Source: a virus
Taxonomy: Duplodnaviria > Heunggongvirae > Uroviricota > Caudoviricetes
Length of the DNA stretch: 33,280 nt
Virus record (IMG/VR): IMGVR_UViG_2700989274_000006
Coordinates: 1 to 33,280 of that record
Direction: 5' to 3' (one strand)
In this document: in pieces, positions 1 to 33,280 of the stretch
Numbering within the stretch: position 1 is the first letter of the stretch
Layout: the number at the start of each line of letters is the position of its first letter
Made by a program: the position numbers and the translations under genes
The notes under the pieces: generated by a model
What the model was told of the DNA's origin: nothing
The model's database searches: none
What the model saw: the letters and a program-made list of their open reading frames with translations, nothing else

Positions 1-1326
1 ATGGCGCTTTCAAGACAAAAATTTACCTTCGAAAGACTTCGCAGATTCACCTTACCGGAAGGGAAAAAACAAACTTTTCTTTGGGATGCAGATGTAACAA
101 CCCTGGCATGCCGAGCAACTAGCGGAGCAAAAGCCTTTGTATTCCAAAGCGTATATGCGGGGAAAACCCTTCGCATGACTATTGGCAATATTAACGACTG
201 GAAGATTGATGATGCGAGAGCCGAGGCAAGACGGATACAAACATTGATCGATACAGGGATAGATCCACGAGTTGCTAAGGCTGTAAAAATCGCAGAAGCA
301 GAATCCCTGCAGGCAGAATCACGTAAAACAAAAGTGACTTTCTCCGTCGCCTGGGAAGACTATCTTCAAGAATTGAGAACCGGTATCAGTGCAAAAACTA
401 AACGCCCATATTCTACTCGATACATTGCCGATCACATTAACTTGTCCAGTCGTGGAGGCGAAAGTAAAAAAAGAGGCCAAGGCCCGACTTCGGCTGGACC
501 ATTGGCTAGTTTGCTCAACCTGCCGTTATCGGAGCTAACCCCAGATTACATAGCAGCGTGGCTGAGTACAGAAAGGCAAAATAGACCTACCGTCACTGCT
601 CACGCTTATCGCCTACTACGTGCTTTCATCAAATGGAGTAATTATCAGAAAAAATATCAAGGGATCATTCCTGGCGATCTGGCACAAGATTACAACGTAA
701 GAAAAATGGTTCCCGTGTCAGCGAGTAAAGCTGATGATTGCCTGCAAAAGGAACAACTAAAAAGCTGGTTTAGTGCCGTGCGTAGCCTCAATAATCCTAT
801 TGCATCGGCCTATCTCCAAGTACTTTTGCTCACTGGTGCTCGGCGTGAAGAAATTGCGTCGCTTCGCTGGTCAGACGTAGATTTCAAATGGTCAAGCATG
901 CGAATTAAAGACAAGATCGAAGGTGAACGTATCATCCCTCTCACTCCTTATGTTTCTGAATTGTTAAATGTACTAGCGCAATCCCCAAATTCTGACGTAA
1001 ATAAGGAGGGTTGGGTTTTCAGAAGTAACAGTAAAAGTGGCAAAATTATTGAGCCGCGTTCAGCGCACAACAGAGCGTTAGTGCTGGCTGAGTTACCACA
1101 TATCAGCCTTCACGGTTTACGTCGTAGTTTTGGTACTTTGGCCGAGTGGGTTGAAGTTCCCACTGGTATTGTTGCTCAAATTATGGGACACAAACCCAGC
1201 GCTCTTGCCGAAAAACACTATCGCCGTCGTCCGTTAGATCTGTTACGAAAATGGCACGAGAAAATTGAGACATGGATCTTAAATGAAGCAGGTATTACCA
1301 TAAAAAACAACGTTGATATGCGTTGA
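1..1326 (+). CDS. Tyrosine site-specific integrase (P4/CP4-57-like island integrase)
   Basis: 441 aa ORF; conserved catalytic-domain motifs LLLTGARREEIASLRWSDVDF, HGLRRSF and a C-terminal HxxY-type region (MGHKPSALAEKHY); gene starts at window position 1, so the att site or tRNA target would lie upstream, outside the window. Confidence 0.9.
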   Translation: MALSRQKFTFERLRRFTLPEGKKQTFLWDADVTTLACRATSGAKAFVFQSVYAGKTLRMTIGNINDWKIDDARAEARRIQTLIDTGIDPRVAKAVKIAEAESLQAESRKTKVTFSVAWEDYLQELRTGISAKTKRPYSTRYIADHINLSSRGGESKKRGQGPTSAGPLASLLNLPLSELTPDYIAAWLSTERQNRPTVTAHAYRLLRAFIKWSNYQKKYQGIIPGDLAQDYNVRKMVPVSASKADDCLQKEQLKSWFSAVRSLNNPIASAYLQVLLLTGARREEIASLRWSDVDFKWSSMRIKDKIEGERIIPLTPYVSELLNVLAQSPNSDVNKEGWVFRSNSKSGKIIEPRSAHNRALVLAELPHISLHGLRRSFGTLAEWVEVPTGIVAQIMGHKPSALAEKHYRRRPLDLLRKWHEKIETWILNEAGITIKNNVDMR

Positions 1327-1442
1327 TTCCATTAAAAATCAACATATTACAAAATATCATCAACTATTGATCAAGATAGATTTTCATGTATCGTAATACA
1401 CAGTTTAGTCAATGATACAGCAACTACACAGGAGATAAGCCA

Positions 1443-1883
1443 ATGGCAACCCCAGCAACTGTATCCATAGAACCCACTCTGGCAGCTATCAGAGCTCGCT
1501 GGTGTATTAATTCAAGTAAAACAACTCAATCCTTTAACGATCCTGCGTCCATGGAAGAGGTTGTCGAGTATCTCAAAGGAACATACTCAGCTCTTCGCAA
1601 GTCTGTCGCATGCGCCAAACTGAAAATTTTACATCTTAAACAAAGAATGCAAAATGCTACTAACTTTCTCGCGCGTCTGATGTCATGTAAAAATCAGGCA
1701 TCCAGATCGCATCACAGTACGGCTAAATCAGCTAAAAGTGCCTTATCATCAGATTCAGGTGATGGTAGTGACCCCGACCCCGAGCCCGAAACGTTTCCTT
1801 CTGCCTTCATTACTACCCCTACTAATTCAATAATGCTTAAAGCTTTCTTTGCCAATATCTCAATCACTGAGGTGGCAAAATGA
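1443..1883 (+). CDS. Hypothetical protein with acidic Ser/Asp/Pro-rich low-complexity tail
   Basis: 146 aa ORF preceded by AGGAGA about 8 nt upstream; its stop overlaps the alpA-like start (ATGA); no recognisable domain. Confidence 0.4.
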   Translation: MATPATVSIEPTLAAIRARWCINSSKTTQSFNDPASMEEVVEYLKGTYSALRKSVACAKLKILHLKQRMQNATNFLARLMSCKNQASRSHHSTAKSAKSALSSDSGDGSDPDPEPETFPSAFITTPTNSIMLKAFFANISITEVAK

Positions 1884-2104
1884 GCGCATTCAAACTCCCG
1901 GATACATCTCAATCACAGCTCATTTCAACAGCTGAGTTAGCTAAAATCATTAGCTACAAATCTCAAACCATTCGTAAATGGCTTTGTCAGGACAAATTGC
2001 CTGAGGGGCTACCTCGCCCAAAACAAATCAATGGCCGCCATTACTGGTTACGTAAAGATGTCCTCGATTTTATAGATACATTTTCTGTACGAGAAAGTCT
2101 GTAA
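1880..2104 (+). CDS. alpA: AlpA-family phage/island transcriptional regulator (excisionase-like HTH)
   Basis: 74 aa; pattern LISTAELAKIISYKSQTIRKWLCQDKLPEGLPRPKQINGRHYWLRKDVLDFI matches the AlpA winged-HTH family; its position just downstream of the integrase is as in CP4-57. Confidence 0.65.
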   Translation: MSAFKLPDTSQSQLISTAELAKIISYKSQTIRKWLCQDKLPEGLPRPKQINGRHYWLRKDVLDFIDTFSVRESL

Positions 2105-2222
2105 TAAATTACAGATTTAATTTTATTGATTTATAGCGATGTTGCCCCGAGAAAAATGGGGCAACACTGAGAAATTTCAGATAGTAGTTTTATATTGAGA
2201 TAACAAAGAGGTTTCCTTAAAA

Positions 2223-3077
2223 ATGTCTAATAGTGTTACTAATTTTGAGATGAGCAGCGTTCTACCAGGAAAAAAACCTTGTCAAGGCAAAAACAATGAG
2301 TCACAGGTAGTACAGACTACTCCCATAAAAAAACACTCAGTCACGTTCAAAAATCAATCTTCATTAGGAGTAATTGATCATTATGCCAGACTAACAAATA
2401 AATCTCACTCTTCCGTAATAGCGGAAGTTGTGGATTTGGCTATCCCTATATTAGAAAAATGCAATCGTCATAACTGGTCAATAAATGAAATAAAAAATGA
2501 CCTGTTAAAGTTCTCTATAAAAGAAAGCATCAATCGAAGCCGAGGTAAAACAGAAGTAACTCTGGAAGAGTACTGTTCGTTAATCTGGAAAACGAACATC
2601 ATGAGTCCATTAAAAATCCCCATTGCAGATTACTTTCAACTGAACGCTAATGATGAATTCATGGGGAAAGATGAAAAAACAGTTATACGTGAAAGGCTAT
2701 CCTCGCTGAGGGAAAATTACGATATGGAAAAAGCCATTTACATTTACAATCAACGACATTTTAATGTAAAGCATCAAAGTGTCTCAGGATATTCAAACAT
2801 TATTCTTATTCATAGAACAACCTTTGAGGATTATTACTTTGATGTCGGGCAGACTCTACTCTTGTCAACATCCCAATTAATTATATTCGGGATAAATGAA
2901 GTTCTTAGAAGAAAGGGGATTGTTATGCCTTATCCGGTTGTTTGTTGGATTGATATTTACCATGTCAATGAGATGGTGGTTATGCTGCCAGTGATCCGTA
3001 AAACAGATGTTTCCAACCGTGTTAATGCACCGGATGACATCATTATAAACCCATACTCACAGGAGAGCAGAACCTAA
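2223..3077 (+). CDS. Hypothetical protein with N-terminal ribbon-helix-helix-like segment
   Basis: 284 aa ORF in a markedly AT-rich stretch; the segment KHSVTFKNQSSLGVIDHYARLTNKSHSSVIAEVVDLAI has the beta-strand plus two-helix pattern of Arc/CopG RHH domains; C-terminal ~200 aa unassigned. Confidence 0.45.
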   Translation: MSNSVTNFEMSSVLPGKKPCQGKNNESQVVQTTPIKKHSVTFKNQSSLGVIDHYARLTNKSHSSVIAEVVDLAIPILEKCNRHNWSINEIKNDLLKFSIKESINRSRGKTEVTLEEYCSLIWKTNIMSPLKIPIADYFQLNANDEFMGKDEKTVIRERLSSLRENYDMEKAIYIYNQRHFNVKHQSVSGYSNIILIHRTTFEDYYFDVGQTLLLSTSQLIIFGINEVLRRKGIVMPYPVVCWIDIYHVNEMVVMLPVIRKTDVSNRVNAPDDIIINPYSQESRT

Positions 3078-3103
3078 GAGGTAACAAAGAAGGACAAACA
3101 ATT

Positions 3104-3802
3104 ATGAGAGGTAAAATACTACTTTACCACTCAAAGTATCGCTGGCAATCACGCTCTATTTTTGGTTATTTTTTATACAAAATAACATTATTCAGGTATC
3201 AAAAAATAATTTATGACACCGGAGTGCATCAGATGCGTTCATTTTTTTACACCATATGCAGTAGCGAACAGCAAGAAAGCATTACAGATCATCACTCACT
3301 TGCTGAGATATGCCAAAAATTTAATATTCTACCTGAACATGTTGTGATCGAGCAGGTAGATATTAAAGAGGTTGTTTCAGAGCAACGTTTACTCAGACAA
3401 TTGATTCATCATGAAATGAACCGGCAGGACACGCTTGTCATTCCAGATCTAAGCTGTCTTGGCAGAACTGTGGAGGACTTACAGAATATTTTATTTTTTT
3501 GCCTTCAAAAAGAAATGTTTATCTACAGCTACCATCCAGCTTCAAGGATAGAGCCTTCTGCTGAAAGTTGCTTGTCTTTTTTGATTGCTCGTCAGGATAC
3601 GATTGACATTCACAATCTGAAATCAACTAAAAGCCGATATCGACATGTTAAGAAGAAATTAGGACGAAAGGAGGGAAGCAAATACCGACGTGATATCACA
3701 ATACTTAAGAAAGGTGGATTTACTCAGGCTGAGATTGCAAAGAAATTGAGTATCAGTTTATCGACTGTGAAGCGGCACTGGAATAACGGAATCATCGGTT
3801 AA
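3104..3802 (+). CDS. Serine-recombinase (resolvase)-like protein with C-terminal HTH, probably catalytically degenerate
   Basis: Segment YTICSSEQQ ... LVIPDLSCLGR aligns with resolvase YARVSTSQQ ... LVKKLDRLGR but lacks the Arg equivalents (R8 to I, D67-R68 to S-C); C-terminal HTH GFTQAEIAKKLSISLSTVKRH; alternative start at 3233 (MRSFFYT, GGAG upstream). Confidence 0.5.
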   Translation: MRGKILLYHSKYRWQSRSIFGYFLYKITLFRYQKIIYDTGVHQMRSFFYTICSSEQQESITDHHSLAEICQKFNILPEHVVIEQVDIKEVVSEQRLLRQLIHHEMNRQDTLVIPDLSCLGRTVEDLQNILFFCLQKEMFIYSYHPASRIEPSAESCLSFLIARQDTIDIHNLKSTKSRYRHVKKKLGRKEGSKYRRDITILKKGGFTQAEIAKKLSISLSTVKRHWNNGIIG

Positions 3803-3904
3803 TTCCAGAAGCTAATTGCAGAGTAACTTTTTAACAGCCATCACAGGCTGGGGCTACCTTCGTCTCAAATTTAGATGTTGGATAGGTATTATAATGGCAT
3901 TGTG

Positions 3905-4063
3905 TACTCTTACTACCTGTATTCACCAGTAAGAGTAGTAATCAGATCAGTATATCCGTACTAAGATCTGATACCAGTATATACCGACAACAGTGACCAG
4001 GAATAGCCCTGCCTGTATGGCATCCCTGTACGGTCTGCTATAGACCGTAGGACCAAATACAGG
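3905..4063. promoter_or_regulatory. Cluster of inverted repeats immediately upstream of the YfjJ-like gene (candidate operator or origin-like structure)
   Basis: 9-bp IR tactcttac (3905-3913) / gtaagagta (3929-3937); nested dyad cctgtat (4012-4018) ... tacggtc (4029-4035) / gaccgta (4043-4049) ... atacagg (4057-4063); direct repeats of cagtatat(a/c)ccg at 3948-3990. Confidence 0.3.
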
Positions 4064-4071
4064 TATATATT

Positions 4072-4698
4072 ATGAAAACATATCAAGGTACTCATGGAGT
4101 ACATATCCTCGAATATCAGATCAAGATTAAAAAATTATTATGTTATTTGACTAACCGTTACCCCAGGTTAACGGCGGTACGTGTCGATCTGCATTATCCG
4201 AAGATAGTCGATAACGGAGACAATATCTGCTGTTTCCCTAATCTTGAACCAGGGGTGATATCCCGAATGCGTGATTCCCTCAGAGCTAAACTGGAGGCTG
4301 ACCGTACCCGTAAGGAGCGTGAAGGTAAACGCATCTACCGTTGCCCTTTATTTATTATATGGGCGAAAGAGTATTCTGAATCAGGTAAATGCCACTATCA
4401 CATTTGCCTGTTGTTCAACAAAGACGCTTACTACCACCTCGGGGATTACGATCAGCACGATAACCTGAGAGGGATGATTACGGGAGCGTGGTACAGCGCC
4501 CTGAGACTGGAGAGAGACGATCACCCAGGTCTGGTCCATTTTCCTGATAACTGTAAGTACGTGCTGGATACCAATAATGCTGACTTCCAGCATAACTACC
4601 AAGCGCTGTTAACCCGACTGGATTACCTCACCAAAGTCGAAAGCAAAGTGTTTGGTGAAGGAGACCGTAACTTCGGCTGTAGCCAAATCGATCTGTAA
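4072..4698 (+). CDS. YfjJ/YagK-like protein (inovirus Gp2-type family)
   Basis: 208 aa; recalled similarity to the CP4-57 YfjJ / CP4-6 YagK family (PRLTAVRVDLHYP, CHYHICLLFNKDAYYHLG); position after int-alpA is as in CP4-57; family assignment is from memory, not a search. Confidence 0.5.
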   Translation: MKTYQGTHGVHILEYQIKIKKLLCYLTNRYPRLTAVRVDLHYPKIVDNGDNICCFPNLEPGVISRMRDSLRAKLEADRTRKEREGKRIYRCPLFIIWAKEYSESGKCHYHICLLFNKDAYYHLGDYDQHDNLRGMITGAWYSALRLERDDHPGLVHFPDNCKYVLDTNNADFQHNYQALLTRLDYLTKVESKVFGEGDRNFGCSQIDL

Positions 4699-4707
4699 GT
4701 CGGCAAT

Positions 4708-4737
4708 GGCCTTCTCTTTGTGGGAAGGCCTATTTTA
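4708..4737 (+). terminator. Rho-independent terminator downstream of the YfjJ-like gene
   Basis: GGCCTTC (4708-4714), 9-nt loop, GAAGGCC (4724-4730), followed by TATTTTA. Confidence 0.55.
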
Positions 4738-4785
4738 CGTCAGAGTTCAATAATATAACCAGCAGATAACCTGCCCCCAGGATCT

Positions 4786-5577
4786 TCAATTTGGTGTGAT
4801 TTTTCCACTTTCAGTCATGATAGCGATTGCTTCGTCGATAGTCTGTGTTGTAAAGAGCGAGTTTTCCCTACAGTCCTTGCGAATCACCTTCCTGTTTTTT
4901 TGCACAGAAATGTTCTCGCACCAAGCTAATGTTTCGGCGGCATGCTTTTCTTCCATGCTAATGTCCAAAAAAGCGAGGCGGCTATCAAGGGATTGCATAT
5001 CCTCATTGACAATTGAAGGACTGGATTCTAGGAGGTTCAAACGGTTTTCAACATCGGCAACCTTGCCTTTCACCTGTGAGACGTCTTCCACCAATTTTTC
5101 ATGTCTGTGGATAGCATCAGCAAGTGCTCGTGAGTTTTGGGCCAATATTTCAGCCATTTGCGCGAGGGCAGATCCTTTTGCTTCTGGCGGTGGTGGATAT
5201 ACTCCATGTTTAGTCAACGATGGTATGACCTCATGGAATAACCATTTTTGAAAGCGCTTACCAGCCGCGCTTCGGTCACTCGACATAACTCGATACAAAC
5301 CTGGTTGGGTGACGAAGATCTCTTTCTGACCTTCAAAAACACCATTTTCAGCATCTGTAGTAATATACTCATCGGGGTCAAGAGCCTGTAATTGCGCCCT
5401 GATTATTCCAGCCATCGATTTTACTGTGTAATCAGCGTTGATTTCTCTATTTTCTTTATTCAGCGTGATTAAAACATCTCGTAGTGAGATATATAGAATC
5501 TCACCAAGTATCAATGTTCTTAGATCACTTTCACCAGTCTCACCACGGTAACATATCTTGGTCAGGTTACTATTCAT
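4786..5577 (-). CDS. BRO-N domain protein (phage antirepressor-like)
   Basis: 263 aa; N-terminal Bro-N signature QPGLYRVMSSDRSAAGKRFQKWLFHEVIPSLTKHGVY; coiled-coil-like C-terminus; GAGGA 4-5 nt upstream of the ATG. Confidence 0.6.
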   Translation of the reverse strand: MNSNLTKICYRGETGESDLRTLILGEILYISLRDVLITLNKENREINADYTVKSMAGIIRAQLQALDPDEYITTDAENGVFEGQKEIFVTQPGLYRVMSSDRSAAGKRFQKWLFHEVIPSLTKHGVYPPPPEAKGSALAQMAEILAQNSRALADAIHRHEKLVEDVSQVKGKVADVENRLNLLESSPSIVNEDMQSLDSRLAFLDISMEEKHAAETLAWCENISVQKNRKVIRKDCRENSLFTTQTIDEAIAIMTESGKITPN

Positions 5578-5632
5578 TGATCCTCACATCGCAAAGTATA
5601 GGCACATTCAAATCAGTATCTTTTTTCCTGTG

Positions 5633-5665
5633 CTGTTCTGAGGTGAGTATATCACCTCAGAACAG
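5633..5665. repeat. Perfect 14-bp inverted repeat with 5-nt loop
   Basis: ctgttctgaggtga (5633-5646) / gtata / tcacctcagaacag (5652-5665); lies between the 3' end of the methyltransferase-helicase-T5orf172 operon and the BRO-N gene start; no U-tract on either strand. Confidence 0.5.
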
Positions 5666-5691
5666 GTGGCCAAATTCGGTGTGTCACTTCA

Positions 5692-6870
5692 CTATGCCTT
5701 CACCAGTTTCGCAGACATGGGGTCATAAACATACCCAATGATGCTACCATCCTTAATACGTGCAACAGCCTCATCGATAACGAATAACGGAACGAGAAAC
5801 CATTCCTCGGGCTGTACTGGATGGCCGAAACGGTCGTTAATGGTAATGTTAAGCCTTGCGGGTGCAAACAACCTGTGAAACAGGTTTTCCATCCGGGTGC
5901 GGTTGATGCCTGCAAGCTTGTATGAAGCTACTACCTCGACCTTCGCTAACAGATAGGTGGAATCGTGTTCCGCATTGGCAATACGCGCCTCTACTTTGCC
6001 GCCAGTCACTCCAATCTTGTGAATGACATCACGATGTTCAGCTACATAAGGGTTATCAGATAGCGAACGCAACACATAAATGGTGCCACTTTCTAGATCG
6101 CTCTCTTCTAGAGCATCGCTGAATAAAGGCCCCATGTCTGGATCGGTAATTCGGCGTGCTGTTTCGTCTTTATACAAAGCACGAACCAGTGACAGCCGAA
6201 GTAGGTTGCTTTCCGTACCATTCGAGTAAATGACACGCAGTCGAGCATCTTTCTTCCCCTGTGGCGAATCGAACTCTTCACCTTCCTCAGCCACATAAGC
6301 CGTTTGACCATCCAGGATGAACCAATGGCCCACTTCAATCGTTGCATACTGTCCAAAAGGTCGGGTCACTCTTAACCCTGAACTTAGATCACTGCGCACC
6401 TGTTCAAATAGCGGTTTGAATGTATCAAAATCCTCGCACGGCTTGCGATCCGCGATCCCTTGTACAGCACGCTTTTCGGAGCTAGCACGAACATGACGCA
6501 AGACTGTGATATCGTCCTCGCTGGTAACATCCGCCAGTTCGGCAGCCAAATTATCGATATCGATAAATTCGTCCGCTGACTCCGCTCCCTCCCCCCCTCC
6601 GGCCAACAAGCCCTGATGATCCAGCGGCTCTAGCAAGGCACGGCAGTCTGGGAGACTGCGTAGCCGGTCGAGCCGCACTGCATAGAGGCGCTCGAAGATC
6701 TCACGATCTTCGCCGTGTTGCGGCGCACGTCCATGTTGGTCAGCGAAGCGCTGGATTTCCTCAAAACCTGCGATGATGCGTTCCTCGCTGGCTGGACGTC
6801 CTTTTTTCTTCTCCGGTGGTGCAAATTCGGCAAGTTCTGCCGCCAAATCGTCTAAATCAGAATTACTCAT
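5692..6870 (-). CDS. T5orf172 (GIY-YIG-like) domain protein, third gene of the candidate defense operon
   Basis: C-terminal motifs GTIYVLRS, HKIGVTGGKVEARI, MENLFHRLF, EEWF match the T5orf172 family pattern; preferred start at 6870 (MSNSDLDD, GGAGGG 5 nt upstream, 8-nt overlap with the helicase stop); the longest ORF extends to 6936. Confidence 0.6.
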   Translation of the reverse strand: MSNSDLDDLAAELAEFAPPEKKKGRPASEERIIAGFEEIQRFADQHGRAPQHGEDREIFERLYAVRLDRLRSLPDCRALLEPLDHQGLLAGGGEGAESADEFIDIDNLAAELADVTSEDDITVLRHVRASSEKRAVQGIADRKPCEDFDTFKPLFEQVRSDLSSGLRVTRPFGQYATIEVGHWFILDGQTAYVAEEGEEFDSPQGKKDARLRVIYSNGTESNLLRLSLVRALYKDETARRITDPDMGPLFSDALEESDLESGTIYVLRSLSDNPYVAEHRDVIHKIGVTGGKVEARIANAEHDSTYLLAKVEVVASYKLAGINRTRMENLFHRLFAPARLNITINDRFGHPVQPEEWFLVPLFVIDEAVARIKDGSIIGYVYDPMSAKLVKA

Positions 6871-8908
6871 AATGTCCCTCCGCCCTAAAACGCATAAACG
6901 CGGCTGCACCTTCTGCAAGGTGCTTTTCCCAGGCATCCGGCGAAGTTAACGATGGGAGGCGTCCACGTTCACGTTTGAATTCAGCAGCACGCTTGGCGAT
7001 CACTTTGGCATCTTCAGGCGTGATCGAGGTACGCTTGGCCGAGATGGCCGCCGCGACCTGCTTCAAGCTATCTTCGCTCATTGTCTTAGCAAGGATGGCG
7101 TAGGCTTCACCAAAGGGATTGATGCGGTCGATAAGATCTATGTCTAAATCGCGTACGTCCATCGCAAAGCGACGCACTCCGTCAATAAGGGCAGTATTGA
7201 GCGTCCCATCGTTCTCGCCGTTGACAATACGCTTAGCCTGCTGCGTGAGATTAAGGGCGGCAATAGCGTGCTGACGCACAGCCTCCTGATCTTCAGCGCC
7301 AAGTTCAGGGTACTTTTCTTTGATGATCTTCCCCATACGAACCTGTGTTAATTCTTCAGGAATGAGCTCTTCGTCGAACAGTCCACGTTCGATGGCGGGC
7401 TTATCTTGCACAAAAGCCGCGATCACTTCATTTAAATCTTCCTGGCAGATGCGTGCCGCCTCTTTGCTCCTGGGCTCGGCAAGTCCCTTAATCTCGATTT
7501 GATACGTCCCTGTCTGCTCATTAACACCAAAATTGCAGTTATCCGGGTCATACCCTCCTTCACCATAATCAAAACCTGGGGTCGGGCCGCTTTCTGGGTT
7601 CTTAGGCTTGAACTCGAAGCGCGGAGCCAATACTTGCTCCATCAGCAGGCTTGCCGCGATGGCTTTCAAGGTATCGTTGACTGCCTCGGTGACTGCCCCC
7701 TCTACAGCATCCGGCTCGGCGATCAGGTTAGTAAACCTTGCGCGGGTTTTACCCGGCGCGTCGCGAGTGGCGCGACCGATGATCTGCACGATCTCAGTCA
7801 GGCTGGCACGGTAACCAACGGTCAACGCATGTTCGCACCAGATCCAGTCGAAACCTTCCTTCGCCATACCAAGTGCAATAATGATGTCCACATAATCACG
7901 GTCTGTCTTCATTTCTGCAGCACGGAGACTTTCCTGAATCTTGCCTTGGCTGGTTGGGTCCACCAGGTCAGCAATACGTAACACGCGTCCATCGAGGCAT
8001 TTGACTAGCTGAAAACCAGTCACAGGATCCGCTCCTTGCCAATCGCCAAGCTCGCCGAGAATGTGCTCCACCTCTTTGATTTTATCCTTCGTGCTCTCGC
8101 GCGAATTGACGTTGGGAATATGGATAATGGTCTTCTTGTCAGGATCGAGTACATTGAGGATGTCATCGACGTAGGAGCCACTGTAGAAGAAGTAGCCGAT
8201 ATCGAGTTGCTTGAGGTATTCGTAGCCGTTAAGTTGTTCGTAGTAGGTGTAGGTGACGGTATCGAACCTGGACTCATCCTGAGGAGCCAACACGGCCTCC
8301 GCATCACCCCGGAAGTAGGATCCGGTCATGGCAACGATGTGCGTCTTGTCCCGCGCGATAAACTGCCCCAGCTGCTGACCAAGCTTATTATCCGGGTTAG
8401 CTGACACATGGTGGAATTCATCGACCGCGATCAGGCGATCGTCAAACGCTTCTATACCGTAGGCATCGACCGCGAAGCGAAAGGTTGCGTGTGTGCAAAC
8501 AAGCACCTTGTCACTACTTTCAAGAAAAGAGCCAAAAGATCTTACCTTGCCACCGTTGTCGTTACCGGGCGCGTTGCACAGGTTCCACTTAGGTTCGACA
8601 TGCCAATCAGTCCAGAATCCAAACTGCGATAGCGGTTCATCGTTGAAGCTCGCGCCGATAGATTTTTCCGGCACAACGATGATTGCCTGTTTAATCCCTT
8701 GATTTTCGAGTTTGTCGAGTGCGACGAACATCAGAGCACGACTCTTACCGGAGGCGGGCGGCGACTTGATGAGAAGATATTGTTCTCCGCGCTTCTCATA
8801 GGCCCTTTCTTGCATAGGCCGCATCCCAAGAGCATTAGCCTTGGTCGATGCTCCGCTGCGTGAGTAGGTAACGGAAACGGACGGTACTGATTTAATCTTG
8901 TTGCTCAT
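6863..8908 (-). CDS. SF2 DExH-box helicase/translocase (type III restriction Res-like ATPase)
   Basis: 681 aa; Walker A SPPASGKS, motif II VDEFHH, motif III MTGS, motif VI QIIGRATR; ~250 aa C-terminal extension of unknown function; start overlaps the methyltransferase stop (ATGA). Confidence 0.8.
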   Translation of the reverse strand: MSNKIKSVPSVSVTYSRSGASTKANALGMRPMQERAYEKRGEQYLLIKSPPASGKSRALMFVALDKLENQGIKQAIIVVPEKSIGASFNDEPLSQFGFWTDWHVEPKWNLCNAPGNDNGGKVRSFGSFLESSDKVLVCTHATFRFAVDAYGIEAFDDRLIAVDEFHHVSANPDNKLGQQLGQFIARDKTHIVAMTGSYFRGDAEAVLAPQDESRFDTVTYTYYEQLNGYEYLKQLDIGYFFYSGSYVDDILNVLDPDKKTIIHIPNVNSRESTKDKIKEVEHILGELGDWQGADPVTGFQLVKCLDGRVLRIADLVDPTSQGKIQESLRAAEMKTDRDYVDIIIALGMAKEGFDWIWCEHALTVGYRASLTEIVQIIGRATRDAPGKTRARFTNLIAEPDAVEGAVTEAVNDTLKAIAASLLMEQVLAPRFEFKPKNPESGPTPGFDYGEGGYDPDNCNFGVNEQTGTYQIEIKGLAEPRSKEAARICQEDLNEVIAAFVQDKPAIERGLFDEELIPEELTQVRMGKIIKEKYPELGAEDQEAVRQHAIAALNLTQQAKRIVNGENDGTLNTALIDGVRRFAMDVRDLDIDLIDRINPFGEAYAILAKTMSEDSLKQVAAAISAKRTSITPEDAKVIAKRAAEFKRERGRLPSLTSPDAWEKHLAEGAAAFMRFRAEGHYE

Positions 8909-11712
8909 GCATTAGTTCTCACTTTACGCTTCTTGCCTTTGGCCGGTGCAGCAGAAGCGGCCATCTTTATATAAAGATCAAATAGCTTTTCAAGCCGCTC
9001 TGTATCATTCTTAAAGCGACGGCCGATGTAGATGCGCTCCAGTACTTCATCATTGCGATCATGCGCAGCCCGCAGATCAGTAGGCATGTTAGCAGGATCG
9101 TATAGGTCCGCGATGGTCGCGGGAAAATGATGCTCACGCGCCAGAAGTATGTCCTCCGCGCAGCGTGTGAGGTCAGCCTTGTTTTTTTCTGTGAGTTTTG
9201 GTACTGGGAAGGTGTTCCAGCCGAGGGTGTTAGAGTAGCGGTAGCGTGTTTCCAATTTTCCGCAGATGGTGGCGATCCAAACCAGGTGTAGACGAGATGC
9301 AATGAGCGCAAGATTCCAGAGCGGAGCGTCGTAGAGAGCAAAGGCGAGGTTACTGACTACCGAATGATTATCAATCAGTCCAACAGGAAGATACTCGCGC
9401 CCTTCCGATGAAACCCCCGGTAGAATCAGCGTGTGCTTGCCACCGTGATACATTTCGCGAAACTGATGAGCCCGTGATGCTAACTCATTCGTACCAGCAT
9501 CTTTACTTTTGAGCCGCATTTCCCGAACGCCATCAATCCGACCCCGAATAGACGCAATCTCCAAAGCTTGCGGCAATTTTACATCAGGGATCCAGAGGCA
9601 CTTACGTACTACTCCGCGAATAAACTCGGCAGAACCATAGATGCGCCGAAGAAATGTCTCTTCATCCTGCTTGCTCAAACCGAGCGAAACCGCGTCATCC
9701 GCCGATAACAAAAGATTTCCCCCATCGACGGGCATGTTGCCAAAAGACATATCCGGCAGACCCGATATGCTCTTGCGCTGGCCCTCGACTACAACATCCT
9801 CACCAACACTCAGATAGGGCGTGATGTTTGTCGCCTCGCGTACAGTAGTTTGGCCATTGCGGTCCAAGTCGTAAAGTAGCCTTGTCTTACTCACATCCGT
9901 AGATAGGCCGACGATAGCGACTGTTACACCCGCGTTGTGTGCAGCAAGGTTCGTCCATTTGAAGCTGGAGTGCGCGAAGCGAATGTGGGAGCCACATTTG
10001 AAAATTGCTGGCCACAGGATAGGAACAATTCGGCCTTGACAGATAGAGTTGGTGCTAACAAAAGCCGAATCCGTTGGTGTGGCTTGCGCGTAGGCAGCAG
10101 CTTTCATGAACCAACCACCAACATAATCGATTTGTTTAGACGAAATACCATAAGGTTCAAATACCGAAGCCAAATCCGCTTTCTGCTCTTTAGTCTGCGT
10201 TTGGCTACCTTTGTAAGGTGGGTTACCACAGATGTATGTCTCCCCACCTTCGTTCTGAAAGCCAATCTCTGCTTGACCGAGAGGCGTCTCAAAGAGGTTA
10301 TCTGCCTGCAACTTCACGCCAATTCCGGACGGAGGGCAAACGCTCAACCAATCAATCCGCAATGCGTTGCCACATGTAATCCAATTATCATTACGCAGAG
10401 GAAGAAACTCGGCCAGTGCAAGTTTTAGTCCCCGGTACACCACATCGCACTGATACTCAGCAATAACTAGCGCGAGACGGGCAATCTCCGCAGGGAAATC
10501 TCGTATTTCGATCCCGCGAAAGTTGGTAAGAGGGATGTCAGAGGCATTATCCATCTCGCCACGTCGTCGATTAATCTCGGCCTCGATGGCTCGCATTTCC
10601 TTGTACGCAATCACTAAGAAGTTGCCAGATCCACATGCTGGGTCGAATACGCGGATTCGGGCCATACGCTTGCGCAGATTGAGCAGCATGCGCGGATTGT
10701 CACCGGCTTCATCCAGTTTCGCCCGCAGTTCGTCGAGGAATAGTGGGTTAAGCACCTTGAGTATATTGGGGACACTAGTGTAATGCATTCCCAACTCACC
10801 ACGCTCTTCGTCTTCGGTAATGGCCTGAATCATCGAGCCGAATATGTCTGGGTTGATTTTGGTCCAATCCAGATTGCCAACATGTAGAAGATAGGATCGC
10901 GCAATACGGCTGAAGCGCGGTACCTCCTCACTTCCCGAGAAAAGAGCGCCGTTTACATAAGGAAACTCAGCAGCCCAACGCGGGATACCGACAACACTTC
11001 GCTCATCGCGTGGGGTGTTCATTGCACGAAACAACGTGGCGATGACCTCGTGCAAATTAGAAGCGTCGCGCTCACTCATCTGCGCAATAGTGTCAGTAAA
11101 GCGCCCCTTGCCTATAAATATGTCAGTGTCTTCGGCGAAAAAGCAGAAAATTAGACGCGCCATGAACTTGTTCATGTCATGACGACGCCCCGAAGTACCC
11201 CATTCAGGATTGTCTTTTAACAGTTCGACGTACAGGCGGTTCAAACGGCTAGTAGCACGGATGTCAAAGGCGTCTTCGCTGATCTGCCGAACAGTGCTGA
11301 TACCTGCCAATGGCAAAAAGAAGCCGAAGTGATCGGGAAAGTCTTTAAAGGCACAAGCCACAGTCTGACCACTGTTGAGGTCCTCGGCTTCAAAGTATTT
11401 GCCGTCCGTGGCAAGGATGAATTTCGCCTTGGCCTTGCCTGTTGCCGGGCTGGCCTTAAGTGCAGCCAGCATCTGTGTGACTTGGCCCCCTTCACTGGCC
11501 AGAATGTGGATGTTGTTTGTCTGAAGAACACCACCCAAGTCGGACTTATTCGATGCCCCGGCGCGCAGACGTTTGATGGTCGTTTCCTTGTTACCAAAGG
11601 CTTCAAGAAAAGCATAAGGAAACTCTATAGGATCAAAGGGTTGTTCCGCAAGATCCGTGATGGCTTGCTCAATTTCTACGGCGTTCATTTGCGTACAGTT
11701 CTCCATTGGCAT
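8905..11712 (-). CDS. MmeI-family (type IIG/IIL-like, YeeA-like) N6-adenine DNA methyltransferase, apparently without endonuclease motif
   Basis: 935 aa; SAM motif I FDPACGSGNFLV, catalytic motif IV GNPPY; further MmeI-family blocks MARLIFCFFAEDTDIF, LGMHYTSVPNILKVLNPLFLDEL; no PD-(D/E)xK seen in the N-terminal ~120 aa. Confidence 0.85.
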   Translation of the reverse strand: MPMENCTQMNAVEIEQAITDLAEQPFDPIEFPYAFLEAFGNKETTIKRLRAGASNKSDLGGVLQTNNIHILASEGGQVTQMLAALKASPATGKAKAKFILATDGKYFEAEDLNSGQTVACAFKDFPDHFGFFLPLAGISTVRQISEDAFDIRATSRLNRLYVELLKDNPEWGTSGRRHDMNKFMARLIFCFFAEDTDIFIGKGRFTDTIAQMSERDASNLHEVIATLFRAMNTPRDERSVVGIPRWAAEFPYVNGALFSGSEEVPRFSRIARSYLLHVGNLDWTKINPDIFGSMIQAITEDEERGELGMHYTSVPNILKVLNPLFLDELRAKLDEAGDNPRMLLNLRKRMARIRVFDPACGSGNFLVIAYKEMRAIEAEINRRRGEMDNASDIPLTNFRGIEIRDFPAEIARLALVIAEYQCDVVYRGLKLALAEFLPLRNDNWITCGNALRIDWLSVCPPSGIGVKLQADNLFETPLGQAEIGFQNEGGETYICGNPPYKGSQTQTKEQKADLASVFEPYGISSKQIDYVGGWFMKAAAYAQATPTDSAFVSTNSICQGRIVPILWPAIFKCGSHIRFAHSSFKWTNLAAHNAGVTVAIVGLSTDVSKTRLLYDLDRNGQTTVREATNITPYLSVGEDVVVEGQRKSISGLPDMSFGNMPVDGGNLLLSADDAVSLGLSKQDEETFLRRIYGSAEFIRGVVRKCLWIPDVKLPQALEIASIRGRIDGVREMRLKSKDAGTNELASRAHQFREMYHGGKHTLILPGVSSEGREYLPVGLIDNHSVVSNLAFALYDAPLWNLALIASRLHLVWIATICGKLETRYRYSNTLGWNTFPVPKLTEKNKADLTRCAEDILLAREHHFPATIADLYDPANMPTDLRAAHDRNDEVLERIYIGRRFKNDTERLEKLFDLYIKMAASAAPAKGKKRKVRTNA

Positions 11713-11993
11713 GTGACCGCCCTGCTGCTACTGGTGTGCAGTGAACTCATGTCATATCCTAGGTTTTCTTGGAAATTTTTGACCGTAAGTTTAACAGAAT
11801 AGAACCCAGCGCTGTAGCTGATTCAGTCTCAGATCCACGTTTCAGAAAGCCCTATTATGTATTTATGGCGAGAATTTTAGCATTGAGATATTTTCGATAA
11901 AATATACATATTTTCAGCCAATTAAAGACTGCTAAATTCATGGTATATGAGACGCTCGCATGTGAGTAACTTCCGTTCTTATTTCTGGTTTTC

Positions 11994-13316
11994 TTAAAAC
12001 GTATTAAGGTTGCACCGAATATGGTTTTCCCCGCTGACCCTGACCCGATTGACTGTCCAGTCAGCTATGACGTCAAGCACATGACGAAGGTAGCTTTCTG
12101 GATCCACGCCGTTTAGTTTGCACGTCCCGATCAGACTGTACATCAGCGCTACACGCTCACCTCCGTGGTCTGAGCCGAAGAACAGCCAGTTTTTTCTCCC
12201 CAAACTGACCATCCGCAGCGCATTTTCAGCGATGTTGTTATCGGCTTCTGTCCAGCCATTGCCTGCATAGTGCGTCAGGGCCGGCCACTGGTTAAGGGCG
12301 TACGCGAACGCTTTCGCCAGCTCTGAGTGTCGTGACAGGGTGTTCATCTTTTCACGCAGCCAGCTTTCCAGGGATTTCAGCAGCGGTTTCGCTTTCTGCT
12401 GACGTTCAGCAAGACGTTGCTCCGCCGGCATTCCCCTTATTTCCGCCCCGATGGCATACAACCCGCCGATACGCTTCAGGGCATCCTCCGTCAGCGCCGA
12501 CGGCGTGCGGGCGTACACATCGTGGATTTTACGGCGGGCGTGAGCCCAGCAGGCGGCTTCCGTTATCTGGCCACCGCGGTACAACTCGTTGAATCCTGCA
12601 TACGCATCCGCCTGCAGCACTCCCCTGAAGCCGGCAAGATGGGTCTGCGGGTGGATGGCTTTTCTGTCCGGGCTGTAAGCGAACCACACCGCCGGTGCGA
12701 CTGCTGACCCGGCGTTGCGGTCATCACGAACGTACTTCCACAATCGCCCGGACTTCGTCTTCTTATTGCCCGACAGCAGCATCTGGACCGGGGTATCATC
12801 GACATGGAGTTTGCCGTCGCTCAGGACATAGCCCCGAAGCGCCTCCTCCAGCGGTGACAGCAGCCTGCAGCATGCATCCACCCAGCCCGACAGGAGGGAG
12901 CGGCTCAGTTCCACACCCTGGCGGCTATATATTTCAGACTGGCGGTACAGCGGGGTATGCTCTGCATACTTTGAGCCCAGTACCCGGGCCAGCAGCCCCG
13001 CTCCGGCGATACTCCGCTCGATGGGACGTGAAGGCGCGGGGGCCTGCACGATAGCGTCGCATTTTGTACAGGCGTGTTTTTCCCGCACGGTCCGGATAAC
13101 CCGGAAGGCGCTGCGCATCAGCTCCAGCTGTTCAGCAGTATCTTCACCCAGCCAGCGCAGTGAATCGCCACAGTCCGGGCAGCATGATGCCGCCGACAAC
13201 AGCCGTTTTTCGTCACGAGGGAGTGATTCGGGGAACGGTTTACGGGTGCGGGTCTGGCGAAGCGACCACGCTCCAGCCGTTTGGTCAGCAGACACAGCCT
13301 GTCGCCGGTAGACCAC
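11994..13316 (-). CDS. tnpC: IS66-family transposase TnpC (N-terminus likely truncated)
   Basis: 440 aa; conserved IS66 TnpC blocks LPRDEK, CPDCGDSLRWLGEDTAEQLEL, IVQAPAPSRPIERSIAG, HTPLYRQSEI; only ~26 aa precede the LPR motif whereas family members usually carry a longer N-terminal zipper region. Confidence 0.8.
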   Translation of the reverse strand: MVYRRQAVSADQTAGAWSLRQTRTRKPFPESLPRDEKRLLSAASCCPDCGDSLRWLGEDTAEQLELMRSAFRVIRTVREKHACTKCDAIVQAPAPSRPIERSIAGAGLLARVLGSKYAEHTPLYRQSEIYSRQGVELSRSLLSGWVDACCRLLSPLEEALRGYVLSDGKLHVDDTPVQMLLSGNKKTKSGRLWKYVRDDRNAGSAVAPAVWFAYSPDRKAIHPQTHLAGFRGVLQADAYAGFNELYRGGQITEAACWAHARRKIHDVYARTPSALTEDALKRIGGLYAIGAEIRGMPAEQRLAERQQKAKPLLKSLESWLREKMNTLSRHSELAKAFAYALNQWPALTHYAGNGWTEADNNIAENALRMVSLGRKNWLFFGSDHGGERVALMYSLIGTCKLNGVDPESYLRHVLDVIADWTVNRVRVSGENHIRCNLNTF

Positions 13317-13486
13317 AGCAATTTTACCTGACTGCCACTGCAGCCCCGGAAGATGAAGACTTGGCCGGACATCGGGTCGTCTTTCAGTGCCGTCTGCACT
13401 TTTGCCGCCAGCCCGTTGAAGCCGTTGCGCATGTCGGTGATACCGGCAACCAGCCAGATTTTAGTGCCTGCAGGAAGATTTATCAT
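13118..13486 (-). CDS. tnpB: IS66 Orf2 (TnpB)
   Basis: N-terminal WLVAGITDMRNGFNGLAAKVQ ... KRLERGRF is the IS66 OrfB signature; the C-terminal tail looks atypical and overlaps the tnpC start by ~200 nt, consistent with a frameshift or deletion. Confidence 0.75.
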   Translation of the reverse strand: MINLPAGTKIWLVAGITDMRNGFNGLAAKVQTALKDDPMSGQVFIFRGCSGSQVKLLWSTGDRLCLLTKRLERGRFARPAPVNRSPNHSLVTKNGCCRRHHAARTVAIHCAGWVKILLNSWS

Positions 13487-13866
13487 ACAGTCCCTCGCAT
13501 CAGTTCGCGCAGGACAGTGGTGATGAGTTCAGTTGAGGGATGAGTCAGTGTTATATCTCCGCCCCGACATTTTATGTGACAGGCAGTCTGAGGTGAACAG
13601 GATGGCGGTTCGGGCGTTGGGGGAGATGGCTCTGCCCGAAATTGCACGGGTATGAGAGCAGGAAGCGACGATGCGTTTTTCCGTGGGTGGCAGACCCGCC
13701 CTTCACGTTGCCAGAGCCTTATCCATTTAAAGAGCAGGTTGTCATTGACATCATGTTGTCGGGCCAGCGCAGCAACACTTCCTTCTTTTTCAAGTGCCAG
13801 CCTGACCAGTTCCATTTTAAACTCAGGGGAATATCGTTTTCGGGGAAGTCTTTCTTTGGCGCGCAT
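13483..13866 (-). CDS. tnpA: IS66 Orf1 (TnpA, HTH protein)
   Basis: 127 aa; RKRYSPEFKMELVRLALEKEGSVAALARQHDVNDNLLFKW is an IS66/IS3-type N-terminal HTH; stop overlaps the tnpB start (ATGA). Confidence 0.8.
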   Translation of the reverse strand: MRAKERLPRKRYSPEFKMELVRLALEKEGSVAALARQHDVNDNLLFKWIRLWQREGRVCHPRKNASSLPALIPVQFRAEPSPPTPEPPSCSPQTACHIKCRGGDITLTHPSTELITTVLRELMRGTV

Positions 13867-14089
13867 TAGGTGTCCACCTGCAAATTAAGTGGGGGCTTAA
13901 GTTACAGGATAGTGGTTTCAGAGCCAGACGTTTTTGAGACAACGCTTACTCTAAACCCAAGCGTAAATGTCTATTATTGGCAAAATACCACCAGCCAACA
14001 TGAGCTGTGATGTAAAGTTGACACTGCTACAGTTACATGAGCCTGTTTATATTCTAAATAAATTCAGATAGATATTATCTCCGTGAATC

Positions 14090-14128
14090 CCCCGCCTCCC
14101 TGACCGGAGCGCGGGAATTTTTGTTTTT
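14090..14128 (+). terminator. Hairpin plus T-tract; candidate late-operon terminator (tR'-like) upstream of the lysis region
   Basis: GCCCGCCTCC ... GGAGCGCGGG imperfect stem followed by AATTTTTGTTTTT; a TTGACA hexamer lies at 14018-14023, but no convincing -10 was found. Confidence 0.35.
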
Positions 14129-14252
14129 CACGCTGAGAACCCTGTATGAATAAAACTGATGGCCTTCAGGCCCTGGAAAAACCGCTGGCGTCGCTTCCCG
14201 ATACGCTTCGCCAGCTTATTCTTGAACGTATTCAGAATCTGACCCACTACGA

Positions 14253-14262
14253 NNNNNNNNNN
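14253..14262. other. Assembly gap (10 N)
   Basis: Run of n characters; interrupts a plus-strand ORF that begins MNKTDGLQALEKP at 14146. Confidence 0.99.
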
Positions 14263-14281
14263 GCCACCGACGGCATTGCGG

Positions 14282-14695
14282 TCAGAAAAAGATGATATTG
14301 AATCGCCCATTGAAAAACTGGAGGGCAGCGTCGCTGATCTGAATAAAAAATTGTCGGTGCTGATTCCTTCTGAAGATGAAAAAAAACGCCGCGATGAGCA
14401 GTTTGCGGCGTTTTACGATTATTGCATTGAAGTTACTCTCGCAGGAATTTTGTGAAGATTTTTGAGGAGGGTAAATCTCTTCAGTAAGCTTAATGGCGGA
14501 CGCTGCAATTAATTCAGGAAGGTCCGCAAGGTCATCTGTCAGTGGATATGATGAAAAATCGGCGGCAGTTCTGTTAAGAAGCGCTTTAACTAATTCCTTT
14601 TCCTTCTCCGGCAACAAGTTGATTAGAGCTACGACTGCTTGCCTGAGTGCGATTAAATCAGCAAAAGTTTGTTTAGGTAGATTTGTGTAATCCAT
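14282..14695 (-). CDS. Hypothetical protein (extent uncertain)
   Basis: ORF with AGAGG about 9 nt upstream of the ATG at 14695; its C-terminal half overlaps a plus-strand reading frame that crosses the gap, so the true coding extent is ambiguous. Confidence 0.3.
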   Translation of the reverse strand: MDYTNLPKQTFADLIALRQAVVALINLLPEKEKELVKALLNRTAADFSSYPLTDDLADLPELIAASAIKLTEEIYPPQKSSQNSCESNFNAIIVKRRKLLIAAFFFIFRRNQHRQFFIQISDAALQFFNGRFNIIFF

Positions 14696-14808
14696 AGTCG
14701 CCTCTGTGTTTATCAGATTGACATCCTCCTCCCGCCAGTGCCCATCACTGGTGAGGTAAGATTTAACATATCCGGGGATTTGAAGCCGATAAATCCTGAT
14801 AAATATCC

Positions 14809-15836
<1,028 letters not shown>

Positions 15837-16087
15837 ATTAATATTAAATCGGATTATTTTTAGCGCTGAATGTGAAATTTAAATAAAAAGGACTCTTCCA
15901 TGAGTCAAAATCCTTGAAATCTTAAGGGTAAGATAAAAGGTCATTAGACAGAATGACACGTTTTATTAATAAATAAAGCTATTGTTTCATTCGTGTGTTT
16001 TTCTTTACAAAAGTAATCCTTGCTATGGTTGGTTAATCATGCGTTAATGGTGTTCTGGTTTGTTACAAAATTATCTGAAGCAGTCAT

Positions 16088-16096
16088 TGTTATAAT
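16088..16096 (+). promoter_or_regulatory. Extended -10 element (TGtTATAAT), candidate promoter for the csp gene
   Basis: tgttataat at 16088-16096, about 105 nt upstream of the csp ATG, which would give the long 5' UTR typical of cold-shock genes; no good -35. Confidence 0.3.
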
Positions 16097-16199
16097 TTTA
16101 TTATTTGTACCTCTTGAGATTTCCTTGTTGGTTTTTCTCTCTGATATTTTTTTTCGGACCATTCTGCCCAAGGGCTAACTTCTTCAAAAGGTAATAATG

Positions 16200-16412
16200 A
16201 TGTCTAACAAAATGACTGGTTTAGTGAAATGGTTTAACCCTGAAAAAGGTTTTGGTTTCATCACGCCGAAAGATGGTAGCAAAGATGTGTTTGTCCATTT
16301 CTCAGCTATTCAGAGCAACGATTTCAAAACGTTAACTGAGAATCAGGAAGTCGAATTTGGTATTGAGAACGGACCTAAAGGCCCCGCGGCTGTTCATGTT
16401 GTGGCACTTTGA
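16200..16412 (+). CDS. cspI: CspA-family cold-shock protein (CspI-like, prophage-borne)
   Basis: 70 aa; [38 protein letters not shown] contains the RNP1/RNP2 motifs; the sequence matches my recollection of E. coli Qin-prophage CspI. Confidence 0.85.
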
Positions 16413-16611
16413 GGTAGAAAATATTACAAACCATATTCACTTTAGATGCCCGTGTTGCCATGGTTCTCAGTATAGAACATCATCTTTTGATGTTTCTGAC
16501 AGGAATCCTTTCGGGGCAAAATGTATCTTTTGTAAATCAATGATGATTACATTTGATAATATTTCACAATACTTAAATGTTAGCCGTCTATCGTTAGATT
16601 TAAGAAAGTGA
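16396..16611 (+). CDS. Possible small zinc-ribbon protein
   Basis: CPCCHG...(21 aa)...CIFC pairs of Cys; ATG at 16396 overlaps the csp 3' end; no clear RBS; ends 7 nt before a strong terminator. Confidence 0.25.
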
Positions 16612-16618
16612 AAATGAA

Positions 16619-16640
16619 GGCTCCTTCGGGAGCTTTTTTG
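16619..16640 (+). terminator. Rho-independent terminator (UUCG tetraloop)
   Basis: GGCTCC-TTCG-GGAGC followed by TTTTTT. Confidence 0.7.
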
Positions 16641-16723
16641 CTTAGTGTCTAGTCGATGGATACTCACATATTACGGTAACATTATGAAAAAAAATAATAG
16701 TTTTTTTTAACTCTGAACCAGCA

Positions 16724-16915
16724 ATGGTAGTGCCAGTGATGACCGGAGTTAACACCATCATGCGTGAATATCCAAATGGCGAAACAACACACCTCACTGT
16801 AATGGCTGCAGGGTTTCCATCTCTGACCGGAGATCATAAAGTCATTTATGTAGCAGCGGATCGACATGTAACTTCAGAAGAAATTCTGGAAGCAGCAATG
16901 AGACTCTTGAATTGA
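16724..16915 (+). CDS. Hypothetical small protein
   Basis: 63 aa ORF; no recognised motif. Confidence 0.3.
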   Translation: MVVPVMTGVNTIMREYPNGETTHLTVMAAGFPSLTGDHKVIYVAADRHVTSEEILEAAMRLLN

Positions 16916-17084
16916 TTTGATTCTAATGCATTGATAATAAATGATAATCATCTTTATCTGTTTGTGTGAAATTTAGACCGTCGTATGTTGATTATTGCGA
17001 TGTTTCATCTTATCTTTTATACGTTTGCTCCATATAATTGACACTACTGTGTACCAGGAAAGTCATAACAGACTAAAAGAGGAA

Positions 17085-17261
17085 ATGATGAACATTGAAG
17101 AGTTAAAAACAAAAACAGAAGCAGATATTTCTGAATATATAACAAAAAAAATCATTGAGCTTAAGAAAAAGACCGGGAAAGAAGTTACCAGTATCCAGTT
17201 TACTGCACGGGAAAAAATGACTGGTCTTGAAAGCTATGATATCAAGATTGATTTAATCTAG
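17085..17261 (+). CDS. GnsA/GnsB-family protein (prophage moron)
   Basis: MMNIEELKTKTEADISEYITKKIIELKKKTGKEVTSIQFTAREKMTGLESYDIKIDLI matches the Gns family; AAGAGGA upstream of the ATG at 17085. Confidence 0.7.
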   Translation: MMNIEELKTKTEADISEYITKKIIELKKKTGKEVTSIQFTAREKMTGLESYDIKIDLI

Positions 17262-17554
17262 TCTGTTTAGTATTAGCATCAATTTCTCATCAGATGCTAT
17301 TCAACAATACAAATTACCCATAAACCTCGTTTTTACGGGGTTTTGTTATATTTAAACATTACCGAATAGGTATAAATCTCGATTGTCGATGGTATTGGTT
17401 GTGTGACAATACCTAGTCTTTCCGGTATGCCTGAAGAGAATACAAACGACAGATTATGTAAGGGAAACGCGCTGAATCTTTAACTCTTTCATGCTGAGTG
17501 ATTTGACGTTATATTTTTAGCCGTAAGTGAAGAGCAAACGCATGGAGCGACAAA

Positions 17555-17761
17555 ATGCATAAAGATCAATACACTGATGCCCCCTCCCAGGAGCAGGTTC
17601 GTGTAAAAACTATGCTTAATAGCACCATTTCGATGGGTTACCCGGATGTTGTAATTGCATGTATAGAACATCAAGTGTCTCTGGAAGCATTCAGGGCAAT
17701 TGAGGCCGCGTTAGTAAAGCACGATAAGAATACGAAGGATTATTCCCTGGTGGTTGACTGA
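17555..17761 (+). CDS. Hypothetical small protein
   Basis: 68 aa ORF with GGAG 8 nt upstream of the ATG; no recognised motif. Confidence 0.4.
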
Positions 17762-18127
17762 TCACCATAACTGCTAACCATTCTGACCATTTCACAAGTG
17801 ACAGAGTCAATATCGTATTCTGTCACTGTCAGGCTAATACAGCAATGCAATTCAACTACAGCAATGCCTCGTATTTAGGTGAATTTACAATATCGTCCAG
17901 TTCGGATGCCGGCTGCATTTCTGAAGATAAGGCATTTCGGTTCTCGTATTTTCCCCTCATGCTCGTCAGTCCTGCGCGTAGTAAGAAACAGGACACTCAC
18001 ACTAATTTGTGTGGGCATGCTGTGATGTCCTTCTGAATTATCCCCATGCCATTATGTAAAGCTCTGTTTCAGATGCTCGTCACGGTTGTCAGGCTGTCGG
18101 GTCCTCCCAGTGGGGGTCCCTGCCACG

Positions 18128-18139
18128 GGGCGGGAGCGT
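18128..18139 (+). other. Candidate cosN cohesive-end site of the prophage
   Basis: acg-GGGCGGGAGCGT-cgcgg closely resembles lambda acg-GGGCGGCGACCT-cgcgg (9 of 12 positions, identical flanks); lies 196 nt upstream of the Nu1-like ATG at 18324, versus ~190 nt in lambda. Confidence 0.55.
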
Positions 18140-18323
18140 CGCGGAAAAAGGCTAGTTTTTGCATTTCCATGGCGGCGGCAGCATGTTTGGTAATTTATTG
18201 ATAATTAAAAGTTATTTCTCTTTTCAGCTGTACAATATTTTTTTCTCCCTGTCATTAGACTAGTTTGCAATTAATTGAAATATATAAATAAACCTGATTT
18301 TCACCTGCCAGATGGAGTTGCTT

Positions 18324-18851
18324 ATGTCAAATGTGAGCGGGATCGGTGATGCTTATTACTGGAGTGTTTTTAAAATCGCCGAGGCCTTTGGGCTTCACTG
18401 GGACACAGTAAAAAAACGGCTCCTCGCGGCCAACACTCCTGTGGCTGCGACTGTCAGGGGGAACCCCGTTTACGCCCTGCAGCATGTCGGGCCTGCCCTG
18501 TTTAGTGTGAAGCATGAGGCAGCAGACTCTGTTCATGATCCATCCCGTATGGAGCCGAAAGAGAGAAAGGACTGGTACCAGTCGGAAAATGAAAGGATCA
18601 AGCTGGAAAAGGAGCAGCGAAAACTCATCCCCGTTGATGAAGTAGTCATCGTCTATTCGTCCATGAGAAAGGCTGTCGTCCAGGTTCTGGAGACAATTCC
18701 GGATGTTCTTGAACGCGATTGCGCCCTGACTCCTCAGGCCGTTGGCGTTGTACAGCAGGCCATTGATGACCTGCGATACACTCTTCAGGAAAAATCCTAC
18801 GAGGCTTGTGCTGCTGAATTAATTCCTGATGAGGAAGGAGAGAGTCTCTAG
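18324..18851 (+). CDS. Terminase small subunit (Nu1-like)
   Basis: N-terminal winged-HTH-like pattern similar to lambda Nu1; immediately upstream of the large terminase; an alternative ATG at 18312 is in frame. Confidence 0.65.
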   Translation: MSNVSGIGDAYYWSVFKIAEAFGLHWDTVKKRLLAANTPVAATVRGNPVYALQHVGPALFSVKHEAADSVHDPSRMEPKERKDWYQSENERIKLEKEQRKLIPVDEVVIVYSSMRKAVVQVLETIPDVLERDCALTPQAVGVVQQAIDDLRYTLQEKSYEACAAELIPDEEGESL

Positions 18852-18859
18852 GAGGAATA

Positions 18860-20959
18860 ATGGGTTTTTCATCAGCCCGAAATTTGGGAAGGGACATATC
18901 GGCAGGATTTTCCCCACCACGTCGCATGCCGATTTCGGAGGCTGTTAAAAAATTCATGCGTGTTCCCAAGGGGGCTGGTAACTCGGTGCCATGGGATCCT
19001 GAACTGACACCCTACATCATTGAGCCCATGAACTGCCTGGCATCGCGTGAATACGATGCGGTGATTTTTGTTGGTCCTGCGCGAACAGGGAAGACCATTG
19101 GTCTGATCGATGGATGGATTGTCTATACCATCGTTTGCGATCCTTCGGACATGCTCGTTGTGCAGATGACCGAAGATAAGGCCCGCGAGCATTCAAAAAA
19201 GCGCCTCGACAGAACGTTCAGAAGCAGTGCGGCGGTAAAGAAAAGAATGAGTCCACGTCGTAATGACAATAATGTCCATGATAAGACGTTCAGGGATGGC
19301 TCGTTCCTTAAAATTGGTTGGCCCTCGGTCAACATTATGTCGTCGTCGGATTACCGGTTTGTCGCCTTAACCGATTACGACCGTTTTCCGGAGAATATCG
19401 ACAGCGAGGGTGATGGTTTCTCCCTGGCCTCAAAACGTACCACCACATTTATGTCCGCCGGGATGACTCTGGTGGAGAGCTCGCCGGGACGTGACATCTG
19501 CGACAGCAAATGGCGACGTAAGTCGCCTCATGAAGCGCCACCGACGACTGGTATTCTTTCCCTTTACAATCGTGGTGACCGCCGCCGCTGGTACTGGCCA
19601 TGTCCGCACTGCGGTGAATATTTTCAGCCAGCCATGGATGCCATGACCGGCTACCGTAATGAACCGGATCCCTTTAAAGCCAGTGAGGCGGCGTATCTAC
19701 TTTGCCCGCACTGCAGCGGCATTATCACGGCGGAGAAAAAGCGTGAGCTCAATAGTGCAGGAGTCTGGTTGCGTGAAGGTCAGGTCATTGATTGTAACGG
19801 CAACGTTTCCGGTGAACCGCGCCGCTCCCGTATCGCCAGTTTCTGGATGGAAGGGCCAGCTGCTGCGTATCAGACCTGGGCGCAACTGGTTTACAAATTA
19901 CTGACTGCAGAACAGGAGTATGAAGCGACAGGAAGTGAAGAAACACTCAGGGCGGTTATCAACACCGACTGGGGATTACCTTATCTTCCCCGCGCCAGCA
20001 TGGAGCAACGAAAAAGTGAACTGCTTGAGCAGCGGGCAGAGCCAGTTCCTTCCCGCAGTGTGCCGGATGGCGTTAATTTTCTTGTGGCGACAGTGGATGT
20101 GCAGGCGGGACGTCATCGCCGTTTTGTGGTTCAGGTAACGGGCTATGGCAGCCGTGGCGAACGCTGGATTATTGATCGTTACAACATCACGCAGTCATTG
20201 CGCGGTGACAGCGACGGGGAGAGCCAGCGAATTGATCCGGCCAGCTATCCGGAAGACTGGGATGTCCTGCTGACGGATGTTTTTCATAAAAGCTGGCCGC
20301 TGGCCTCCGATCCTTCTCAACAAATGCGACTGATGGCAATGGCGGTGGACTCCGGCGGTGAAGACGGGGTCACTGATAATGCCTATAAATTCTGGCGTCG
20401 TTGCCGTCGTGATGGCCTTGGTAAACGTATTTACCTGTTTAAGGGCGACAGCATCCGGCGCGCAAAACTGATCACCCGTACATTCCCTGATAACACCGGA
20501 CGAACGGGCCGACGGGCGCAGGCCGCAGGTGATGTGCCGCTCTGGCTTCTTCAGACGGATGCACTGAAAGACCGGGTGAATAACGCGTTATGGCGTGACT
20601 CGCCAGGTCCCGGCTATGTGCATTTCCCTGACTGGCTGGGGAGCTGGTTTTACGACGAACTGACGTATGAAGAGCGGAGCAGTGACGGGAAATGGAGTAA
20701 GCCGGGTCGCGGTGCCAACGAAGCTTTTGACCTGATGGTGTATGCCGAGGCTCTGGTCATTCTGCATGGATACGAAAAGATCCGCTGGCCGGATGCACCG
20801 GAGTGGGCGAGCCGGGAAACCTGGCTGGAGTGTGTCCCGGACAGTACCGAACCGTCATCCTCACCGGAACCGGTATCCACGCCTGTTAAAAAACAAAAAC
20901 GGAAGAAAACAGTAACTGACGATGTTAACCCCTGGCTGACTTCCGGAGGATGGTTATGA
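18860..20959 (+). CDS. Terminase large subunit (GpA family)
   Basis: 699 aa; AGGAGG RBS; GpA-family signature YWPCPHCGEYF (lambda ACPHCGEEQY); matching gene order. Confidence 0.9.
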   Translation: MGFSSARNLGRDISAGFSPPRRMPISEAVKKFMRVPKGAGNSVPWDPELTPYIIEPMNCLASREYDAVIFVGPARTGKTIGLIDGWIVYTIVCDPSDMLVVQMTEDKAREHSKKRLDRTFRSSAAVKKRMSPRRNDNNVHDKTFRDGSFLKIGWPSVNIMSSSDYRFVALTDYDRFPENIDSEGDGFSLASKRTTTFMSAGMTLVESSPGRDICDSKWRRKSPHEAPPTTGILSLYNRGDRRRWYWPCPHCGEYFQPAMDAMTGYRNEPDPFKASEAAYLLCPHCSGIITAEKKRELNSAGVWLREGQVIDCNGNVSGEPRRSRIASFWMEGPAAAYQTWAQLVYKLLTAEQEYEATGSEETLRAVINTDWGLPYLPRASMEQRKSELLEQRAEPVPSRSVPDGVNFLVATVDVQAGRHRRFVVQVTGYGSRGERWIIDRYNITQSLRGDSDGESQRIDPASYPEDWDVLLTDVFHKSWPLASDPSQQMRLMAMAVDSGGEDGVTDNAYKFWRRCRRDGLGKRIYLFKGDSIRRAKLITRTFPDNTGRTGRRAQAAGDVPLWLLQTDALKDRVNNALWRDSPGPGYVHFPDWLGSWFYDELTYEERSSDGKWSKPGRGANEAFDLMVYAEALVILHGYEKIRWPDAPEWASRETWLECVPDSTEPSSSPEPVSTPVKKQKRKKTVTDDVNPWLTSGGWL

Positions 20960-21168
20960 ACCAGAATGATATCGAAGCCATGATTCAGCGTTATACGGAA
21001 GCTGAAATGGCGGTGCTGGACGGAAAATCCGTCACCTTTAATGGTCAGCAGATGACCATGGAAAACTTATCTGAGATCCGGCAGGGACGGCAGGAGTGGG
21101 AGCGCCGCCTTGCGGCTCTGATTACACGACGACGGGGGCATCCCGGGTATCGGCTGGCGAGGTTCTGA
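20956..21168 (+). CDS. Head-tail joining protein (lambda W-like)
   Basis: 70 aa; GGAGGA RBS; size, position and C-terminal RRRG motif resemble lambda gpW. Confidence 0.65.
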   Translation: MNQNDIEAMIQRYTEAEMAVLDGKSVTFNGQQMTMENLSEIRQGRQEWERRLAALITRRRGHPGYRLARF

Positions 21169-22676
21169 TGGCAATTCTTGATGATGTGATTGGCGTTTTT
21201 TCACCAGGATGGAAAGCGGCAAGGCTGCGTTCCCGTGCGGTGATCCAGGCTTATGAGGCCGTAAAAACGACGCGGACACACAAAGCCCGACGGGAGAACC
21301 GAACTGCCGACCAGTTAAGCCAGTACGGGGCCGTGTCGTTACGTGAGCAGGCCCGTTACCTTGATAACAACCACGATCTGGTTATTGGTGTATTTGACAA
21401 GCTGGAAGAACGGGTGGTGGGGAAAAACGGGATTATTGTCGAGCCACATCCGGTATTACGCAATGGGGCCATTGCCCGTGACCTGGCTGCGGAGATTCGC
21501 ACCCGATGGAGTGAATGGTCTGTCAGCCCGGAAGTCACCGGGCAGTTTACCCGTCCGATGCTGGAACGTCTGATGCTTCGTACCTGGCTGCGCGATGGTG
21601 AGGTGTTTGCCCAGATGGTTTCCGGGCGCATAAACAGCCTGACGCCTTCTGCCGGTGTTCATTTCTGGCTGGAGGCGCTCGAGCCGGACTTTATTCCCAT
21701 GACCAGTGATGAGAGCAACAGGCTGAATCAGGGCGTGTTTGTTGATGACTGGGGGCGTCCCGAAAAATATCTGGTGTATAAAAGCCGTCCCGTATCCGGA
21801 CGGCAGATGGAAACCAAAGAAGTGGATGCAGAGCGAATGCTGCATCTTAAATTTGTTCGCCGTCTGCACCAGATGCGCGGGACGTCTTTATTGTCCGGTG
21901 TGCTGATCCGCCTCAGTGCTCTGAAAGAGTATGAAGATTCTGAGCTGACTGCAGCAAGGATCGCCGCTGCTCTGGGGATGTACATCCGGAAAGGCGACGG
22001 GCAGAGCTATGAAGCGGATGGTAATGGCAGCAAGGATAAGGAACGCGAGCTTACCATTCAGCCAGGCATTATTTACGATGATCTGAAACCCGGCGAAGAA
22101 ATCGGAATGGTGAAGTCGGATCGCCCCAATCCTAACCTTGAAACTTTTCGTAATGGTCAGTTGCGTGCCGTGGCGGCGGGCAGTCGTCTGAGTTTTTCCA
22201 GTACAGCGCGCAACTATAACGGCACTTACAGCGCCCAGCGTCAGGAGCTGGTTGAATCCACTGATGGCTACCTGATCCTGCAGGACTGGTTTATTGGTGC
22301 CGTCACCCGTCCGATGTATCGTGCCTGGCTGAAACAGGCTGTGGCATCCGGTGTTATCAGGCTACCCCGCGATCTTGACCGTTCTTCACTGTATACCGCG
22401 GTGTATTCCGGACCGGTGATGCCGTGGATTGACCCTGTTAAGGAGGCTGAGGCCTGGAAAATCCAGATTCGTGGTGGAGCGGCGACAGAATCAGACTGGG
22501 TACGTGCTGGTGGTCGTAATCCGGATGATGTCAAACGTCGGCGCAAGGCCGAAATTGATGAAAACCGCAAGCTGGATCTGGTATTTGATACCGATCCGGC
22601 CAGTGATAAAGGAGGCAGCAGTGCCGCAACGAAACGACATGAGCCGCAGCACACCGACGACCAGTCCGAAGAATAA
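21168..22676 (+). CDS. Portal protein (lambda B-like)
   Basis: ~502 aa; ATG overlaps the W stop (ATGA); position between W and the prohead protease; the longest ORF begins at 21096. Confidence 0.8.
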   Translation: MAILDDVIGVFSPGWKAARLRSRAVIQAYEAVKTTRTHKARRENRTADQLSQYGAVSLREQARYLDNNHDLVIGVFDKLEERVVGKNGIIVEPHPVLRNGAIARDLAAEIRTRWSEWSVSPEVTGQFTRPMLERLMLRTWLRDGEVFAQMVSGRINSLTPSAGVHFWLEALEPDFIPMTSDESNRLNQGVFVDDWGRPEKYLVYKSRPVSGRQMETKEVDAERMLHLKFVRRLHQMRGTSLLSGVLIRLSALKEYEDSELTAARIAAALGMYIRKGDGQSYEADGNGSKDKERELTIQPGIIYDDLKPGEEIGMVKSDRPNPNLETFRNGQLRAVAAGSRLSFSSTARNYNGTYSAQRQELVESTDGYLILQDWFIGAVTRPMYRAWLKQAVASGVIRLPRDLDRSSLYTAVYSGPVMPWIDPVKEAEAWKIQIRGGAATESDWVRAGGRNPDDVKRRRKAEIDENRKLDLVFDTDPASDKGGSSAATKRHEPQHTDDQSEE

Positions 22677-24648
22677 TTCCTGGTTCAGGATGCAGGCTGG
22701 TCACCAGAGTGACGCGGATATTTATATTTATGACGAGATTGGTTTCTGGGGTGTTACAGCGAAGCAGTTTATCAGTGATCTGAATGCACTGGGCGATATC
22801 ACCCACATTAATCTCCATATTAATTCACCGGGTGGCGATGTCTTTGAAGGCATCGCCATTTTTAATGCGCTGAAAACACATGGTGCGTCCATTACCGTTT
22901 ATGTCGACGGTGTGGCGGCGTCAATGGCGTCGGTCATTGCGATGGTGGGAAACCCGGTCATTATGCCGGAAAACACCTTCATGATGATTCATAAACCATT
23001 TGGCTTTACGGGCGGTGATGCGGAGGACATGCGCACCTATGCCGACCTGCTCGATAAAGTTGAGGCGGTTCTGTTACCCGCTTATGCACAGAAAACCGGG
23101 AAAACCACCGATGAAATTGCTGCCATGCTGGCGGATGAGACCTGGATGTCCGGTGCCGAATGTCTGGCACATGGATTTGCTGATCAGGTAACGCCAGCCG
23201 TTAAGGCAATGGCATGTATTCAGTCAAAACGTACAGAGGAATTTAAAAAGATGCCGGAATCCATTCGAAACATGATTACTCCGCCACGCAACAGTGCTCC
23301 ACGCGTACAGGATAATGAACCTGAAGCCTCCCGGACGCCAGTGCAGGCAGCAGCACCCGTGGTGGATGAAAACAGCATCCGTGCGCAGGTACTGGCAGAG
23401 CAAAAAGCGCGTGTAAACGGTATTAATGATCTGTTTGCCATGTTTGGCGGGCGTTATCAGACGCTGCAGGCTCAGTGTCTTGCCGATCCTGAATGTTCGC
23501 TGGAGCAGGCCCGCGAAAAGCTGTTGAACGAGATGGGGCGCGAGTCCACGCCATCCAATAAAAATACCCCGGCTCATATTTATGCCGGTAACGGTAATTT
23601 TGTGGGGGACGGGATCCGCCAGGCGCTGATGGCGCGTGCCGGATTTGAAAAAACCGAACGTGATAATGTCTACAACGGGATGACCCTGCGTGAATATGCC
23701 CGTATGTCACTGACTGAACGGGGTATTGGGGTTTCCAGTTATAACCCGATGCAGATGGTCGGTGCGGCGTTCACACACAGTACGTCTGACTTCGGTAATA
23801 TTCTGCTGGATGTTGCGAACAAAGCCATTCTGCAGGGCTGGGAAGATGCCCCTGAAACCTATGAACAGTGGACGCGGAAAGGTCAGTTGTCTGATTTTAA
23901 AATTGCCCATCGTGTGGGTATGGGTGGCTTCAGTGCTCTGCGTCAGGTGCGTGAAGGGGCGGAATATAAATACGTCACCACCGGAGATAAACAGGCCACT
24001 ATTGCACTGGCGACCTATGGCGAGCTGTTCAGTATCACCCGTCAGGCCATTATCAATGATGATCTGAATATGCTGACCGATGTCCCGATGAAACTGGGCC
24101 GTGCGGCGAAATCCACTATTGCCGATCTGGTTTATGCCATTCTGACGTCTAACCCGAAAATCTCCACAGATAATGTAAGTCTGTTCGATAAAGCGAAACA
24201 TGCAAACGTACTGGAGAGCGCTGCAATGGACGTGGCATCGCTGGATAAAGCCCGCCAGTTGATGCGCGTTCAGAAAGAGGGGGAGCGTCATCTGAATATT
24301 CGTCCTGCGTTCGTACTGGTACCGACGGCGATGGAGTCTGTTGCTAACCAGGTCATTCGCTCCTCAAGTGTCAAGGGGGCTGACATTAACGCCGGTATTA
24401 TTAACCCGGTGAAAGATTTTGCGACCGTTATTGCAGAGCCTCGTCTTGATGATAACAGCCAGACCACCTTCTACCTGGCTGCGTCAAAAGGCTCCGATAC
24501 GATTGAAGTGGCTTATCTCAACGGTGTGGATACGCCATATATTGATCAGATGGAGGGCTTCAGTGTGGATGGCGTGACAACGAAAGTGCGTATTGACGCC
24601 GGTGTCGCGCCAGTTGATCACCGCGGTCTGGTGAAATGTACGGCGTAA
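22639..24648 (+). CDS. Prohead protease (ClpP/S49-like) fused to major capsid protein
   Basis: N-terminal protease motifs HINSPGGDVFEGIAIFNAL and GVAASMASVIAM; C-terminal ~330 aa resembles Mu gpT-type major head subunits; start uncertain (22639 or 22690). Confidence 0.7.
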   Translation: MSRSTPTTSPKNNSWFRMQAGHQSDADIYIYDEIGFWGVTAKQFISDLNALGDITHINLHINSPGGDVFEGIAIFNALKTHGASITVYVDGVAASMASVIAMVGNPVIMPENTFMMIHKPFGFTGGDAEDMRTYADLLDKVEAVLLPAYAQKTGKTTDEIAAMLADETWMSGAECLAHGFADQVTPAVKAMACIQSKRTEEFKKMPESIRNMITPPRNSAPRVQDNEPEASRTPVQAAAPVVDENSIRAQVLAEQKARVNGINDLFAMFGGRYQTLQAQCLADPECSLEQAREKLLNEMGRESTPSNKNTPAHIYAGNGNFVGDGIRQALMARAGFEKTERDNVYNGMTLREYARMSLTERGIGVSSYNPMQMVGAAFTHSTSDFGNILLDVANKAILQGWEDAPETYEQWTRKGQLSDFKIAHRVGMGGFSALRQVREGAEYKYVTTGDKQATIALATYGELFSITRQAIINDDLNMLTDVPMKLGRAAKSTIADLVYAILTSNPKISTDNVSLFDKAKHANVLESAAMDVASLDKARQLMRVQKEGERHLNIRPAFVLVPTAMESVANQVIRSSSVKGADINAGIINPVKDFATVIAEPRLDDNSQTTFYLAASKGSDTIEVAYLNGVDTPYIDQMEGFSVDGVTTKVRIDAGVAPVDHRGLVKCTA

Positions 24649-24671
24649 ACGTCGCAGACAACAACTCTGAT

Positions 24672-24691
24672 GGCCCGTAAGGGCTTTTTTT
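24672..24691 (+). terminator. Weak intrinsic terminator after the capsid gene
   Basis: GGCCC-GTAA-GGGCT followed by a T7 run; short stem. Confidence 0.4.
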
Positions 24692-24734
24692 GTACCTGAA
24701 ATCAGCCCCTGAACGGGGCTGTGCGGAGACAGTT

Positions 24735-25058
24735 ATGGCAAAGAATTTTGTAGAAGAAGGAAAAACGGTGGCGATTGTTGCCAGTGCAGCCATCAGCAGC
24801 GGAGATCTGGTGCAGGTGGGTGATGTTTTTGCGGTGGCGCTGACCGATATTCCACAGGGTGAAACAGGCGACGGCATGACCGAAGGTGTGTTTATCCTGC
24901 CTAAACTGAAAACGGATGACATGAAAACGGGTAAGAAGGTTTATCTGAAGTCCGGAAAAGTTCAGCTGACTAACAGCGGCTCTGATCCGCTGGTCGGGGT
25001 TGTCTGGGCAGATGCCGGAACCAGTGCAGAAGAAGTGCCGGTAAAACTCAATGTCTGA
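24735..25058 (+). CDS. Putative head accessory/decoration protein
   Basis: 108 aa ORF directly after the capsid gene; assignment is by position and a vague recollection of a DUF2190-type family only. Confidence 0.35.
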   Translation: MAKNFVEEGKTVAIVASAAISSGDLVQVGDVFAVALTDIPQGETGDGMTEGVFILPKLKTDDMKTGKKVYLKSGKVQLTNSGSDPLVGVVWADAGTSAEEVPVKLNV

Positions 25059-25326
25059 TCCCTTTTCCCGGCTGGCAGCGCGTATGGATGCGATCACGGT
25101 CAGAAAGATGGGAAAGACAGCCTCGATTAATGATGTCGATATGGCTGTGATCCCGGGCGAAACACTGGCAGAGCTGAATGCTCTGTCCGGACCTGCGGTC
25201 TCTCTGGTGGTGTTTTCTTCGGGATACCGCCCACGGCGCGGGGATCGCGTTGTTTATGACGGACAACAATGGACGGTCACACGGCATGAACGTTTTAACG
25301 GTAAGCCAATGATCTTTATTGAGTAA
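25051..25326 (+). CDS. Head-tail attachment protein (lambda FII-like)
   Basis: 91 aa; F..L.A, MGK.A.I and RRGD...W.V pattern resembles lambda gpFII; located before Z. Confidence 0.5.
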   Translation: MSDPFSRLAARMDAITVRKMGKTASINDVDMAVIPGETLAELNALSGPAVSLVVFSSGYRPRRGDRVVYDGQQWTVTRHERFNGKPMIFIE

Positions 25327-25337
25327 AGAGGTGTGGG

Positions 25338-25916
25338 ATGAAGGGGCTTGAGAATGCCATCCGCAATCTGAACAGCCTTGATACCCGTATGGTGCCACAG
25401 GCCAGCGCATGGGCGATAAACCGTGTGGCACAGAAAGCGGTCTCGGTTGCCACCCGGCAGGTTGCCGGGAATACCGTTGCGGGAGATAACCAGGTGAAAG
25501 GGATCCCCCTGAAACTGGTACGTCAGCGTGTCCGGGTGTTTAAAGCCAGTCCGTCAGGAAAAATGACGGCCAGGATCCGCGTTAACCGGGGCAATCTGCC
25601 CGCCATTAAGCTGGGGACAGCCCGGGTCAGACTGGCCCGGCGTGGTGGAAAACTGCAGTACCGTGGCAGTGTGCTGAAGGTGGGTAAATATCTTTTCCGG
25701 GATGCGTTTATTCAGCAACTGGCGAATGGTCGCTGGCATGTGATGCGGCGTATTGATGGCAAAAATCGTTACCCCATTGATGTGGTGAAAATCCCGCTTT
25801 CCGGACCGCTGACACAGGCATTTGAAGATGCCCGCGACCGCATCATTGCTGCGGAAATGCCGAAACAGCTGGGGTATGCACTGAAACAACAACTGAGGTT
25901 ATGGCTGACCCGATGA
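25338..25916 (+). CDS. Tail completion protein (lambda Z-like)
   Basis: 192 aa, the same length as lambda gpZ, and immediately upstream of a clear gpU homolog. Confidence 0.6.
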   Translation: MKGLENAIRNLNSLDTRMVPQASAWAINRVAQKAVSVATRQVAGNTVAGDNQVKGIPLKLVRQRVRVFKASPSGKMTARIRVNRGNLPAIKLGTARVRLARRGGKLQYRGSVLKVGKYLFRDAFIQQLANGRWHVMRRIDGKNRYPIDVVKIPLSGPLTQAFEDARDRIIAAEMPKQLGYALKQQLRLWLTR

Positions 25917-26314
25917 ACCGACATACACAAATCCGCCAGGCCGTACTGGCACGCCTTCGGGAACAGTGTGGAGACAGCGCCACGTTTTTTGACGGGCTTC
26001 CGGCATTTATTGATGCGCAGGAACTGCCTGCCGTGGCGGTGTGGCTGAGTGATGCTCAGTACACCGGAAAAATGACGGATGAAGATGACTGGCAGGCTGT
26101 TCTGCATATTGCTGTCTTCATCCGGGCACAGGCACCGGATTCAGAGCTGGATATGTGGATGGAGAGCACCATTTTCCCGGCTCTGAATGATATACCGGCA
26201 CTTTCCGGACTCATCGACACCCTGATCCCTCTCGGTTTTAACTATCAACGTGATAATGAGATGGCCACCTGGGCGATGGCGGAAATCACGTACCAGATCA
26301 CGTACACGAATTAA
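25913..26314 (+). CDS. U: Tail terminator protein U
   Basis: Strong similarity to lambda gpU: ATFFDG, PAVAVWLSDAQYTGK, PDSELDMWMES, DIPALSGLI, ITYQITY; start at 25913 overlaps the Z stop (ATGA). Confidence 0.9.
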   Translation: MNRHTQIRQAVLARLREQCGDSATFFDGLPAFIDAQELPAVAVWLSDAQYTGKMTDEDDWQAVLHIAVFIRAQAPDSELDMWMESTIFPALNDIPALSGLIDTLIPLGFNYQRDNEMATWAMAEITYQITYTN

Positions 26315-26319
26315 AGGAG

Positions 26320-27069
26320 GTGGCAATGACCACACCAAATCCACTGGCAAAAACGAAAGGTGCGGGAACGACGTTCTGGATGTACACCGGCAAGGGCGAT
26401 GCGTTTGCGAACCCTTTATCGGACACTGACTGGCTGCGTCTTGCGATGGTGAAGGATCTGCAACCTGGCGAAATGACCGCTGATGCAGAAGATGACACTT
26501 ATCTCGATGATGAAGATGCAGACTGGAAAACGACAACCCAGGGGCAGAAATCCGTCGGTGATACTTCGGCGACGCTGGCCTGGCGTCCGGGTGACAGCGG
26601 ACAGAAAAAACTGGTTCAGTTGTTCGACTCCGGTGAAGTCTGCGCGTTTCGTATCAAATATCCCAACGGCACTGTTGATGTTTTCCGTGGCTGGCTGAGC
26701 TCACTGGGTAAAACCATTGCCTCAAAAGACGTGATGACCCACACAGTGAAAATCAGCGGTGTGGGGCGTCCGTATCTGGCAGAGGAAGGCACTGAAACAG
26801 TGAGCGTTACCGGGCTGACGGTGGCACCGGCATCTGCCAGTGTAAAAGTGGGAGCAACCACCACGCTGACCTTTACAGTAAAACCTGACGGAGCCAGTGA
26901 CAAAGCGATCAGTGTGCATTCGACAGATCCACAGACTGCCACGGTGACCCTGAACGGGCTTGTGGCCACGGTGAAAGGCGTGAAGCAGGGCAGTGTCAGC
27001 ATTGTGGGCATGACTTCTGACGGCGATTTTGTGGCAGTGGCTGCGGTGGCTGTCAGCGCCGCAGGTTAA
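26320..27069 (+). CDS. V: Major tail protein V with C-terminal Ig-like domain
   Basis: Strong similarity to lambda gpV: KGAGTT, ANPLSD, YLDDEDADW, QGQKS.GDTS.TLAW, PNGTVDVFRGW. Confidence 0.9.
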   Translation: MAMTTPNPLAKTKGAGTTFWMYTGKGDAFANPLSDTDWLRLAMVKDLQPGEMTADAEDDTYLDDEDADWKTTTQGQKSVGDTSATLAWRPGDSGQKKLVQLFDSGEVCAFRIKYPNGTVDVFRGWLSSLGKTIASKDVMTHTVKISGVGRPYLAEEGTETVSVTGLTVAPASASVKVGATTTLTFTVKPDGASDKAISVHSTDPQTATVTLNGLVATVKGVKQGSVSIVGMTSDGDFVAVAAVAVSAAG

Positions 27070-27089
27070 CAGGACGATACTCATCATTT

Positions 27090-27113
27090 GCCCCGGTTAT
27101 CCGGGGCTTTTTT
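27090..27113 (+). terminator. Strong intrinsic terminator between V and G
   Basis: GCCCCGG-TTAT-CCGGGGC perfect 7-bp stem followed by TTTTTT. Confidence 0.7.
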
Positions 27114-27126
27114 GCAGGTGGAGAAC

Positions 27127-27516
27127 ATGATGTTTCTGAAACAGGGCACGTTTAATTATGAAAAGCAGTCCGTGGTGCTCAGTGAGCTGTCCGGGCTGCA
27201 GAGAATTGAATATCTGGCGTTTGTTCAGCAGCGAACGGCAAAGTTTGATGCCGAAGAGGGAGAACTGCCGGAGGCTGAACGACAGATTGCTTTTCTGCGG
27301 ATGGGGATGGATATCAATGCCTGGCTGGTTTCCCGCTCACTGTGGAATGCGGAACAGTCTCAGGATGTTGAGACGCTTTGCGCATCCGTTATTACAACAT
27401 GGTCGTATGATGCCCTGGGAGCGGGGGCGGAGATGGTTCTGTCGCTGAGCGGTATGGGAGCCATTGAGAATGCCGGGGATTTGGAGCATGAGGTGCTGAC
27501 GCCGGAAAAGTCCTGA
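27127..27516 (+). CDS. G: Tail assembly chaperone G
   Basis: Similarity to lambda gpG (MFLK..., VLSELSGLQRIEYLA, SLW); GGTGGAG RBS; start is at an internal Met of the longer ORF. Confidence 0.8.
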   Translation: MMFLKQGTFNYEKQSVVLSELSGLQRIEYLAFVQQRTAKFDAEEGELPEAERQIAFLRMGMDINAWLVSRSLWNAEQSQDVETLCASVITTWSYDALGAGAEMVLSLSGMGAIENAGDLEHEVLTPEKS

Positions 27517-27854
27517 CGCGGGAAATGCAGTTTGTCATGCGGCTTGCCCGGGAGTTCAGGCGGGCAGACTGGCGGCGGATGCTGTCGGAAATGTCGGCCA
27601 CTGAGCTTGGTGAGTGGGGCGATTATTTCCGGATGCAGAGCTTCAGTGATGTGTGGATGGATGCGCAGTTTGCCTCGCTGAAGGCATTGATCGTGAGAAT
27701 GGTGTCCGGCAGCAGTGATGCTGCGGTGGCTGATTTCAGCCTTTTACCGGAAGAGAACGGGATACCGGAGCGAACGGACGAAGAACTGATGCATCTTGGG
27801 GAAGGTATTTCCGGAGGTGTGCGTTATGGACCAGATAGCCAACCTGGTCATTGA
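27504..27854 (+). CDS. T: T segment of the G-T tail assembly chaperone, reached by -1 programmed frameshift
   Basis: The -1 frame is open from 27492 and encodes a gpT-like sequence (RADWRRMLSEMSATELGEWGDYF ... GISGGVRYG); candidate slip site GGAAAAG at 27504-27510 inside the 22-nt overlap. Confidence 0.75.
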   Translation, partial: GKVLTREMQFVMRLAREFRRADWRRMLSEMSATELGEWGDYFRMQSFSDVWMDAQFASLKALIVRMVSGSSDAAVADFSLLPEENGIPERTDEELMHLGEGISGGVRYGPDSQPGH

Positions 27855-30800
27855 TTTGGGGATTGATGCGGCAGAGTTTAAAAATGAAATTCCCCGTATC
27901 AAAAACCTTCTGAATGGTGCAGCCAGCGATGCAGAACGGTCTTCTGCCCGTATGCAGCGTTTTATGGAGCGTCAGACTCAGGCCGCCCGGCAGACAACGC
28001 AGGCGGCGTCTTCGGCTGCAACAGCCGCATCCGTCCATGCGCAGACGGTGGAGAAGAACGCACAGGCTCATGAACGCATGGCCCGCGAGGTGGAGAAAAC
28101 CCGCCAGCGTATGGAGGCACTGAGCCAGAAAATGCGCGAGGAACAGGCGCAGGCCATGGCTCTGGCGGAGGCTCAGGATAAAGCAGCTGCTGCGTTTTAT
28201 CGTCAGATTGACAGTGTGAAACAGGCCAGTGCGGGGCTGCAGGAATTACAGCGTATTCAGCAGCAGATCCGACAGGCCAGAAACAGTGGCGGGATTGGTC
28301 AGCAGGATTATCTGGCGCTGATTTCTGAGGTTACGGCGAAAACCCGTGTTCTTACGCAGGCTGAGGAAGAGGCTACCCGACAGAAAGTGGCGTTTATCCG
28401 TCAGCTTAAAGAGCAGGCAACCCGCCAGAATCTTTCTTCTTCTGAGTTGCTTCGTGCTAAGGCTGCCCAGCTGGGGGTAAGCAGTGCTGCAGAAGTGTAT
28501 ATCCGCAAAATGGAGCAGGCAGGAAAAGCCACGCATTCGCTGGGTCTGAAAAGTGCAGCGGCCCGCCAGGAGATAGGCGTTCTGATAGGTGAACTGGCCC
28601 GCGGCAATTTAGGGGCGCTGAGGGGATCCGGGATAACGCTGGCTAACCGTGCCGGATGGATAGACACTCTGATGTCACCGAAAGGCATGATGCTTGGCGG
28701 GGTTATTGGCGGTATTGCCGCGTCCGTCTATGGTCTGGGTAAAGCCTGGTATGACGGTCAGAAGGAGGGGGAAGAATTTAACCGCCAGTTGTCGCTGACG
28801 GGGCATTATGCCGGAGTCACTGCCGGGCAGCTGTGGACGCTCAGTCGTGCTATTTCCGGGAATGGTATCACGCAACATGCTGCAGCCGGTGTGCTGGCTC
28901 AGGTGGTGGGGAGTGGTGCATTTCGTGGAAACGATATCGGTATGGTGGCGAGAGCTGCCGCACAGATGGAGCGATCGGTTGGCCAGTCGGTCAGCGATAC
29001 CATAAATCAGTTTAAGCGGCTGAAGGATGATCCTGTAAATGCCGCGAAGGCTCTGGACAATGAGCTGCATTTTCTTACTGCCACTCAGCTTGAGCAGATA
29101 CGTGTCCTTGGGGATCAGGGACGGTCCAGTGATGCTGCACGGATAGCCATGTCTGCACTGGCAGAGGAAACCGGTCGGCGTACTGCGGATATTGATAATA
29201 ACCTCAATGCGCTTGGCAGTACGCTGAAGTATCTGTCTGATTTATGGAGTCGTTTCTGGGATGCGGCCATGAATATTGGTCGTGAAGACTCGCTGGATGA
29301 ACAGATTGCCGCTTTACAGGAGAAAGTGTCGCGGGCGAAAAGACTCCCCTGGACGGCATCATCTTCTCAGGTTGAATACGATCAGCAGCGTCTTAACGAT
29401 CTTCAGGAGAAAAAACGCCAGAAGGATTTGCAGGATGCAAAAGAGCAGGCAGAGCGGAATTATCAGGAGCAACAGAAACGACGTAATGCTGAAAATGCTG
29501 CACTGAACCGGATGAATGAAACGGAAGCAGCACGACATCAGCGTGAAATTGCGCGTATTAATGCCATGCAGTACGCCGATCAGGCTGTCAGGGATGCAGC
29601 GATACAACGTGAAAATGAACGTTACGAGAAAGCCCTGGCATCCGGTAAGAAAAAAACACGCGAAACCCGTAATGATGAGGCCACCCGGTTATTGCTGCAG
29701 TACAGTCAGCAACAGGCACAGGTGGAAGGACAGATTGCTGCTGCAAGACAGTCAGCAGGCATTGCCACTGAAAAGATGACAGAAGCGCATAAACAGCTTC
29801 TGGCTCTGCAGCAGCGCATCAGCGATCTGGACGGGAAAAAACTGACGGCAGATGAAAAGAGTGTGCTGGCCCGTAAAGATGAACTGATTCAGGCACTGAC
29901 GCTGCTGGATGTAAAACAGCAGGAGCTTCAGAAACAGACGGCACTCAACGATCTGAAGAAAAAAACAATTCAGCTGACCAGTCAACTGGCTGAAGAAGAG
30001 CTCGCTCAGCGTCAGCAACATGACCTGGATATCGCCACGGTGGGTATGGGTGATCAGCAGCGGCAGCGATATCAGGTACAACTGAGTCTTCGCCAGAAAT
30101 ACCAGCAACAGCTGGAGCAGTTGAGGCGGGATAGTGAGCAGAAAGGGACATATAACACGGATGACTACAGAAAGGCCGAGCAGGCGCTGACGGAGAGCCT
30201 GAACCGACAACTGAATGAGAATCGCCGTTACTGGCAACAGCTTGAAGTTGTGCAGGGTAACTGGAAAAACGGAGTCCTGCGTGCATTTCAGGATTTTACC
30301 GTGGATGCAGACAATACGGCAGGAACAGCAGAACAGGTGTTCTCGTCAGCCTTCAGCAACATGGGAAATGGCCTGGCAACTTTTGTCACTACCGGCAAAC
30401 TCAACTTCAAATCCTTCACCTCTTCGGTGCTGTCAGATATGGCGAAAATCCTGGCGCAGGCAACCATGATGAAATCGATAAAAGGGATTGGCAGTGTACT
30501 GGGATTTGATCTCAGCAGCCTTTCCCTGAATGCCAATGGGGGGATTTATCAGTCTGCTGATTTGAGTCGTTACAGTGGCACGGTGGTTAACCGTCCGACG
30601 TTTTTTGCTTTTGCAAAAGGCGCGGGTGTGATGGGGGAAGCGGGACCTGAAGCCATTCTGCCACTGCGTCGTGGTGCTGACGGTAAGCTGGGGGTTGTGG
30701 CGGATATTGGTGGTTCAGGTATGGCGATGTTTGCCCCGCAGTACAACATCGAGATCAATAACGATGGCACGAACGGGCAGATAGGTCCGGCTGCCCTGAA

Positions 30801-30891
30801 GGTGGTTTATGACCTTGGGAAAAAAGCGGCAGCGGACTTTATGCAACAGCAGGCCCGTGATGGTGGTCGGTTAAGTGGAGCATATCGGTAA
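27826..30891 (+). CDS. H: Tail tape measure protein (lambda H-like)
   Basis: ~1021 aa; GGAGGTG RBS; long Q/A/E/R-rich coiled-coil region; conserved C-terminal tape-measure block (GGIYQSADLSRYSGTVVNRPTFFAFAKGAGVMGEAGPEAILPLRRGADGKLGV); position after G-T. Confidence 0.9.
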   Translation: MDQIANLVIDLGIDAAEFKNEIPRIKNLLNGAASDAERSSARMQRFMERQTQAARQTTQAASSAATAASVHAQTVEKNAQAHERMAREVEKTRQRMEALSQKMREEQAQAMALAEAQDKAAAAFYRQIDSVKQASAGLQELQRIQQQIRQARNSGGIGQQDYLALISEVTAKTRVLTQAEEEATRQKVAFIRQLKEQATRQNLSSSELLRAKAAQLGVSSAAEVYIRKMEQAGKATHSLGLKSAAARQEIGVLIGELARGNLGALRGSGITLANRAGWIDTLMSPKGMMLGGVIGGIAASVYGLGKAWYDGQKEGEEFNRQLSLTGHYAGVTAGQLWTLSRAISGNGITQHAAAGVLAQVVGSGAFRGNDIGMVARAAAQMERSVGQSVSDTINQFKRLKDDPVNAAKALDNELHFLTATQLEQIRVLGDQGRSSDAARIAMSALAEETGRRTADIDNNLNALGSTLKYLSDLWSRFWDAAMNIGREDSLDEQIAALQEKVSRAKRLPWTASSSQVEYDQQRLNDLQEKKRQKDLQDAKEQAERNYQEQQKRRNAENAALNRMNETEAARHQREIARINAMQYADQAVRDAAIQRENERYEKALASGKKKTRETRNDEATRLLLQYSQQQAQVEGQIAAARQSAGIATEKMTEAHKQLLALQQRISDLDGKKLTADEKSVLARKDELIQALTLLDVKQQELQKQTALNDLKKKTIQLTSQLAEEELAQRQQHDLDIATVGMGDQQRQRYQVQLSLRQKYQQQLEQLRRDSEQKGTYNTDDYRKAEQALTESLNRQLNENRRYWQQLEVVQGNWKNGVLRAFQDFTVDADNTAGTAEQVFSSAFSNMGNGLATFVTTGKLNFKSFTSSVLSDMAKILAQATMMKSIKGIGSVLGFDLSSLSLNANGGIYQSADLSRYSGTVVNRPTFFAFAKGAGVMGEAGPEAILPLRRGADGKLGVVADIGGSGMAMFAPQYNIEINNDGTNGQIGPAALKVVYDLGKKAAADFMQQQARDGGRLSGAYR

Positions 30892-31220
30892 TGGAGACGT
30901 TTCACTGGAAAGTGCGCCCGGATATGAATGTGGTATCAGAGCCGAAAGTGGTGACAGTGAAGCTGGGCGATGGTTATGAACAGCGTCGTGCGGCGGGACT
31001 GAATAACCAGTTGTCGACTTACAGCGTGACGATACGTGTTCGTAAATGTGAACACCCATCTTTAAAAGCCTTTCTGGAACGGCACGGTGGCGTCCGCGCA
31101 TTTCAGTGGACGCCACCTTATGACTGGAAGCCGATCAGGGTGGTTTGTCGTAAATGGTCGGCAAGCGTGGGGGCGTTGTGGGTAACCATAACGGCAGATT
31201 TTGAACAGGTCGTGGCATAG
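30891..31220 (+). CDS. M: Minor tail protein M
   Basis: 109 aa, the same length as lambda gpM; similar motifs GDGYEQR, LSTYSVT, FLERHGG, WTPPYDW, FEQVV; start overlaps the H stop (TAATG). Confidence 0.9.
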   Translation: METFHWKVRPDMNVVSEPKVVTVKLGDGYEQRRAAGLNNQLSTYSVTIRVRKCEHPSLKAFLERHGGVRAFQWTPPYDWKPIRVVCRKWSASVGALWVTITADFEQVVA

Positions 31221-31229
31221 GAGTCTCTG

Positions 31230-31594
31230 ATGCAGGATATTCCACAGGAAACACATCATGAGACGACACGCCTCACTCAGTCAGCCCAGGTGGTGCTCTG
31301 GGAAATCGATCTGACAGTGGTCGGTGGAGAACGTTATTTTTTCTGTAATGAGCAGAACGAAAAAGGTGAGCCGATCACCTGGCAGGGGCGACAGTATCAG
31401 GCGTATCCCATTCAGGGGACGGGATTTGAACTGAACGGCAAGGGCAGTGCTGCCCGTCCGACACTGACGGTTTCTAACCTGCACGGCATGGTCACCGCGA
31501 TGGCGGAAGACCTGCAGAGTCTGGTCGGAGGAACGGTGGTCCGGCGTAAGGTTTACGCCCGTTTTCTGGATGCGGTGAACTTCGTCAACGGAAN
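31230..31594 (+). CDS. L: Minor tail protein L (3' end truncated by assembly gap)
   Basis: Near-identity to the lambda gpL N-terminus (MQDI.QET, VVLWEIDLT.VGGERYFFCNEQNEKGEP.TWQGRQYQ.YPIQG.GFELNGKG, VVRRKVYARFLDAVNFVNG); the ORF runs into the N run at 31595. Confidence 0.9.
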
Positions 31595-31604
31595 NNNNNN
31601 NNNC
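31595..31604. other. Assembly gap (10 N)
   Basis: Run of n characters; the sequence after it is unrelated to phage tail genes. Confidence 0.99.
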
Positions 31605-32374
31605 ATGTCGGGCGGATGAGATAAGCGAGTCGACATCTGGCGTTACCGGGGAATATCAGAAAAATGTCATGGTTATGTGATGATTTAGTCTGGGATTTTA
31701 CTTCAGAGAAACGGGTGTCTGTTTAGTCAACAAAATAATCACAAACGCAACGGATGGGTTCTCGACGTTATTCACGACAGGCTCGTACATTACAGCGAGT
31801 AATAAAAAACCTGATATGCAAAGTCAAACCAATATTCATAATGTCTTTTTATTCACAACAATAAATAATTCAATAACAATCATTGAAATGAATGATGATT
31901 TGTATAAGTAATATACGCTACCGCCCCACCCTGATAACATGATCTGCACATTGCCATCTTAACGTCGTTAAACACTGGCTTAATAGTGGATATTTCAAAT
32001 TAGGAATTTATTAAATTCACCTGATGAATATCATAAGCAAATAGCATAGAAAATAATGACAATTCCCCCGAGGGGACCATTTCCAAAGCACTGCACCACC
32101 ACCAGGTGCCCGGATGATCTTGCTTCAGTGGTAAGAGTACCTGATTCATTGTTCCCAAAATGATGTTTTCCCCGGCCCCGCCAATAATGTGCAGCTCTCA
32201 CGTGATAATCTATTGATTAGGTTATATTAAGAATCAATATTTAAAATACATCCATTTTCTTGAATAAATCAACATGTTTATTTATCAATTGCTGTTTTAG
32301 CTCTGACTCATCAAGCTCTCCATATTTGTCCTACAGATAATTGCGAATAAATACAGAGAACGCCATTTATCCTT

Positions 32375-32587
32375 TTAGCATACCTGCCGGATATTTTTAT
32401 TTGTATTAATATTAATTGCATCTCCAACTCCGAGCATATCCATCATTAAAAACTTTTTGAGATTATAGAATACCTGTGATAACAAGTAAAACATCTGCAC
32501 AATGTGAATAGTTAGTTTCTTTTCAGAGGAAATGAAATAGACAAGCTGAATGAAGGGGAGAGTGATATAAATCAAAAAACATAACAT
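32375..32587 (-). CDS. Possible small hydrophobic protein (perhaps YncH-like)
   Basis: 70 aa ORF in an AT-rich region downstream of the GST gene; the length matches my recollection of E. coli yncH next to yncG, but the composition is low-complexity and it could be spurious. Confidence 0.25.
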   Translation of the reverse strand: MLCFLIYITLPFIQLVYFISSEKKLTIHIVQMFYLLSQVFYNLKKFLMMDMLGVGDAININTNKNIRQVC

Positions 32588-32662
32588 GAATTTAATTAAT
32601 TACACCCATCATTGTGGATAAAGTTACTGAATAATAAATAACATAATCTTCTGGTATCCCAC

Positions 32663-33280
32663 TCAAATAATTTCATTCCTTTTTAATACTTCTTGTAATT
32701 TCGGTAACTGACATACAGCATCAGCGATCGCGCTGATATTCTGCGCATTATCCTGAAACCATTCATGCCCCGGCCCCCATGTGCGCATGGTGCAGAGATA
32801 ACAGTCCACCAGCGTTAGTTGCTCACCAAAGGCATAAGGTTCAGCGGTCAATTGTGAATTCAGCCAGATATAAAGTGATTTGCGATATTCAATTACATTC
32901 TTCTTTAACTGTTCAGGTGCGTCAGATGCCCAACGCTCAGGGTAATCGGCGAAAGTGAATGTTGGATAGACATTAGCAACCAGCCAGACCAATAGCCGTT
33001 GAAACTGCTGACGTTCGGCGCGCCCAACCGGTGGCGCAAGGTCCGGGCGACGATCGAGAACCATAAATGCAATCGCCGCTGTCTCCGTCATAATCTCGTC
33101 ATTTTCCAGCGCCAGTGTCGGAACCTGACACAACGGGTTCAGGGTTTTCAATAACTCGCGTGAAGCTCCCTCGTGGTCAAAACCACTGACATCAACGAAC
33201 TGATAAGGAATATCAGCCAGTGTTAGCATCAGCTCACTGATTGTAGAGCCCCATCCGGGTACGCCATACACCTTAATCAT
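32663..33280 (-). CDS. yncG: Glutathione S-transferase family protein (YncG-like)
   Basis: 205 aa complete ORF whose start is the last codon of the window; thioredoxin-like GST N-domain (MIKVYGVPGWGSTISELMLTLADIPYQFVDV ... LCQVPTLAL) and a helical C-domain; the sequence matches my recollection of E. coli YncG. Confidence 0.7.
   Translation of the reverse strand: MIKVYGVPGWGSTISELMLTLADIPYQFVDVSGFDHEGASRELLKTLNPLCQVPTLALENDEIMTETAAIAFMVLDRRPDLAPPVGRAERQQFQRLLVWLVANVYPTFTFADYPERWASDAPEQLKKNVIEYRKSLYIWLNSQLTAEPYAFGEQLTLVDCYLCTMRTWGPGHEWFQDNAQNISAIADAVCQLPKLQEVLKRNEII

Follow-up and report, generated by a model that had tools for sequence, protein, structure and literature searches.

Islands of the CP4-6 type form an 'integrase-only' family that inserts at the 3' end of a tRNA-Thr gene (thrW) in E. 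coli. In K-12 the genes of CP4-6 are laid out as intF-yagN-ykgV-yagM-yagL-yagK ... ykfA ... yafW-ykfI, and the island excises at 0.3-1.5 per 1e5 cells (PMC4632033). The chromosomal locus of the island studied here appears, in the passages covered of Hochhauser et al. (2023, PLoS Genet, PMC10121019), as hotspot #33 (yagP-proA, tRNA-Thr-CGT), occupied in 555 genomes, 275 of these with a defence system; Fig. 3B shows integrase-only elements at this locus, 'occupied in K-12', and the same passages call it unclear how integrase-only islands mobilise. Another K-12 island, CP4-57, is located at ssrA and arranged as intA-yfjH-alpA-yfjI-yfjJ, then abpBA-yfjM-rnlAB, then yfjP and onward.

The window, the whole stretch of DNA analysed, comprises 33,280 nucleotides. 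The contig stops at 14252, and 10 N at 14253-14262 represent a scaffold gap splitting the island; the att site and the distal arm are both outside the window. We consider it very probable that positions 1-14252 are the integrase-proximal arm of a CP4-6-type thrW island, with a slot of exchanged cargo after the backbone. The backbone genes are:

1-1326, plus strand: intF, P4-type tyrosine integrase (Pfam Arm-DNA-bind_3 and Phage_integrase; phrog_1 integrase)
1443-1883, plus strand: yagN, 146-aa backbone protein, 100% identical to K-12 YagN
1880-2104, plus strand: ykgV, 74-aa HTH protein (PF12728 HTH_17, 27.8 bits), 100% identical to K-12 YkgV
2223-3077, plus strand: yagM, backbone protein, 97.9% identical to K-12 YagM
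3104-3802, plus strand: yagL, degenerate serine-recombinase (invertase)-like domain with C-terminal HTH, 97.4% identical to K-12 YagL
4072-4698, plus strand: yagK, YagK/YfjJ ('inovirus Gp2') family (PF11726, E 8e-66), last backbone gene before the slot

The intF gene encodes 466 aa and the window opens at codon 26, 75 nt into the gene; its product shows 99.5% identity to IntF of K-12, and the gene is annotated intF in both ECC-1470 and K-12. YagN had no match in Pfam, PHROG, NCBIfam or PADLOC. YkgV matched phrog_66 'excisionase and transcriptional regulator' (E 1.4e-6) and had no PF05930 Phage_AlpA match, whereas K-12 AlpA matches at 7e-24; YkgV may serve as an excisionase/activator, equivalent to AlpA in function but not orthologous to it. 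The assignment of yagM to PF27701 (UCP007319 family) is taken from related contigs with an identical copy, for which Pfam results were precomputed. The Pfam matches of YagL were weak (Resolvase/HTH_7/Sigma70_r4), with 8e-11 to an NCBIfam Mpi-family invertase, far under the family cut-off, and 3e-8 to phrog_125 DNA invertase; judged by eye from the translation, its catalytic motif looks degenerate (YTICSSEQQ, conserved Arg absent). YagK looks like a putative HUH Rep-type nuclease.

Through nucleotide comparison, window 1-4735 was found 98.4% identical to intF-yagN-ykgV-yagM-yagL-yagK of K-12 CP4-6, a resemblance to a K-12 island far beyond chance. The identity is about 100% over most of 1-3800, with a dip to about 96% at 2601-3200, and 92-94% in yagK, the window allele as a whole being only 94% identical to that of K-12. 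Window 1-12043 was 99.98% identical to E. coli ECC-1470. An earlier note on this DNA had seen in it the start of K-12 CP4-57; the likeness of gene order to a K-12 island holds, but the island is CP4-6. The open reading frames (ORFs) which it listed (integrase, small ORF, HTH, unknowns, YfjJ-like, BRO-N) are all present where it placed them, and the linkage of integrase and downstream operon, on which it had made its proposal depend, is confirmed in the finished chromosomes of ECC-1470 and CFSAN051542, where both are contiguous. Classified by its sequence, the island is of CP4-6 type, with thrW as target and IntF as integrase; it is related to CP4-57 as a mosaic and distinct from it.

The note had expected an att site and tRNA upstream of the integrase. 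In K-12, the 3' end of thrW is directly repeated over 61 bp (60-61 nt), once in thrW itself and once about 110 bp upstream of intF. Of 13 IntF loci scanned, 12 have the thrW core ahead of intF, on the opposite strand (L034 has no exact core); L031 and L035, whose gene order matches the window, are among the 12. In all related loci examined, a partial thrW copy marks the end of the island some 110-160 bp ahead of intF, so the att site lies just outside the window.

Behind yagK, the slot is delimited by two terminator-like structures, the second followed by the distal backbone:

4708-4730, plus strand: GC-rich hairpin GGCCTTCTC-loop-GGGAAGGCC with T-rich tail, left boundary of the slot
14051-14145, plus strand: some 95 conserved nt that include a hairpin (CCCCGCCTCC...GGAGCGCGGG and T run), right boundary of the slot
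14146-14252, plus strand: first 107 nt of a YfjP/YkfA-like GTPase gene, recognised by alignment to GTPase genes; the distal backbone starts here and the contig breaks off within the gene

The left hairpin was the top-ranked terminator-like site within 1-12100, and inter-island alignments stop at most about 10 nt past it. A hairpin after yagK/yfjJ followed the strict pattern in 25 of 35 loci, and about eight more, including CP4-57, were recognised by eye. The right block was aligned across 10 islands, including the regions upstream of CP4-57 yfjP and CP4-6 ykfA, and BLAST matches to ECC-1470, 1070/13 and PK5074 start between 14051 and 14056. Both boundaries are common to the window, K-12 CP4-6, K-12 CP4-57 and islands from other genera; between them, each island has DNA of its own, unrelated to that of the others and usually transcribed from the opposite strand.

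The cargo in the window is composed of:

4786-5577, minus strand: BRO-N/Ant-like anti-repressor-type gene, first cargo gene (PF02498 Bro-N; PHROG anti-repressor Ant families)
5692-6936, minus strand: YeeC-like T5orf172/GIY-YIG nuclease gene (PF13455/PF10544; annotated GIY-YIG nuclease); 392 aa, 5692-6870, per RefSeq
6863-8908, minus strand: YeeB-like SF2 (DEAD/ResIII) helicase gene (PF00270/PF04851)
8905-11712, minus strand: YeeA/DnmA-like DNA methyltransferase of the MmeI family, carrying a target-recognition domain of its own (five of five MmeI Pfam domains)
11994-13866, minus strand: IS66-family remnant (tnpC, tnpB, tnpA ORFs) inside the slot

By analogy of gene order and domains (MmeI-like methyltransferase, DEAD helicase, GIY-YIG/T5orf172), the operon adjoining the BRO-N gene is of the YeeA(DnmA)-YeeB-YeeC type, a described, poorly characterised restriction-like system. 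The B. subtilis homologue gave no phage protection (Fernandez et al. 2023, PMC9973331), and an anti-phage effect of Vibrio crassostreae homologues is reported in the same paper. PADLOC recognised the methyltransferase alone in the operon, as type IIG (REase_MTase_IIG, 3e-283). The methyltransferase aligns with MmeI (5HR4) from residue 96 on and its N-terminal 95 or so residues do not; the MmeI nuclease residues lie in the part that corresponds to this segment. In the nuclease-less 'second group' of MmeI homologues, too, the first 95 or so residues lack similarity to MmeI (Morgan et al. 2009, PMC2731913). The target-recognition domain (aa ~600-800) had 22-38% identity to alleles of other strains, against about 70-100% for most of the remaining protein. 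K-12 lacks the BRO-N gene, strain A39 has it as two separate ORFs, and the operon also occurs without it. In L031, Pfam DDE_Tnp_IS66, TnpB_IS66 and HTH_Tnp_1 were assigned to the same genes as those of the IS66 remnant.

As the note had stated, the position after the YfjJ-like gene differs from K-12, being held by abpBA and rnlAB in CP4-57 and by yagJ, IS1, argF and others in CP4-6. Cataloguing the cargo gave about ten differing sets behind near-identical or related YagK genes. Besides an 857-aa helicase, full or truncated, of which K-12 yagJ is a 3' remnant cut by IS1, they include CDI genes; Ppl/TrlF; PD-Lambda-4_B with Qat and Gabija; AbpAB with RnlAB; JukA/PDC-S26 with type I RM; and a NERD protein with ScaI-type RM (type II RM). 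Among 30 loci of other Enterobacterales species, 173 cargo ORFs formed 136 clusters, with many RM, Gabija, GmrSD, BREX, SIR2 and KAP domains, and the first cargo ORF was on the minus strand in 26. In K-12 and ECC-1470 the slot houses metabolic genes (argF, xylonate, galactonate, mmuPM) together with IS elements, so its contents go beyond defence. A conserved integrative backbone followed by a slot with exchanged, often anti-phage cargo is therefore supported by the sequence comparisons; this much of the proposed swappable defence slot stands, with exclusively defensive contents given up. The idea was not new: the passages covered of Hochhauser et al. (2023) already give the locus as defence hotspot #33, and for this reason the variable slot is a real but ordinary finding.

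The backbone itself is mosaic. Modules were shuffled across 37 species loci and between thrW/IntF and ssrA/IntA islands, and hybrid islands that join IntA/AlpA with yagM-yagL-yagK bridge CP4-6 and CP4-57. The ssrA/IntA island of strain 2013C-4282 carries the same yagM'-yagL-yagK-BRO-operon-IS66-GTPase block as the window, with the IS66 stretch 98.9% identical. Behind the window's exact YagK allele, BRO-N and the operon follow in all eight distinct places among the matches listed. IntF, aided by the small HTH protein YkgV, probably integrates and excises the island at thrW, and the Rep-like YagK could act on the excised circle by nicking or replicating it. Cargo would be swapped through homologous recombination between the conserved flanks of islands, as the mosaic identity patterns suggest, in a mosaic family that includes ssrA/IntA islands such as CP4-57.

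A decaying, immobile remnant, in which the differences after yagK arose mostly by IS-mediated deletion or rearrangement in situ, could be considered, as IS1, IS3, IS5 and IS66 copies lie in or adjoining the slot of many strains (the window included), IS1 truncates K-12 yagJ, and intF-yagM was lost to IS1 or IS3 in several strains. We regard this as unlikely: all six backbone ORFs of the window are intact, K-12 CP4-6 still excises, the cargo sets are unrelated and not nested, and an identical cargo block occurs in islands with differing integrases and attachment sites. A near-identical methyltransferase allele was also found in an ICE-like context in strain H7.

It is quite unlikely that the element is a helper-mobilised phage satellite (P4-like or PICI-like), whose BRO-N/Ant-like protein and YkgV sense the helper and whose slot is a defence hotspot as in P4. 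The P4-type integrase, AlpA-like regulator and BRO-N/Ant-like gene agree with it, and related backbones carry YfjI/DUF3987, a domain which we take to be related to the P4 alpha primase-helicase. Moreover, a jumbo phage transduces related tmRNA islands that carry int, alpA and a gene of inovirus Gp2-like type (PMC12595487), and Hochhauser et al. (PMC10121019), in the passages covered, raise the possibility that integrase-only islands are satellites not yet characterised. However, the proteins scanned from 1-11712 gave no primase, capsid-remodelling or packaging matches in a general Pfam and PHROG scan not aimed at psu/sid/delta-type genes, and BRO-N does not belong to the conserved backbone, as seen from K-12 and from operons without it.

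Cargo exchange by a dedicated function of the element was also considered, with YagK acting on the slot-edge hairpin or YagL on sites flanking the slot. The hairpin loops vary between loci and the T tail is missing in many relatives, so the hairpin could be a terminator or a recognition site. A dedicated function of this kind is very unlikely: the hairpin at the right boundary is different, no common cleavage motif was seen among the variable loops, the YagL motif is degenerate, and slots are equally variable in islands with YfjI in place of YagM/YagL. The yagK allele co-varies with the cargo, which places the crossovers upstream of yagK in homologous backbone and not at the hairpin.

The five-gene mirror of CP4-57 that the note had described was not confirmed: three of the five genes are not homologous, and only YagK and YfjJ are clearly related (43% identity, full length). 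IntF and IntA share 23% identity in the catalytic domain only. YkgV (HTH_17) stands in place of AlpA (Phage_AlpA), a different Pfam family, and YagM/YagL in place of YfjI (DUF3987). Protein comparison with K-12 CP4-57 revealed no counterpart of YagN, YagM or YagL there, and none of yfjH (opposite strand) or yfjI in the window. The alignment which it proposed showed no DNA synteny with K-12 CP4-57 except 64 bp inside yagK/yfjJ. That the window is a CP4-57 orthologue, an ssrA island with IntA, AlpA, YfjI and YfjJ and cargo merely lost or replaced, is extremely improbable and was ruled out for this copy, since the YagK-YfjJ relationship, the common slot boundaries and the IntA/AlpA islands with yagM-yagL-yagK are outweighed by an IntF nearly identical to that of K-12 and remote from IntA, the absence of AlpA (PF05930), YfjH and YfjI homologues from the window, a thrW fragment instead of ssrA ahead of intF in the 12 loci, and DNA similarity confined to those 64 bp.

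Compared with known systems, the CP4-6-type island of the window agrees with hotspot #33 in locus and concept; the passages covered of PMC10121019 say nothing of boundaries of a slot inside the island, of a Rep-like YagK/YfjJ gene, or of modules shuffled with ssrA islands. A tyrosine integrase and AlpA-type regulator in a fixed backbone with variable defence cargo are also found in P4-like satellites and prophages (Rousset et al. 2022), but the proteins scanned in the window include none of P4 hallmark type (primase, capsid-related). The Pseudomonas tmRNA 'intY-alpA-inovirus Gp2-like' islands (PNAS 2025, PMC12595487), likened by description and not by sequence, also have a tyrosine integrase, an AlpA-type regulator, variable defence cargo, an inovirus Gp2-like protein and RadC; unlike in the window, alpA and the Gp2-like gene are at the end opposite intY, and insertion is at tmRNA. 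In CP4-57, as in the window, the integration/regulation arm ends in the YagK/YfjJ gene and hairpin, reverse-strand defence cargo follows as in CP4-6-type islands, and the distal arm (GTPase-DUF932-antirestriction-RadC-toxin/antitoxin) belongs to the shared architecture; the target is ssrA with int adjoining the intact gene, whereas int of the window type adjoins a thrW fragment. K-12 CP4-6 shares all six backbone genes and their order with the window, as well as the hairpin after yagK and the conserved block ahead of the GTPase gene, and differs in cargo: yagJ, IS1, argF, xylonate and mmu genes in K-12, and BRO-N, the YeeABC-type operon and the IS66 remnant in the window.

All genes named by the earlier note, which had described a CP4-57-like island backbone carrying a swappable defense-cargo slot, were found in their places through ORF listing and Pfam scans. 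The window opens 75 nt inside the annotated 466-aa intF, and its island part contains the following features.

1-1326, plus strand: tyrosine integrase gene intF (Pfam Arm-DNA-bind_3 and Phage_integrase)
1443-1883: yagN, an ORF of 146 aa (ORF listing)
1880-2104: ykgV, a 74-aa HTH_17 protein, whose start overlaps the stop of the preceding ORF
2223-3077: yagM, unknown (ORF listing)
3104-3802: yagL, unknown, with weak resolvase and HTH signals in Pfam
4072-4698: yagK, a YagK/YfjJ-family protein (PF11726, E 8e-66)
4786-5577, minus strand: BRO-N gene (Pfam)
5692-6936, minus strand: T5orf172/GIY-YIG gene
6863-8908, minus strand: DEAD/ResIII helicase
8905-11712, minus strand: MmeI-like methyltransferase
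11994-13866: IS66-family remnant (tnpC of 440 aa from a GTG start, tnpB and tnpA), between the operon and the GTPase block
14051-14145: right boundary block with a second hairpin and a T run, the ATG of a YfjP/YkfA-like GTPase gene following at 14146

Escherichia coli K-12 matched the window over positions 1-4735 with 98.4% nucleotide identity, and the matching stretch is annotated there as intF-yagN-ykgV-yagM-yagL-yagK, that is the cryptic prophage CP4-6, the island at thrW. The six genes were in the same order, and the backbone proteins showed 94-100% identity between the window and K-12. Through megablast, the first 5.7 kb of the window was detected in 490 of 5,426 complete E. coli genomes.

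The order and types of genes that the earlier note compared with CP4-57 (intA-yfjH-alpA-yfjI-yfjJ, the island at ssrA) were therefore right, but the K-12 island was not. Direct DNA and protein comparison with K-12 CP4-57 revealed no synteny beyond yagK/yfjJ, and an orthologue of CP4-57 was rejected on this ground. DNA similarity was confined to 64 bp inside yagK. YagK and YfjJ shared 43% identity over the full length, and IntF and IntA 23%, in the catalytic domain only (E 5e-4). YkgV gave no BLAST match to AlpA, and their Pfam families differ, since K-12 AlpA matched Phage_AlpA (PF05930) at 7e-24 and YkgV matched HTH_17 only. YagN, YagM and YagL had no counterpart in K-12 CP4-57; conversely, yfjH (on the other strand in CP4-57) and yfjI had none in the window, and no DUF3987 (YfjI) match was obtained with Pfam among the proteins scanned from 1-11712. 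The window contained no IntA-type integrase beside ssrA and no tRNA or tmRNA gene, and an Rfam scan of 1-14252 gave no match. What the window shares with the CP4-57 type is a YfjJ-family gene with a cargo slot on the reverse strand behind it, together with the hairpin and the GTPase-upstream block. The earlier interpretation was thus essentially right at the level of island family, wrong in the specific assignment, and already known.

The integrase and the operon do not lie on different replicons, because both are contiguous in strain ECC-1470, which showed 99.98% identity to the window over 1-12043, and in strain CFSAN051542. The window itself is a scaffold of three contigs, as indicated by runs of ten Ns at 14253-14262 and 31594-31603: the island (1-14252), the late region of a Qin-like prophage (14263-31593) and a last 1.7 kb, joined only through the N gaps. 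The island contig breaks off after the first 107 nt of the GTPase gene, and the Qin-like lambdoid late genes showed 98% identity to a Qin-like prophage from 14799. Two public records (L031 and L035) have the same gap. The IS66/lambdoid stretch after 12 kb was considered as a real rearrangement and rejected because of the N gaps at 14253 and 31594; an apparent contiguity in Res13-Lact-PEB17-18 was also rejected, as an unrelated IS66 copy had been joined in. The second contig opens with a 137-aa ORF (14282-14695, minus strand), which lies shortly before the Qin-like lysis genes (lysozyme at 14809-15342); it had no Pfam match or PADLOC assignment, and its first 86 residues matched the unannotated PHROG 2572 (E 5e-53). 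ECC-1470 and 2013C-4282 carry the distal arm (GTPase, DUF932, antirestriction, RadC, DUF987 and toxin-antitoxin); the window reaches into it only as far as the conserved GTPase-upstream block and the GTPase gene's first 107 nt, where the gap at 14253 follows.

K-12 has two copies of a 61-bp stretch (60-61 nt) from the 3′ end of thrW, the first within thrW itself and the second about 110 bp upstream of intF and directed away from it. From this layout, IntF adjoins a displaced tRNA fragment and not the intact tRNA, opposite to the ssrA-intA arrangement of CP4-57. The thrW fragment preceded intF by about 110-160 bp in K-12, in ECC-1470 and in the majority of the IntF loci checked (12 of 13). The core lay about 130-160 bp ahead of intF in ECC-1470, A39, TW01221 and 1070/13 and in seven of the eight contigs encoding exactly the YagK of the window, the remaining one (L034) having no exact core. 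Among the contigs with the core are L031 and L035, in which the called genes follow the window order past the scaffold gap. Since the core lies just upstream of intF in these related loci, the att site of the window is expected just outside of it. A tRNA/tmRNA search of the window and beside intF in 17 loci found no such gene adjoining intF and only the partial thrW copy; ssrA was seen in IntA islands only. Excision of K-12 CP4-6 is reported at 0.3-1.5 per 1e5 cells (PMC4632033), and the IntF of the window is 99.5% identical to that of K-12. In several genomes with the thrW fragment, another integrase-bearing element with Hachiman or P4-like genes stands in tandem beyond the fragment. In L031 and L035 (884-5533 in both, upstream of intF and outside the window) this second element has its own integrase and Hachiman (HamA and a DEAD helicase), and in locus L029 the neighbour across the fragment is a P4-like satellite.

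Among the other backbone proteins, YkgV matched a PHROG annotated as excisionase/transcriptional regulator. YagL resembled a DNA invertase far below family cut-offs in NCBIfam and PHROG searches; its serine-recombinase-like domain begins near residue 45 (YTICSSEQQ ... LGR), with the Ser kept and the conserved Arg missing by eye, and its true start may be Met44. RefSeq names YagL variously as 'ECF-type sigma factor' or 'recombinase family protein'. NCBIfam had no model for YagK, YagM, YagN or YkgV, and PADLOC gave nothing useful on the backbone proteins. Compared with P4-like satellites, the integrase type was the only fitting feature: primase, Psu, Sid and capsid-related families were absent from the backbone ORFs in Pfam and PHROG scans.

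The left boundary of the slot was determined by aligning 200 bp around the yagK/yfjJ stop codon in eleven islands (the window, K-12 CP4-6, K-12 CP4-57, five other E. coli, two ssrA islands and a metagenome contig). A GC-rich hairpin, GGCCTTCTC-loop-GAGAAGGCC (4708-4730 in the window), existed in all eleven, 10-25 nt past the stop codon and about 10 nt past it in the window, and between cargo types the similarity stopped within about 10 nt past the hairpin. In a pattern scan this was the top terminator-like site in 1-12100. Of 35 loci, 25 had the strict pattern, and most others a close variant by eye. The stem stays nearly constant (GGCCTT[CT]C[CT]/...AAGGCC) as far as YagK/YfjJ proteins of about 55% identity, the loops vary, and changes in the stem are compensated, e.g. 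CTTCTC/GAGAAG versus CTTTCT/AGAAAG. The hairpin sits exactly at the cargo boundary and beside the putative HUH nuclease gene; its lack of a T tail in many relatives would be uncommon for a simple terminator. On the right side, homology between islands restarts about 95 nt upstream of the GTPase start codon. These two conserved edges place the slot of the window at about 4731-14050, containing BRO-N, the three-gene operon and the IS66 remnant (11994-13866).

The first cargo list was composed of loci behind closely related yagK genes (>90% nucleotide identity), and more distant YagK/YfjJ islands are added at its end.

Cargo in the slot of related islands
K-12: yagJ, IS1, argF and further metabolic genes
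TW01221, 2273-PO3 and others: an ORF of 395-415 aa and IS1
CX12 and Mixta tenebrionis: a complete 857-aa ResIII/DEAD helicase (L014:10874-13447 in CX12; L044:10718-13288 in Mixta tenebrionis)
A39: a BRO-N gene split into two ORFs, a GNAT gene and a CDI locus
1070/13: IS5 and a TrlF/Ppl ATPase (PADLOC Ppl, 1.6e-40), then directly the GTPase
PK5074: PD-Lambda-4_B (7e-177), QatABCD and Gabija GajAB (about 1e-278), then the GTPase
CP4-57 (more distant YagK/YfjJ): AbpAB, YfjM and RnlAB
More distant YagK/YfjJ: JukA-like, PDC-S26-like and type I RM genes
More distant YagK/YfjJ: a 1,104-aa NERD protein and a ScaI-type RM system

The slot proved to be swappable, as the earlier note proposed, with unrelated and not nested cargo sets behind related yagK/yfjJ genes; this supports turnover by replacement and not by differential decay. 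IS-mediated decay is also evident. K-12 YagJ (243 aa, L002:24791-25522) corresponds to the last 243 residues of the 857-aa helicase with 98.8% identity, and yagJ is thus what is left of a helicase gene cut off at the neighbouring IS1; in wild E. coli, helicase intermediates of 395-415 aa were found, with IS1 beside the truncated gene there as in K-12. The full-length YagJ/helicase C-terminus and the NERD protein had no noteworthy PADLOC or Pfam assignment. From 12043 on, where the window has the IS66 remnant, ECC-1470 contains umuC-like and galactonate genes over about 10 kb.

A survey with one genome per GTDB species revealed 37 Enterobacterales loci, of which 30 had enough flank for cargo counts. 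The first cargo ORF was on the minus strand in 26 of these 30, and their 173 cargo ORFs formed 136 clusters at 40% identity. The Pfam census of the species loci was dominated by type I RM subunits, ResIII, UvrD and AAA_15/OLD-TOPRIM (Gabija), GmrSD, C5 and N6 methylases, SIR2, BrxC, KAP NTPase and ABC-3C; sugar-utilisation genes and transposases were likewise found among the cargo.

The operon of the window runs on the minus strand from 11712 to 5692 with overlapping stop/start junctions. Its MmeI-like methyltransferase with a target recognition domain (TRD), DEAD helicase and GIY-YIG/T5orf172 gene have the YeeA-YeeB-YeeC layout, agreeing in domains and order with published descriptions (PMC2731913, PMC9973331). 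The methyltransferase had five of five MmeI Pfam domains and matched the PADLOC type IIG model end to end; it alone was recognised, and PADLOC gave nothing useful on the helicase and T5orf172 proteins. The phmmer alignment with MmeI (5HR4) begins at query residue 96 and MmeI residue 108, leaving the PD-ExK region (D70/E80/K82) outside, and Pfam MmeI_N still matched residues 9-167. Morgan et al. 2009 (PMC2731913) described what appears to be the class of this methyltransferase: MmeI homologues whose first ~100 residues diverge and which are without PD-ExK. These always have a DEAD helicase (YeeB) and a GIY-YIG protein (YeeC) as neighbours, and the authors proposed a type I-like restriction system with single-strand methylation. 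The dnmA-yeeB-yeeC genes of Bacillus subtilis gave no phage protection, and homologues of Vibrio crassostreae protected (PMC9973331).

Of the 5,426 complete E. coli genomes, 162 had the operon, for the most part in surroundings other than this island: in an ICE-like element next to yfgI, and in Ag43 islands with flanking IS. Strain H7 has a near-identical methyltransferase allele in an ICE-like context. The TRD (aa ~600-800; window 9345-9900) was 22-38% identical to the alleles of 2013C-4282, W224N and a related locus, L028, and outside of it the methyltransferases were mostly ~70-100% identical. A divergent TRD amid a conserved methyltransferase indicates that the alleles probably differ in target specificity, and suggests that specificity may be switched through TRD replacement. 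L028 encodes a YagK identical to that of the window, yet a different TRD.

As for the way of exchange, identity between the window and K-12 is about 100% at 1-2600, 96% at 2601-3200 and 100% at 3201-3800, and falls to 92-94% across yagK (4001-4735). This patchiness points to at least two recombination tracts inside the backbone. The exact YagK of the window was followed by BRO-N and the operon in eight of eight distinct genomic places, so the yagK allele appears to travel with the cargo, and the crossover would lie upstream of yagK. The block yagM'-yagL-yagK-BRO-N-operon-IS66-GTPase was also found in the 2013C-4282 island, which has IntA beside ssrA, with 94.7% identity over 2321-9345 and 98.9% over 11501-14252; the IS66 remnant is shared with this island at 98.9%. 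Across the species loci, the arm upstream of YagK existed in at least four combinations: IntA-YfjH-AlpA-YfjI, IntF-YkgV-YagM(-YagL), IntA-YfjH-AlpA-YagM-YagL, and another integrase with YfjI or YagM/YagL. Such mosaicism agrees with homologous recombination between islands, in which co-resident or incoming islands would exchange cargo through homologous segments of their backbones. A dedicated exchange mechanism acting at the hairpin is less well supported.

The gene YagK/YfjJ ended the integration arm in every island examined. In 39 homologues down to 37% identity, H108 of a H108-Y-H110 motif is invariant and H110 is kept in at least 90%, and Y185 and K188 of a YxxK-type motif are also invariant. 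The first motif sits in a predicted strand (107-116) and the second in a predicted helix (172-187), as in the HUH superfamily, where the metal-binding motif is on a beta-strand and the catalytic tyrosine motif on a helix. With these motifs and moderate fold evidence, we read YagK as a putative Rep-like HUH nuclease, and the hairpin at 4708-4730 is a candidate substrate for its putative nicking. That YagK/YfjJ is an active Rep-type HUH nuclease using the downstream hairpin as recognition or origin site we consider rather unlikely. If true, the integrase-only islands of E. coli hotspots #33 (thrW) and #9 (tmRNA) would replicate themselves after excision or be mobilisable as single-stranded DNA, which would explain the spread of the islands and possibly the turnover of the adjacent cargo. 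The putative Rep identity bears on how integrase-only islands move.

The added value of this analysis is modest and practical: precise slot boundaries, the recognition of yagJ as the tail of the 857-aa helicase gene, and the resemblance of YagK/YfjJ to HUH Rep nucleases; the residual interest lies in the boundaries and the possible Rep function. Slot edges common to thrW and ssrA islands could anchor a harvest of cargo and candidate defence genes across Enterobacterales.

The finding itself is correct but routine, as the element recognised is of a known kind. Finished RefSeq genomes contain the identical sequence, the annotation of K-12 includes CP4-6 and CP4-57, and cargo operons of the YeeA/B/C type were described in 2009 (PMC2731913). 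In the work of Hochhauser et al. 2023 (PMC10121019), the tmRNA locus is hotspot #9, and hotspot #33 is yagP-proA/tRNA-Thr-CGT, occupied in 555 genomes, of which 275 have defence systems there; Fig. 3B places 'integrase-only mobile elements' at hotspot #33, occupied in K-12. Comparable int-alpA-Gp2-like islands with defence cargo are known from Pseudomonas (PMC12595487).

Follow-up and report, generated by a model that had tools for sequence, protein, structure and literature searches.

YagM and YagL of a CP4-6-type island: a ribbon-helix-helix-like protein and a degenerate serine recombinase as possible accessory factors of YagK

We analysed a stretch of 33,280 nucleotides from an IMG/VR virus record (IMGVR_UViG_2700989274_000006), referred to here as the window, with a focus on two adjacent genes at positions 2223-3802. 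The region comprises two genes, yagM and yagL, that belong to an integrated island of the CP4-6 type. It is identical (100%) to Escherichia coli ECC-1470 and 98.9% identical to K-12, and 368 of 5426 complete E. coli genomes carry the pair, K-12 among them. The match to ECC-1470 ends at about position 12043 of the window, beyond which lie IS66 and then lambdoid late genes; a search for a tRNA at the island end found none. That both genes are named K-12 y-genes had been missed in the first-pass annotation of this DNA, as had the published RNA-binding and chaperone activity of YagL in vitro (PMC11587861). The two are still listed among the uncharacterised y-genes (PMC11551758); we are dealing with already-known genes, whose role is now clearer and testable.

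The region has a G+C content of 36.6%, against 48.9% for the whole window and 0.43-0.45 (as fractions) for the flanking intF, yagN-ykgV and yagK, which bears out the earlier description of it as AT-rich. Two plus-strand open reading frames had been noted and were recovered (2223-3077, 284 aa; 3104-3802, 232 aa), as were the YTICSSEQQ and DLSCLGR motifs of the second. The features discussed below, all on the plus strand, are as follows.

1880-2104, plus: ykgV, AlpA-like HTH_17 gene 5' of the pair (PF12728; PHROG 'excisionase and transcriptional regulator'; synteny)
2223-3077, plus: yagM, 284 aa, family PF27701/UCP007319 (open reading frame, annotation, homologues with PF27701)
2328-2468, plus: YagM ribbon-helix-helix (RHH)-like region, residues 36-82 (family profile against the PDB, AF2)
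2469-3074, plus: YagM C-terminal domain, about 200 aa (family alignments)
3078-3232, plus: yagM-yagL spacer, including the 5' extension of the annotated yagL frame (3104-3232) and a GGAG Shine-Dalgarno sequence (alignment)
3233-3802, plus: yagL with revised start, 189 aa, predicted catalytically degenerate small serine recombinase
3233-3562, plus: YagL resolvase-like N-domain, residues 1-110, without Arg8, Asp67 and Arg68 (residue mapping)
3563-3658, plus: YagL E-helix-equivalent segment, residues 111-142 (hhalign to the resolvase E-helix)
3659-3799, plus: YagL GR-arm (LGRKEGSKY) and helix-turn-helix (HTH; recognition helix ISLSTVKRHW), residues 143-189 (invariant columns, HTH families)
3819-3830, plus: 12-nt motif CAGAGTAACTTT, conserved between loci and a putative operator or nick site (locus comparison)
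3870-3895, plus: yagK promoter, TTTAGA ... TATAAT (locus alignment, published K-12 promoter)
3905-4063, plus: structured yagK leader (RNA fold)
3905-3914/3928-3937, 3941-3948/3965-3972 and 4029-4036/4042-4049, plus: hairpins of the yagK leader, with an outer stem at 4012-4018/4057-4063
4072-4698, plus: yagK, YagK_YfjJ_C/inovirus Gp2 family, probable HUH Rep-like nickase gene (PF11726, motifs, synteny)

An Arc/CopG-like RHH N-terminus had been proposed for the first protein, and our searches support it. When the N-terminal profile of the YagM family was compared with 177,635 PDB sequences, the top two matches were CopG (E 0.0038), aligned over its full length (1-37), and ParG (E 0.098). AF2 places a strand at residues 36-41 and helices at 45-58 and 62-82; the model, built from 14 sequences, has a pLDDT of 38 overall and exceeds 60 solely in the RHH segment (about 65). 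The family shares with CopG, Arc and MetJ the strand-helix-helix pattern K/R-R-I-T-F ... SRS-x-V-I, but it adds a conserved C-terminal domain of about 200 aa, and Pfam matches in homologues (RHH_1, HicB-RHH, DUF6364) all remain below threshold. The YagM N-terminus is thus RHH-like, and would be expected to bind DNA as a dimer. Most family members start right at the RHH strand, so that the first 33 or so residues of E. coli YagM, which has a 33-35-aa N-terminal extension, are lineage-specific.

The C-terminal domain of YagM keeps several motifs in the alignments (MGKxE, KAIxIYxxR, GxSN, YxFD, CWIPIYH and IIINPF) and had no match in Pfam (a set lacking PF27701), NCBIfam, PHROG, PADLOC or the PDB. 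A likeness to LC8 (dynein light chain), at E about 1, vanished with a more diverse profile and was therefore judged a chance match. All YagM homologues returned carried precomputed PF27701 matches, as did the YagM neighbours of YagL homologues, and the family is small: at 50% identity, a set of 1.84 billion proteins yields 34 representatives.

The reading frame of the second gene stands as first described, from 3104 to 3802, but its first 43 codons probably do not encode protein. Homologues of YagL are 184-190 aa long and begin at the equivalent of M44. The yagM-yagL spacer (3078-3232; G+C 0.318) measures 155 nt here and 120-160 nt among the aligned loci, and in relatives it shows 1- and 2-nt indels, stop codons and little conservation; its sole well-kept part is GACACCGGAGT, directly before the ATG at 3233. 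Given the homologue lengths and the stops and non-multiple-of-three indels upstream, codons 3104-3232 are probably untranslated, and yagL probably starts at ATG 3233 with the GGAG Shine-Dalgarno sequence, encoding 189 aa.

The revised protein had been taken for a pseudo-recombinase with a C-terminal HTH, and the alignment to Hin and gamma-delta resolvase proposed at that time agrees. A single-sequence PDB search with YagL returned noise only, and a profile was needed. The YagL profile aligns end to end with gamma-delta, Tn3, Hin and Gin in hhalign, where the gamma-delta reference was verified as identical to 1GDT, and D67, R68 and R71 fall in the same register when YagL is aligned separately, by HMM, to Tn3 resolvase. 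YagL shares the fold and domain order of these resolvases and invertases (PF00239 followed by PF02796): the mixed alpha/beta catalytic domain of the superfamily with an E-helix, then the HTH. The E-helix-equivalent segment has an AF2 confidence below 50 in the monomer. Arg8 and Arg68, and also Asp67, are replaced in this allele (by Ile, Cys and Ser, respectively), and Tyr6, Ser10 (in YTICSS), Gln14 and Arg71 are retained.

The loss extends across the family, in contrast to the known small serine recombinases. Among 39 aligned sequences, some of them redundant copies, Arg8, Asp67 and Arg68 are each present in 0/39. Ser10 is kept in about a quarter (11/39, the position being K, Q, A, I, P, L, T, H, V or E elsewhere), Arg71 is variable (Arg in 24/39), and Tyr6 is universal (39/39); Gly70 and the GD..L.V hydrophobic core are also kept. 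Some orthologues lack the catalytic domain altogether: loci of Kluyvera, Scandinavium, Buttiauxella and Serratia grimesii carry, in the yagL slot, 58-aa proteins reduced to the GR-arm and HTH segment (residues 143-189 of YagL); their genes have a Shine-Dalgarno sequence, and the HTH is invariant. A Citromicrobium relative is intact (YARVST, LDRLGR) and has the same LSLSTVKRHW helix. By these alignments, YagL is a serine-recombinase descendant that has kept the fold, E-helix region, GR arm and HTH and lost the catalytic residues, and it would accordingly bind nucleic acid without cutting and rejoining it. The family-wide loss of Ser10 and the HTH-only versions strengthen the view of YagL as a non-catalytic DNA binder, although Ser10 and Arg71 in the E. 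coli allele could allow residual or unusual chemistry. PGAP names the product of this allele an ECF sigma factor, a label we reject: the PF07638 match (23.1 bits, cut-off 21.1) is confined to the region-4-like HTH (profile positions 132-173 of 185), and the N-domain has the resolvase fold.

Downstream of yagL, the only strongly conserved non-coding block of the loci adjoins yagK. Its 12-nt motif, CAGAGT[AT][AG][CT]TTT, occurs once and on the plus strand in the yagL-yagK spacer of 23 of 25 loci, and the loci L012 and L013 have one-mismatch variants. When second copies of CAGAGTAAC were sought, the motif proved single-copy in the window (chance expectation 0); across loci, an extra copy was found only on the minus strand of the identical L007 and L008. 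Being single-copy and not obviously dyad-symmetric, the motif would be unusual as a resolvase-type dimer site. The yagK promoter follows, with TATAAT or a close variant in most aligned loci and a spacer of 14 nt in this window. In K-12, where H-NS binds, it is described as constitutive and RpoD-dependent (TTTAGA-16-TATAAT; PMC3946193). A consensus promoter scan missed it and reported sites no more often than in shuffled sequence. The leader beyond it, which corresponds to the dyad region singled out in the first-pass annotation, is predicted to be strongly structured: the fold of 3896-4075 reaches -57.7 kcal/mol (z = -4.27), with 0 of 200 shuffles equally stable. A UACGG...CCGUA hairpin is retained in 12 loci, with G-U variants; Rfam returned no family match in 1300-4800.

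The product of yagK matches PF11726 (E 8e-66) and, weakly, REP_ORF2-G2P (PF23343; residues 80-121). H108, H110, Y185 and K188, which form HUH and YxxK motifs, are invariant among YagK/YfjJ homologues, and a PDB profile search gave no Rep match. From these motifs and family matches, YagK is a probable HUH Rep-like nickase.

The order int-yagN-ykgV(alpA-like)-yagM-yagL-yagK is syntenic across Enterobacterales. yagK lies 3' of yagL in 25/25 enterobacterial loci and yagM lies 5' of it in 24/25. Further upstream, an int/alpA-type pair is present wherever the E. coli IntF and YkgV queries matched, and also in the YagL-homologue neighbourhoods inspected. This strict synteny with int, the alpA-like gene and yagK fits the idea, raised at first inspection, of an island-maintenance or regulatory module, but not that of a self-contained two-gene module, because the conserved unit is at least yagM-yagL-yagK. 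The cargo of the island in this window comprises QatABCD and helicase/nuclease/methylase sets. The K-12 island CP4-57 is built alike (intA-(yfjH)-alpA-yfjI-yfjJ), with a P4-type integrase, an AlpA-like HTH protein, a middle module, a YagK/YfjJ-family protein and, downstream, defence cargo on the opposite strand (AbpAB in CP4-57). In place of YagM and YagL, however, its middle module has one DUF3987 protein, YfjI (469 aa); the same slot appears to have been filled in two non-homologous ways. Preceded by an integrase and an AlpA-like gene, the fixed trio yagM-yagL-yagK forms the backbone of islands with anti-phage cargo, and understanding it bears on how P4-integrase islands are regulated, replicated or mobilised.

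We propose, with a probability of about 0.5, that YagM and YagL are non-catalytic DNA-binding regulators or accessory factors of YagK within this conserved island backbone. We infer the DNA targets and dimerisation of the two proteins, their link to YagK and the nickase activity of YagK as follows. As dimers, YagM and YagL would bind the yagL-yagK region, with its CAGAGTAACTTT motif and the promoter and hairpin-rich leader of yagK, and would thereby control yagK expression and/or help to load YagK, whose nickase activity would replicate or mobilise the excised island. In the resting state, H-NS and Rho would silence the whole module. The model for this role, by resemblance, is provided by the RHH and HTH accessory proteins of relaxases and rolling-circle initiators. 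ParG is an RHH accessory protein of plasmid partition and TraY, NikA and TrwA are RHH accessory proteins of relaxosomes; yagM upstream of a probable HUH nickase gene may, by analogy, represent the classical relaxosome-RHH setting. The high conservation of the YagL recognition helix suggests a specific target.

If this proposal is correct, YagL would be a rare instance in which a serine recombinase has been domesticated to bind nucleic acid without catalysis, and our search of the literature for domesticated or dead serine recombinases found no described precedent. The family-wide catalytic loss, the bare-HTH forms and a start that is probably 43 codons too long change how YagL should be annotated and re-tested. 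A more far-reaching version, which we consider rather improbable, is that YagM, YagL and YagK form a complex, not described before, that initiates the rolling-circle replication or the mobilisation of CP4-type defence islands, with the dead recombinase recruited as a sequence- or structure-specific nucleic-acid-binding subunit. Given the dsRNA binding reported for YagL (PMC11587861), it may act on the hairpin-rich yagK leader or origin as RNA or single-stranded DNA. Such a complex would account for the movement of supposedly 'cryptic' islands.

The alternative that survives best, although we regard it as unlikely, is that YagM is a master repressor or sensor of the island, with YagL as co-regulator, and that the pair controls int/alpA-driven excision and not YagK activity. 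An RHH head joined to a large C-terminal domain is the arrangement of NikR or Stl, yagM lies directly 3' of the alpA-like gene, and AlpA of CP4-57 is annotated as a transcriptional activator beside intA. However, the C-terminal domain of YagM has no recognisable ligand-binding fold (profile against the PDB and PHROG), and we found no conserved operator elsewhere in the loci or, across lineages, in the ykgV-yagM spacer, where the alignment is uninformative, partly from imperfect gene-start placement, and a TTGCCCC-N9-GGGGCAA dyad is lineage-specific. The sole strongly conserved non-coding block instead adjoins yagK.

A further possibility, which we hold to be less probable again, is that YagL is primarily a host RNA chaperone or RNA binder, to which the island context and YagM are incidental. 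The only published biochemistry of YagL, from one experimental study (PMC11587861), concerns RNA binding and ribozyme refolding and not DNA binding: the purified protein binds ssRNA and dsRNA with micromolar affinity, speeds refolding of the Tetrahymena ribozyme in vitro, and binds RNA through its HTH fragment (residues 187-232 in the 232-aa numbering), and deletion of yagL alters probe accessibility in vivo. In this respect YagL resembles the moonlighting nucleic-acid chaperones StpA and CspA, but its fold is unrelated, and it is an accessory-genome, island-encoded protein whose gene is silenced. Rho-dependent termination is strong upstream of yagM and yagL (PMC9160355) and H-NS adds to the silencing (PMC3946193). 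Presence in only 368/5426 complete E. coli genomes and locked synteny with yagM and yagK are unexpected for a housekeeping chaperone, and basic HTH proteins commonly bind RNA non-specifically at micromolar levels. Moreover, the form assayed (PMC11587861) was the 232-aa protein, of which 43 residues are probably non-native. The invariant recognition helix and the conserved DNA motif nearby point to sequence-specific recognition, in keeping with our preferred view of YagL as a DNA-binding accessory factor.

It had also been suggested that the pair is a toxin-antitoxin-like system; we consider it very improbable that the two genes serve in toxin-antitoxin or abortive-infection defence, in which the RHH protein would be the antitoxin and YagL the toxin. 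As in type II systems with RHH antitoxins, adjacent same-strand genes lie on a mobile element, here a defence-rich island, with an antitoxin-like N-terminus upstream (including weak HicB-RHH matches in homologues). Yet YagL is a recombinase-fold HTH protein and not a known toxin, neither protein matches toxin or defence families, and PADLOC gave nothing meaningful for YagL or YagK. The 'antitoxin' is far larger than usual, the genes are 155 nt apart and do not overlap, the downstream gene can be reduced to a bare HTH, and the conserved unit takes in an obligatory yagK. YagL has also been purified from E. coli and a yagL deletion strain is viable, with toxicity unmentioned in the available text (PMC11587861).

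That YagL is an active resolvase or invertase of the island is scarcely credible. The names in use suggest it ('recombinase family protein' and 'resolvase-like catalytic domain' in PGAP/EcoCyc style), the experimental study, like the databases, treats YagL as a predicted recombinase/resolvase (PMC11587861), and this allele still has Tyr6, Ser10, Gln14 and Arg71. However, no relative restores the three missing residues and Ser10 is mostly lost, HTH-only orthologues fill the same slot, and the Pfam Resolvase match (PF00239) scores 20.1 bits against a cut-off of 23.3, over profile positions 50-141 alone, in the C-terminal half. With the Mpi invertase model of NCBIfam the score is 42 bits, where 272 would be needed. 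Neither inverted nor direct repeat sets resembling a res or inversion site were found in 2050-4150.

Equally hard to sustain is the view of both genes as decaying, functionless cryptic-prophage remnants: although the term cryptic prophage is applied to the island, both genes are AT-rich and silenced, IS insertions lie near the pair in some strains and, in one Photorhabdus locus (L017), yagM is split and yagL truncated, the frames are intact and the order fixed in Escherichia, Citrobacter, Salmonella, Enterobacter, Erwinia, Yersinia, Photorhabdus, Pantoea and others, and dN/dS is 0.12-0.25 at dS 0.6-1.0. The ratio is 0.20-0.25 for yagM against Citrobacter and Pseudocitrobacter orthologues. Within YagL, purifying selection reaches the dead N-domain too (0.11-0.19), and the E-helix-equivalent segment is the most constrained part (0.07-0.12).

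The AT-rich stretch at 2223-3802 is occupied by two annotated genes belonging to a CP4-6-type island. Our analysis shows that their products, YagM and YagL, are non-catalytic proteins of nucleic-acid-binding type, both under selection, and that they have a permanent link to the gene for a probable HUH nickase, YagK, and to a conserved cis region. The genes themselves are already known, and the annotated yagL gene model needs correction; what is new is YagL as a variant, without catalytic function, of a well-known enzyme family, set in an island backbone that is conserved yet unstudied. The features discussed are as follows.

2223-3077: yagM
3104-3802: yagL as annotated
3233-3802: yagL as taken here, 189 aa
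3819-3830, plus strand: 12-nt motif CAGAGTAACTTT, just past the yagL stop
3870-3895: yagK promoter, reported in K-12 as TTTAGA-16-TATAAT
4072-4698, plus strand: yagK
4786-11712, minus strand: cargo adjoining yagK (BRO-N, then overlapping GIY-YIG/T5orf172 nuclease, DEAD helicase and 935-aa MmeI-family methyltransferase/TRD)
11994-13316: IS66 transposase

The first 12 kb of the window is identical to E. coli ECC-1470. Upstream of yagM lie ykgV (an AlpA-like HTH gene), yagN and intF, the last truncated by the start of the window; yagK lies downstream of yagL. Of 5426 complete E. coli genomes, 368 contain the 2-kb stretch with yagM-yagL, K-12 (98.9% identity) among them. The low G+C content noticed in the first-pass annotation is real, since 2223-3802 has 36.6%, whereas the window averages 48.9% and the adjoining backbone genes have 43-45%. 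In K-12, the yagM-yagL region is bound by H-NS (PMC3946193), few measured Rho-dependent terminators are stronger than those 5' of yagM and yagL, and yagL is up approximately 66-fold in a rho mutant (PMC9160355). A 2024 y-ome survey still counts yagK, yagL, yagM, ykgV and yagN as uncharacterised.

Residues 1-184 of YagL align end to end with residues 1-180 of gamma-delta, Tn3, Hin and Gin in a profile-profile comparison (probability 96.4%, E 1e-9), and an independent HMM alignment to Tn3 resolvase confirmed the LDRLGR register. Relative to a gamma-delta reference identical to PDB 1GDT, the window allele keeps Tyr6, Ser10, Gln14, Gly70 and Arg71 and carries Ile for Arg8, Ser for Asp67 and Cys for Arg68. 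Among 39 aligned family sequences, some of them redundant, Arg at R8, Asp at D67 and Arg at R68 are each found in 0/39, Ser10 is retained in 11 and Arg71 in 24, and Tyr6 is invariant. An AlphaFold2 model built from 23 homologues (pLDDT 73.5) is confident for the N-domain (1-110) and the HTH (150-185) and poor for the linker (111-142); the Pfam Resolvase model matches below threshold, through its C-terminal half only. YagL thus has the fold of a resolvase but not its active site, and is very likely a non-catalytic resolvase derivative. The earlier description of a serine-recombinase-like core with replaced catalytic Arg residues therefore stands, and an active recombinase is rejected because R8, D67 and R68 are lost in all 39 sequences.

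At loci L019-L024, from Kluyvera, Scandinavium, Buttiauxella and Serratia grimesii, the yagL position is taken by a gene for just 58 aa (for example, 4496-4669 of L019), still between full-length yagM and yagK and preceded by a good Shine-Dalgarno sequence. Its product comprises the GRP arm and an invariant HTH, without the recombinase domain. The catalytic domain is therefore dispensable for the role of this slot. An alphaproteobacterial Citromicrobium MAG (L027:4343-5206) encodes a serine recombinase that is apparently intact (YARVST, LDRLGR) and has the unusual LSLSTVKRHW recognition helix of YagL; because of this common helix, YagL likely descends from an intact serine recombinase, and the Citromicrobium protein may be a living relative of that ancestor. 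Compared with Citrobacter and Pseudocitrobacter orthologues (dS 0.6-0.8), yagL has an overall dN/dS of 0.12-0.16, with 0.11-0.19 over residues 1-110 and the lowest values, 0.07-0.12, in the E-helix-equivalent segment. The relic domain is under constraint and not drifting, consistent with its being kept for dimerisation or for contacts with proteins.

The annotated 232-aa YagL probably begins 43 codons too early (the 3104-3232 extension). In a search of a 5.8-billion-protein collection, homologues are almost all 184-190 aa and start at the equivalent of M44 of the annotated E. coli ORF. ATG 3233 has GGAG in front, and the GACACCGGAGT block is the sole conserved part of the yagM-yagL spacer, which spans 120-160 nt across relatives; elsewhere in it, close relatives differ by 1- and 2-nt indels and other relatives have stop codons. 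On these grounds, we take 3233-3802 as yagL. The only biochemical study of YagL used the purified 232-aa form, on which its 'HTH 187-232' fragment is also numbered (PMC11587861). PGAP names the ECC-1470 product (E1470_RS01565, 3104-3802) 'ECF-type sigma factor' and that of other strains 'recombinase family protein'. The former name arises from a Sigma70_ECF match just above threshold that spans only the region-4-like HTH, and the ECF-sigma reading was rejected for the same reason.

YagM belongs to a small family (Pfam PF27701/UCP007319; 1.84 billion proteins contain 34 representatives of it at 50% identity) whose members are mostly ~250 aa and begin M-S/P-K-R-I-T-F; E. coli YagM has ~33 extra residues before this start. 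The best two matches of a profile of 21 family N-termini to 177,635 PDB sequences were CopG (E 0.0038, profile 1-38 to CopG 1-37) and ParG (E 0.098), and homologues gave recurrent sub-threshold matches to RHH_1, HicB-RHH and DUF6364. In an AF2 model with pLDDT 38 overall, strand 36-41, helix 45-58 and helix 62-82 form the sole region above 60. With moderate confidence, we accept the RHH N-terminus previously proposed for this protein. The C-terminal ~200 residues contain conserved motifs but matched nothing in family or PDB profile searches. A tentative LC8 resemblance disappeared with a better profile.

YagK is probably an HUH nickase or Rep, a prediction based on HxH (HYHICLLF) and YxxK (YLTK) motifs invariant among YagK/YfjJ homologues (H108, H110, Y185, K188) and on its membership in the 'inovirus Gp2' family; a PDB profile search yielded no fold confirmation. 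These homologues resemble active nickases of the HUH rolling-circle Rep or relaxase type; YfjJ, like YagK, is listed as uncharacterised. Across 25 enterobacterial loci from at least 13 genera, a YagK/YfjJ-family gene follows the YagL-family gene in all 25 and a YagM-family gene precedes it in 24, usually with a P4-type integrase, a yagN-like gene and an AlpA-like gene upstream. The stretch was correctly observed in the first-pass annotation and largely correctly, though incompletely, read: the module comprises three genes, not two. At a second Photorhabdus khanii locus (L017:5098-6495), yagM is broken into two ORFs and the HTH end of yagL is missing, so that the module there resembles a copy in decay; locus L013 of the same genome has no detectable yagM.

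The yagL-yagK spacer (3803-4071) includes the previously named 'dyad region'. The consensus of CAGAGTAACTTT, CAGAGT[AT][AG][CT]TTT, occurs in this spacer as a single plus-strand copy in 23/25 loci from many genera, even where the remaining spacer has diverged, with one-mismatch variants in loci L012 and L013; the sole extra copy lies elsewhere, on the minus strand, in the identical loci L007 and L008. This motif is a candidate operator or nick site. A yagK promoter with TATAAT was picked up experimentally here in K-12 (PMC3946193). In the window strain, its spacer is 14 nt, 'TA' being absent relative to other E. coli, which could weaken the promoter. The yagK leader (3896-4075) folds far better than shuffled sequences (z = -4.27) into three hairpins and an outer stem (4012-4018/4057-4063) that covers the Shine-Dalgarno-like AGG of yagK. 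Its UACGG...CCGUA hairpin is retained in 12 loci, G-U variants included; Yersinia and Photorhabdus have a hairpin of different sequence at a similar place.

We infer that YagM would bind the yagL-yagK cis region as an RHH dimer and that YagL would bind it by its arm and HTH, dimerised via the relic catalytic/E-helix domain. After de-silencing of the island and its excision by way of IntF and the AlpA-like YkgV, the two proteins may regulate yagK and/or assist YagK at an origin in the yagL-yagK region, much as accessory proteins of the RHH and HTH types do for relaxases and rolling-circle initiators. We assign this explanation as a whole, with YagM and YagL as non-catalytic binders serving YagK, a probability of about 0.5; their specific functional link to YagK is tentative. 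YagM could possibly act instead as a repressor or sensor on int/alpA, although alignment of the ykgV-yagM spacer revealed no conserved operator for such control. A primary role of YagL as an RNA chaperone is hard to reconcile with an accessory, silenced and synteny-locked gene, even though the published activity is real biochemistry (PMC11587861); it could reflect non-specific binding by the basic HTH or genuine contact with the structured yagK leader. The toxin-antitoxin-like pair suggested earlier fails direct test, as the conserved module includes yagK, and neither PADLOC nor the family searches lent support, and a pseudogene reading fails on the dN/dS of yagL and that of yagM (0.20-0.25).

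Beyond YagM, YagL and YagK, the genes 3' of yagK differ, with QatABCD in Photorhabdus and a 1230-aa DEAD/ResIII protein in Yersinia. The window's own cargo looks like a defence system; PADLOC found no match in 4786-11712 apart from a weak PbeA. CP4-57 of K-12 (L030, 2755500-2766500) follows the same plan, intA-alpA-yfjI(DUF3987)-yfjJ-abpBA, with yfjI in the slot held by yagM and yagL and the AbpAB defence genes immediately 3' of yfjJ. The slot 3' of the YagK/YfjJ gene seems to be a hotspot for defence cargo.

Between ykgV and yagM, a perfect 7-bp inverted repeat, TTGCCCC-N9-GGGGCAA (2143-2165), was seen in E. coli-lineage loci alone and is not followed by a T-tract. ARAGORN found no tRNA in the whole window. 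The match to ECC-1470 ends at about 12043, and the IS66 transposase is followed, within 11994-33280, by lambdoid late genes encoding lysozyme, gpA terminase, portal, a ClpP-capsid fusion, tail tube and tape measure.

Follow-up and report, generated by a model that had tools for sequence, protein, structure and literature searches.

The dyad cluster upstream of yagK in a CP4-6-type island is a conserved structure that may serve as a folded mRNA leader

In a CP4-6-type island, a cluster of conserved hairpins fills the stretch between a promoter-like element and the start codon of the HUH-type gene yagK, and the last of them takes in the Shine–Dalgarno (SD) sequence of the gene. We interpret these dyads as a folded leader at the 5′ end of the yagK mRNA, which would restrict translation, rather than as a DNA substrate, with a probability of roughly 0.55. 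This reading is favored because the hairpins lie between a conserved −10-like element and the ATG, because wobble pairs are biased to the sense strand, because inclusion of the SD is conserved, and because the region evolves in a clade-specific, structure-preserving manner. Against it stand the 14-nt promoter spacer of the allele studied here, thin covariation, and C·A mismatches in the first hairpin.

The window (the whole stretch of DNA analyzed, 33,280 nucleotides) begins with genes in the order of the CP4-6 island:

1–1326, intF
1443–1883, yagN
1880–2104, AlpA-like helix-turn-helix (HTH) gene
2223–3077, yagM
3104–3802, + strand, yagL, encoding a degenerate serine-recombinase-like protein with a C-terminal HTH
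4072–4698, + strand, yagK, encoding a 208-aa protein of the YagK/YfjJ family (formerly ‘Inovirus Gp2’) with HUH-type fold and motifs

As judged from sequence identity, the dyad region is the yagL–yagK spacer of a CP4-6-type island. This 269-bp spacer (3803–4071) matches that of E. coli ECC-1470 at 100% identity and that of K-12 at 98.5%. Among 5,426 complete E. coli genomes, 367 carry it, usually in a single copy. A REP or MITE-like repeat was ruled out because the leader is single-copy in each genome. No tRNA gene was found in the window. The elements within the dyad region are the following:

3905–3937, + strand, hairpin 1: 10-bp stem TACTCTTACT (3905–3914)/AGTAAGAGTA (3928–3937) with a 13-nt loop that includes CCTGTAT
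3941–3972, + strand, hairpin 2 outer stem: ATCAGATC (3941–3948)/GATCTGAT (3965–3972)
within 3941–3972, + strand, hairpin 2 inner stem: AGTAT/GTACT, loop ATCC
3974–3985, + strand, conserved element CCAGTATATACC with the palindromic core GTATATAC (3977–3984)
4012–4063, + strand, hairpin 3, in two tiers: an outer helix and an inner hairpin
4012–4020 with 4053–4063, + strand, hairpin 3 outer helix: CCUGUAU(GG) with (CC)..AUACAGG, including the SD AGG at 4061–4063
4029–4049, + strand, hairpin 3 inner hairpin: TACGGTCT (4029–4036)/AGACCGTA (4042–4049)

The first-pass annotation had described a cluster of nested dyads and direct repeats here, and the cluster is real: every repeat it listed is present, with small corrections, and the region folds beyond chance. 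The nested pair is as described, CCTGTAT (4012–4018)/ATACAGG (4057–4063) enclosing TACGGTCT/AGACCGTA. The first inverted repeat also exists, but with a stem of 10 bp and a gap of 13 nt in place of the 9 bp and 15 nt originally given. The direct repeats share CAGTATAT at 3948 and 3975, but the formula cagtatat(a/c)ccg proposed for them is inexact because the copies differ by one base in length (continuations CCG vs ACCG). Hairpin 2, which was absent from that annotation, is the best conserved of the hairpins. Its arms hold two GATC (Dam) sites, at 3944–3947 and 3965–3968, and one or the other of these is missing in K-12, L010, and L012. Secondary-structure prediction, which had been suggested as a check, gave MFE z-scores of −4.0 for the + strand RNA, −3.7 for the − strand RNA, and −4.1 for the DNA; the region thus folds about 4 standard deviations better than the null of dinucleotide shuffles (n = 200) as RNA of either strand or as DNA, and 0/200 shuffles folded as well as the dyad region.

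Conservation was assessed on 80 homologous loci encoding YagK relatives of 37–97% identity, in nearly all of which the nearest upstream open reading frame of at least 100 aa ends at least 149 bp before the gene. Leaders of the CP4-6 type comprise 22 distinct variants, taken from genome loci and metagenome matches and originating from Escherichia, Mixta, Brenneria, Pseudocitrobacter, Citrobacter, Photorhabdus, Yersinia, Klebsiella, Edaphovirga, and uncultured organisms. A pattern scan of metagenomes was too degenerate and returned mostly chance matches; filtering with BLAST yielded approximately 24 true loci. The RNAalifold consensus of the 22 variants contains hairpin 2 and the inner tier of hairpin 3 (25 pairs), and 98.4% of the cells at these predicted pairs are paired, vs approximately 30% when the partners are slid by 1–3 columns. 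All outer-stem cells of hairpin 2 and 98% of those in its inner stem are paired. Double-sided changes appear at one pair only in the automatic alignment, so that covariation is thin among these related sequences; 16 further pair types occur across the predicted pairs, nearly all of them G·U. Both leader subgroups retain hairpin 1; within one of them, two positions of its stem show T-A to C-G exchanges. Three further variants (L239–L241), from loci of 68–73% protein identity, follow the same plan and have the helix that pairs the SD with its complement, and the leader is retained at L011 and L239, where yagL is not upstream.

Farther out in the family the picture is mixed. Leaders with z below −2 are 10 of the 12 from the clade of at least 78% identity and 8 from groups of 55–59% identity, some of which share ACGG...CCGUAGG (seen in homologues of 56% identity) or have a CCUGUG...CACAGG hairpin ahead of the SD. 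Homologues of approximately 45% identity keep the catalytic motifs, and their leaders are unstructured, with z near zero; therefore, the dyads do not everywhere accompany the conserved catalytic core. The comparison of regions upstream of homologous genes, another check that had been proposed, thus gives a divided answer: the dyads are kept down to about 68% protein identity, but distant leaders are short or unstructured. The recurrence of the hairpins across genera nevertheless bears out the view of the dyads as a conserved cis element tied to yagK, and no chance cluster.

The same data weigh on the idea that the repeats have no function, being remnants or side effects of CWGTAY words that recur in an AT-rich spacer silenced by H-NS. 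This motif, which was defined post hoc, occurs in 6 copies within 146 bp, compared with 67 in the whole 33-kb window. Between leader subgroups, identity is 85–98% for the upstream module at 3812–3895 (see below), 70–86% for the coding sequence, and 65–78% for the leader; the leader is therefore less conserved than the coding sequence, as a functionless spacer might be, and hairpin 2 is weakened in K-12 and L240. However, pairing stays at 98% across genera despite 22–35% sequence divergence, and compensatory and wobble-only changes occur, which makes an absence of function improbable.

The pattern of one-sided changes reveals which strand folds. In hairpin 2 and the inner hairpin 3 taken together, G·T on the + strand accounts for 46 cells (14 distinct column-types) vs 1 cell for A·C, with 23 G·U-type and 0 A·C-type departures in hairpin 2 and 23 and 1, respectively, in the inner hairpin 3. 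If there were no strand preference, approximately half of the one-sided changes would be expected to be A·C. Transitions give either kind of mismatch equally, and the 46:1 bias therefore means that the + strand folds on itself. The bias fits a + strand RNA and a + strand single-stranded DNA alike and cannot distinguish between them. Hairpin 1 is without strand bias because several close relatives carry C·A mismatches in it, and the − strand would read these as G·U.

The first-pass annotation had offered a complex operator as one of two functions for the region. In such an arrangement, the palindromes would form a double-stranded array that binds dimeric proteins controlling yagK transcription, with YagL, the AlpA-like YkgV, RcdA, and H-NS as candidates. 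YagL combines an HTH with a serine-recombinase-like core, the changes in the arms of hairpin 1 are symmetric and free of strand bias, and GTATATAC is a conserved perfect palindrome. In K-12, genomic SELEX with RcdA recovered the yagL–yagK spacer (PMC3535384), and a promoter table marks the spacer HNS (PMC3946193). The sequence TTGTGTACT at 3900–3908 resembles the RcdA box TTGTnTACA and is not kept in the other leader subgroup; this likeness could explain the recovery by RcdA. Against an operator, a 46:1 wobble bias in hairpin 2 and the inner hairpin 3 is unexpected for a symmetric duplex site, the stems stay paired while their sequence changes, the leader persists where yagL is missing upstream (L011, L239), and the sites begin past the −10 element and run as far as the SD. 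An operator is thus unlikely as an account of the whole region: the strand bias speaks against it for hairpins 2 and 3, but it is possible for hairpin 1, which is unbiased, and for GTATATAC, and YagL could bind at either of these two sites.

The third hairpin connects the structure to translation. Its outer helix is found in 22/22 variants, with duplex energies of −6 to −15 kcal/mol, and always holds the AGG, located 8–10 nt before the ATG. In one subgroup the helix reads CCUGUAU(GG)/(CC)AAAUACAGG and in the other CCUGUGUGG/CCACAUAGG, a difference that amounts to a compensatory A-U to G-C exchange plus a G·U; MAFFT misaligns this helix between the subgroups. With a predicted pairing probability of 0.83, the SD region ranks fourth among 33 neighboring genes (median 0.57), so that predicted occlusion of the yagK SD is above the median and unexceptional among its neighbors. 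The SD region also has alternative pairing partners at 3916, 4025, and 3978–3985. The last of these falls within the CCAGTATATACC element, which is exact in 19 of the 22 leader variants, is changed in L239 and L241, and is complementary to GGTATATA at 4062–4069, with which it pairs in the MFE fold. This long-range pairing (3978–3985/4062–4069) was rejected as a conserved feature, since the changes in L006–L008, L012, and L013 are not compensatory. A leader peptide was rejected as well: the short open reading frames (12 aa from 3894 and 8 aa from 4017) are not kept in the other subgroup.

A model for a folded yagK leader can be drawn from these features. Transcription would start just past the TATAAT at 3890–3895, probably near 3902, or would read through from yagL. 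The resulting leader RNA of approximately 170 nt would contain two 5′ hairpins (3905–3937 and 3941–3972) and a two-tier 3′ domain (4012–4063), in which the closing helix would pair the weak SD AGG (4061–4063, 8 nt before the ATG) with the upstream CCUGU. Translation of the HUH-type protein would then stay low unless this helix is opened; candidate openers are a protein, an RNA (antisense or otherwise), and ribosomes coming from upstream.

The sequence that would drive transcription of this leader belongs to a compact module that directly precedes the dyads:

3812–3827, + strand, block 1: CTAATTGCAGAGTAAC, starting 10 nt past the yagL stop codon
3835–3855, + strand, block 2: CAGCCATCACAGGCTGGGGCT, with a 5-bp hairpin CAGCC/GGCTG
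3870–3895, + strand, promoter-like element: TTTAGA (3870–3875), a 14-nt spacer, and TATAAT (3890–3895)
3877–3893, + strand, block 3: GTTGGATAGGTATTATA, overlapping the TATAAT at 3890–3895

The three-block, 85-bp module, including GTTGGAWAGGTAWTATA (3877–3893), occurs in much of the family, across Enterobacterales, Aeromonas, and Vibrionaceae, and is kept to approximately 40% protein identity (Aeromonas, Aliivibrio). It is found both behind yagL-like genes and behind a 470-aa gene carrying DUF3987. Block 1 occurs once in the window and, allowing up to 3 mismatches, is found upstream of yagK/yfjJ homologues down to approximately 40% identity, whatever the upstream gene. Block 2 is conserved in many loci, and its arms co-vary (CTGCC/GGCAG in L029 and CATTG/CAATG in L019); in L040 and yfjJ-type loci, its hairpin is followed by a T run and was flagged as terminator-like, and block 2 may weakly terminate transcription of the upstream gene or act as an insulator behind it. 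No other non-coding sequence of the yagK/yfjJ family is as well conserved as block 3. Block 3 has 32 exact matches in viral contigs, 12 of which precede a yagK-like gene, and across the family it lies between 86 and about 460 nt from the start codon. Hairpin 1 begins approximately 10 nt past the family-wide −10-like TATAAT.

The module is without a conserved −35 element, and the strength of the promoter may differ between alleles. A TA insertion in K-12 turns TTTAGA-14-TATAAT into TTTAGA-16-TATAAT, which genomic SELEX has assigned as a constitutive sigma-70 promoter, and RNA polymerase holoenzyme binds the yagL–yagK spacer in K-12 (PMC3946193). Most relatives share the 14-nt spacing of the window allele, which a consensus scan does not score as promoter-like; a sigma-70 promoter scan gave no site for this allele. 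The length polymorphism of the TA repeat lies at 3888–3891, between GGTAT and TATAAT. The 16-nt spacer, and with it a consensus-like sigma-70 promoter, is found in K-12, in Mixta (L003), and in some metagenome variants, and in L122 the repeat is duplicated further. Judging from these sequences, the polymorphism may switch promoter strength.

The second function that had been proposed for the dyads is that of a DNA substrate for the adjacent protein. The gene starting at 4072 is Gp2-type (YfjJ-like), as annotated: it is yagK, and its product matches PF11726 (now YagK_YfjJ_C) with E = 8e-66, and PF23343 (REP_ORF2-G2P) weakly. In an alignment of 24 homologues, extending down to 38% identity, the residues Arg37 and Asp39 (RVDLH), His108 and His110 (HYHICLLF), and Tyr185 and Lys188 (YLTK) are invariant. 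We take these three segments to be motifs I, II, and III of HUH endonucleases. YagK retains the three HUH motifs together with an HUH-like fold; a PDB sequence search and PADLOC returned nothing for YagK. The ‘inovirus’ label attached to the family is not reasonable. The yagK family was not found in verified phages: of 50,697 phage records a single one matches, an unverified contig of 4.5 kb. Matches on plasmids are to F′ or other large plasmids, apart from three records under 40 kb, of which two were checked: one, of 11.7 kb, is a misassigned chromosomal contig and the other is the unverified contig just mentioned. YagK as a plasmid or phage Rep was accordingly rejected, with no verified phage and no genuine small plasmid among the checked records. 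A preprint on integrase-AlpA islands of Pseudomonas lists a Gp2-like protein as frequent and likely of core function, and assigns no function to it (10.1101/2024.08.29.610337). In the Salmonella record L203 (CP101363.1, 10352–11560), two yagK-family genes stand in tandem, 27 nt apart; although deposited as a plasmid, this contig is chromosomal and includes an integrase-AlpA island.

If YagK nicks DNA, the dyads could be its binding or nicking substrate, as extruded or single-stranded hairpins, in an origin or oriT used for rolling-circle replication or mobilization after excision by IntF. Such a role is consistent with the retained motifs I–III and HUH-like fold, with the tendency of origins and oriTs to adjoin the initiator gene and contain hairpins, and with the presence beside the dyads of a non-coding module that is more conserved than the coding sequence. 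The strand bias does not refute an origin or oriT, because a + strand single-stranded DNA hairpin would give the same bias. However, the hairpins are not family-wide: they are confined to the clade of at least about 68–78% identity and some groups of 55–59%, homologues of approximately 45% identity with catalytic residues have unstructured leaders, and only 3812–3895 is shared by the whole family. Furthermore, a 3′ helix built around the SD is a feature of an mRNA, and the phage and plasmid searches uncovered no autonomous replicon. We therefore consider the proposal that the dyads are an origin substrate of YagK to be unlikely, given the inclusion of the SD, the restricted distribution, and the lack of autonomous replicons among the records searched. 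A conserved nick site of YagK, if there is one, would more likely lie in block 3 (3877–3893) than in the dyads. A broader version, in which YagK and YfjJ are active HUH nucleases and the module at 3812–3895 (especially GTTGGAWAGGTAWTATA) together with the hairpins forms the nick site or origin, is likewise doubtful. Were it true, excised islands would replicate or mobilize as single strands, and the folded leader would couple synthesis of the initiator to replication or mobilization of the island.

The recombinase-like neighbor raises the question of whether the region is an invertible segment. A perfect 10-bp inverted repeat, TACCTGTATT (3914–3923)/AATACAGGTA (4056–4065), bounds a segment of 132 bp that YagL might flip in a form of phase variation, and the adjoining gene resembles Mpi-type invertases. 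However, the inverted orientation was found in 0 of the 368 locus-carrying E. coli genomes (5,426 searched), and an invertible element was rejected on this count. L006, L007, and subgroup B also lack the inverted repeat, the segment does not include the promoter-like element, and YagL reads as a protein without the catalytic Asp-Arg pair, leaving inversion with a probability close to nil. The matches of YagL to Resolvase and HTH_7 are weak, that to the Mpi invertase (42 bits) is far under the cutoff, and a PDB sequence search gave no match. Where serine recombinases have YARVSTxxQ and LDRLGR, YagL reads YTICSSEQQ and LSCLGR; Ser-Cys replaces the catalytic Asp-Arg, and the Arg before the Ser is missing. 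YagL thus looks like a serine-recombinase-like protein that has lost its catalytic residues. Its orthologues are 187–194 aa long, which would fit a true start at Met44 (3233), the probable initiation site. Annotations of yagL vary among ‘ECF-type sigma factor’, ‘recombinase family protein’, and ‘winged helix-turn-helix regulator’.

Antisense control is common for the Rep and transposase genes of mobile elements, and the leader could be the target of a − strand counter-transcript, as in rolling-circle plasmids, IS10, and IS200. The − strand of the dyad region folds as well (z = −3.7), and the C·A mismatches of hairpin 1 would be G·U pairs on it. Nevertheless, no − strand promoter-like site and no terminator-like site, either an intrinsic terminator or an attenuator, was found in 3600–4300; hairpins 2 and 3 favor the + strand; and no antisense 3′ end falls inside the leader in a Term-seq supplement. 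A sense/antisense pair is for these reasons distinctly improbable. More generally, two Cappable-seq supplements and one Term-seq supplement contain no mapped transcription start site or 3′ end inside the leader; all that they show close by is a Rho-dependent end in yagL, at K-12 position 293,252. Searches for known RNAs gave no relevant match with Rfam 15 in the window interval 3000–5000 at E of 1 or below, C4/IsrK included, or in a scan of six related loci at E of 0.1 or below. Our literature search found no paper describing the yagK leader.

A folded yagK leader can be compared with several characterized systems. In IS200, the HUH transposase gene tnpA has a 5′ UTR whose stem-loop sequesters the SD and holds expression down. 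yagK is likewise a gene of the HUH superfamily on a mobile element with a leader hairpin predicted here to occlude the ribosome-binding site. Unlike the tnpA 5′ UTR, to which it has no sequence or Rfam relationship, the yagK leader is much longer and has three hairpin domains; the protein family and the type of element (an integrase island) differ as well, and no antisense RNA was found. Rolling-circle plasmids such as pT181 and pMV158 have structured rep leaders under the control of counter-transcripts. The yagK leader is also a structured stretch between a promoter-like element and an HUH gene, but no attenuator terminator or antisense promoter was found for it, and the element is not a plasmid. 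With filamentous-phage and rolling-circle origins, including the gpII nick site, the locus shares a hairpin-rich non-coding stretch beside an ‘Inovirus Gp2’ gene, and strand-specific folding of the dyads would fit the single-stranded DNA of rolling-circle or single-strand origins. In contrast to filamentous-phage origins, the yagK family is absent from verified phages, and the dyads are clade-specific and include the SD. The immunity leader of phage P4 (CI RNA, seqA/seqB/seqC) offers a further parallel, in that the yagK leader sits in a P4-type integrase island and has several short copies complementary to one downstream site: CCUGUA is present three times in the leader and complementary to UACAGG. 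Unlike the P4 leader, it has no C4/IsrK match, and its repeat copies are not all kept between subgroups. The yagK leader would be an ordinary kind of regulatory device and would resemble the SD-occluding leaders of mobile elements in function.

The yagK/yfjJ-type genes are among the commonest uncharacterized core genes of P4-integrase/AlpA islands. In enterobacteria, vibrios, aeromonads, and pseudomonads, these islands hold cargo for defense and virulence. The observations support a family that keeps the HUH catalytic set and has the same short module upstream everywhere, to which the CP4-6 clade adds a leader covering the ribosome-binding site. The more interesting question concerns the role of the HUH protein and the family-wide module in excision, replication, and transfer of the island.

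The cargo beside yagK (4786–11712, − strand) encodes a BRO-N protein, a GIY-YIG/T5orf172 nuclease, a DEAD/DEAH helicase, and a Type IIG enzyme. PADLOC identified the last of these, a restriction-methyltransferase of 935 aa, with E = 3e-283 and gave no match for the other three proteins; the module is probably a defense module. Past approximately 12–13 kb, the window loses collinearity with the ECC-1470 island, and the segment from about 12000 to 31600 matches the late region of lambdoid prophages (lysis, terminase, portal, capsid, and tail) at 97–98% identity. The CP4-6-type left arm thus adjoins phage morphogenesis genes in the window.

What the first reader, a model, noticed from the sequence alone, without database searches (positions are those of the whole stretch)
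5633..5665. Perfect 14-bp palindrome between the operon 3' end and the BRO-N gene
ctgttctgaggtga / gtata / tcacctcagaacag is a perfect inverted repeat, too long and exact to be chance in 33 kb. It is not followed by a U-tract on either strand, so it is not a canonical intrinsic terminator. It sits at the left edge of the defense cassette and in the promoter/5' UTR region of the BRO-N gene. It could be an operator for a dimeric regulator, an RNA hairpin, or a scar of the recombination that inserted the cassette.
Basis: seen in the sequence. Interest (0 to 1): 0.4.

Follow-up and report, generated by a model that had tools for sequence, protein, structure and literature searches.

The report
Leftover end of insertion sequence IS911
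The perfect palindrome is real, but it is the leftover 65-bp left end of a common jumping gene (IS911) stuck right after the defence operon's last stop codon, not a dedicated regulatory site, so it is essentially ordinary.

Summary
There is a perfect 14+5+14 inverted repeat at 5633-5665, and only 5 of 1000 shuffles produce one. It is not a free-standing element. Window 5691->5627 (minus strand) is positions 1-65 of an IS911-like IS3-family insertion sequence: the 36-bp left inverted repeat plus the promoter/5'-UTR stem-loop region (57/65 identical, E 6e-18). Its TG tip abuts the TAG stop of the GIY-YIG gene, and the transposase genes are gone. IS-free copies of the same cassette run straight from that stop codon into an AAA-ATPase gene, so the remnant marks a rearrangement breakpoint. 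The imperfect form of the motif sits in front of IS3-family transposase genes in about 87% of E. coli genomes. The perfect form occurs only beside this cassette. All four arm differences from IS911 create base pairs. The 5-nt loop is found in both orientations (49 versus 15 genomes), with at least two independent flips. Both features are signatures of replication template switching at quasipalindromes. A promoter-like site (TTGGCC-16-TGaTATACT) overlaps the hairpin, but the loop flip destroys it, including in two of four strains with an intact BRO-N gene. Any residual role as a weak promoter or mRNA hairpin is unproven. Already known kind; low interest.

The parts
5627..5691 (-). Remnant of an IS911-like (IS3 family) left end: IS positions 1-65. 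This covers the left inverted repeat plus the promoter/5'-UTR stem-loop region. The orfA start and the rest of the IS are missing.
   Evidence: blastn of a full IS911-like element against the window gives IS 1-65 = window 5691-5627, 87.7% identity, E 6e-18, and no other IS911 segment in the window. Alignments A1 and A3 compare it with K-12 IS911A, a pO157 IS3-family element and the pCP301 element annotated 'IS911 ORF1/ORF2'.
5656..5691 (-). The 36-bp terminal inverted repeat (IRL) of the IS remnant, starting with the IS3-family terminal TG (TGAAGTG...) at 5691.
   Evidence: Alignment to IS911 left ends. The 36-bp length of IS911 IRs comes from PMC2909936.
5633..5646 (.). Palindrome arm 1 (plus-strand CTGTTCTGAGGTGA).
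5647..5651 (.). 5-nt loop: GTATA on the plus strand, TATAC on the minus strand. Its orientation is polymorphic among strains.
5652..5665 (.). Palindrome arm 2 (plus-strand TCACCTCAGAACAG). Its outer 10 nt (5656-5665) lie inside the IRL.
5646..5673 (-). Promoter-like site at the position expected for the IS's own weak promoter (pIRL). It has -35 TTGGCC (5673-5668), a 16-nt spacer, TG (5654-5653) and -10 TATACT (5651-5646). The -10 is made of the loop plus the first base of the distal arm.
   Evidence: Consensus scan, 9/12 plus TG. The match is lost in the loop-flipped allele and is below threshold in genuine IS911 (TATGCT). No expression data.
5692..6870 (-). GIY-YIG/T5orf172 nuclease gene, the last gene of the MmeI-like/helicase/GIY-YIG cassette. 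Its TAG stop (5692-5694) directly abuts the IS tip.
   Evidence: Pfam, RefSeq annotation of identical DNA, junction alignment A4.
5578..5626 (-). Native (non-IS) upstream region of the BRO-N gene, including the Shine-Dalgarno GAGGA (5585-5581). The inner junction of the IS remnant is at 5626|5627.
   Evidence: Strain B20159 carries 5563-5626 (95% identical) continuing into unrelated, non-IS sequence.
4786..5577 (-). BRO-N domain gene downstream of the remnant on the same strand as the cassette.
   Evidence: Pfam Bro-N, E 3e-7. RefSeq 'BRO-N domain-containing protein'.

Best explanation
The palindrome is part of a fossil: the first 65 bp of an IS911-like insertion sequence (IS3 family). The element inserted immediately after the stop codon of the GIY-YIG gene and later lost everything from its orfA start onward. 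In an intact IS911 this stretch holds three things: the 36-bp left inverted repeat bound by the transposase, the weak resident promoter, and an imperfect stem-loop. That stem-loop has a 7-bp core GAGGTGA/TCACCTC plus an outer CACCTG/CAGGTG helix covering the likely orfA ribosome-binding site (the AGG about 10 nt before the ATG). Here the imperfect repeat has been made perfect (14 bp). The most likely route is replication template switching at a quasipalindrome. The same process explains why the 5-nt loop exists in both orientations among strains. The element needs no dedicated function at this locus. It marks the breakpoint that cut the three-gene cassette away from its ancestral downstream AAA-ATPase gene and joined it to the BRO-N gene. 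Shown: identity, boundaries, distribution, arm changes, loop flips. Inferred: the template-switch origin. Also inferred are any residual effects, namely a weak promoter in one loop orientation or a stable hairpin in read-through mRNA between the GIY-YIG and BRO-N genes.
For: (1) IS positions 1-65 align to window 5691-5627 with 57/65 identity, E 6e-18 (alignments). (2) A 51-nt query around the palindrome hits 4696 of 5426 E. coli genomes at about 90% identity. In the loci checked, the hit lies directly in front of IS3-family/IS911 transposase genes, including K-12 IS911A, pO157 and Shigella pCP301 'IS911 ORF1/ORF2'. (3) The outer junction is exact. IS-free cassettes read ...GGCATAG|GACAG... and continue into an AAA-domain gene (E. 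coli G5, Pseudomonas carbonaria). The window reads ...GGCATAG|TGAAGTG..., and an IS26-truncated form keeps only TGAAG. (4) The inner junction is exact. Strain B20159 has the BRO-N upstream region 5563-5626 without the remnant. (5) The perfect 33-mer occurs in 64 E. coli genomes, the same number that carry the remnant next to the GIY-YIG gene. It also occurs beside that gene on 5 of the 6 closest Klebsiella plasmid hits; the sixth shows no gene in PLSDB's incomplete table but aligns into the gene's 3' end. It is absent from 185,579 species-representative genomes. (6) All four arm differences from IS911 (AACA->TTCT, plus A->G at the base) convert mismatches into Watson-Crick pairs, and none breaks a pair. 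Predicted stability rises from -11.3 to -23.7 kcal/mol over the same span. (7) Loop orientation is 49 as in the window and 15 as the exact reverse complement. Flips occur within otherwise identical haplotypes: H8/DSM103246 versus EC416/CFS3292, and KPNIH27 versus LTGPAF-6F. (8) The literature describes template switching at quasipalindromes in E. coli making them perfect (PMC7202029). It also describes homogenised arms and inverted spacers as outcomes (PMC8604942 abstract).
Against: No intact IS with this exact perfect hairpin was found. It therefore cannot be shown whether the perfecting happened before or after the IS was truncated. An unsampled IS911 relative with a natively perfect stem is not excluded. 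The perfect stem is kept in all 64 remnant-bearing E. coli copies and in the Klebsiella plasmids. That could reflect purifying selection for a function, or simply young age, since the cassette copies are 95-100% identical. No transcript or protein-binding data were available. The IS911 promoter hexamers are assigned here from a consensus scan and from memory of the IS911 literature; the primary papers were not held.
Confidence: 0.85

Rival explanations
1. Domesticated promoter. The fossil IS promoter (TTGGCC-16-TGaTATACT) now drives the BRO-N gene. It might be repressed in trans by OrfA/OrfAB made by resident IS911 copies binding the adjacent IRL, much as IS2 OrfA represses its own left-end promoter.
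For: This is the only promoter-like site in the intergenic region, and the loop G->A change relative to IS911 improves the -10. The BRO-N gene lost its native upstream DNA beyond 5626. IS2 has a weak extended -10 promoter just inside its IRL, with an OrfA repressor site next to it (PMC3299598). pIRL is described for IS911 (PMC2909936). The closest sequenced genome has two more IS911-like left ends (H31, 3 places).
Against: The loop flip removes the promoter-like match on both strands. It is present in 15 of 64 copies, including two of the four genomes with a full-length BRO-N gene (2013C-4282, EC2641). Most copies have BRO-N truncated by later IS insertions yet keep the remnant. No terminator separates BRO-N from the upstream operon, so read-through could express it.
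Confidence: 0.2
2. RNA hairpin acting on the operon mRNA. The stem would act as a 3'-end or intercistronic stabiliser against exonucleases, or as a partial U-tract-independent transcription barrier. It would work like REP/BIME hairpins between cistrons.
For: The hairpin is very stable (-23.7 kcal/mol) and sits 26 nt after the stop codon, on the same strand as both flanking genes. The stem is perfect in every remnant-bearing copy even though the loop flips, which leaves the stem unchanged. The IS insertion removed whatever 3' region the cassette originally had.
Against: There is no U-tract. About 30 E. coli genomes carry the cassette with the remnant deleted by IS26, and others have the IS-free form, so the hairpin is dispensable for keeping the cassette. 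No known RNA family matches above threshold. All copies are too similar to show covariation.
Confidence: 0.2
3. Operator for a dimeric regulator encoded by the island (AlpA-like, RHH-like or BRO-N protein).
For: The dyad symmetry overlaps a promoter-like site upstream of BRO-N.
Against: The sequence descends from IS911 and travels with the cassette into other islands and onto Klebsiella plasmids that lack the CP4-6-type regulators. There is no second copy of the half-site in the window. 14-bp arms perfected by four clustered changes fit a mutational mechanism better than selection for protein contacts.
Confidence: 0.03
4. The perfect stem is native to an unsampled IS911 relative and was simply inherited. 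Under this reading there was no template-switch perfecting at this locus.
For: The left arm is the most variable part of this region among IS911 relatives: CTGAACAG, CTGATTAA, CTGATGAA, CTGAGCAT. The remnant also differs from IS911 outside the arms, at IS positions 8 and 44.
Against: None of the relatives examined has extended pairing. The perfect 33-mer was found nowhere except beside this cassette, in 5426 E. coli genomes, 72,556 plasmids and 185,579 species representatives. Recurrent loop inversion shows that template switching or hairpin-mediated events are active at this very site.
Confidence: 0.2

Closest known systems
IS911 (IS3 family) left end: IRL, pIRL promoter region and 5'-UTR stem-loop
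   Same: It has the terminal TG. It is 57/65 identical over IS positions 1-65. It carries the same TTGGCC...GAGGTGATAT.CTCACCTC core and sits in the same position relative to where orfA would start.
   Different: It is truncated after position 65, so there is no orfA/orfB, no right end and no target duplication. The stem is a perfect 14 bp rather than a 7-bp core with mismatched flanks. The outer CACCTG/CAGGTG helix over the likely orfA ribosome-binding site is lost.
IS2 left-end promoter (extended -10 PIRL) with adjacent OrfA repressor site
   Same: A weak extended -10 promoter lies just inside or next to the left inverted repeat of an IS3-family element (PMC3299598). The window has TGaTATACT in the equivalent place.
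   Different: IS2 is a different element with a different sequence. No binding or transcription data exist for this remnant.
Quasipalindrome template-switch mutation hotspots (E. coli thyA, lacZ QP reporters)
   Same: An imperfect inverted repeat has become perfect through clustered, templated changes, and the spacer is inverted (PMC7202029, PMC8604942). Here there are four pair-creating changes and a loop found in both orientations.
   Different: Here the mechanism is inferred from natural variation among genomes. It was not observed experimentally, and the ancestral state is inferred from IS911 relatives.
Translation-signal-sequestering hairpins at IS left ends (IS10, IS3)
   Same: The native IS911 fold predicted here pairs CACCUG with CAGGUG, covering the AGG about 10 nt upstream of the orfA AUG (the likely ribosome-binding site; no site was mapped). 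The resident promoter's -10 lies between the arms, so only read-through transcripts would contain both arms. Sequestration of this kind is reported for IS10 and IS3 (PMC13181058).
   Different: In the window the gene that would be controlled (orfA) is gone. The BRO-N ribosome-binding site (5581-5585) lies 47 nt beyond the stem and is not paired with it.
REP/BIME-type extragenic palindromes
   Same: It is a stable hairpin without a U-tract, located between co-oriented genes.
   Different: It is not an independent dispersed repeat. The dispersed copies are all ends of IS911-type elements, and the perfect version is single-copy per genome.

Membership tests
IS911 / IS3-family insertion sequence (left end) | Terminal inverted repeat beginning 5'-TG and matching the 36-bp IS911 IRL | tested here: met
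   TGAAGTGACACACCGAATTTGGCCACCTGTTCTGAG versus IS911 TGAAGTGGCACACTGAATTTGGCCACCTGAACAGAG. 65-nt match at E 6e-18. IR length from PMC2909936.
IS911 / IS3-family insertion sequence (left end) | Followed by orfA/orfB transposase genes with programmed -1 frameshift | tested here: not met
   Homology stops at IS position 65, and no other IS911 segment is in the window. It is therefore a remnant, not a functional IS.
IS911 / IS3-family insertion sequence (left end) | Matching right inverted repeat and 3-4 bp target-site duplication | tested here: not met
   There is no IRR in the window. The inner boundary 5626|5627 is a deletion or fusion junction.
IS911 / IS3-family insertion sequence (left end) | Same sequence found at the 5' side of IS3-family transposase genes elsewhere | tested here: met
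   4696 of 5426 E. coli genomes have a match. The hits examined lie directly upstream of IS3-family / 'IS911 ORF1' genes.
Rho-independent (intrinsic) terminator | GC-rich stem-loop immediately followed by a U-tract | tested here: not met
   The stem is present but there is no T run on either strand, and the scan does not call it.
Dispersed extragenic palindrome (REP/BIME-like) | Many independent intergenic copies per genome not tied to a mobile-element gene | tested here: not met
   The perfect form has 1 place per genome in 64 genomes. The imperfect copies checked are ends of IS911-type elements.
Transcription-factor operator | Specific binding by a regulator; usually further copies or conservation tied to the regulator gene | not testable with these tools
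   Only indirect evidence is available. There is no second half-site in the window, and the remnant travels without the island's regulators.
Sigma-70 promoter (IS resident promoter pIRL) | -35/-10 hexamers with correct spacing, and a mapped transcription start | tested here: inconclusive
   The hexamers match 9/12 plus TG in the window allele. The match is absent in the flipped allele and below threshold in genuine IS911. No transcription start data.
Quasipalindrome template-switch product | Clustered changes that make arms complementary, and/or spacer inversion, relative to the ancestral imperfect repeat | tested here: met
   4 of 4 arm differences from IS911 create pairs. The loop is the exact reverse complement in 15 of 64 genomes, with flips within identical haplotypes. 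The mechanism itself is inferred.

The most novel reading that the evidence does not exclude
The fossil IS promoter has its -10 element in the hairpin loop. Recombinase-independent inversion of that 5-nt loop would switch the promoter-like site off, or re-aim its TGnTATACT to the opposite strand, antisense to the GIY-YIG gene. This would be a minimal, hairpin-driven phase-variable promoter controlling BRO-N or cassette expression. The 49:15 orientation split and repeated independent flips would then reflect switching rather than neutral mutation.
Probability: 0.04. Interest if true: 0.6.

Novelty: already known. Interest (0 to 1): 0.13.

Why it matters
For annotation, the 'regulatory palindrome' next to this defence cassette should be labelled as an IS911-family left-end remnant. 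It also marks where the MmeI-like/helicase/GIY-YIG cassette was cut away from the AAA-ATPase gene that follows it in IS-free relatives. The system in this window is therefore a truncated derivative, which is relevant to anyone testing its defence activity. As a side benefit, the locus is a clean natural example of quasipalindrome perfecting and recurrent loop inversion in E. coli and Klebsiella populations. Nothing here opens a long-standing question.

Tried and rejected
(1) Rfam scan of 5300-6000 at E<=1 gave only sub-threshold generic hairpin or miRNA models (best 21.7 bits against a gathering score of 32). No known RNA family matches.

(2) An exact-pattern scan of 185,579 species-representative genomes for the perfect palindrome with any loop gave 0 hits, so no source IS was found.

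(3) tblastn of the BRO-N protein and blastn of the 65-bp remnant against 80 loci from other genera that carry the GIY-YIG gene found neither. The BRO-N/IS association is specific to the enterobacterial copy.

(4) MAFFT suggested that IS homology continues past 5627 through an 11-nt deletion (AAAAAAGA...). I rejected this because strain B20159 shows that 5563-5626 is native BRO-N upstream DNA.

(5) PADLOC gave no model for the BRO-N or GIY-YIG proteins. It identified only the type IIG enzyme, with a weak PbeA-like hit for the helicase.

(6) I looked for the primary IS911 promoter papers (PMC125674, PMC1169952) and the Mahillon & Chandler review (PMC98933). None is held, so the pIRL hexamer assignment rests on the consensus scan and my recollection.

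(7) I considered a bidirectional terminator because of the T-run on the plus strand before the stem. I rejected it because the T-run precedes the stem on the plus strand, and on the minus strand the stem is followed by an A-run.

(8) The first shuffle script timed out. It was rerun with a faster implementation.

Full report
**Observation.** The window has a perfect inverted repeat at exactly the stated place: CTGTTCTGAGGTGA (5633-5646), loop GTATA (5647-5651), TCACCTCAGAACAG (5652-5665). It is the longest perfect inverted repeat in the window. Only 5 of 1000 dinucleotide-preserving shuffles of the window contained any perfect 14-bp inverted repeat with a loop of 60 nt or less. As RNA it folds to -23.7 kcal/mol. 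Neither strand has a U-tract after the stem, and the terminator scan does not call it.

**Gene context.** Both flanking genes are on the minus strand.
- The GIY-YIG/T5orf172 gene (5692-6870) is the last gene of a cassette that also holds an MmeI-like type IIG enzyme (8905-11712) and a DEAD-box helicase (6863-8908). It ends 26 nt before the stem.
- The BRO-N gene (4786-5577) starts 55 nt after the stem.
- The surrounding island is a CP4-6-type element (intF, yagN, ykgV, yagM, yagL, yagK) of E. coli.
- PADLOC recognises only the type IIG enzyme.

**What it is.** A 51-nt query centred on the palindrome matched 4696 of 5426 complete E. coli genomes at about 90% identity. The median was 2 places per genome and the maximum 24, on chromosomes and plasmids. 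In the hits I opened, the match lies immediately 5' of an IS3-family transposase gene.
- These include K-12 IS911A (insN, interrupted by IS30), ECONIH1 and pO157.
- They also include the element annotated 'IS911 ORF1/ORF2' on Shigella flexneri pCP301.
- Several more diverged relatives show the same arrangement.

Alignments show that the minus strand of window 5691->5627 is the left end of this element. The window reads TGAAGTGACACACCGAATTTGGCCACCTGTTCTGAGGTGATATACTCACCTCAGAACAGCACAGG. IS911 reads TGAAGTGGCACACTGAATTTGGCCACCTGAACAGAGGTGATATGCTCACCTCAGAACAACACAGG. blastn of a whole IS911-like element against the window gives IS positions 1-65 = 5691-5627, 57/65 identical, E 6e-18, and no other piece of the IS anywhere in the 33 kb. 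IS911 has 36-bp terminal inverted repeats and a resident promoter, pIRL, at its left end (PMC2909936). The remnant therefore comprises the whole IRL (5691-5656) plus 29 bp of promoter/5'-UTR. It stops 7 nt before the orfA ATG.

**Boundaries.** Both junctions can be fixed to the base.
- *Outer junction, 5691|5692.* The TG tip of the IS directly follows the TAG stop of the GIY-YIG gene.
  - In E. coli G5 and two similar genomes, homology to the window stops exactly at 5692. The sequence reads ...GGTGAAGGCATAG|GACAG... and continues to a large AAA-domain gene on the same strand.
  - The same TAG|GACAG junction is seen in Pseudomonas carbonaria and many other proteobacteria. There it is followed by a short ORF and an 876-aa AAA_13 ATPase gene.
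  - In roughly 30 other E. coli genomes, IS26 has inserted five bases into the remnant (...TAG|TGAAG|GGCACTGTTGCAAA). In the one opened (Santai) it brings catB3/blaOXA-1/aac(6')-Ib-cr.
- *Inner junction, 5626|5627.* Strain B20159 carries 5563-5626 (95% identical) continuing into unrelated non-IS DNA. So 5578-5626 is the native BRO-N leader, not decayed IS sequence.
- None of 80 loci from other genera holding the GIY-YIG gene (70-93% protein identity) has the IS end or a BRO-N gene nearby.

The IS remnant therefore marks the breakpoint at which the three-gene cassette was severed from its ancestral downstream gene(s) and joined to BRO-N. The joined unit then spread. All 64 E. coli genomes that keep the remnant, and the Klebsiella plasmid copies I aligned, retain at least the first 20-100 nt of BRO-N before later IS insertions truncate it.

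**Why the palindrome is perfect.** Genuine IS911 and all relatives examined have only a 7-bp perfect core (GAGGTGA/TCACCTC) flanked by mismatches. ViennaRNA predicts for IS911 that core plus an outer CACCUG/CAGGUG helix covering the AGG about 10 nt upstream of the orfA AUG, the likely ribosome-binding site (-15.8 kcal/mol). That is the layout expected if read-through transcripts are to be kept untranslated, as reported for IS10 and IS3 (PMC13181058). This last step is an inference for IS911.

The window differs from IS911 in the arms at exactly four positions: AACA->TTCT in the proximal arm and A->G at the base of the distal arm. Each change converts a mismatch into a Watson-Crick pair, and none disrupts one. 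The perfect 33-mer is found only next to this cassette.
- It is in 64 E. coli genomes, the same number that carry the remnant beside the GIY-YIG gene.
- It lies beside that gene on 5 of the 6 closest Klebsiella plasmid hits. The sixth shows no gene in PLSDB's incomplete table but aligns into the gene's 3' end.
- It is absent from 185,579 species-representative genomes.

The 5-nt loop occurs in both orientations: 49 genomes as in the window and 15 with the exact reverse complement. Flips occur within otherwise identical haplotypes, namely H8/DSM103246 versus EC416/CFS3292 and plasmid KPNIH27 versus LTGPAF-6F. They also occur in the divergent EC2641. This implies at least two, and probably three or more, independent events. 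Arm homogenisation and spacer inversion are the two documented outcomes of polymerase template switching at imperfect inverted repeats. Such quasipalindromes are known mutation hotspots in E. coli (PMC7202029, PMC8604942, PMC5941160). I therefore infer that the 'too perfect' stem is a mutational product of an already quasi-palindromic IS end. An unsampled IS911 relative with a natively perfect stem is not excluded.

**Does it do anything here?** A consensus scan finds one promoter-like site in the intergenic region, on the gene strand. It reads TTGGCC (5673-5668), 16 nt, TGaTATACT (-10 at 5651-5646). The -10 is the loop plus one arm base, so a transcript from it would start inside the distal arm. 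This is where an IS3-family resident promoter is expected. IS2 has a weak extended -10 PIRL just inside its IRL with an OrfA repressor site next to it (PMC3299598), and pIRL is drawn at the IS911 left end (PMC2909936).

Several observations argue against strong selection on this promoter.
- The same site in genuine IS911 (TATGCT) falls below the scan threshold.
- The loop-flipped allele loses the match on both strands.
- Two of the four genomes with an intact BRO-N gene carry the flipped loop.
- Most copies have BRO-N truncated anyway.

No terminator separates BRO-N from the operon, so read-through is a sufficient source of BRO-N mRNA. In such a transcript the hairpin could act as an intercistronic stabiliser. 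But the cassette also persists in about 30 genomes without the remnant and in the IS-free form, so it is dispensable. An island-encoded dimeric regulator is unlikely. The half-site does not recur in the window, and the remnant travels to other islands and to Klebsiella plasmids without those regulators. If any protein binds, the best candidates are OrfA/OrfAB of resident IS911 copies. The closest sequenced genome has two more IS911-like left ends.

**Comparison with known systems, and verdict.** The feature is a member of a thoroughly known kind, the left end of IS911 (IS3 family). It meets the sequence-defined criteria for that family but fails those that define a functional IS: it has no transposase genes, no right end and no target duplication. 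It is not an intrinsic terminator or a REP-type element, and Rfam has nothing for it.

Its 'recombination scar' option is essentially right and its operator idea is not supported. Its own refutation criterion, a dispersed repetitive element, is largely met. What is mildly noteworthy is the clean natural record of quasipalindrome perfecting and recurrent loop inversion. It is also worth noting that the defence cassette in this window is a truncated derivative of a larger system. Novelty: already known. Interest: low (about 0.13).

The most novel reading not excluded is that loop inversion acts as a recombinase-free on/off switch for the fossil promoter. I give it about 4%.

Noticed in passing
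window 5647-5651; L009, L011, L099-L102: The 5-nt hairpin loop exists as exact reverse complements in different strains: 49 E. coli genomes as in the window and 15 flipped. Flips occur within otherwise identical haplotypes and on Klebsiella plasmids, so inversion is recurrent.
   Followed up: yes
window 5692 (junction); L104 1-3000; L029 5186-8084: IS-free copies of the cassette (E. coli G5, Pseudomonas carbonaria and many other proteobacteria) continue after the GIY-YIG stop into a short ORF and/or a large AAA-family ATPase gene (AAA_13, 876 aa in L029). The three-gene cassette in this window therefore looks like a truncated form of a larger system.
   Followed up: partly
L029 873-1907: In P. 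carbonaria an extra 344-aa ORF with no Pfam match sits between the MmeI-like gene and the helicase gene. The window has no counterpart; there the two genes overlap at 8905-8908.
   Followed up: no
window 5687; L103 1-3005: In roughly 30 E. coli genomes homology to the window stops five bases inside the IS911 remnant. In the one opened (Santai) an IS26 sits there, placing catB3, blaOXA-1 and aac(6')-Ib-cr directly beside the defence cassette.
   Followed up: partly
window ~5479-5482 and 5563; L002, L003, L105: A second IS911-like element, itself interrupted by a group II intron (ltrA), abuts the BRO-N gene via its right end. This occurs at 5479-5482 in many genomes and at 5563 in strain B20159. 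IS911-type elements have hit this small region repeatedly.
   Followed up: partly
window ~5525 (inside the BRO-N 5' region); L007, L008, L100-L102: A 9-nt unit (minus-strand GGTGAAAGT) is present in 1, 2 or 3 tandem copies in different strains. It is a small in-frame copy-number polymorphism in the BRO-N N-terminus or its remnant.
   Followed up: no
L019-L098: The GIY-YIG protein is 70-93% identical across 80 species of Gamma- and Betaproteobacteria (Pluralibacter, Kosakonia, Alcaligenes, Thauera, Xanthomonas, Halomonas and others). That is unusually high conservation and implies recent, wide horizontal spread of the cassette.
   Followed up: no
window 5678: Among the copies aligned, only the window has C where the other cassette copies and IS911 itself have T. 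By my own reconstruction from the IS ends, this position falls in the IRL hexamer CACACT that would supply the -10 of the circle-junction promoter in intact IS911.
   Followed up: no
window 3104-3802 vs L001 5392-7403: The closest complete genome (CFSAN051542) has an IS3-family element inserted in the yagL-like recombinase/sigma-like gene. That gene is intact in the window, so the window comes from a related but different strain.
   Followed up: no

Follow-up and report, generated by a model that had tools for sequence, protein, structure and literature searches.

Introduction

Morgan et al. (2009) described MmeI homologues without the PD-ExK motif whose neighbours are, in every case, a helicase resembling YeeB and a GIY-YIG protein resembling YeeC, and they suggested a Type I-like restriction-modification (RM) system for the trio (PMC2731913). 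In Bacillus subtilis, the methylase DnmA (YeeA) makes m6A at GACGAG and deletion of dnmA causes no growth defect (PMC7261158). The B. subtilis trio neither restricts plasmid uptake nor protects against three phages (Nye 2020, PMC7261158; Fernandez 2023), the DnmA site is not avoided in Bacillus phage genomes (Fernandez 2023), and m6A-dependent promoter effects have been described (Nye 2020, Fernandez 2023). The sole family member with a demonstrated anti-phage phenotype is yeeA-yeeB of Vibrio crassostreae, a methylase and a helicase encoded in a strain-specific region beside other defence systems, where the host becomes sensitive to one group of phages once yeeAB is inactivated (Piel et al., bioRxiv 2021, 10.1101/2021.05.05.442762). 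This inactivation is possibly polar, and its effect covers only some phages. According to Fernandez 2023, the Vibrio locus aligns with DnmA, YeeB and YeeC, and the active Vibrio system carries C-terminal stretches absent from both YeeB and YeeC of B. subtilis; its host and phages differ from those of the locus described here.

Results

The window carries an intact yeeA-yeeB-yeeC locus

Open reading frame (ORF) calls on the window, by which we mean the whole 33,280-nucleotide stretch of DNA analysed, revealed three intact minus-strand genes that overlap end to end:

11713-11993, minus strand: non-coding leader from the IS66 remnant to the methylase gene, presumed promoter region
8905-11712, minus strand: yeeA/dnmA-type methylase gene, 935 aa (ORF and five MmeI Pfam domains)
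8905-8908, minus strand: ATGA overlap of methylase stop and helicase start (sequence)
6863-8908, minus strand: yeeB-type SF2 DExH helicase/translocase gene, 681 aa (ORF, Pfam and motifs)
6863-6870, minus strand: 8-nt overlap of helicase stop and yeeC start (sequence)
5692-6870, minus strand: yeeC-type gene, 392 aa (ORF; start as in RefSeq and homologues)

A previous sequence-only reading had described three coupled minus-strand ORFs with these two overlaps and a GGAGGG motif, and all were found as stated: the helicase stop codon lies at 6863-6865, the yeeC ATG at 6868-6870 and GGAGGG 5 nt 5' of this ATG. Its domain calls were likewise confirmed by Pfam (five MmeI domains, DEAD/ResIII and T5orf172/MUG113, respectively), and every motif that it quoted for the three proteins could be located in the translations. 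The mechanical yeeC ORF extends to 6936, and RefSeq and homologues use the ATG at 6868-6870. The methylase start is ambiguous because RefSeq uses M9 (11688), yielding a protein of 927 aa, and homologues begin with MNAVEIE. Since a simple sigma-70 scan of the leader found no minus-strand promoter site, the promoter is unplaced.

Direct comparison with B. subtilis dnmA-yeeB-yeeC, a likeness that the earlier reading had pointed out, showed the same order and strand and essentially full-length identities of 39% for the methylase (921 aligned positions), 49% for the helicase (BLASTP, window residues 11-628) and 35% for YeeC (residues 17-372, E 6e-56). Both clusters share the PD-ExK loss, the motif IV tyrosine and a mobile-element setting, and we regard it as almost certain that the locus is an E. 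coli member of the DnmA/YeeA-YeeB-YeeC family. The two also differ: the helicase of the window exceeds the 599-aa B. subtilis YeeB by 82 residues, the helicase-yeeC junction is an 8-nt overlap rather than a 112-nt gap, defence has not been observed for the B. subtilis copy, and the target-recognition domain (TRD) of the window methylase differs from that of DnmA, and therefore the recognition site presumably differs as well.

The trio is thus a known kind of system, first described in 2009, and not a new one. The earlier suggestion of an uncharacterised system is not borne out: the 2009 work already described and interpreted this architecture (PMC2731913), DnmA has been characterised (PMC7261158), the trio has been assayed in B. 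subtilis, and tests in both B. subtilis and Vibrio are published (PMC7261158; Fernandez 2023; bioRxiv 10.1101/2021.05.05.442762). Because the trio is not new, that interpretation was only partly right. The architecture largely coincides with one already named and characterised, and the locus gives a known but little-studied family a tractable representative in E. coli.

The three-gene arrangement is conserved across phyla

We compared 80 related loci from Proteobacteria, Acidobacteriota, Firmicutes, Bacteroidota, Verrucomicrobia and Gemmatimonadota, over which helicase identity is 78-90%. The methylase gene lies on the same strand upstream of the helicase in all 65 loci with room upstream for it, and yeeC lies directly downstream in 76/76; the trio is thus conserved as neighbours, an arrangement far above chance. 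Of the two overlaps, one is a family trait and the other is not: helicase and yeeC overlap by the same 8 nt in 38/39 measurable loci, but the ATGA by which methylase and helicase are coupled in the window is not conserved across the family. At this second junction the gap is at most 69 nt in 37/72 loci, and in the remaining 35/72 it is a cargo insertion site with inserts of 0.4-4.2 kb encoding YhcG/DUF1016, Schlafen AlbA_2, RhuM, GmrSD_N, NucS_C-like and unknown proteins. About half of the loci hold defence-type cargo between methylase and helicase. A fourth conserved gene, be it PglZ, BrxC or another partner, was not found with the trio.

The methylase retains a predicted dead nuclease domain and a hypervariable TRD

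Five Pfam domains (MmeI_N, MmeI_hel, MmeI_Mtase, MmeI_TRD and MmeI_C, E 3e-17 to 9.5e-113) and a match of ~820 residues to the MmeI structure 5HR4 (E 5.5e-149, window residues 96-929) indicate that the first gene product is an MmeI-family N6-adenine DNA methyltransferase carrying its own TRD. The generic Pfam N6_Mtase model scores 20.1 bits, under its cut-off of 20.4. The relevant features are:

11212-11688, minus strand: MmeI N-terminal (PD-ExK-derived) domain, aa 9-167 (PF20464, E 4.5e-33)
9871-10716, minus strand: methyltransferase catalytic domain, aa 333-614 (PF20473, E 9.5e-113)
10615-10647, minus strand: motif I FDPACGSGNFL, aa 356-366, located in the translation
10213-10227, minus strand: motif IV GNPPY, aa 496-500, located in the translation
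9193-9804, minus strand: TRD, aa 637-840 (PF20466, E 8.9e-82), the hypervariable specificity module

The tyrosine of the NPPY motif aligns with DnmA Y465, which is required for activity (PMC7261158). The methylase had been called nuclease-less, which is right for the catalytic residues but not for the domain, as the MmeI N-terminal domain is present. Using MmeI residues 1-151 in an alignment checked against 5HR4, we found that MmeI D70/E80/K82 align with Q64/E74/G76 of the window protein, and among YeeA-type sequences these columns hold Q in 65/65, variable residues, and G in 63/65, respectively. The N-terminal domain is thus kept but, as judged from these replacements, catalytically dead. Its median identity across phyla is nevertheless 77%, versus 48% for the TRD (range 29-85, 70 loci), while the other methylase domains range from 70 to 87%. 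The TRD is the sole fast-evolving part, as in RM specificity modules. Among E. coli alleles, methylase identity drops to 23-60% over ~aa 440-800, whereas helicase and YeeC are 95-100% identical, showing that these alleles exchange the TRD; the rest of the locus is under strong purifying selection.

Under PADLOC the locus would count as a Type IIG enzyme, with model PDLC03598 ('REase_MTase_IIG') matching end to end at 939.9 bits. Together with the full set of MmeI domains, this match would fit a self-contained Type IIG/IIL RM enzyme with two unrelated downstream neighbours. We consider this highly improbable, given that nearly every family member has Q and G in place of the catalytic D and K of PD-ExK, that YeeA and a second member had no endonuclease activity when expressed (Morgan 2009, PMC2731913), and that the neighbours are invariant partners. 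MmeI itself is ATP-independent, cleaves through a PD-ExK domain of its own and stands without partner genes, unlike the window methylase with its obligate helicase and GIY-YIG-type neighbours. The five-domain layout is common to both, and m6A on a single strand of an asymmetric site is to be expected.

The helicase has a complete SF2 motif set and YeeC a predicted nuclease domain

In the helicase the SF2 motifs are complete (Q motif, Walker A, DEFH, TGS, motif V and motif VI), with SPPASGKS at residues 49-56, VDEFHH at 162-167 and QIIGRATRD at 375-383. Pfam scores are slightly over the cut-off (DEAD 27.3 bits, ResIII 25.7 bits). Profile searches found no close solved relative; the best match was the RIG-I-like protein LGP2 (DHX58, E 4e-4), and HsdR scored only E 1.8. 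The similarity is generic for SF2, with no specific tie to HsdR, Res or Type ISP motors. Beyond the end of the B. subtilis YeeB alignment at residue 628, the window protein has a further conserved segment:

6863-7024, minus strand: helicase C-terminal tail, ~aa 629-681, with RGRLPS at 6950-6967

Among family members of 41-69% identity, this tail has one invariant residue, P652, and two nearly invariant ones, F644 and E661.

Three parts make up YeeC: a conserved N-terminal helical region, a beta-rich middle that holds the invariant motif NGTES and, at the C terminus, a T5orf172 domain:

5755-6087, minus strand: T5orf172 (GIY-YIG superfamily) domain, aa 262-372 (PF10544, E 3.7e-11; PF13455 (MUG113), E 1.9e-13)

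This domain, with GTIYVLRS at 262-269, HKIGVTGG at 284-291 and PEEWF at 354-358, is the presumed nuclease effector. G262, Y265, K285, G287, R296, E328 and E356 are invariant in 19 YeeC sequences of 34-89% identity, and the invariant GIY-YIG Tyr, Arg and Glu argue for catalysis. Odn of phage ICP1, whose T5orf172 domain has conserved Arg and Glu, works as a DNase and loses this activity through the mutation E180A (PMC8263062). T5orf172 domains can also bind DNA without catalysis, as described for the domesticated endonuclease of the PLE satellite (PMC8096241). Neither helicase nor YeeC has a model in PADLOC 2.0.0, and YeeC had no matches in PADLOC, PHROG or NCBIfam and no solved relatives.

These features bear on the view, reached for B. 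subtilis from the normal growth, unrestricted plasmid uptake, three unaffected phages, lack of site avoidance and m6A-dependent promoter effects, that the methylase serves as an orphan epigenetic regulator, with yeeB and yeeC left over as the non-functional relic of a former RM system (Fernandez 2023, Nye 2020). For the window locus we find this quite unlikely: none of the three genes is truncated or disrupted, the helicase and the first 420 aa of the methylase have dN/dS values of 0.05 and 0.04, respectively (0.2 for yeeC), and the invariant gene order together with the high helicase identity is not expected of a decaying relic. Moreover, the window helicase retains the tail missing from B. 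subtilis YeeB, the Vibrio copy defends, and the TRD swaps among E. coli alleles point to selection on specificity.

A proposed restriction-like mechanism for the trio

The trio probably defends against phages in a restriction-like manner, and we hold it somewhat likely that the locus is a three-subunit, ATP-dependent RM-like defence module working by a restriction-like mechanism as a whole. The MmeI-type subunit would read an asymmetric 6-7 bp site via its own TRD and methylate one adenine on one strand, as shown for the B. subtilis orthologue and suggested for the window by the intact motifs. The dead but strongly conserved N-terminal domain may serve as a docking platform and signalling surface for the helicase-nuclease pair, a docking role first suggested by Morgan 2009 (PMC2731913), who also put forward this sharing of tasks among the proteins. 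At an unmethylated site, YeeB would hydrolyse ATP and translocate DNA, consistent with its SF2 motifs and purifying selection, and YeeC, presumably made in a fixed ratio to YeeB through the conserved 8-nt overlap, would cut DNA with its T5orf172/GIY-YIG domain. That dnmA can be deleted without harm agrees with a nuclease that depends on the methylase to find its targets. Since methylation would mark a single strand, self-protection after replication would most likely follow a two-site, orientation-dependent rule analogous to Type ISP collision. Specificity would change by TRD swaps onto a constant helicase-nuclease backbone, as seen in the E. coli alleles. That the proteins form a complex, translocate and cleave DNA and follow a two-site rule is inferred, since helicase and YeeC have neither a PADLOC model nor a solved relative. 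AlphaFold models were too poor to support any interface. The B. subtilis null results and the lack of site avoidance in Bacillus phages count against a restriction mechanism.

Type ISP enzymes (LlaGI, LlaBIII) are the best model of how the trio could work. They combine the parts also found here, namely a nuclease, an SF2 motor, a gamma-class adenine methylase and a TRD, and handle hemimethylated asymmetric sites by head-to-head translocation and collision (PMC3553950). They are, however, single polypeptides with an Mrr/PD-ExK nuclease, as opposed to three polypeptides with a T5orf172 nuclease, and Type ISP structures showed no detectable sequence similarity to the window methylase or helicase. 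Type I RM systems resemble the trio in keeping modification and specificity apart from the motor-nuclease, in using an ATP-dependent SF2 motor, in evolving specificity through TRD exchange and in having unrelated defence or toxin genes embedded in the locus, as hsd loci also do. The trio differs from them in lacking HsdS, in its MmeI-type methylase, in a helicase that is not HsdR-like, and in a nuclease that is a separate GIY-YIG-type protein rather than the PD-ExK domain of the motor.

The sequence-only reading had proposed an RM-like or BREX-like system, and of these RM-like is still the best reading, whereas BREX-like is unsupported. In its broader form, the latter idea posits methylation-sensing defence without cutting of foreign DNA, through BREX-like replication exclusion or with the helicase-nuclease pair as an abortive-infection effector harming the DNA of host and phage alike. 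The gamma-class core that the methylase has in common with PglX and DrmMI, the Bacillus phages without site avoidance, the restriction of Vibrio defence to some phage subclades and the fact that nuclease activity is a prediction for every YeeC are compatible with such a scheme. We nonetheless judge it unlikely, as the PglX similarity spans ~70 residues at 21-27 bits against family cut-offs of 400-900, PglZ, BrxC, BrxL, DrmA, DrmB or any other conserved partner were not found, the invariant GIY-YIG residues of YeeC speak for catalysis, and both Morgan 2009 (PMC2731913) and the Type ISP work (PMC3553950) point to a parallel with Type I and Type ISP enzymes in architecture.

The trio resides on mobile elements

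The trio is found in integrase-bearing islands and on plasmids (264, of which 119 are conjugative), and phages essentially lack it. Together with the defence-type cargo at the methylase-helicase junction, this distribution speaks for a role in defence. The proposed setting in an integrase-bearing island next to an IS66 was confirmed for the window, where one flank carries intF-yagN-ykgV-yagM-yagL-yagK of a CP4-6-type island and the other a decayed IS66 at 11994-13866.

Homology places the operon in the DnmA/YeeA-YeeB-YeeC family

Three minus-strand open reading frames were found where the sequence-only reading had placed them, and all of the sequence motifs quoted there were located.

8905-11712, minus strand: methylase gene (yeeA/dnmA type), ORF of 935 aa
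6863-8908, minus strand: helicase gene (yeeB type), ORF of 681 aa
5692-6870, minus strand: yeeC-type gene, ORF of 392 aa

The two proposed overlaps are present in the sequence, namely the ATGA at the methylase/helicase junction, in which stop and start codons overlap, and the 8-nt overlap between the helicase stop and the yeeC start, with GGAGGG 5 nt upstream. The mechanically called yeeC ORF reaches 6936; the ATG at 6870 is the start in RefSeq and in all homologues. The methylase may start eight codons later than the ORF (RefSeq begins at M9, position 11688, and the N-terminus of the homologues reads MNAVEIE). Pfam detected five MmeI domains in the methylase, DEAD/ResIII domains in the helicase and T5orf172/MUG113 in YeeC. 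A simple promoter scan located no promoter upstream of the methylase gene. Downstream of the operon, an inverted repeat (window 5633-5665, minus strand) with two perfect 14-bp arms around a loop of 5 nt (CTGTTCTGAGGTGA tatac TCACCTCAGAACAG) lies 27 nt past the yeeC stop and is followed by an A-rich, not a T-rich, run; this hairpin between yeeC and a BRO-N gene may be terminator-like or regulatory.

MmeI homologues have been divided into two sets, the second of which lacks the PD-ExK motif, differs from MmeI at the methylase N-terminus and, in contrast to the stand-alone MmeI-type enzymes, has conserved neighbours, as its members 'invariably' adjoin a YeeB-like DEAD helicase and a YeeC-like protein with a GIY-YIG motif (Morgan 2009, PMC2731913). 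The same study found no endonuclease activity in YeeA and a Moraxella member, and proposed that this set might work like a Type I system that modifies a single strand. YeeA was later renamed DnmA and shown to generate m6A at GACGAG, for which Y465 is required (Nye 2020, PMC7261158). Beyond its first ~100 residues, the window methylase is homologous to MmeI (PDB 5HR4, E 5.5e-149); directly downstream on the same strand follows the gene for a YeeB-like helicase of the DEAD superfamily and, after it, a GIY-YIG/T5orf172 gene matching PF10544 and PF13455. For comparison, we fetched a B. subtilis contig carrying yeeA-yeeB-yeeC-yeeD...yeeF. The methylase shares 39% identity with DNMA_BACSU over 921 aligned positions (essentially full length), the helicase 49% with YeeB over residues 11-628, and the YeeC-type protein 35% with B. 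subtilis YeeC over residues 17-372 (E 6e-56). Methylase motifs I and IV are intact, the equivalent of DnmA Y465 is kept, and the DnmA cluster was recovered with members that include DNMA_BACSU and GenBank AAB66474 'YeeA'. On these homologies, the operon belongs to the DnmA/YeeA-YeeB-YeeC family, as a new member from E. coli. The earlier interpretation as an RM-like (restriction-modification-like) defence operon is a reasonable one, but the system is not an unrecognised one, the family having been known since 2009. In the open-access PMC and bioRxiv literature to mid-2026, we found no mechanistic study of the trio and no newer name for it.

A predicted dead nuclease domain under purifying selection

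MmeI residues 1-151 were checked against structure 5HR4 and then aligned with the window protein and 64 homologues.

Table. PD-ExK residues of MmeI (D70-X9-E80-X-K82) and the aligned positions in the window methylase and its family
MmeI residue; window residue; family column
D70; Q64; Q in 65/65
E80; E74; variable
K82; G76; G in 63/65

No D/E-x-K motif occurs within methylase residues 1-95, yet the MmeI N-terminal domain itself is still detected (PF20464, E 4.5e-33). The label 'nuclease-less' is therefore apt for the active-site residues, which are gone, but not for the domain as such; judged from the alignment, the fold is retained and the active site lost. Across phyla, the N-domain has a median identity of 77%, compared with 48% for the target-recognition domain (TRD), and its dN/dS is 0.04; its segment GGVLQTNNIHI (residues 60-70) is invariant. 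Such conservation of a dead domain argues for a new function, and the obvious candidate is docking of the partner proteins, as already proposed by Morgan 2009 (PMC2731913).

These data also bear on whether the methylase is a stand-alone Type IIG enzyme, the label that a PADLOC model would give it: PDLC03598 'REase_MTase_IIG' matches the protein end to end with 939.9 bits. MmeI-type IIL/IIG enzymes combine the PD-ExK motif with the methylase in one polypeptide and are encoded by stand-alone genes, but the window methylase lacks the catalytic residues, the helicase and YeeC are its invariant partners, and the assays of Morgan 2009 were negative (PMC2731913). We regard a Type IIG enzyme as highly improbable here. 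Since PADLOC 2.0.0 has no models for the helicase or YeeC, automated annotation would report a dead methylase as a Type IIG enzyme and ignore its two partners; standard defence finders either miss two of the three genes or mislabel the trio.

Comparison with known ATP-dependent and methylation-based systems

Type ISP enzymes are single polypeptides comprising an Mrr nuclease, an SF2 helicase, a methylase and a TRD, whereas the window encodes three ORFs with T5orf172 as the candidate nuclease; PDB searches with the methylase or the helicase returned no similarity to Type ISP chains. Type I systems consist of HsdM, HsdS and HsdR, whereas the operon contains no HsdS-like ORF, N6_Mtase scored under its cut-off and PADLOC MTase_I matched only about 60 residues of the methylase (E 1.5e-4). 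In the helicase, the set of SF2 motifs is complete. Among solved structures, a PDB profile search matched it to generic SF2 proteins only (LGP2 at E 4e-4, DEAD-box proteins and XPB, with HsdR at E 1.8), and PDB sequence and profile searches revealed no specific relative. Its only matches in PADLOC were two marginal ones to PbeA, well above 1e-5.

The suggestion that the operon might be BREX-like was not borne out. BREX combines PglX with PglZ, BrxC and other core genes, whereas the neighbours of the operon are island, IS and prophage genes; the NCBIfam PglX models gave the methylase 21-27 bits, against cut-offs of 400-900. DISARM combines DrmMI or DrmMII with the DrmA helicase and DrmB (DUF1998). 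The methylase matches DrmMI in parts (best E 1.8e-20), but the helicase has no DrmA or DrmD match and no DUF1998 gene lies nearby. With their defining features absent from the operon, we rejected membership in BREX, DISARM, Type I and Type ISP. With the nuclease activity of YeeC a prediction, the trio might instead be a defence that senses methylation without restricting DNA directly, through BREX-like exclusion or abortive infection; the absence of BREX and DISARM partner genes makes us consider this unlikely.

Gene order is conserved, and the methylase/helicase junction accepts cargo

We scanned one genome per species with the helicase and obtained at least 544 stretches encoding a relative, of which the best 80 loci were analysed. 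Helicase identity in these 80 is 78-90%, and they stem from Proteobacteria, Acidobacteriota, Firmicutes, Bacteroidota, Verrucomicrobia and Gemmatimonadota. Conservation of the three genes as neighbours, which had been put forward as a check, was confirmed in this set: a methylase gene lies upstream on the same strand in 65/65 loci with room for it, and yeeC directly downstream on the same strand in 76/76, as likewise described in Fernandez 2023. The 8-nt helicase/yeeC overlap recurs in 38/39 loci. ORF clustering within 4 kb of the trio yielded no fourth conserved gene in the best 80 of the at least 544 loci; the commonest nearby ORFs there were HTH/HigA-like (13 loci) and integrases (9 loci).

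The methylase and helicase genes are separated by at most 69 nt in 37 of 72 loci, and in the other 35 unrelated genes, occupying 0.4-4.2 kb on the same strand, lie between the two. The junction, at 8905-8908 in the window, where the copy is free of cargo, is an internal cargo hotspot. Examples of inserts in the related loci are:

L003:6895-7983
L011:6247-7812
L020:6146-7995
L045:6238-7992

According to Pfam, the cargo includes YhcG/DUF1016 PDDEXK proteins, Schlafen AlbA_2 with HATPase_c_4, RhuM, GmrSD_N/DUF262, a NucS_C-like protein and several proteins of unknown family. Such cargo may be comparable to that found inside Type I hsd loci. By eye only, some small junction ORFs resemble PIN and BrnT/BrnA toxin-antitoxin pairs.

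Comparison of E. coli alleles revealed helicase and YeeC proteins that are 95-100% identical, with only 23-60% identity in methylase residues about 440-800. Between window 5692-11688 and two other alleles (L083 and L084), synonymous divergence is 0.02-0.03 in yeeC, 0.28-0.36 in the helicase gene and 1.1-2.0 in the N-terminal half of the methylase gene, while dN/dS stays at 0.04-0.2 along the whole operon. This pattern points to recombination breakpoints within the operon and to a methylase/TRD end that is exchanged as a module, so that the E. coli alleles look like a recombination mosaic in which specificity is swapped onto a constant motor-nuclease backbone.

A helicase tail missing from B. 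subtilis YeeB

B. subtilis YeeB has 599 aa (L085:5444-7243 in the fetched yee locus), 82 fewer than the window helicase, and the alignment between the two ends at window residue 628.

6863-7024, within the minus-strand helicase gene: helicase C-terminal tail, residues about 629-681, missing from B. subtilis YeeB

In this tail, P652 is invariant among family members at 41-69% identity. Reports on the anti-phage activity of the family differ between hosts. In Vibrio crassostreae, inactivation of yeeAB restored sensitivity to one phage group (Piel 2021, bioRxiv 10.1101/2021.05.05.442762), whereas the results in B. subtilis were negative: deletion of dnmA did not slow growth and plasmid uptake was unrestricted (Nye 2020, PMC7261158), and deletions of yeeB/yeeC had no effect on three Bacillus phages, with no site avoidance, and the authors termed the locus a relic (Fernandez 2023). 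The tail missing from YeeB fits the remark in Fernandez 2023 that the inactive B. subtilis proteins lack C-terminal stretches of the active Vibrio proteins, and its absence could explain why B. subtilis tested negative. The negative experiments were all done on this B. subtilis copy, whose helicase lacks the conserved tail. That dnmA can be deleted without harm fits a nuclease targeted by the methylase and fits an inactive system equally well. Taken more widely, the B. subtilis data match an orphan methylase accompanied by relic partners. For the window operon we think this quite unlikely, because it conflicts with the conservation of the trio, with selection on it, with the intact tail and with the Vibrio phenotype.

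One member with fused leucine-rich repeats had contaminated a first helicase profile. A distant relative, P0282 (1181 aa), has a BspA-type leucine-rich repeat C-terminus (LRR_5), another, P0261 (838 aa), has a 150-residue extension at the N-terminus, and one aligned relative gave a weak match to 'effector-associated domain 10'. These architectures hint that the YeeB-type motor may be reused in other conflict systems.

YeeC carries the conserved residues of a predicted T5orf172 nuclease

Residues G262, Y265, K285, G287, R296, E328 and E356 of YeeC are invariant across sequences at 34-89% identity; the Arg and Glu are likewise conserved in the T5orf172 domain of phage ICP1 Odn, which acts as a DNase (PMC8263062). 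Conservation also extends to the N-terminal and middle parts of YeeC, which include an invariant NGTES motif and had no known match in a permissive Pfam scan and a PDB profile search; sequence and profile searches of the PDB with YeeC gave nothing meaningful. AlphaFold2 models were poor for YeeC (mean pLDDT 54.8, input alignment 79-99% identical to the query) and the helicase (mean pLDDT 43.6, 90-98%) because the alignments consisted of near-identical homologues only. A motif that by eye seemed common to the helicase C-terminus and the YeeC N-terminus ('GR-x-P' helices) was discarded (BLASTP E 18); on the same question, the permissive Pfam scan gave sub-threshold matches to HNH_repeat (E 0.033) and PMBR (E 0.0024).

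A proposed model for restriction by the trio

The data best support a model in which the trio is an ATP-dependent restriction-modification machine of three subunits. Its domain content, the missing PD-ExK residues, the invariant order and coupling of the genes, purifying selection and TRD exchange come from the comparisons above, whereas we infer complex formation, translocation, cleavage and a two-site rule. The MmeI-type subunit would recognise the site and methylate a lone strand, its dead nuclease domain would couple the methylase to the helicase-YeeC pair, the helicase would translocate from unmodified sites and YeeC would cut the DNA. As a single-strand mark leaves one daughter duplex unmarked per site after replication, a two-site, orientation-dependent rule would be the most economical protection. 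We model this rule on Type ISP, in which cleavage takes two head-to-head unmodified sites and ATP-driven translocation (PMC3553950).

More tentatively, and with somewhat less than even confidence, we propose that the trio forms a distinct class of ATP-dependent restriction, a 'split Type ISP', in which the dead PD-ExK domain would dock a helicase-T5orf172 pair of fixed ratio, a two-site orientation rule would apply and the junction would be a dedicated landing site for second-line defence. If so, this would be the first RM system shown to have a T5orf172 nuclease and among the most widely transferred RM systems, given helicases 78-90% identical across bacterial phyla. At stake are whether nuclease-less MmeI-type methylases restrict via a helicase and GIY-YIG pair, how a lone-strand mark would protect the host and what role the dead nuclease domain plays. 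The answer would fill a known gap in RM classification and not overturn current ideas; our analysis adds several leads, namely a dead domain that may serve in docking, the coupling of helicase and putative nuclease genes, the C-terminal tail of the helicase, cargo insertion between methylase and helicase, and the mosaic of TRDs.

Carriers and genomic setting

In a representative library, 2,688 relatives of the helicase have an E of up to 0.001. The helicase was found on 264 plasmids, 119 of them conjugative, and phage records gave 3 fragmentary matches in 50,697, a practical absence on which we rejected a phage origin of the trio. Relatives occur in 100/5,426 complete E. coli genomes (about 2%), always on the chromosome, and one Salmonella/Enterobacteriaceae allele is present on at least 1,000 contigs. 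The family moves freely between phyla.

The following features flank the operon:

11994-13866: decayed IS66, upstream of the operon
4786-5577, minus strand: BRO-N gene (anti-repressor-like in PHROGs), 114 nt downstream of yeeC

In other E. coli strains, too, the trio occurs together with the same IS66 remnant. To its right, lambdoid prophage late genes occupy about 14250-30891, encoding a lysozyme, a DUF2514 Rz-like protein, DUF1441, terminase gpA, a lambda-type portal, a ClpP-capsid fusion and a tape measure protein. None of the complete E. coli genomes in the collection contains the IS66/prophage junction, the best records matching one side only, so that either the source strain is rearranged or the contig is chimeric.

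E. coli ECC-1470 matches positions 5600-11960 at 100% identity, and CFSAN051542 does so at 100.0% (near-identical). The operon lies within a CP4-6-type island near thrW, with intF, yagN, ykgV, yagM, yagL and yagK followed by the BRO-N gene, and this intact native E. coli copy offers a convenient handle on a very widespread, poorly annotated family. The BRO-N gene was dismissed as a component of the system and assigned to the island cargo, as none of the 80 loci outside E. coli has it; three E. coli islands have an identical protein in their annotation (WP_023567978.1).

Follow-up and report, generated by a model that had tools for sequence, protein, structure and literature searches.

Morgan et al. 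(2009; PMC2731913) described a 'second group' of MmeI-like methyltransferases whose genes invariably lie beside those of a YeeB-like helicase and a YeeC-like GIY-YIG protein, and predicted that the second-group methyltransferase and the YeeB-like and YeeC-like proteins act together as a restriction system. Two experimental reports disagree on whether such YeeA/YeeB/YeeC-type systems provide defence. In Vibrio crassostreae, yeeAB conferred phage resistance, whereas no restriction or phage defence was seen for the cluster of B. subtilis, in which deletion of yeeB or yeeC left phage sensitivity and transformation unchanged (Fernandez et al. 2023, PMC9973331). Since these deletions were without effect, phage defence is not universal for the architecture; the inactivity of the B. 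subtilis version has been attributed to stretches missing from YeeB and YeeC. The published literature searched contained no biochemical data on the nuclease activity of any YeeC protein.

The operon and its products

The gene analyzed here is a copy carried by an E. coli island. In the window, i.e. the whole 33,280-nucleotide stretch of DNA that was analyzed, it is the third gene of an operon in which methyltransferase, helicase and nuclease genes follow one another in a single orientation.

8905 to 11712, minus strand: YeeA/DnmA-like MmeI-family DNA methyltransferase; 935-aa ORF (927 aa in RefSeq) with Pfam MmeI domains
6863 to 8908, minus strand: YeeB-like SF2 helicase, 681 aa; Pfam DEAD and ResIII, with a conserved C-terminal extension of 260 aa
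5692 to 6870, minus strand: YeeC-like gene, 392 aa; predicted N-terminal adaptor region and C-terminal T5orf172 nuclease domain
5695 to 6087, minus strand: predicted T5orf172/MUG113 (GIY-YIG-type) nuclease domain, aa 262-392 of the YeeC-like protein

Minus-strand translation from 6870 to 5692 yields a product beginning MSNSDLDD, and an identical RefSeq CDS exists (WP_041520800.1, 'GIY-YIG nuclease family protein'). The ATG at 6870 is preceded, 6 nt upstream, by a GGAGGG Shine-Dalgarno-like box and overlaps the helicase stop by 8 nt. A longer in-frame ORF reaching up to 6936 lies inside the helicase gene and has no homolog support. The gene order is kept in nearly all of the 80 related loci, from many phyla, that reach far enough upstream, as well as in 5 distant loci and a Moraxella plasmid. 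In related loci the helicase end adjoins or overlaps the YeeC start. Two metagenomic ORFs (P0267 and P0223) in which the end of the helicase runs into the beginning of YeeC were considered as a 'Rosetta stone', and set aside as apparent artefacts of frameshift or gene calling. Judged by architecture and published descriptions, the operon is a YeeA(DnmA)/YeeB/YeeC-type restriction-like system; such systems are already known and the present copy is a further member. In annotation pipelines its three products appear only as a 'type IIG' methyltransferase, a helicase and a GIY-YIG protein, and none of the PADLOC models covers the YeeC-like nuclease.

The translated helicase contains the motifs GKS, DEFHH, TGS and QIIGRATR. 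The methyltransferase matches the Pfam families MmeI_N, MmeI_hel, MmeI_Mtase, MmeI_TRD and MmeI_C, the last four with E values from 3e-17 to 9.5e-113, and its FDPACGSGNF and NPPY motifs are intact. In a phmmer comparison its residues 96-329 align to residues 108-333 of MmeI (5hr4) and its first 95 residues remain unaligned. As the match to MmeI begins only at residue 96, the methyltransferase is without the region that carries the PD-ExK nuclease in MmeI.

The initial annotation had recognized a T5orf172 signature in the last ~110 residues of the YeeC-like protein, and this assignment is borne out by two Pfam matches above their gathering scores: T5orf172 (PF10544) over aa 262-372 (E 3.7e-11, 43.9 bits against a cut-off of 20) and MUG113 (PF13455) over aa 284-372 (E 1.9e-13, 51.2 bits against a cut-off of 22.3). 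A T5orf172 / GIY-YIG family profile is also matched by 53 of 55 diverse YeeC homologs, whose alignment shows conserved polar residues in the C-terminal domain. GIY-YIG fold matches of this domain are weak though consistent. The protein had further been called the least understood component of the operon, which is a fair description, and its likely effector. The latter proposal is supported: because the methyltransferase is devoid of the PD-ExK-bearing region of MmeI (PMC2731913), the YeeC-like protein is the most likely nuclease effector.

Acidic motifs and the GRxP module

The N-terminal ~250 residues had been left unassigned. It is true that they match no well-characterised domain; however, the region is not one blank, and five parts can be discerned in it: a first acidic motif, a three-helix module, a second acidic motif, an LRHVR element and a folded alpha/beta domain. 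They are given below together with the helicase module discussed further on.

6823 to 6861, minus strand: acidic motif 1, aa 4-16, SDLDDLAAELAEF; helix 6-14 modelled, pLDDT ~60
6622 to 6792, minus strand: three-helix 'GRxP' module, aa 27-83, EERIIAGFEEIQRF..HGRAP..EIFERLYAVRL; pLDDT ~90
6526 to 6564, minus strand: acidic motif 2, aa 103-115, IDIDNLAAELADV; helix 105-113 modelled, pLDDT ~49
6487 to 6510, minus strand: D-I-T-x-L-R-H-V-R element, aa 121-128, 9-16 aa after motif 2
6136 to 6444, minus strand: central alpha/beta domain, aa 143-245; a long helix, then a predicted SH3/Tudor-like beta-barrel
6866 to 7057, minus strand: helicase C-terminal module, helicase aa 618-681, ..AAEFKRERGRLPS..DAWEKHLAEG..; probably homologous to YeeC aa 27-83

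The duplication of the acidic motif is real and not due to chance. As initially annotated, two copies stand about 100 residues apart; their exact spacing is 99 aa, and they share 8 of 13 residues, including the run LAAELA. The local self-alignment of the protein scores 52, compared to 28.7 +/- 5.0 for shuffled sequences (n=2000), of which 3 reach 52. Both motif positions are kept in homologs at 34-65% identity, within a family that comprises more than 1,300 clusters at 50% identity. Of 58 full-length cluster representatives, 34 contained exactly two matches to a 12-column PSSM of the motif (threshold at the 1% per-protein level in shuffles), 19 a single match and 5 none; three matches never occurred, and the matches were always located at ~aa 2-13 and 96-133. 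Most representatives with one match or none show variant motifs by eye. The same PSSM had no match in the helicase or the methyltransferase of 47 related loci. The helicase element DLDIDLIDRINPF was considered as a third copy and rejected: it receives no PSSM score and is unchanged in lineages where the YeeC motifs change.

Motif 1 and motif 2 of one protein are more alike than copies taken from different proteins (mean score of 31.3 compared to 21.2, a value of 31.3 being reached in none of 10,000 permutations), although this co-variation is confounded by phylogeny, as motif subtypes track subfamilies. Examples of such pairs are DDALLEELGVE with DDDALLEALGVE, GILDDILDGDDGLL with DIDGILDADDGLL and, in Moraxella, SLADILANDNNGLL with SIDDILRMDNRGLL. 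Both motifs belong to one subtype in 39 of 48 sequences (the window and 47 related loci), and any signal between motif subtype and helicase or methyltransferase columns follows phylogeny. At the DNA level the copies are identical at 26 of 39 positions and differ in synonymous codons. Thus selection acts on the peptide, and recent gene conversion was rejected as the source of the similarity.

AlphaFold models both motifs as short helices, with pLDDT values of 46-62 around them against ~90 in the neighbouring domains. Their common pattern is hydrophobic-x-x-D-D-L-L/A-x-x-L. The best-conserved positions are hydrophobic (L9, A10 and L13 in motif 1; L108, A109 and L112 in motif 2), and the conserved acidic positions stand directly before this hydrophobic face. 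The linkers vary in length (13-26 aa) while the positions of the motifs are retained. The initial annotation had suggested a docking peptide, for example for the helicase. An amphipathic helix with conserved hydrophobic residues in a variable, acidic linker of low pLDDT is the anatomy of an interaction peptide, and a docking role is plausible on these modelled features; it is also in keeping with the conservation of the repeats and with an N-terminus free of well-characterised domains. As to the target, the data may fit the helicase, the methyltransferase, DNA or the protein itself alike. The conserved motif pair is absent from the published descriptions of YeeA/YeeB/YeeC systems that were consulted and looks new.

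Following motif 2, L124 and V127 of the LRHVR element are near-invariant in 55 diverse sequences, and the element has a low pLDDT in the isolated chain. No confident structural relative was found for the central domain, aa 143-245. The three-helix module, in turn, was matched by profile-profile comparison to aa 618-681 of the helicase (probability 94%, P 1.4e-7), whereas ten control segments of the helicase gave probabilities of at most 1%. With smaller alignments, hhalign returned a probability of 68.7% (P 4.6e-5). When an HMM of the YeeC module was run with hmmsearch against all window ORFs, the helicase was not significant, nor was the reverse search. A GRxP helical module of ~45 residues is therefore probably common to the helicase C-terminus and the nuclease N-terminus, the homology being graded probable, not certain, because it is seen by profile-profile comparison only. 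Below their cut-offs, Pfam HNH_repeat matches the YeeC module (E 0.036, 14.9 bits against 26) and Pfam PMBR the helicase module (17.1 bits against 24.9). A profile of the helicase module also matches the PMBR repeats of the pseudomurein endoisopeptidase 8z4f_B with an E value of 6.3e-6 that is summed over four weak stretches. The HNH_repeat and PMBR likenesses are similarities at the motif level only. Compared to the descriptions of YeeA, YeeB and YeeC that were consulted, both the shared GRxP module and the SH3/Tudor-like central domain look new.

A proposed docking model and alternatives

The reading that we favour, with modest confidence, makes the YeeC-like protein the nuclease subunit of a restriction-like defence system of the YeeA(DnmA)/YeeB/YeeC type, which would comprise three proteins, depend on methylation and be driven by ATP; the acidic helices would serve as docking elements. 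By analogy with what is established for members of its family, the MmeI-family methyltransferase would recognise an asymmetric site and methylate one strand of the host DNA. The SF2 helicase would act as a DNA translocase, and the YeeC-like protein would provide the T5orf172 (GIY-YIG-type) cutting domain lost by the methyltransferase. Its first ~140 residues would constitute a flexible adaptor made of two tandem units, each led by an acidic amphipathic helix, which is followed by the three-helix GRxP module in unit 1 and by LRHVR and the SH3/Tudor-like domain in unit 2. The acidic helices would become folded as they bind and hold the nuclease to candidate partners, among which the helicase is the likeliest because the two genes overlap and the module is shared. 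Since the motif copies co-vary, the sites that both helices bind are probably equivalent; these could be the two homologous GRxP modules, of which each protein has one, or lie on a dimeric partner.

A more specific arrangement, suggested by analogy and possible but doubtful, is a 'handshake' between homologous helix-plus-GRxP units on both proteins, in which the acidic helices would plug into the two modules, one helix acting in cis and the other in trans. If true, translocase and nuclease would be coupled by analogy with UvrB-UvrC, and the handshake would represent an undescribed assembly principle of split, type ISP-like restriction systems that could be used to rewire nuclease recruitment.

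The data equally allow the motifs to act in trans or to pack in cis, each as the first helix of its tandem unit. In its strict form the latter possibility is a structural repeat: an old tandem duplication of a helix and its following domain would have left a motif that packs on its own unit and has no separate docking role. The constant position of each motif ahead of a conserved element, 13-22 aa before the GRxP module for motif 1 and 9-16 aa before LRHVR for motif 2, is consistent with such a repeat. So is the C-terminal unit of the helicase, where a conserved amphipathic helix, SEDSLKQVAAAIS, occupies the place equivalent to motif 1, and so is a frameshift on an Acinetobacter plasmid that divides the gene exactly between the units, each resulting ORF beginning with a motif copy. 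In favour of a repeat, too, hhalign carries the alignment of the two repeats into the following helices, though weakly (P 0.0025), and the pLDDT of motif 1 (~60) is somewhat above that of motif 2. However, both helices are of low confidence beside domains with a pLDDT of ~90, as would seldom be expected of a helix packed integrally into a fold, and the units that follow the motifs are dissimilar while the motifs track each other closely. Moreover, the extended similarity of the repeats is not significant (probability 4.8%). We regard a purely structural repeat as unlikely.

We consider it quite unlikely that the acidic segments serve as an autoinhibitory DNA mimic that covers the face with which the nuclease or the GRxP modules bind DNA, and that holds the nuclease away from host DNA until a helicase/methyltransferase complex displaces it. 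The best candidate for such a role would be the acidic linker that contains motif 2 (aa 84-122), with its net charge of -12. This extreme negative charge, the disordered flanks, the acidic positions directly before the hydrophobic face and the basic character of the helicase C-terminal module (net charge of +3) all agree with mimicry. However, the motif 1 segment has a net charge of only -2, the top-conserved positions are the leucines and alanines listed above and not acidic residues, and the predicted structure shows no confident docking in cis. Mimicry also overlaps with the docking model and does not exclude docking.

Operons of the YeeA/YeeB/YeeC type are widespread. The YeeC N-terminal region forms more than 1,300 clusters at 50% identity, and homologs are present in 99 of 5,426 complete E. 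coli genomes; among 50,697 phage records, none matched the N-terminal 260 aa. Across Pantoea, Alcaligenes, Pseudomonas, Stenotrophomonas and Enterobacter the protein retains 79-99% identity, and 227 plasmids carry homologs, a pattern indicative of recent horizontal transfer under selection. It is very unlikely that the operon is a decayed restriction system, with a methyltransferase that is now an orphan regulator (as proposed for B. subtilis DnmA) and YeeC motifs without current function in E. coli: the B. subtilis deletions without phenotype, the IS66 element that precedes the methyltransferase start by ~280 bp in the window but is absent in two close strains, and the clearly decaying Acinetobacter copies would fit this reading, but the three ORFs are intact, catalytic motifs included, the spread across five genera and onto plasmids suggests selection, and Vibrio yeeAB defends.

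The result is an incremental refinement of a known family and does not define a new kind of system. The motif pair and the shared module nevertheless offer concrete point mutants for probing the three-protein assembly, and suggest where to look for the cause of the inactivity in B. subtilis.

Comparison with known systems

The B. subtilis YeeA(DnmA)/YeeB/YeeC cluster and the present operon agree in gene content and order: in each, an MmeI-family methyltransferase without a PD-ExK end is followed by a DEAD-type helicase and then by a protein whose C-terminal domain is of the T5orf172/GIY-YIG type. Both are horizontally acquired and located in mobile or defence islands. The E. coli copy is only distantly related to the B. 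subtilis cluster and is set beside it on the basis of architecture and descriptions. With MmeI (type IIL), the methyltransferase shares the helical spacer, methyltransferase, target-recognition and C-terminal domains (E 1e-17 to 1e-113). However, MmeI carries its own PD-ExK nuclease and is independent of a helicase, and the methyltransferase of the window diverges over its first ~95 residues.

In nucleotide excision repair, a small helical domain present in both UvrB and UvrC recruits a GIY-YIG nuclease to a helicase-fold ATPase. This UVR domain is a helical hairpin. It has no sequence relationship to the GRxP module, and the analogy is confined to the sharing of a module by both partners. The phage T5orf172 nucleases, ICP1 Odn and the T5orf172 homing endonucleases, have the C-terminal catalytic family in common with the YeeC-like protein and take their specificity from an N-terminal module (PMC8263062, PMC10448857). 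Unlike the YeeC-like protein, they are stand-alone, sequence-specific enzymes.

In the type ISP enzymes LlaGI and LlaBIII, too, a nuclease and an SF2 translocase are joined to a gamma-class adenine methyltransferase and a target-recognition domain, and these enzymes act on asymmetric sites of which one strand is methylated. They are likely a functional analogue of the present operon. However, a type ISP enzyme is one chain in which the helicase is fused to an Mrr/PD-ExK nuclease at the N-terminus, whereas the present operon consists of three separate ORFs with a GIY-YIG-type nuclease and thus falls outside type ISP. Three separate proteins need non-covalent tethering, the role that we propose for the acidic helices.

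The YeeC-like gene and its operon

Translation of the minus strand from 6870 to 5692 yields a single gene encoding a 392-aa YeeC-like protein with the N-terminus MSNSDLDDLAAELAEF. The start codon, the ATG at 6870, has GGAGGG ahead of it, and there is an 8-nt overlap with the upstream gene at its stop codon. An identical coding sequence is found in RefSeq for other E. coli genomes (WP_041520800.1, 'GIY-YIG nuclease family protein'). A longer in-frame ORF reaching 6936 was rejected as the start, being located inside the upstream gene and devoid of homolog support. As stated in the initial annotation, the C-terminus carries the T5orf172 signature: the Pfam families T5orf172 (aa 262-372, E 3.7e-11) and MUG113 (aa 284-372, E 1.9e-13) both match above their curated cut-offs. 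T5orf172 proteins of phage ICP1 are functional nucleases (PMC8263062, PMC10448857). YeeC is the probable effector, as had been suspected; the same proposal dates from 2009.

The gene is the third and last of a minus-strand operon in which stop and start codons overlap. The first gene encodes an MmeI-family methyltransferase of 935 aa (Pfam MmeI_N, MmeI_hel, MmeI_Mtase, MmeI_TRD and MmeI_C) with intact FDPACGSGNF and NPPY motifs. Its alignment to MmeI (5hr4) starts at residue 96, and the PD-ExK-bearing segment of MmeI is therefore missing. The second encodes an SF2 helicase of 681 aa (DEAD and ResIII; motifs GKS, DEFHH, TGS and QIIGRATR) with a highly conserved C-terminal extension of 260 aa. 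PADLOC labels the methyltransferase 'type IIG'; its models do not cover the nuclease. Read at the sequence level, the operon is intact, and its genes for a methyltransferase devoid of nuclease, an ATPase and a GIY-YIG-type protein are inherited together.

A search with YeeC aa 1-262 against 1.84 billion representatives at 50% identity returned 1,379 proteins with E <= 1e-3, 924 of them with E <= 1e-10. The T5orf172 C-terminus accompanies this N-terminal region in 53 of the 55 sequences of a diverse alignment. Homologs with 79-91% identity occur in Pantoea, Alcaligenes, Pseudomonas, Stenotrophomonas and Enterobacter, and related copies are carried by 227 plasmids. None of 50,697 phage records matched the N-terminal 260 aa, and no description of the region was found in the published literature searched.

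Genomic setting

The order methyltransferase, helicase, YeeC is kept in nearly all of 80 loci from many phyla that extend far enough upstream, in five distant loci whose proteins share 38-51% identity, and on a Moraxella plasmid. The helicase gene of related loci runs up to the start of the nuclease gene or into it. In many of these loci the methyltransferase and helicase genes are separated by a variable insert of 1-2.7 kb (4302-5756 of locus L005; 3260-3778 and 4088-5542 of L019; 2138-4488 of L089), unlike in the window, where one gene overlaps the other without any insert. Among the genes inserted are those for a 484-aa Schlafen AlbA_2 and HATPase_c_4 protein, with or without Fic-like_C, and a zeta-toxin-like P-loop ORF. 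The Moraxella insert includes RelB/YafQ genes together with DUF4433 and macro-domain genes, the latter two DarTG-like.

In E. coli the operon lies in a CP4-6-like island present in 99 of 5,426 complete genomes, with the gene order intF, yagN, ykgV, yagM, yagL, yagK and then a BRO-N gene. Its neighbours in the window are:

4072-4698 (+), yagK-type 'inovirus Gp2 family' gene (YagK_YfjJ_C), adjoining the BRO-N gene
4786-5577 (-), BRO-N/anti-repressor-like gene immediately 3' of the operon (Pfam Bro-N; PHROG 'anti-repressor Ant')
11994-13866 (-), IS66-family element some 280 bp before the start of the methyltransferase gene
14809-30891 (+), lambdoid prophage late genes beyond the IS66 element

In none of the 80 related loci was a BRO-N gene found beside the operon; the gene is therefore part of the E. 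coli island, not of the system. The IS66 element, with ORFs for a DDE_Tnp_IS66 transposase (440 aa), TnpB_IS66 and HTH_Tnp_1, could influence the promoter of the operon. Neither ECC-1470 nor CFSAN051542, both E. coli, has the element here; their next gene encodes a Y-family polymerase. The late genes encode lysozyme, DUF1441, gpA terminase, lambda-type portal, a ClpP-capsid fusion, tail tube and tape measure; the defence island of the window strain therefore abuts a prophage, unlike that of the two reference strains.

On A. baumannii plasmid p5745_2 (5221-7837 of locus L088), near ISAba1 and blaOXA-23, the YeeC homolog is frameshifted into a 95-aa ORF with the first acidic motif and the three-helix GRxP module and a 304-aa ORF with the second motif and the remainder. 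The DDDLGLL motifs that open the two ORFs are nearly identical. With the helicase N-terminally truncated after a copy of ISAba1 and the stretch lacking any annotated methyltransferase gene, the locus is decaying.

Two acidic motifs and a module probably common to YeeC and the helicase

The duplication of an acidic motif near the N-terminus, noticed at the outset, was confirmed by self-alignment and by conservation of both positions, and is clearly non-random. The copies (aa 4-16 and 103-115) are separated by 99 residues, share 8 of 13 residues and have LAAELA in common. Local alignment of the first half of the N-terminal region to the second scored 52, against 28.7 +/- 5.0 for 2000 shuffles, three of which reached 52. 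Both positions follow the same pattern in the 55-sequence alignment, which includes representatives of 34-65% identity: acidic residues, then hydrophobic residues at i, i+1 and i+4, most commonly [DS]-D-D-x-L-L-x-E-L-G-[VI]-[DE].

With a PSSM thresholded at the 1% per-protein level in shuffles, 34 of 58 full-length representatives gave two matches, 19 one, five none and none three, always at about aa 2-13 and 96-133. In 47 related loci, neither the helicases nor the methyltransferases gave a match to the PSSM. When every six-frame ORF in the window was scanned, only one further match appeared, DDKALLADLAVL (score 19.5), probably due to chance:

1715-1912 (-), 66-aa ORF, opposite strand to ORFs 1443-1883 and 1880-2104

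The two copies co-vary inside each protein, with a mean score of 31.3 within and 21.2 between proteins; none of 10,000 permutations reached the observed value, in a statistic that ignores phylogeny.

Co-varying motif pairs (motif 1 / motif 2)
DDALLEELGVE / DDDALLEALGVE
GILDDILDGDDGLL / DIDGILDADDGLL
TLSEIFALDDELGLL / SLDDIFALDDEIL
Moraxella: SLADILANDNNGLL / SIDDILRMDNRGLL
Acinetobacter: DMIADDDLGLL / DIFNDDDLGLL

In the window the motif-coding stretches are identical at 26 of 39 nt and use different synonymous codons at shared residues; the similarity is thus maintained in the protein, and recent DNA conversion is not its source.

An AlphaFold2 model of YeeC was built from the 55-sequence alignment. 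Its mean pLDDT of 81 and pTM of 0.40 indicate well-folded but loosely connected domains.

Predicted anatomy of YeeC
aa 6-14, motif 1 helix (pLDDT ~60)
aa 27-83, three-helix domain (pLDDT ~90)
aa 84-104, disordered linker
aa 105-113, motif 2 helix (pLDDT ~49)
low-confidence stretch after motif 2, strongly conserved DITxLRHVR element (L124 and V127 nearly invariant)
aa 143-245, alpha/beta domain (pLDDT ~90)
C-terminal end, linker, then T5orf172 domain (pLDDT >90)

Spacing is regular from motif 1 to the module (13-22 aa) and from motif 2 to LRHVR (9-16 aa); the linker between module and motif 2 measures 13 to 26 aa. The net charge of aa 84-122 is -12. That the acidic helices are autoinhibitory DNA mimics is a doubtful reading, to which we give little weight.

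The profile of YeeC aa 26-90 aligned to that of helicase aa 618-681 with an hhalign probability of 94% (P 1.4e-7, 42 columns), compared with at most 1% for ten other 64-aa helicase segments; smaller alignments of the two modules gave 68.7% (P 4.6e-5). The common signature is a hydrophobic residue, x-x-F-x-x-x-x-G-R-x-P, five to six more residues and D-x-[FW]-E-[KR], as in FEEIQRFADQHGRAP..REIFER and AAEFKRERGRLPS..DAWEK. Since single-profile searches for this likeness were not significant, homology of the modules is considered probable. The helicase module (6866-7057) also matches the pseudomurein-binding repeats of 8z4f_B, an archaeal endoisopeptidase with four repeats, at the level of a motif (F-K-x-x-x-G-R-x-P; E 6.3e-6, summed over four weak stretches), and the YeeC module weakly matches Pfam HNH_repeat (E 0.036), both under the family thresholds. 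These likenesses suggest that Pfam PMBR, HNH_repeat and the GRxP module have one short helical motif in common. At the place equivalent to motif 1, the helicase unit has an amphipathic helix, SEDSLKQVAAAIS, which is conserved. The acidic helices might accordingly be merely the first helices of two tandem units, packed in cis; we regard this as unlikely, if somewhat less so than DNA mimicry.

Proposed assembly and relation to known systems

The N-terminal region of YeeC is flexible and bears two conserved, co-varying, amphipathic acidic helices. Since the two change together, their binding sites are probably equivalent; the two homologous GRxP modules or a dimeric partner are candidates. The docking role first suggested for the motifs, for example to the helicase, is supported in part: it fits their anatomy, with the helicase as a candidate partner. 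We propose that the methyltransferase would mark self DNA and recognise unmethylated sites, that the helicase would translocate and that the T5orf172 domain would cut, and that the acidic helices would become folded on binding and attach the nuclease to the complex.

In its architecture the operon is of the YeeA/YeeB/YeeC type. A second group of MmeI homologs, which lack PD-ExK and are 'invariably' flanked by genes for a DEAD helicase resembling YeeB and a GIY-YIG-motif protein resembling YeeC, was described by Morgan et al. (2009; PMC2731913). These authors proposed that the three proteins cooperate in restriction in the manner of a type I system, with methylation of a single strand. YeeA of B. 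subtilis is the m6A methyltransferase DnmA (site GACGAG); deletion of yeeB or yeeC there left phage sensitivity and transformation unaltered, and the authors spoke of a 'relic' (PMC9973331). Resistance of Vibrio crassostreae to one group of phages was lost when yeeAB was inactivated (bioRxiv 10.1101/2021.05.05.442762). That the present locus is itself a relic appears improbable, the least likely of the alternatives. For the relatives, single-strand adenine methylation at asymmetric sites is established, as is defence in one Vibrio strain. The window copy is an added member of this described three-gene system; new at the descriptive level are its pair of motifs, the module shared with the helicase and the central domain, which make the question of assembly testable. 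Functionally, if the proposed mechanism is right, the system would resemble a type ISP enzyme in a split, GIY-YIG version.

Follow-up and report, generated by a model that had tools for sequence, protein, structure and literature searches.

The three minus-strand genes between positions 11688 and 5692 of the window, which is the whole 33,280-nucleotide stretch of DNA analysed, most probably constitute a YeeA/YeeB/YeeC-type (OspHL35III-type) three-subunit restriction-modification system on an E. coli island, with an estimated probability of about 0.7. The first gene encodes an MmeI-family DNA methyltransferase whose N-terminal domain has lost the nuclease motif, the second an SF2 helicase or translocase, and the third a T5orf172/GIY-YIG protein. 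All three genes are intact and overlap one another. The helicase start overlaps the methylase stop in an ATGA at 8905-8908, and the helicase gene in turn shares its last 8 nt with the T5orf172 gene, which has its own ribosome-binding site. By their sequence, the genes form one operon with predicted translational coupling. The cassette is carried on a CP4-6-like integrative island. Up to position 12043, the window shares 99.98% identity with the island of E. coli ECC-1470. The features are as follows.

11689..12043, minus strand: native intergenic region from the methylase start to the IS66 end, the presumed promoter region
8905..11688, minus strand: YeeA/DnmA-type MmeI-family N6-adenine DNA methyltransferase with a target-recognition domain, 927 aa
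11212..11688, minus strand: N-terminal domain of the methylase, aa 1-159, homologous to the MmeI PD-(D/E)xK nuclease domain and lacking E-x-K
11485..11553, minus strand: segment SNKSDLGGVLQTNNIHILASEGG, counterpart of the MmeI catalytic D...ExK stretch
9871..10716, minus strand: gamma-class N6-adenine methyltransferase catalytic domain (Pfam MmeI_Mtase), motifs I and IV intact
10612-10647, minus strand: motif I, FDPACGSGNFLV
within 10207-10227, minus strand: motif IV, NPPY
9193..9804, minus strand: target-recognition domain (Pfam MmeI_TRD)
6863..8908, minus strand: YeeB-type SF2 DEAD/ResIII helicase or translocase, 681 aa
5692..6870, minus strand: YeeC-type T5orf172/GIY-YIG nuclease-family protein, 392 aa

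The methylase and its N-terminal domain

The longest open reading frame of the methylase gene extends from 8905 to an ATG at 11712 on the minus strand (935 aa), which a first-pass annotation took as the whole gene. The start is probably M9 of this frame, at 11688, because homologues begin there and RefSeq WP_023567980.1 annotates the same start. No convincing sigma-70 consensus is found on the minus strand of 11689..12043, and a promoter and terminator scan of 5400-12200 gave nothing above shuffled expectation and no promoter ahead of the methylase on its strand.

The 927-aa protein belongs to the MmeI family, as it contains five collinear MmeI Pfam domains, each above the gathering score of 27 bits: MmeI_N (4.5e-33, 115.5 bits), MmeI_hel (3.8e-26, 92.1 bits), MmeI_Mtase (9.5e-113, 376.1 bits), MmeI_TRD (8.9e-82, 273.9 bits), and MmeI_C (3e-17, 63.1 bits). 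MmeI itself (PDB 5HR4) matches with an E-value of 5.5e-149 (phmmer), and the PADLOC profile REase_MTase_IIG (PDLC03598) with 3.4e-283. Every block on which the first-pass annotation had based its MmeI-like assignment is present. Numbered from the 11688 start, LIFCFFAEDT occupies aa 179-188, HYTS...NILK...PLFLDEL aa 302-321, FDPACGSGNFLV, the intact SAM-binding motif I, aa 348-359, and GNPPYKG...KADL aa 488-506. The segment FILATDGKYFEAED lies at aa 90-103 of the N-terminal domain.

Sequence comparison places the origin of this N-terminal domain in the MmeI nuclease domain, with the E-x-K catalytic residues lost and the domain under strong constraint. Its homology is shown by profiles (Pfam MmeI_N, as above, and hhalign, 97.8%), since a pairwise PDB search with the domain alone gave no MmeI match. 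The first ~95 residues are undetectable pairwise, and the phmmer alignment to MmeI starts at residue 96 of the open reading frame. In the profile-profile alignment, the MmeI-type D-x9-E-x-K falls against D50...L63-A64-S65, so that the first Asp is kept and L63-A64-S65 stands in place of E-x-K. Across diverse relatives these three positions are variable (A/L/K, V/T/A, and C/A/S) and are never E-x-K. In a regex scan, none of 120 YeeA-type fragments has E-x-K where MmeI carries it, and most of 120 MmeI-type fragments do; among the remainder, the single fragment inspected (P0143) is N-terminally truncated. The alignment with MmeI thus contains no intact PD-(D/E)xK triad, as the first-pass annotation had supposed from the N-terminal residues. 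The tripeptide D95-G96-K97, the sole [DE]xK of the domain, was considered as a relocated motif and rejected, as K97 is variable (E/V/A/D/K). The domain is nevertheless very strongly conserved within the subgroup, where N47, S49, D50, G53, Q56, N59, and H61 are near-invariant together with the subgroup-specific polar residues D95, E100, and E102.

A conventional single-chain type IIL enzyme, with an intact nuclease site that is shifted or has escaped recognition and with unrelated neighbours, is a very improbable reading of the protein. The full-length collinearity with MmeI, the conserved first Asp of the motif (D50), and the near-invariant polar set N47, S49, Q56, N59, H61, D95, E100, and E102 are all compatible with such an enzyme. 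However, E-x-K is absent in every register, the Lys of the only [DE]xK varies, and the motif is missing from all the YeeA-type relatives scanned while most MmeI-type fragments have it. The D-x9-E-x-K of a single-chain type IIL enzyme is thus absent, in line with the first-pass annotation, which had set the protein apart from that class. YeeA and MslORFHP, expressed in the same way as active MmeI homologues, showed no endonuclease activity on their own (PMC2731913). Moreover, the helicase and GIY-YIG genes accompany this gene in strict synteny, whereas no neighbour recurs consistently beside MmeI-type genes (PMC2731913). When compared to MmeI (PDB 5HR4) and the type IIL enzyme DrdV (7LO5), the helical spacer, the gamma-class m6A methyltransferase, the recognition domain, and the C-terminal domain all match, the N-terminal domain is homologous, and methylation of a single strand is likely a common property. 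In contrast, the E. coli methylase lacks E-x-K and has obligatory helicase and nuclease partners, while MmeI is a single chain that needs no partner and cleaves at 20/18 nt from its site, independently of ATP (PMC2731913).

The helicase and the GIY-YIG protein

The first-pass annotation delegated cleavage to the neighbouring T5orf172 protein. A conserved GIY-YIG/T5orf172 partner is indeed present, but it is encoded by the third gene. The gene that directly adjoins the methylase is that of the 681-aa helicase, which the first-pass annotation overlooked. The helicase matches Pfam DEAD (3.4e-06) and ResIII (1.2e-05), and its motifs I (SPPASGKSR), II (VDEFHH), III (MTGSYFRGD), and VI (QIIGRATRD) are conserved and largely invariant in 54 loci. 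A sequence search against the PDB gave no significant relative of the helicase. NCBIfam, PHROGs, and PADLOC gave generic or weak matches for the helicase and the GIY-YIG protein, with no family assignment.

The start of the T5orf172 gene is most likely at 6870 rather than at the 6936 of the first-pass annotation, because a GGAGGG ribosome-binding site precedes it. The 392-aa protein, named 'GIY-YIG nuclease family protein' in RefSeq, matches Pfam MUG113 (2.1e-13) and T5orf172 (4.1e-11) over its C-terminal ~110 aa. The core residues of GTIYVLRS and HKIGVT, the Arg of VEARI, the Glu of ENLFH, and EEWF are invariant in close homologues. IYVLRS, KIGVT, R296, and E328 do not vary among 44 homologues, which corresponds to the signature of the GIY-YIG superfamily. 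The GIY-YIG protein would be the cleaving subunit. Its AF2 model was poor (pLDDT 58.6), and the assignment to the superfamily is by sequence.

A different role for the same genes would be a methylation-guided, BREX-like exclusion without cleavage, in which the helicase blocks replication and T5orf172 is a DNA-binding module and not a nuclease. A distant relationship of the methylase to PglX/BrxX is seen in weak PADLOC and NCBIfam matches and in a separate match to BrxX (E 8.5e-04), with similarity over ~80 residues around motif I only, and methylation as a mark of self DNA is a feature shared with BREX. In addition, the T5orf172 domain is largely uncharacterised, with predicted DNA-binding roles (PMC9973331), and the genomes of Bacillus phages show no depletion of the DnmA motif. 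This role is nonetheless quite unlikely. PglZ, BrxC, and BrxL are absent from the four open reading frames scanned with PADLOC and from the gene annotation of the ECC-1470 island, which is identical, and the NCBIfam BREX MTaseX scores of 21-27 bits against cut-offs of 400-900 separate the methylase from BREX PglX, so the first-pass statement that this is not a BREX context holds. Furthermore, the invariant GIY-YIG signature (Tyr, Tyr/Lys-Ile-Gly, Arg, and Glu) is hard to explain without catalysis.

Conservation, variation, and decay of the cassette

The order methylase-helicase-GIY-YIG is found in 48 of the 55 assessable loci of other species, in Proteobacteria, Acidobacteriota, Bacteroidota, and Myxococcota. 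The other seven loci are decayed or lack partners: the methylase is truncated in four (L039, L050, L061, and L071), the helicase is truncated in one (L003), and the methylase stands alone in two (L042 and L049). The same gene order is present on two Bacillota plasmids, of Bacillus sp. BD59S and of L. salivarius (Ligilactobacillus). These triplets are full length and share 37-39% (methylase), 45-48% (helicase; 48% for the Bacillus plasmid cassette), and 28-35% (GIY-YIG) identity with the E. coli proteins, and only ~27-31% in the N-terminal domain. The cassette occurs in 100 of 5426 complete E. coli genomes, always on the chromosome, and one scan found at least 574 species-level loci of the class. 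A downstream BRO-N gene (4786-5577) was examined as a fourth component and rejected, being absent from 80 of 80 loci in other species. The cargo that the operon carries in other species varies and includes RhuM, YhcG/DUF1016, AlbA_2, and AAA_21. These families also occur in type I loci.

The helicase is the best-conserved partner, with a mean identity of 82% across phyla and ~80% between the E. coli and Acidobacteriota proteins. The target-recognition domain is the hypervariable part of the methylase, with a mean identity of 50% and a minimum of 30% to other loci. A second E. coli allele shares only 26-50% identity over aa 501-750 of the methylase. Strain 2013C-4282 differs from ECC-1470 in its recognition allele. 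The target-recognition domain thus diversifies on a constant scaffold.

These patterns bear on the view that the cassette is a functional relic. On this view, the methylase works as an orphan m6A methyltransferase with an epigenetic influence on gene expression, and the helicase and GIY-YIG proteins have ceased to restrict. DnmA/YeeA of B. subtilis is an active m6A methylase at GACGAG (Nye 2020, PMC7261158), but its locus does not limit the uptake of plasmids and gave no protection from three phages. Deletion of dnmA, yeeB, or yeeC leaves phage plaquing and transformation unaffected, DnmA regulates some promoters, and the authors regard the dnmA-yeeB-yeeC locus as a relic with an orphan methylase (PMC7261158, PMC9973331). 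The seven decayed or partnerless loci and the IS66 element that adjoins the window copy, 355 bp upstream of the methylase start, point in the same direction. On the other hand, all three open reading frames of the E. coli cassette are intact, the stop of each gene overlaps the start of the next, and the catalytic motifs are all in place. The mean identity of the helicase across phyla indicates purifying selection on the partners, and the divergence of target-recognition alleles within E. coli is expected of an active restriction system. Inactivation of yeeA/yeeB revealed that yeeAB mediates resistance of Vibrio crassostreae to one phage group (Piel 2021, bioRxiv 10.1101/2021.05.05.442762). According to the B. 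subtilis authors, YeeB and YeeC of that species miss C-terminal stretches found in the Vibrio proteins (PMC9973331). A relic is thus the less probable reading, at perhaps one chance in five, and the three-subunit restriction-modification system is preferred.

Relation to known systems and proposed mechanism

The first-pass annotation presented the split arrangement as a departure from what is known. However, the architecture, the missing PD-ExK, and the hypothesis of delegated cleavage have been known since 2009, when Morgan et al. defined the YeeA/YeeB/YeeC subgroup as a 'second set' of MmeI homologues and proposed the split mechanism (PMC2731913). The same three-protein architecture was described again in 2016 (Blow et al., S4 Fig), with OspHL35III as the REBASE prototype and 'several hundred members' (PMC4752239). 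Beyond the papers cited here, the literature yielded no newer mechanistic study of the triplet and no named defence system for it. The E. coli genes have the defining sequence features of this type, namely a divergent region of the first ~100 aa without PD-ExK, an adjacent DEAD helicase gene, and an adjacent GIY-YIG/T5orf172 gene. The DnmA(YeeA)-YeeB-YeeC operon of B. subtilis and OspHL35III show the same order of an MmeI-like methylase without PD-ExK, a DEAD helicase, and a GIY-YIG/T5orf172 protein in one operon. The likeness is drawn from the architecture and from the collinear Bacillota plasmid triplets, which serve as a proxy for the B. subtilis proteins. The E. coli cassette differs from the B. 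subtilis locus in its proteobacterial lineage and its place on a CP4-6-like island beside IS66.

The cassette is most likely a type I/III-like, ATP-dependent three-subunit restriction system. As in type I (HsdMSR), type III (Mod/Res), and ISP (LlaGI) systems, restriction would probably need a methylase or recognition subunit, an SF2 motor, and a nuclease. In contrast to these systems, the motor and the nuclease of the YeeA type are separate polypeptides, the nuclease is GIY-YIG and not PD-(D/E)xK, and the helicase shows no membership by sequence, having no significant PDB relative. Unlike in type I, recognition is built into the methylase, without an S subunit.

In the proposed mechanism, the methylase would recognise an asymmetric site and methylate one adenine on one strand as the mark of self DNA, like MmeI and B. 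subtilis DnmA. At an unmethylated site, it would recruit or license the SF2 motor via its dead nuclease domain. The motor would then translocate or remodel DNA at the expense of ATP, and the GIY-YIG subunit would cut it. Both restriction and modification would then require the methylase, in the manner of type I and type III systems, which would explain why its deletion is tolerated. The resistance mediated by yeeAB in Vibrio crassostreae suggests that the methylase may also act as the recognition subunit of the restriction complex, and the same gene inactivation makes it probable that the first-pass view of the enzyme as purely modifying is too narrow (bioRxiv 10.1101/2021.05.05.442762).

More tentatively, the N-terminal domain may be a repurposed module, in which the near-invariant N47, S49, D50, Q56, N59, H61, D95, E100, and E102 act as a switch, which would sense whether the bound site is methylated and license both the YeeB motor and the YeeC GIY-YIG nuclease. 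It is the conservation of the domain that suggests such a coupling interface. The same speculative proposal holds that the cassette is a mechanistically distinct ATP-dependent restriction type and that other defence genes preferentially insert at the methylase-helicase junction, as a hotspot.

Such systems number in the hundreds in REBASE, and the cassette carries little weight as a discovery. The class is very widespread and strikingly conserved, and its results in vivo conflict, with defence in Vibrio and none in B. subtilis. The intact E. coli copy, together with the natural variants of its recognition domain, would be a convenient model for how the system cleaves.

Domains of the methylase and loss of its nuclease motif

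The longest ORF of the methylase (8905-11712, minus strand) encodes 935 aa. Since homologues begin at its ninth codon, as does the RefSeq annotation of an identical gene, the methylase gene is most likely 8905-11688, with 927 aa, and residues are numbered from this start unless given as ORF residues. All five MmeI-built Pfam models match the protein.

Pfam matches of the methylase (minus strand)
MmeI N-terminal domain, 4.5e-33
MmeI helical spacer, 3.8e-26
MmeI methyltransferase domain, 9.5e-113
MmeI target-recognition domain, 8.9e-82
MmeI C-terminal domain, 3e-17

Moreover, the PADLOC type IIG model covers the methylase at full length (3.4e-283), MmeI (PDB 5HR4) aligns with the ORF at E 5.5e-149 by phmmer, and the SAM-binding motif I (FDPACGSGNFLV) and catalytic motif IV (NPPY) are both intact. 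Every sequence block that the first-pass annotation quoted for an MmeI-like enzyme is present in the 935-aa translation.

The same annotation described an N-terminal domain devoid of E-x-K, and the profile alignment, column composition and motif scan agree. By phmmer, MmeI aligns only from ORF residue 96 onward, and a query of the first 174 residues by themselves matches nothing in the PDB. The N-domain matches Pfam MmeI_N end to end, and the profile of 112 relatives aligns with that of 100 MmeI-type N-domains at 97.8% probability. In this alignment D50 is the partner of the first Asp in the MmeI-type D-x9-E-x-K, the E-x-K positions are taken by L63-A64-S65, and no intact triad is present. Columns 63, 64 and 65 contain A/L/K, V/T/A and C/A/S, respectively, among 149 representatives of clusters at 50% identity. 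A regex scan places D-x9-E-x-K at the expected position in 0 of 120 close methylase relatives and in most of 120 MmeI-type fragments; P0143, the only motif-less fragment inspected, is N-terminally truncated. The single [DE]xK of the N-domain, D95-G96-K97, was considered and rejected, its Lys being variable among relatives.

The AlphaFold2 model of the N-domain (pLDDT 80.6, and >88 over residues 1-130) has the element order alpha-beta-beta-alpha-beta-beta-beta. Since Foldseek against the PDB returned nothing significant, confidence in the fold assignment is moderate and comes mainly from sequence profiles. Judged by these profiles, the domain is PD-(D/E)xK-derived, its catalytic Glu and Lys having been lost. 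That the methylase is a hidden single-chain nuclease is thus highly improbable.

Partner genes and genomic setting

Two partner genes follow the methylase on the same strand, with a BRO-N gene beyond them.

6863-8908, minus strand, SF2 helicase of 681 aa (Pfam DEAD and ResIII), directly downstream of the methylase
5692-6870, minus strand, T5orf172/MUG113 protein of the GIY-YIG superfamily (Pfam), third gene of the cassette
4786-5577, minus strand, BRO-N domain protein, 114 bp downstream of the GIY-YIG gene

The helicase ATG overlaps the methylase stop (ATGA), and the GIY-YIG gene, with a probable start at 6870 and a GGAGGG ribosome-binding site, overlaps the helicase stop by 8 nt. The T5orf172 neighbour of the first-pass annotation is thus present as the third gene, the helicase between the two having been overlooked. 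Helicase motifs I, II (DEFH), III and VI are conserved and largely invariant in 54 loci, and 44 homologues of the GIY-YIG protein show no variation at R296, E328, EEWF or the core positions of IYVLRS and KIGVT.

Each partner protein also has a large conserved region that matches no family. In the GIY-YIG protein (gene 5692-6870) it is N-terminal, ~260 aa long (aa 1-260) and poorly modelled by AlphaFold2 (pLDDT 58.6); in the helicase it is C-terminal and ~280 aa long (aa ~400-681; 6863-7700, minus strand). Both are candidate subunit-interface sites.

The BRO-N gene, missing from all 80 cassette loci of other species, was rejected as a cassette member. Two E. coli islands whose recognition alleles differ encode an identical BRO-N protein, and the gene probably belongs to the island. 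No BREX components were found by a PADLOC scan of four ORFs, among the annotated genes of the E. coli ECC-1470 island or with NCBIfam, as the first reading had it; a non-cleaving BREX-like mode is unlikely.

From 1 to 12043 the window shares 99.98% identity with the CP4-6-like island of ECC-1470 (intF, yagN, yagM, yagL, yagK). The two diverge after 12043, with an IS66 element starting at ~12044, and the IS66 junction is also found in E. coli 2013C-4282. Past IS66, from 14282 to 33280, come the late genes of a lambdoid, Qin-like prophage. Among the complete E. coli genomes of the collection, none reaches 80% coverage of the island/IS66/prophage stretch (11650-18300).

11994-13866, minus strand, IS66 element, adjoining the island, 355 bp upstream of the methylase start
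13483-13866, minus strand, IS66 tnpA
13118-13486, minus strand, IS66 tnpB
11994-13316, minus strand, IS66 tnpC
14809-15342, lysozyme (this and all following, prophage late region)
15339-15836, DUF2514 (Rz-like)
18312-18851, DUF1441
18860-20959, large terminase
21096-22676, portal
22429-24648, ClpP protease-capsid fusion
26320-27069, tail tube
27796-30891, tape measure

The IS66 transposase ORF may be frameshifted or truncated, because it overlaps tnpB and has a GTG start.

Spread, cargo and recognition-domain diversity

When the N-domain alignment was scanned against one genome per GTDB species, at least 574 loci matched, the best 80 of them in Proteobacteria, Acidobacteriota, Bacteroidota, Myxococcota and Verrucomicrobiota. 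Downstream sequence is long enough in 55 of these 80, and 48 of the 55 show the order methylase-helicase-GIY-YIG; in the other seven the methylase is truncated (four loci) or stands alone (two), or the helicase is truncated (one). The N-domain also matches Bacillota plasmid genes at 27-31% identity, and plasmids of Bacillus sp. BD59S and Ligilactobacillus salivarius carry the same operon, with proteins collinear with those of the window (methylase 37-39%, helicase 45-48%, GIY-YIG 28-35% identity). Among 5426 complete E. coli genomes, 100 carry the cassette, every time on the chromosome.

In 26 of the 48 syntenic loci of other species, variable same-strand cargo of 0.6-2.6 kb parts methylase from helicase (L002, L004 at 11736-12854, L007, L014, L015 at 11688-14294, L025, L028, L030, L034, L052, L075, L078 and L081 are cargo-bearing); the window copy has none. 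Among the cargo are a YhcG/DUF1016 PDDEXK nuclease, an AAA_21/AAA_15 ATPase, a PIN protein, RhuM and a Schlafen AlbA_2 and HATPase_c_4 protein, besides three proteins (443, 260 and 364 aa) that Pfam does not recognise. Like its counterpart in type I operons, the junction appears to behave as an insertion hotspot.

On average, identity to the window copy is 83% in the N-domain, a value inflated because loci were picked by it, 71% in the methyltransferase domain and 50% in the recognition domain (minimum 30%); the helicase averages 82% and the GIY-YIG protein 64%. Within E. coli, the 2013C-4282 allele (L082, 10306-13095) and the window methylase (8905-11688) are 26-50% identical over residues 501-750 and 86-98% over the remaining scaffold, which implies that strains of the species recognise different sequences. 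The E. coli N-domain (window 11212-11688, minus strand) shares 75-90% identity, and the helicase 58-93%, with counterparts in Acidobacteriota, Bacteroidota and Myxococcota (L002-L081). For a mobile defence gene this is unusually strong conservation, and it points to a recent and broad horizontal spread, to very strong constraint, or to both.

Known relatives and proposed mechanism

The cassette is real and already known. Its methylase belongs to what Morgan et al. (2009, PMC2731913) called the 'second set' of MmeI homologues: these have no PD-ExK and are 'invariably located next to' YeeB, a DEAD helicase, and YeeC, a GIY-YIG protein. The novelty claimed for the split arrangement does not hold. 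In the same study YeeA or MslORFHP expressed alone gave no endonuclease activity. Blow et al. (2016, PMC4752239) likewise describe this three-protein architecture, with OspHL35III as REBASE prototype. YeeA/DnmA is an m6A methylase at GACGAG without restriction of transformation (Nye et al. 2020, PMC7261158). Fernandez et al. (2023, PMC9973331) described the synteny and saw no protection from the three Bacillus phages they used, and yeeAB mediates resistance to one phage group in Vibrio crassostreae (Piel et al. 2021, bioRxiv 10.1101/2021.05.05.442762). The literature searched contains no later biochemical study of the YeeA/YeeB/YeeC class.

The cassette is probably (roughly 70%) a type I/III-like three-subunit restriction system. 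The methylase would recognise an asymmetric site and hemimethylate it, marking self DNA. At an unmodified site it would engage the helicase and the GIY-YIG nuclease, probably via its conserved dead nuclease domain, and ATP-driven translocation would lead to cleavage. The first-pass annotation read the structure correctly; the methylase, which it took only to modify, probably does more. The main rival, a relic with an orphan methylase, has been argued for the B. subtilis counterpart, but is considerably less probable here: the window ORFs are intact and coupled, the partner proteins are strongly conserved and the recognition domain is diversified. A constant scaffold with a hypervariable recognition domain has, at the sequence level, the look of an actively selected restriction system.
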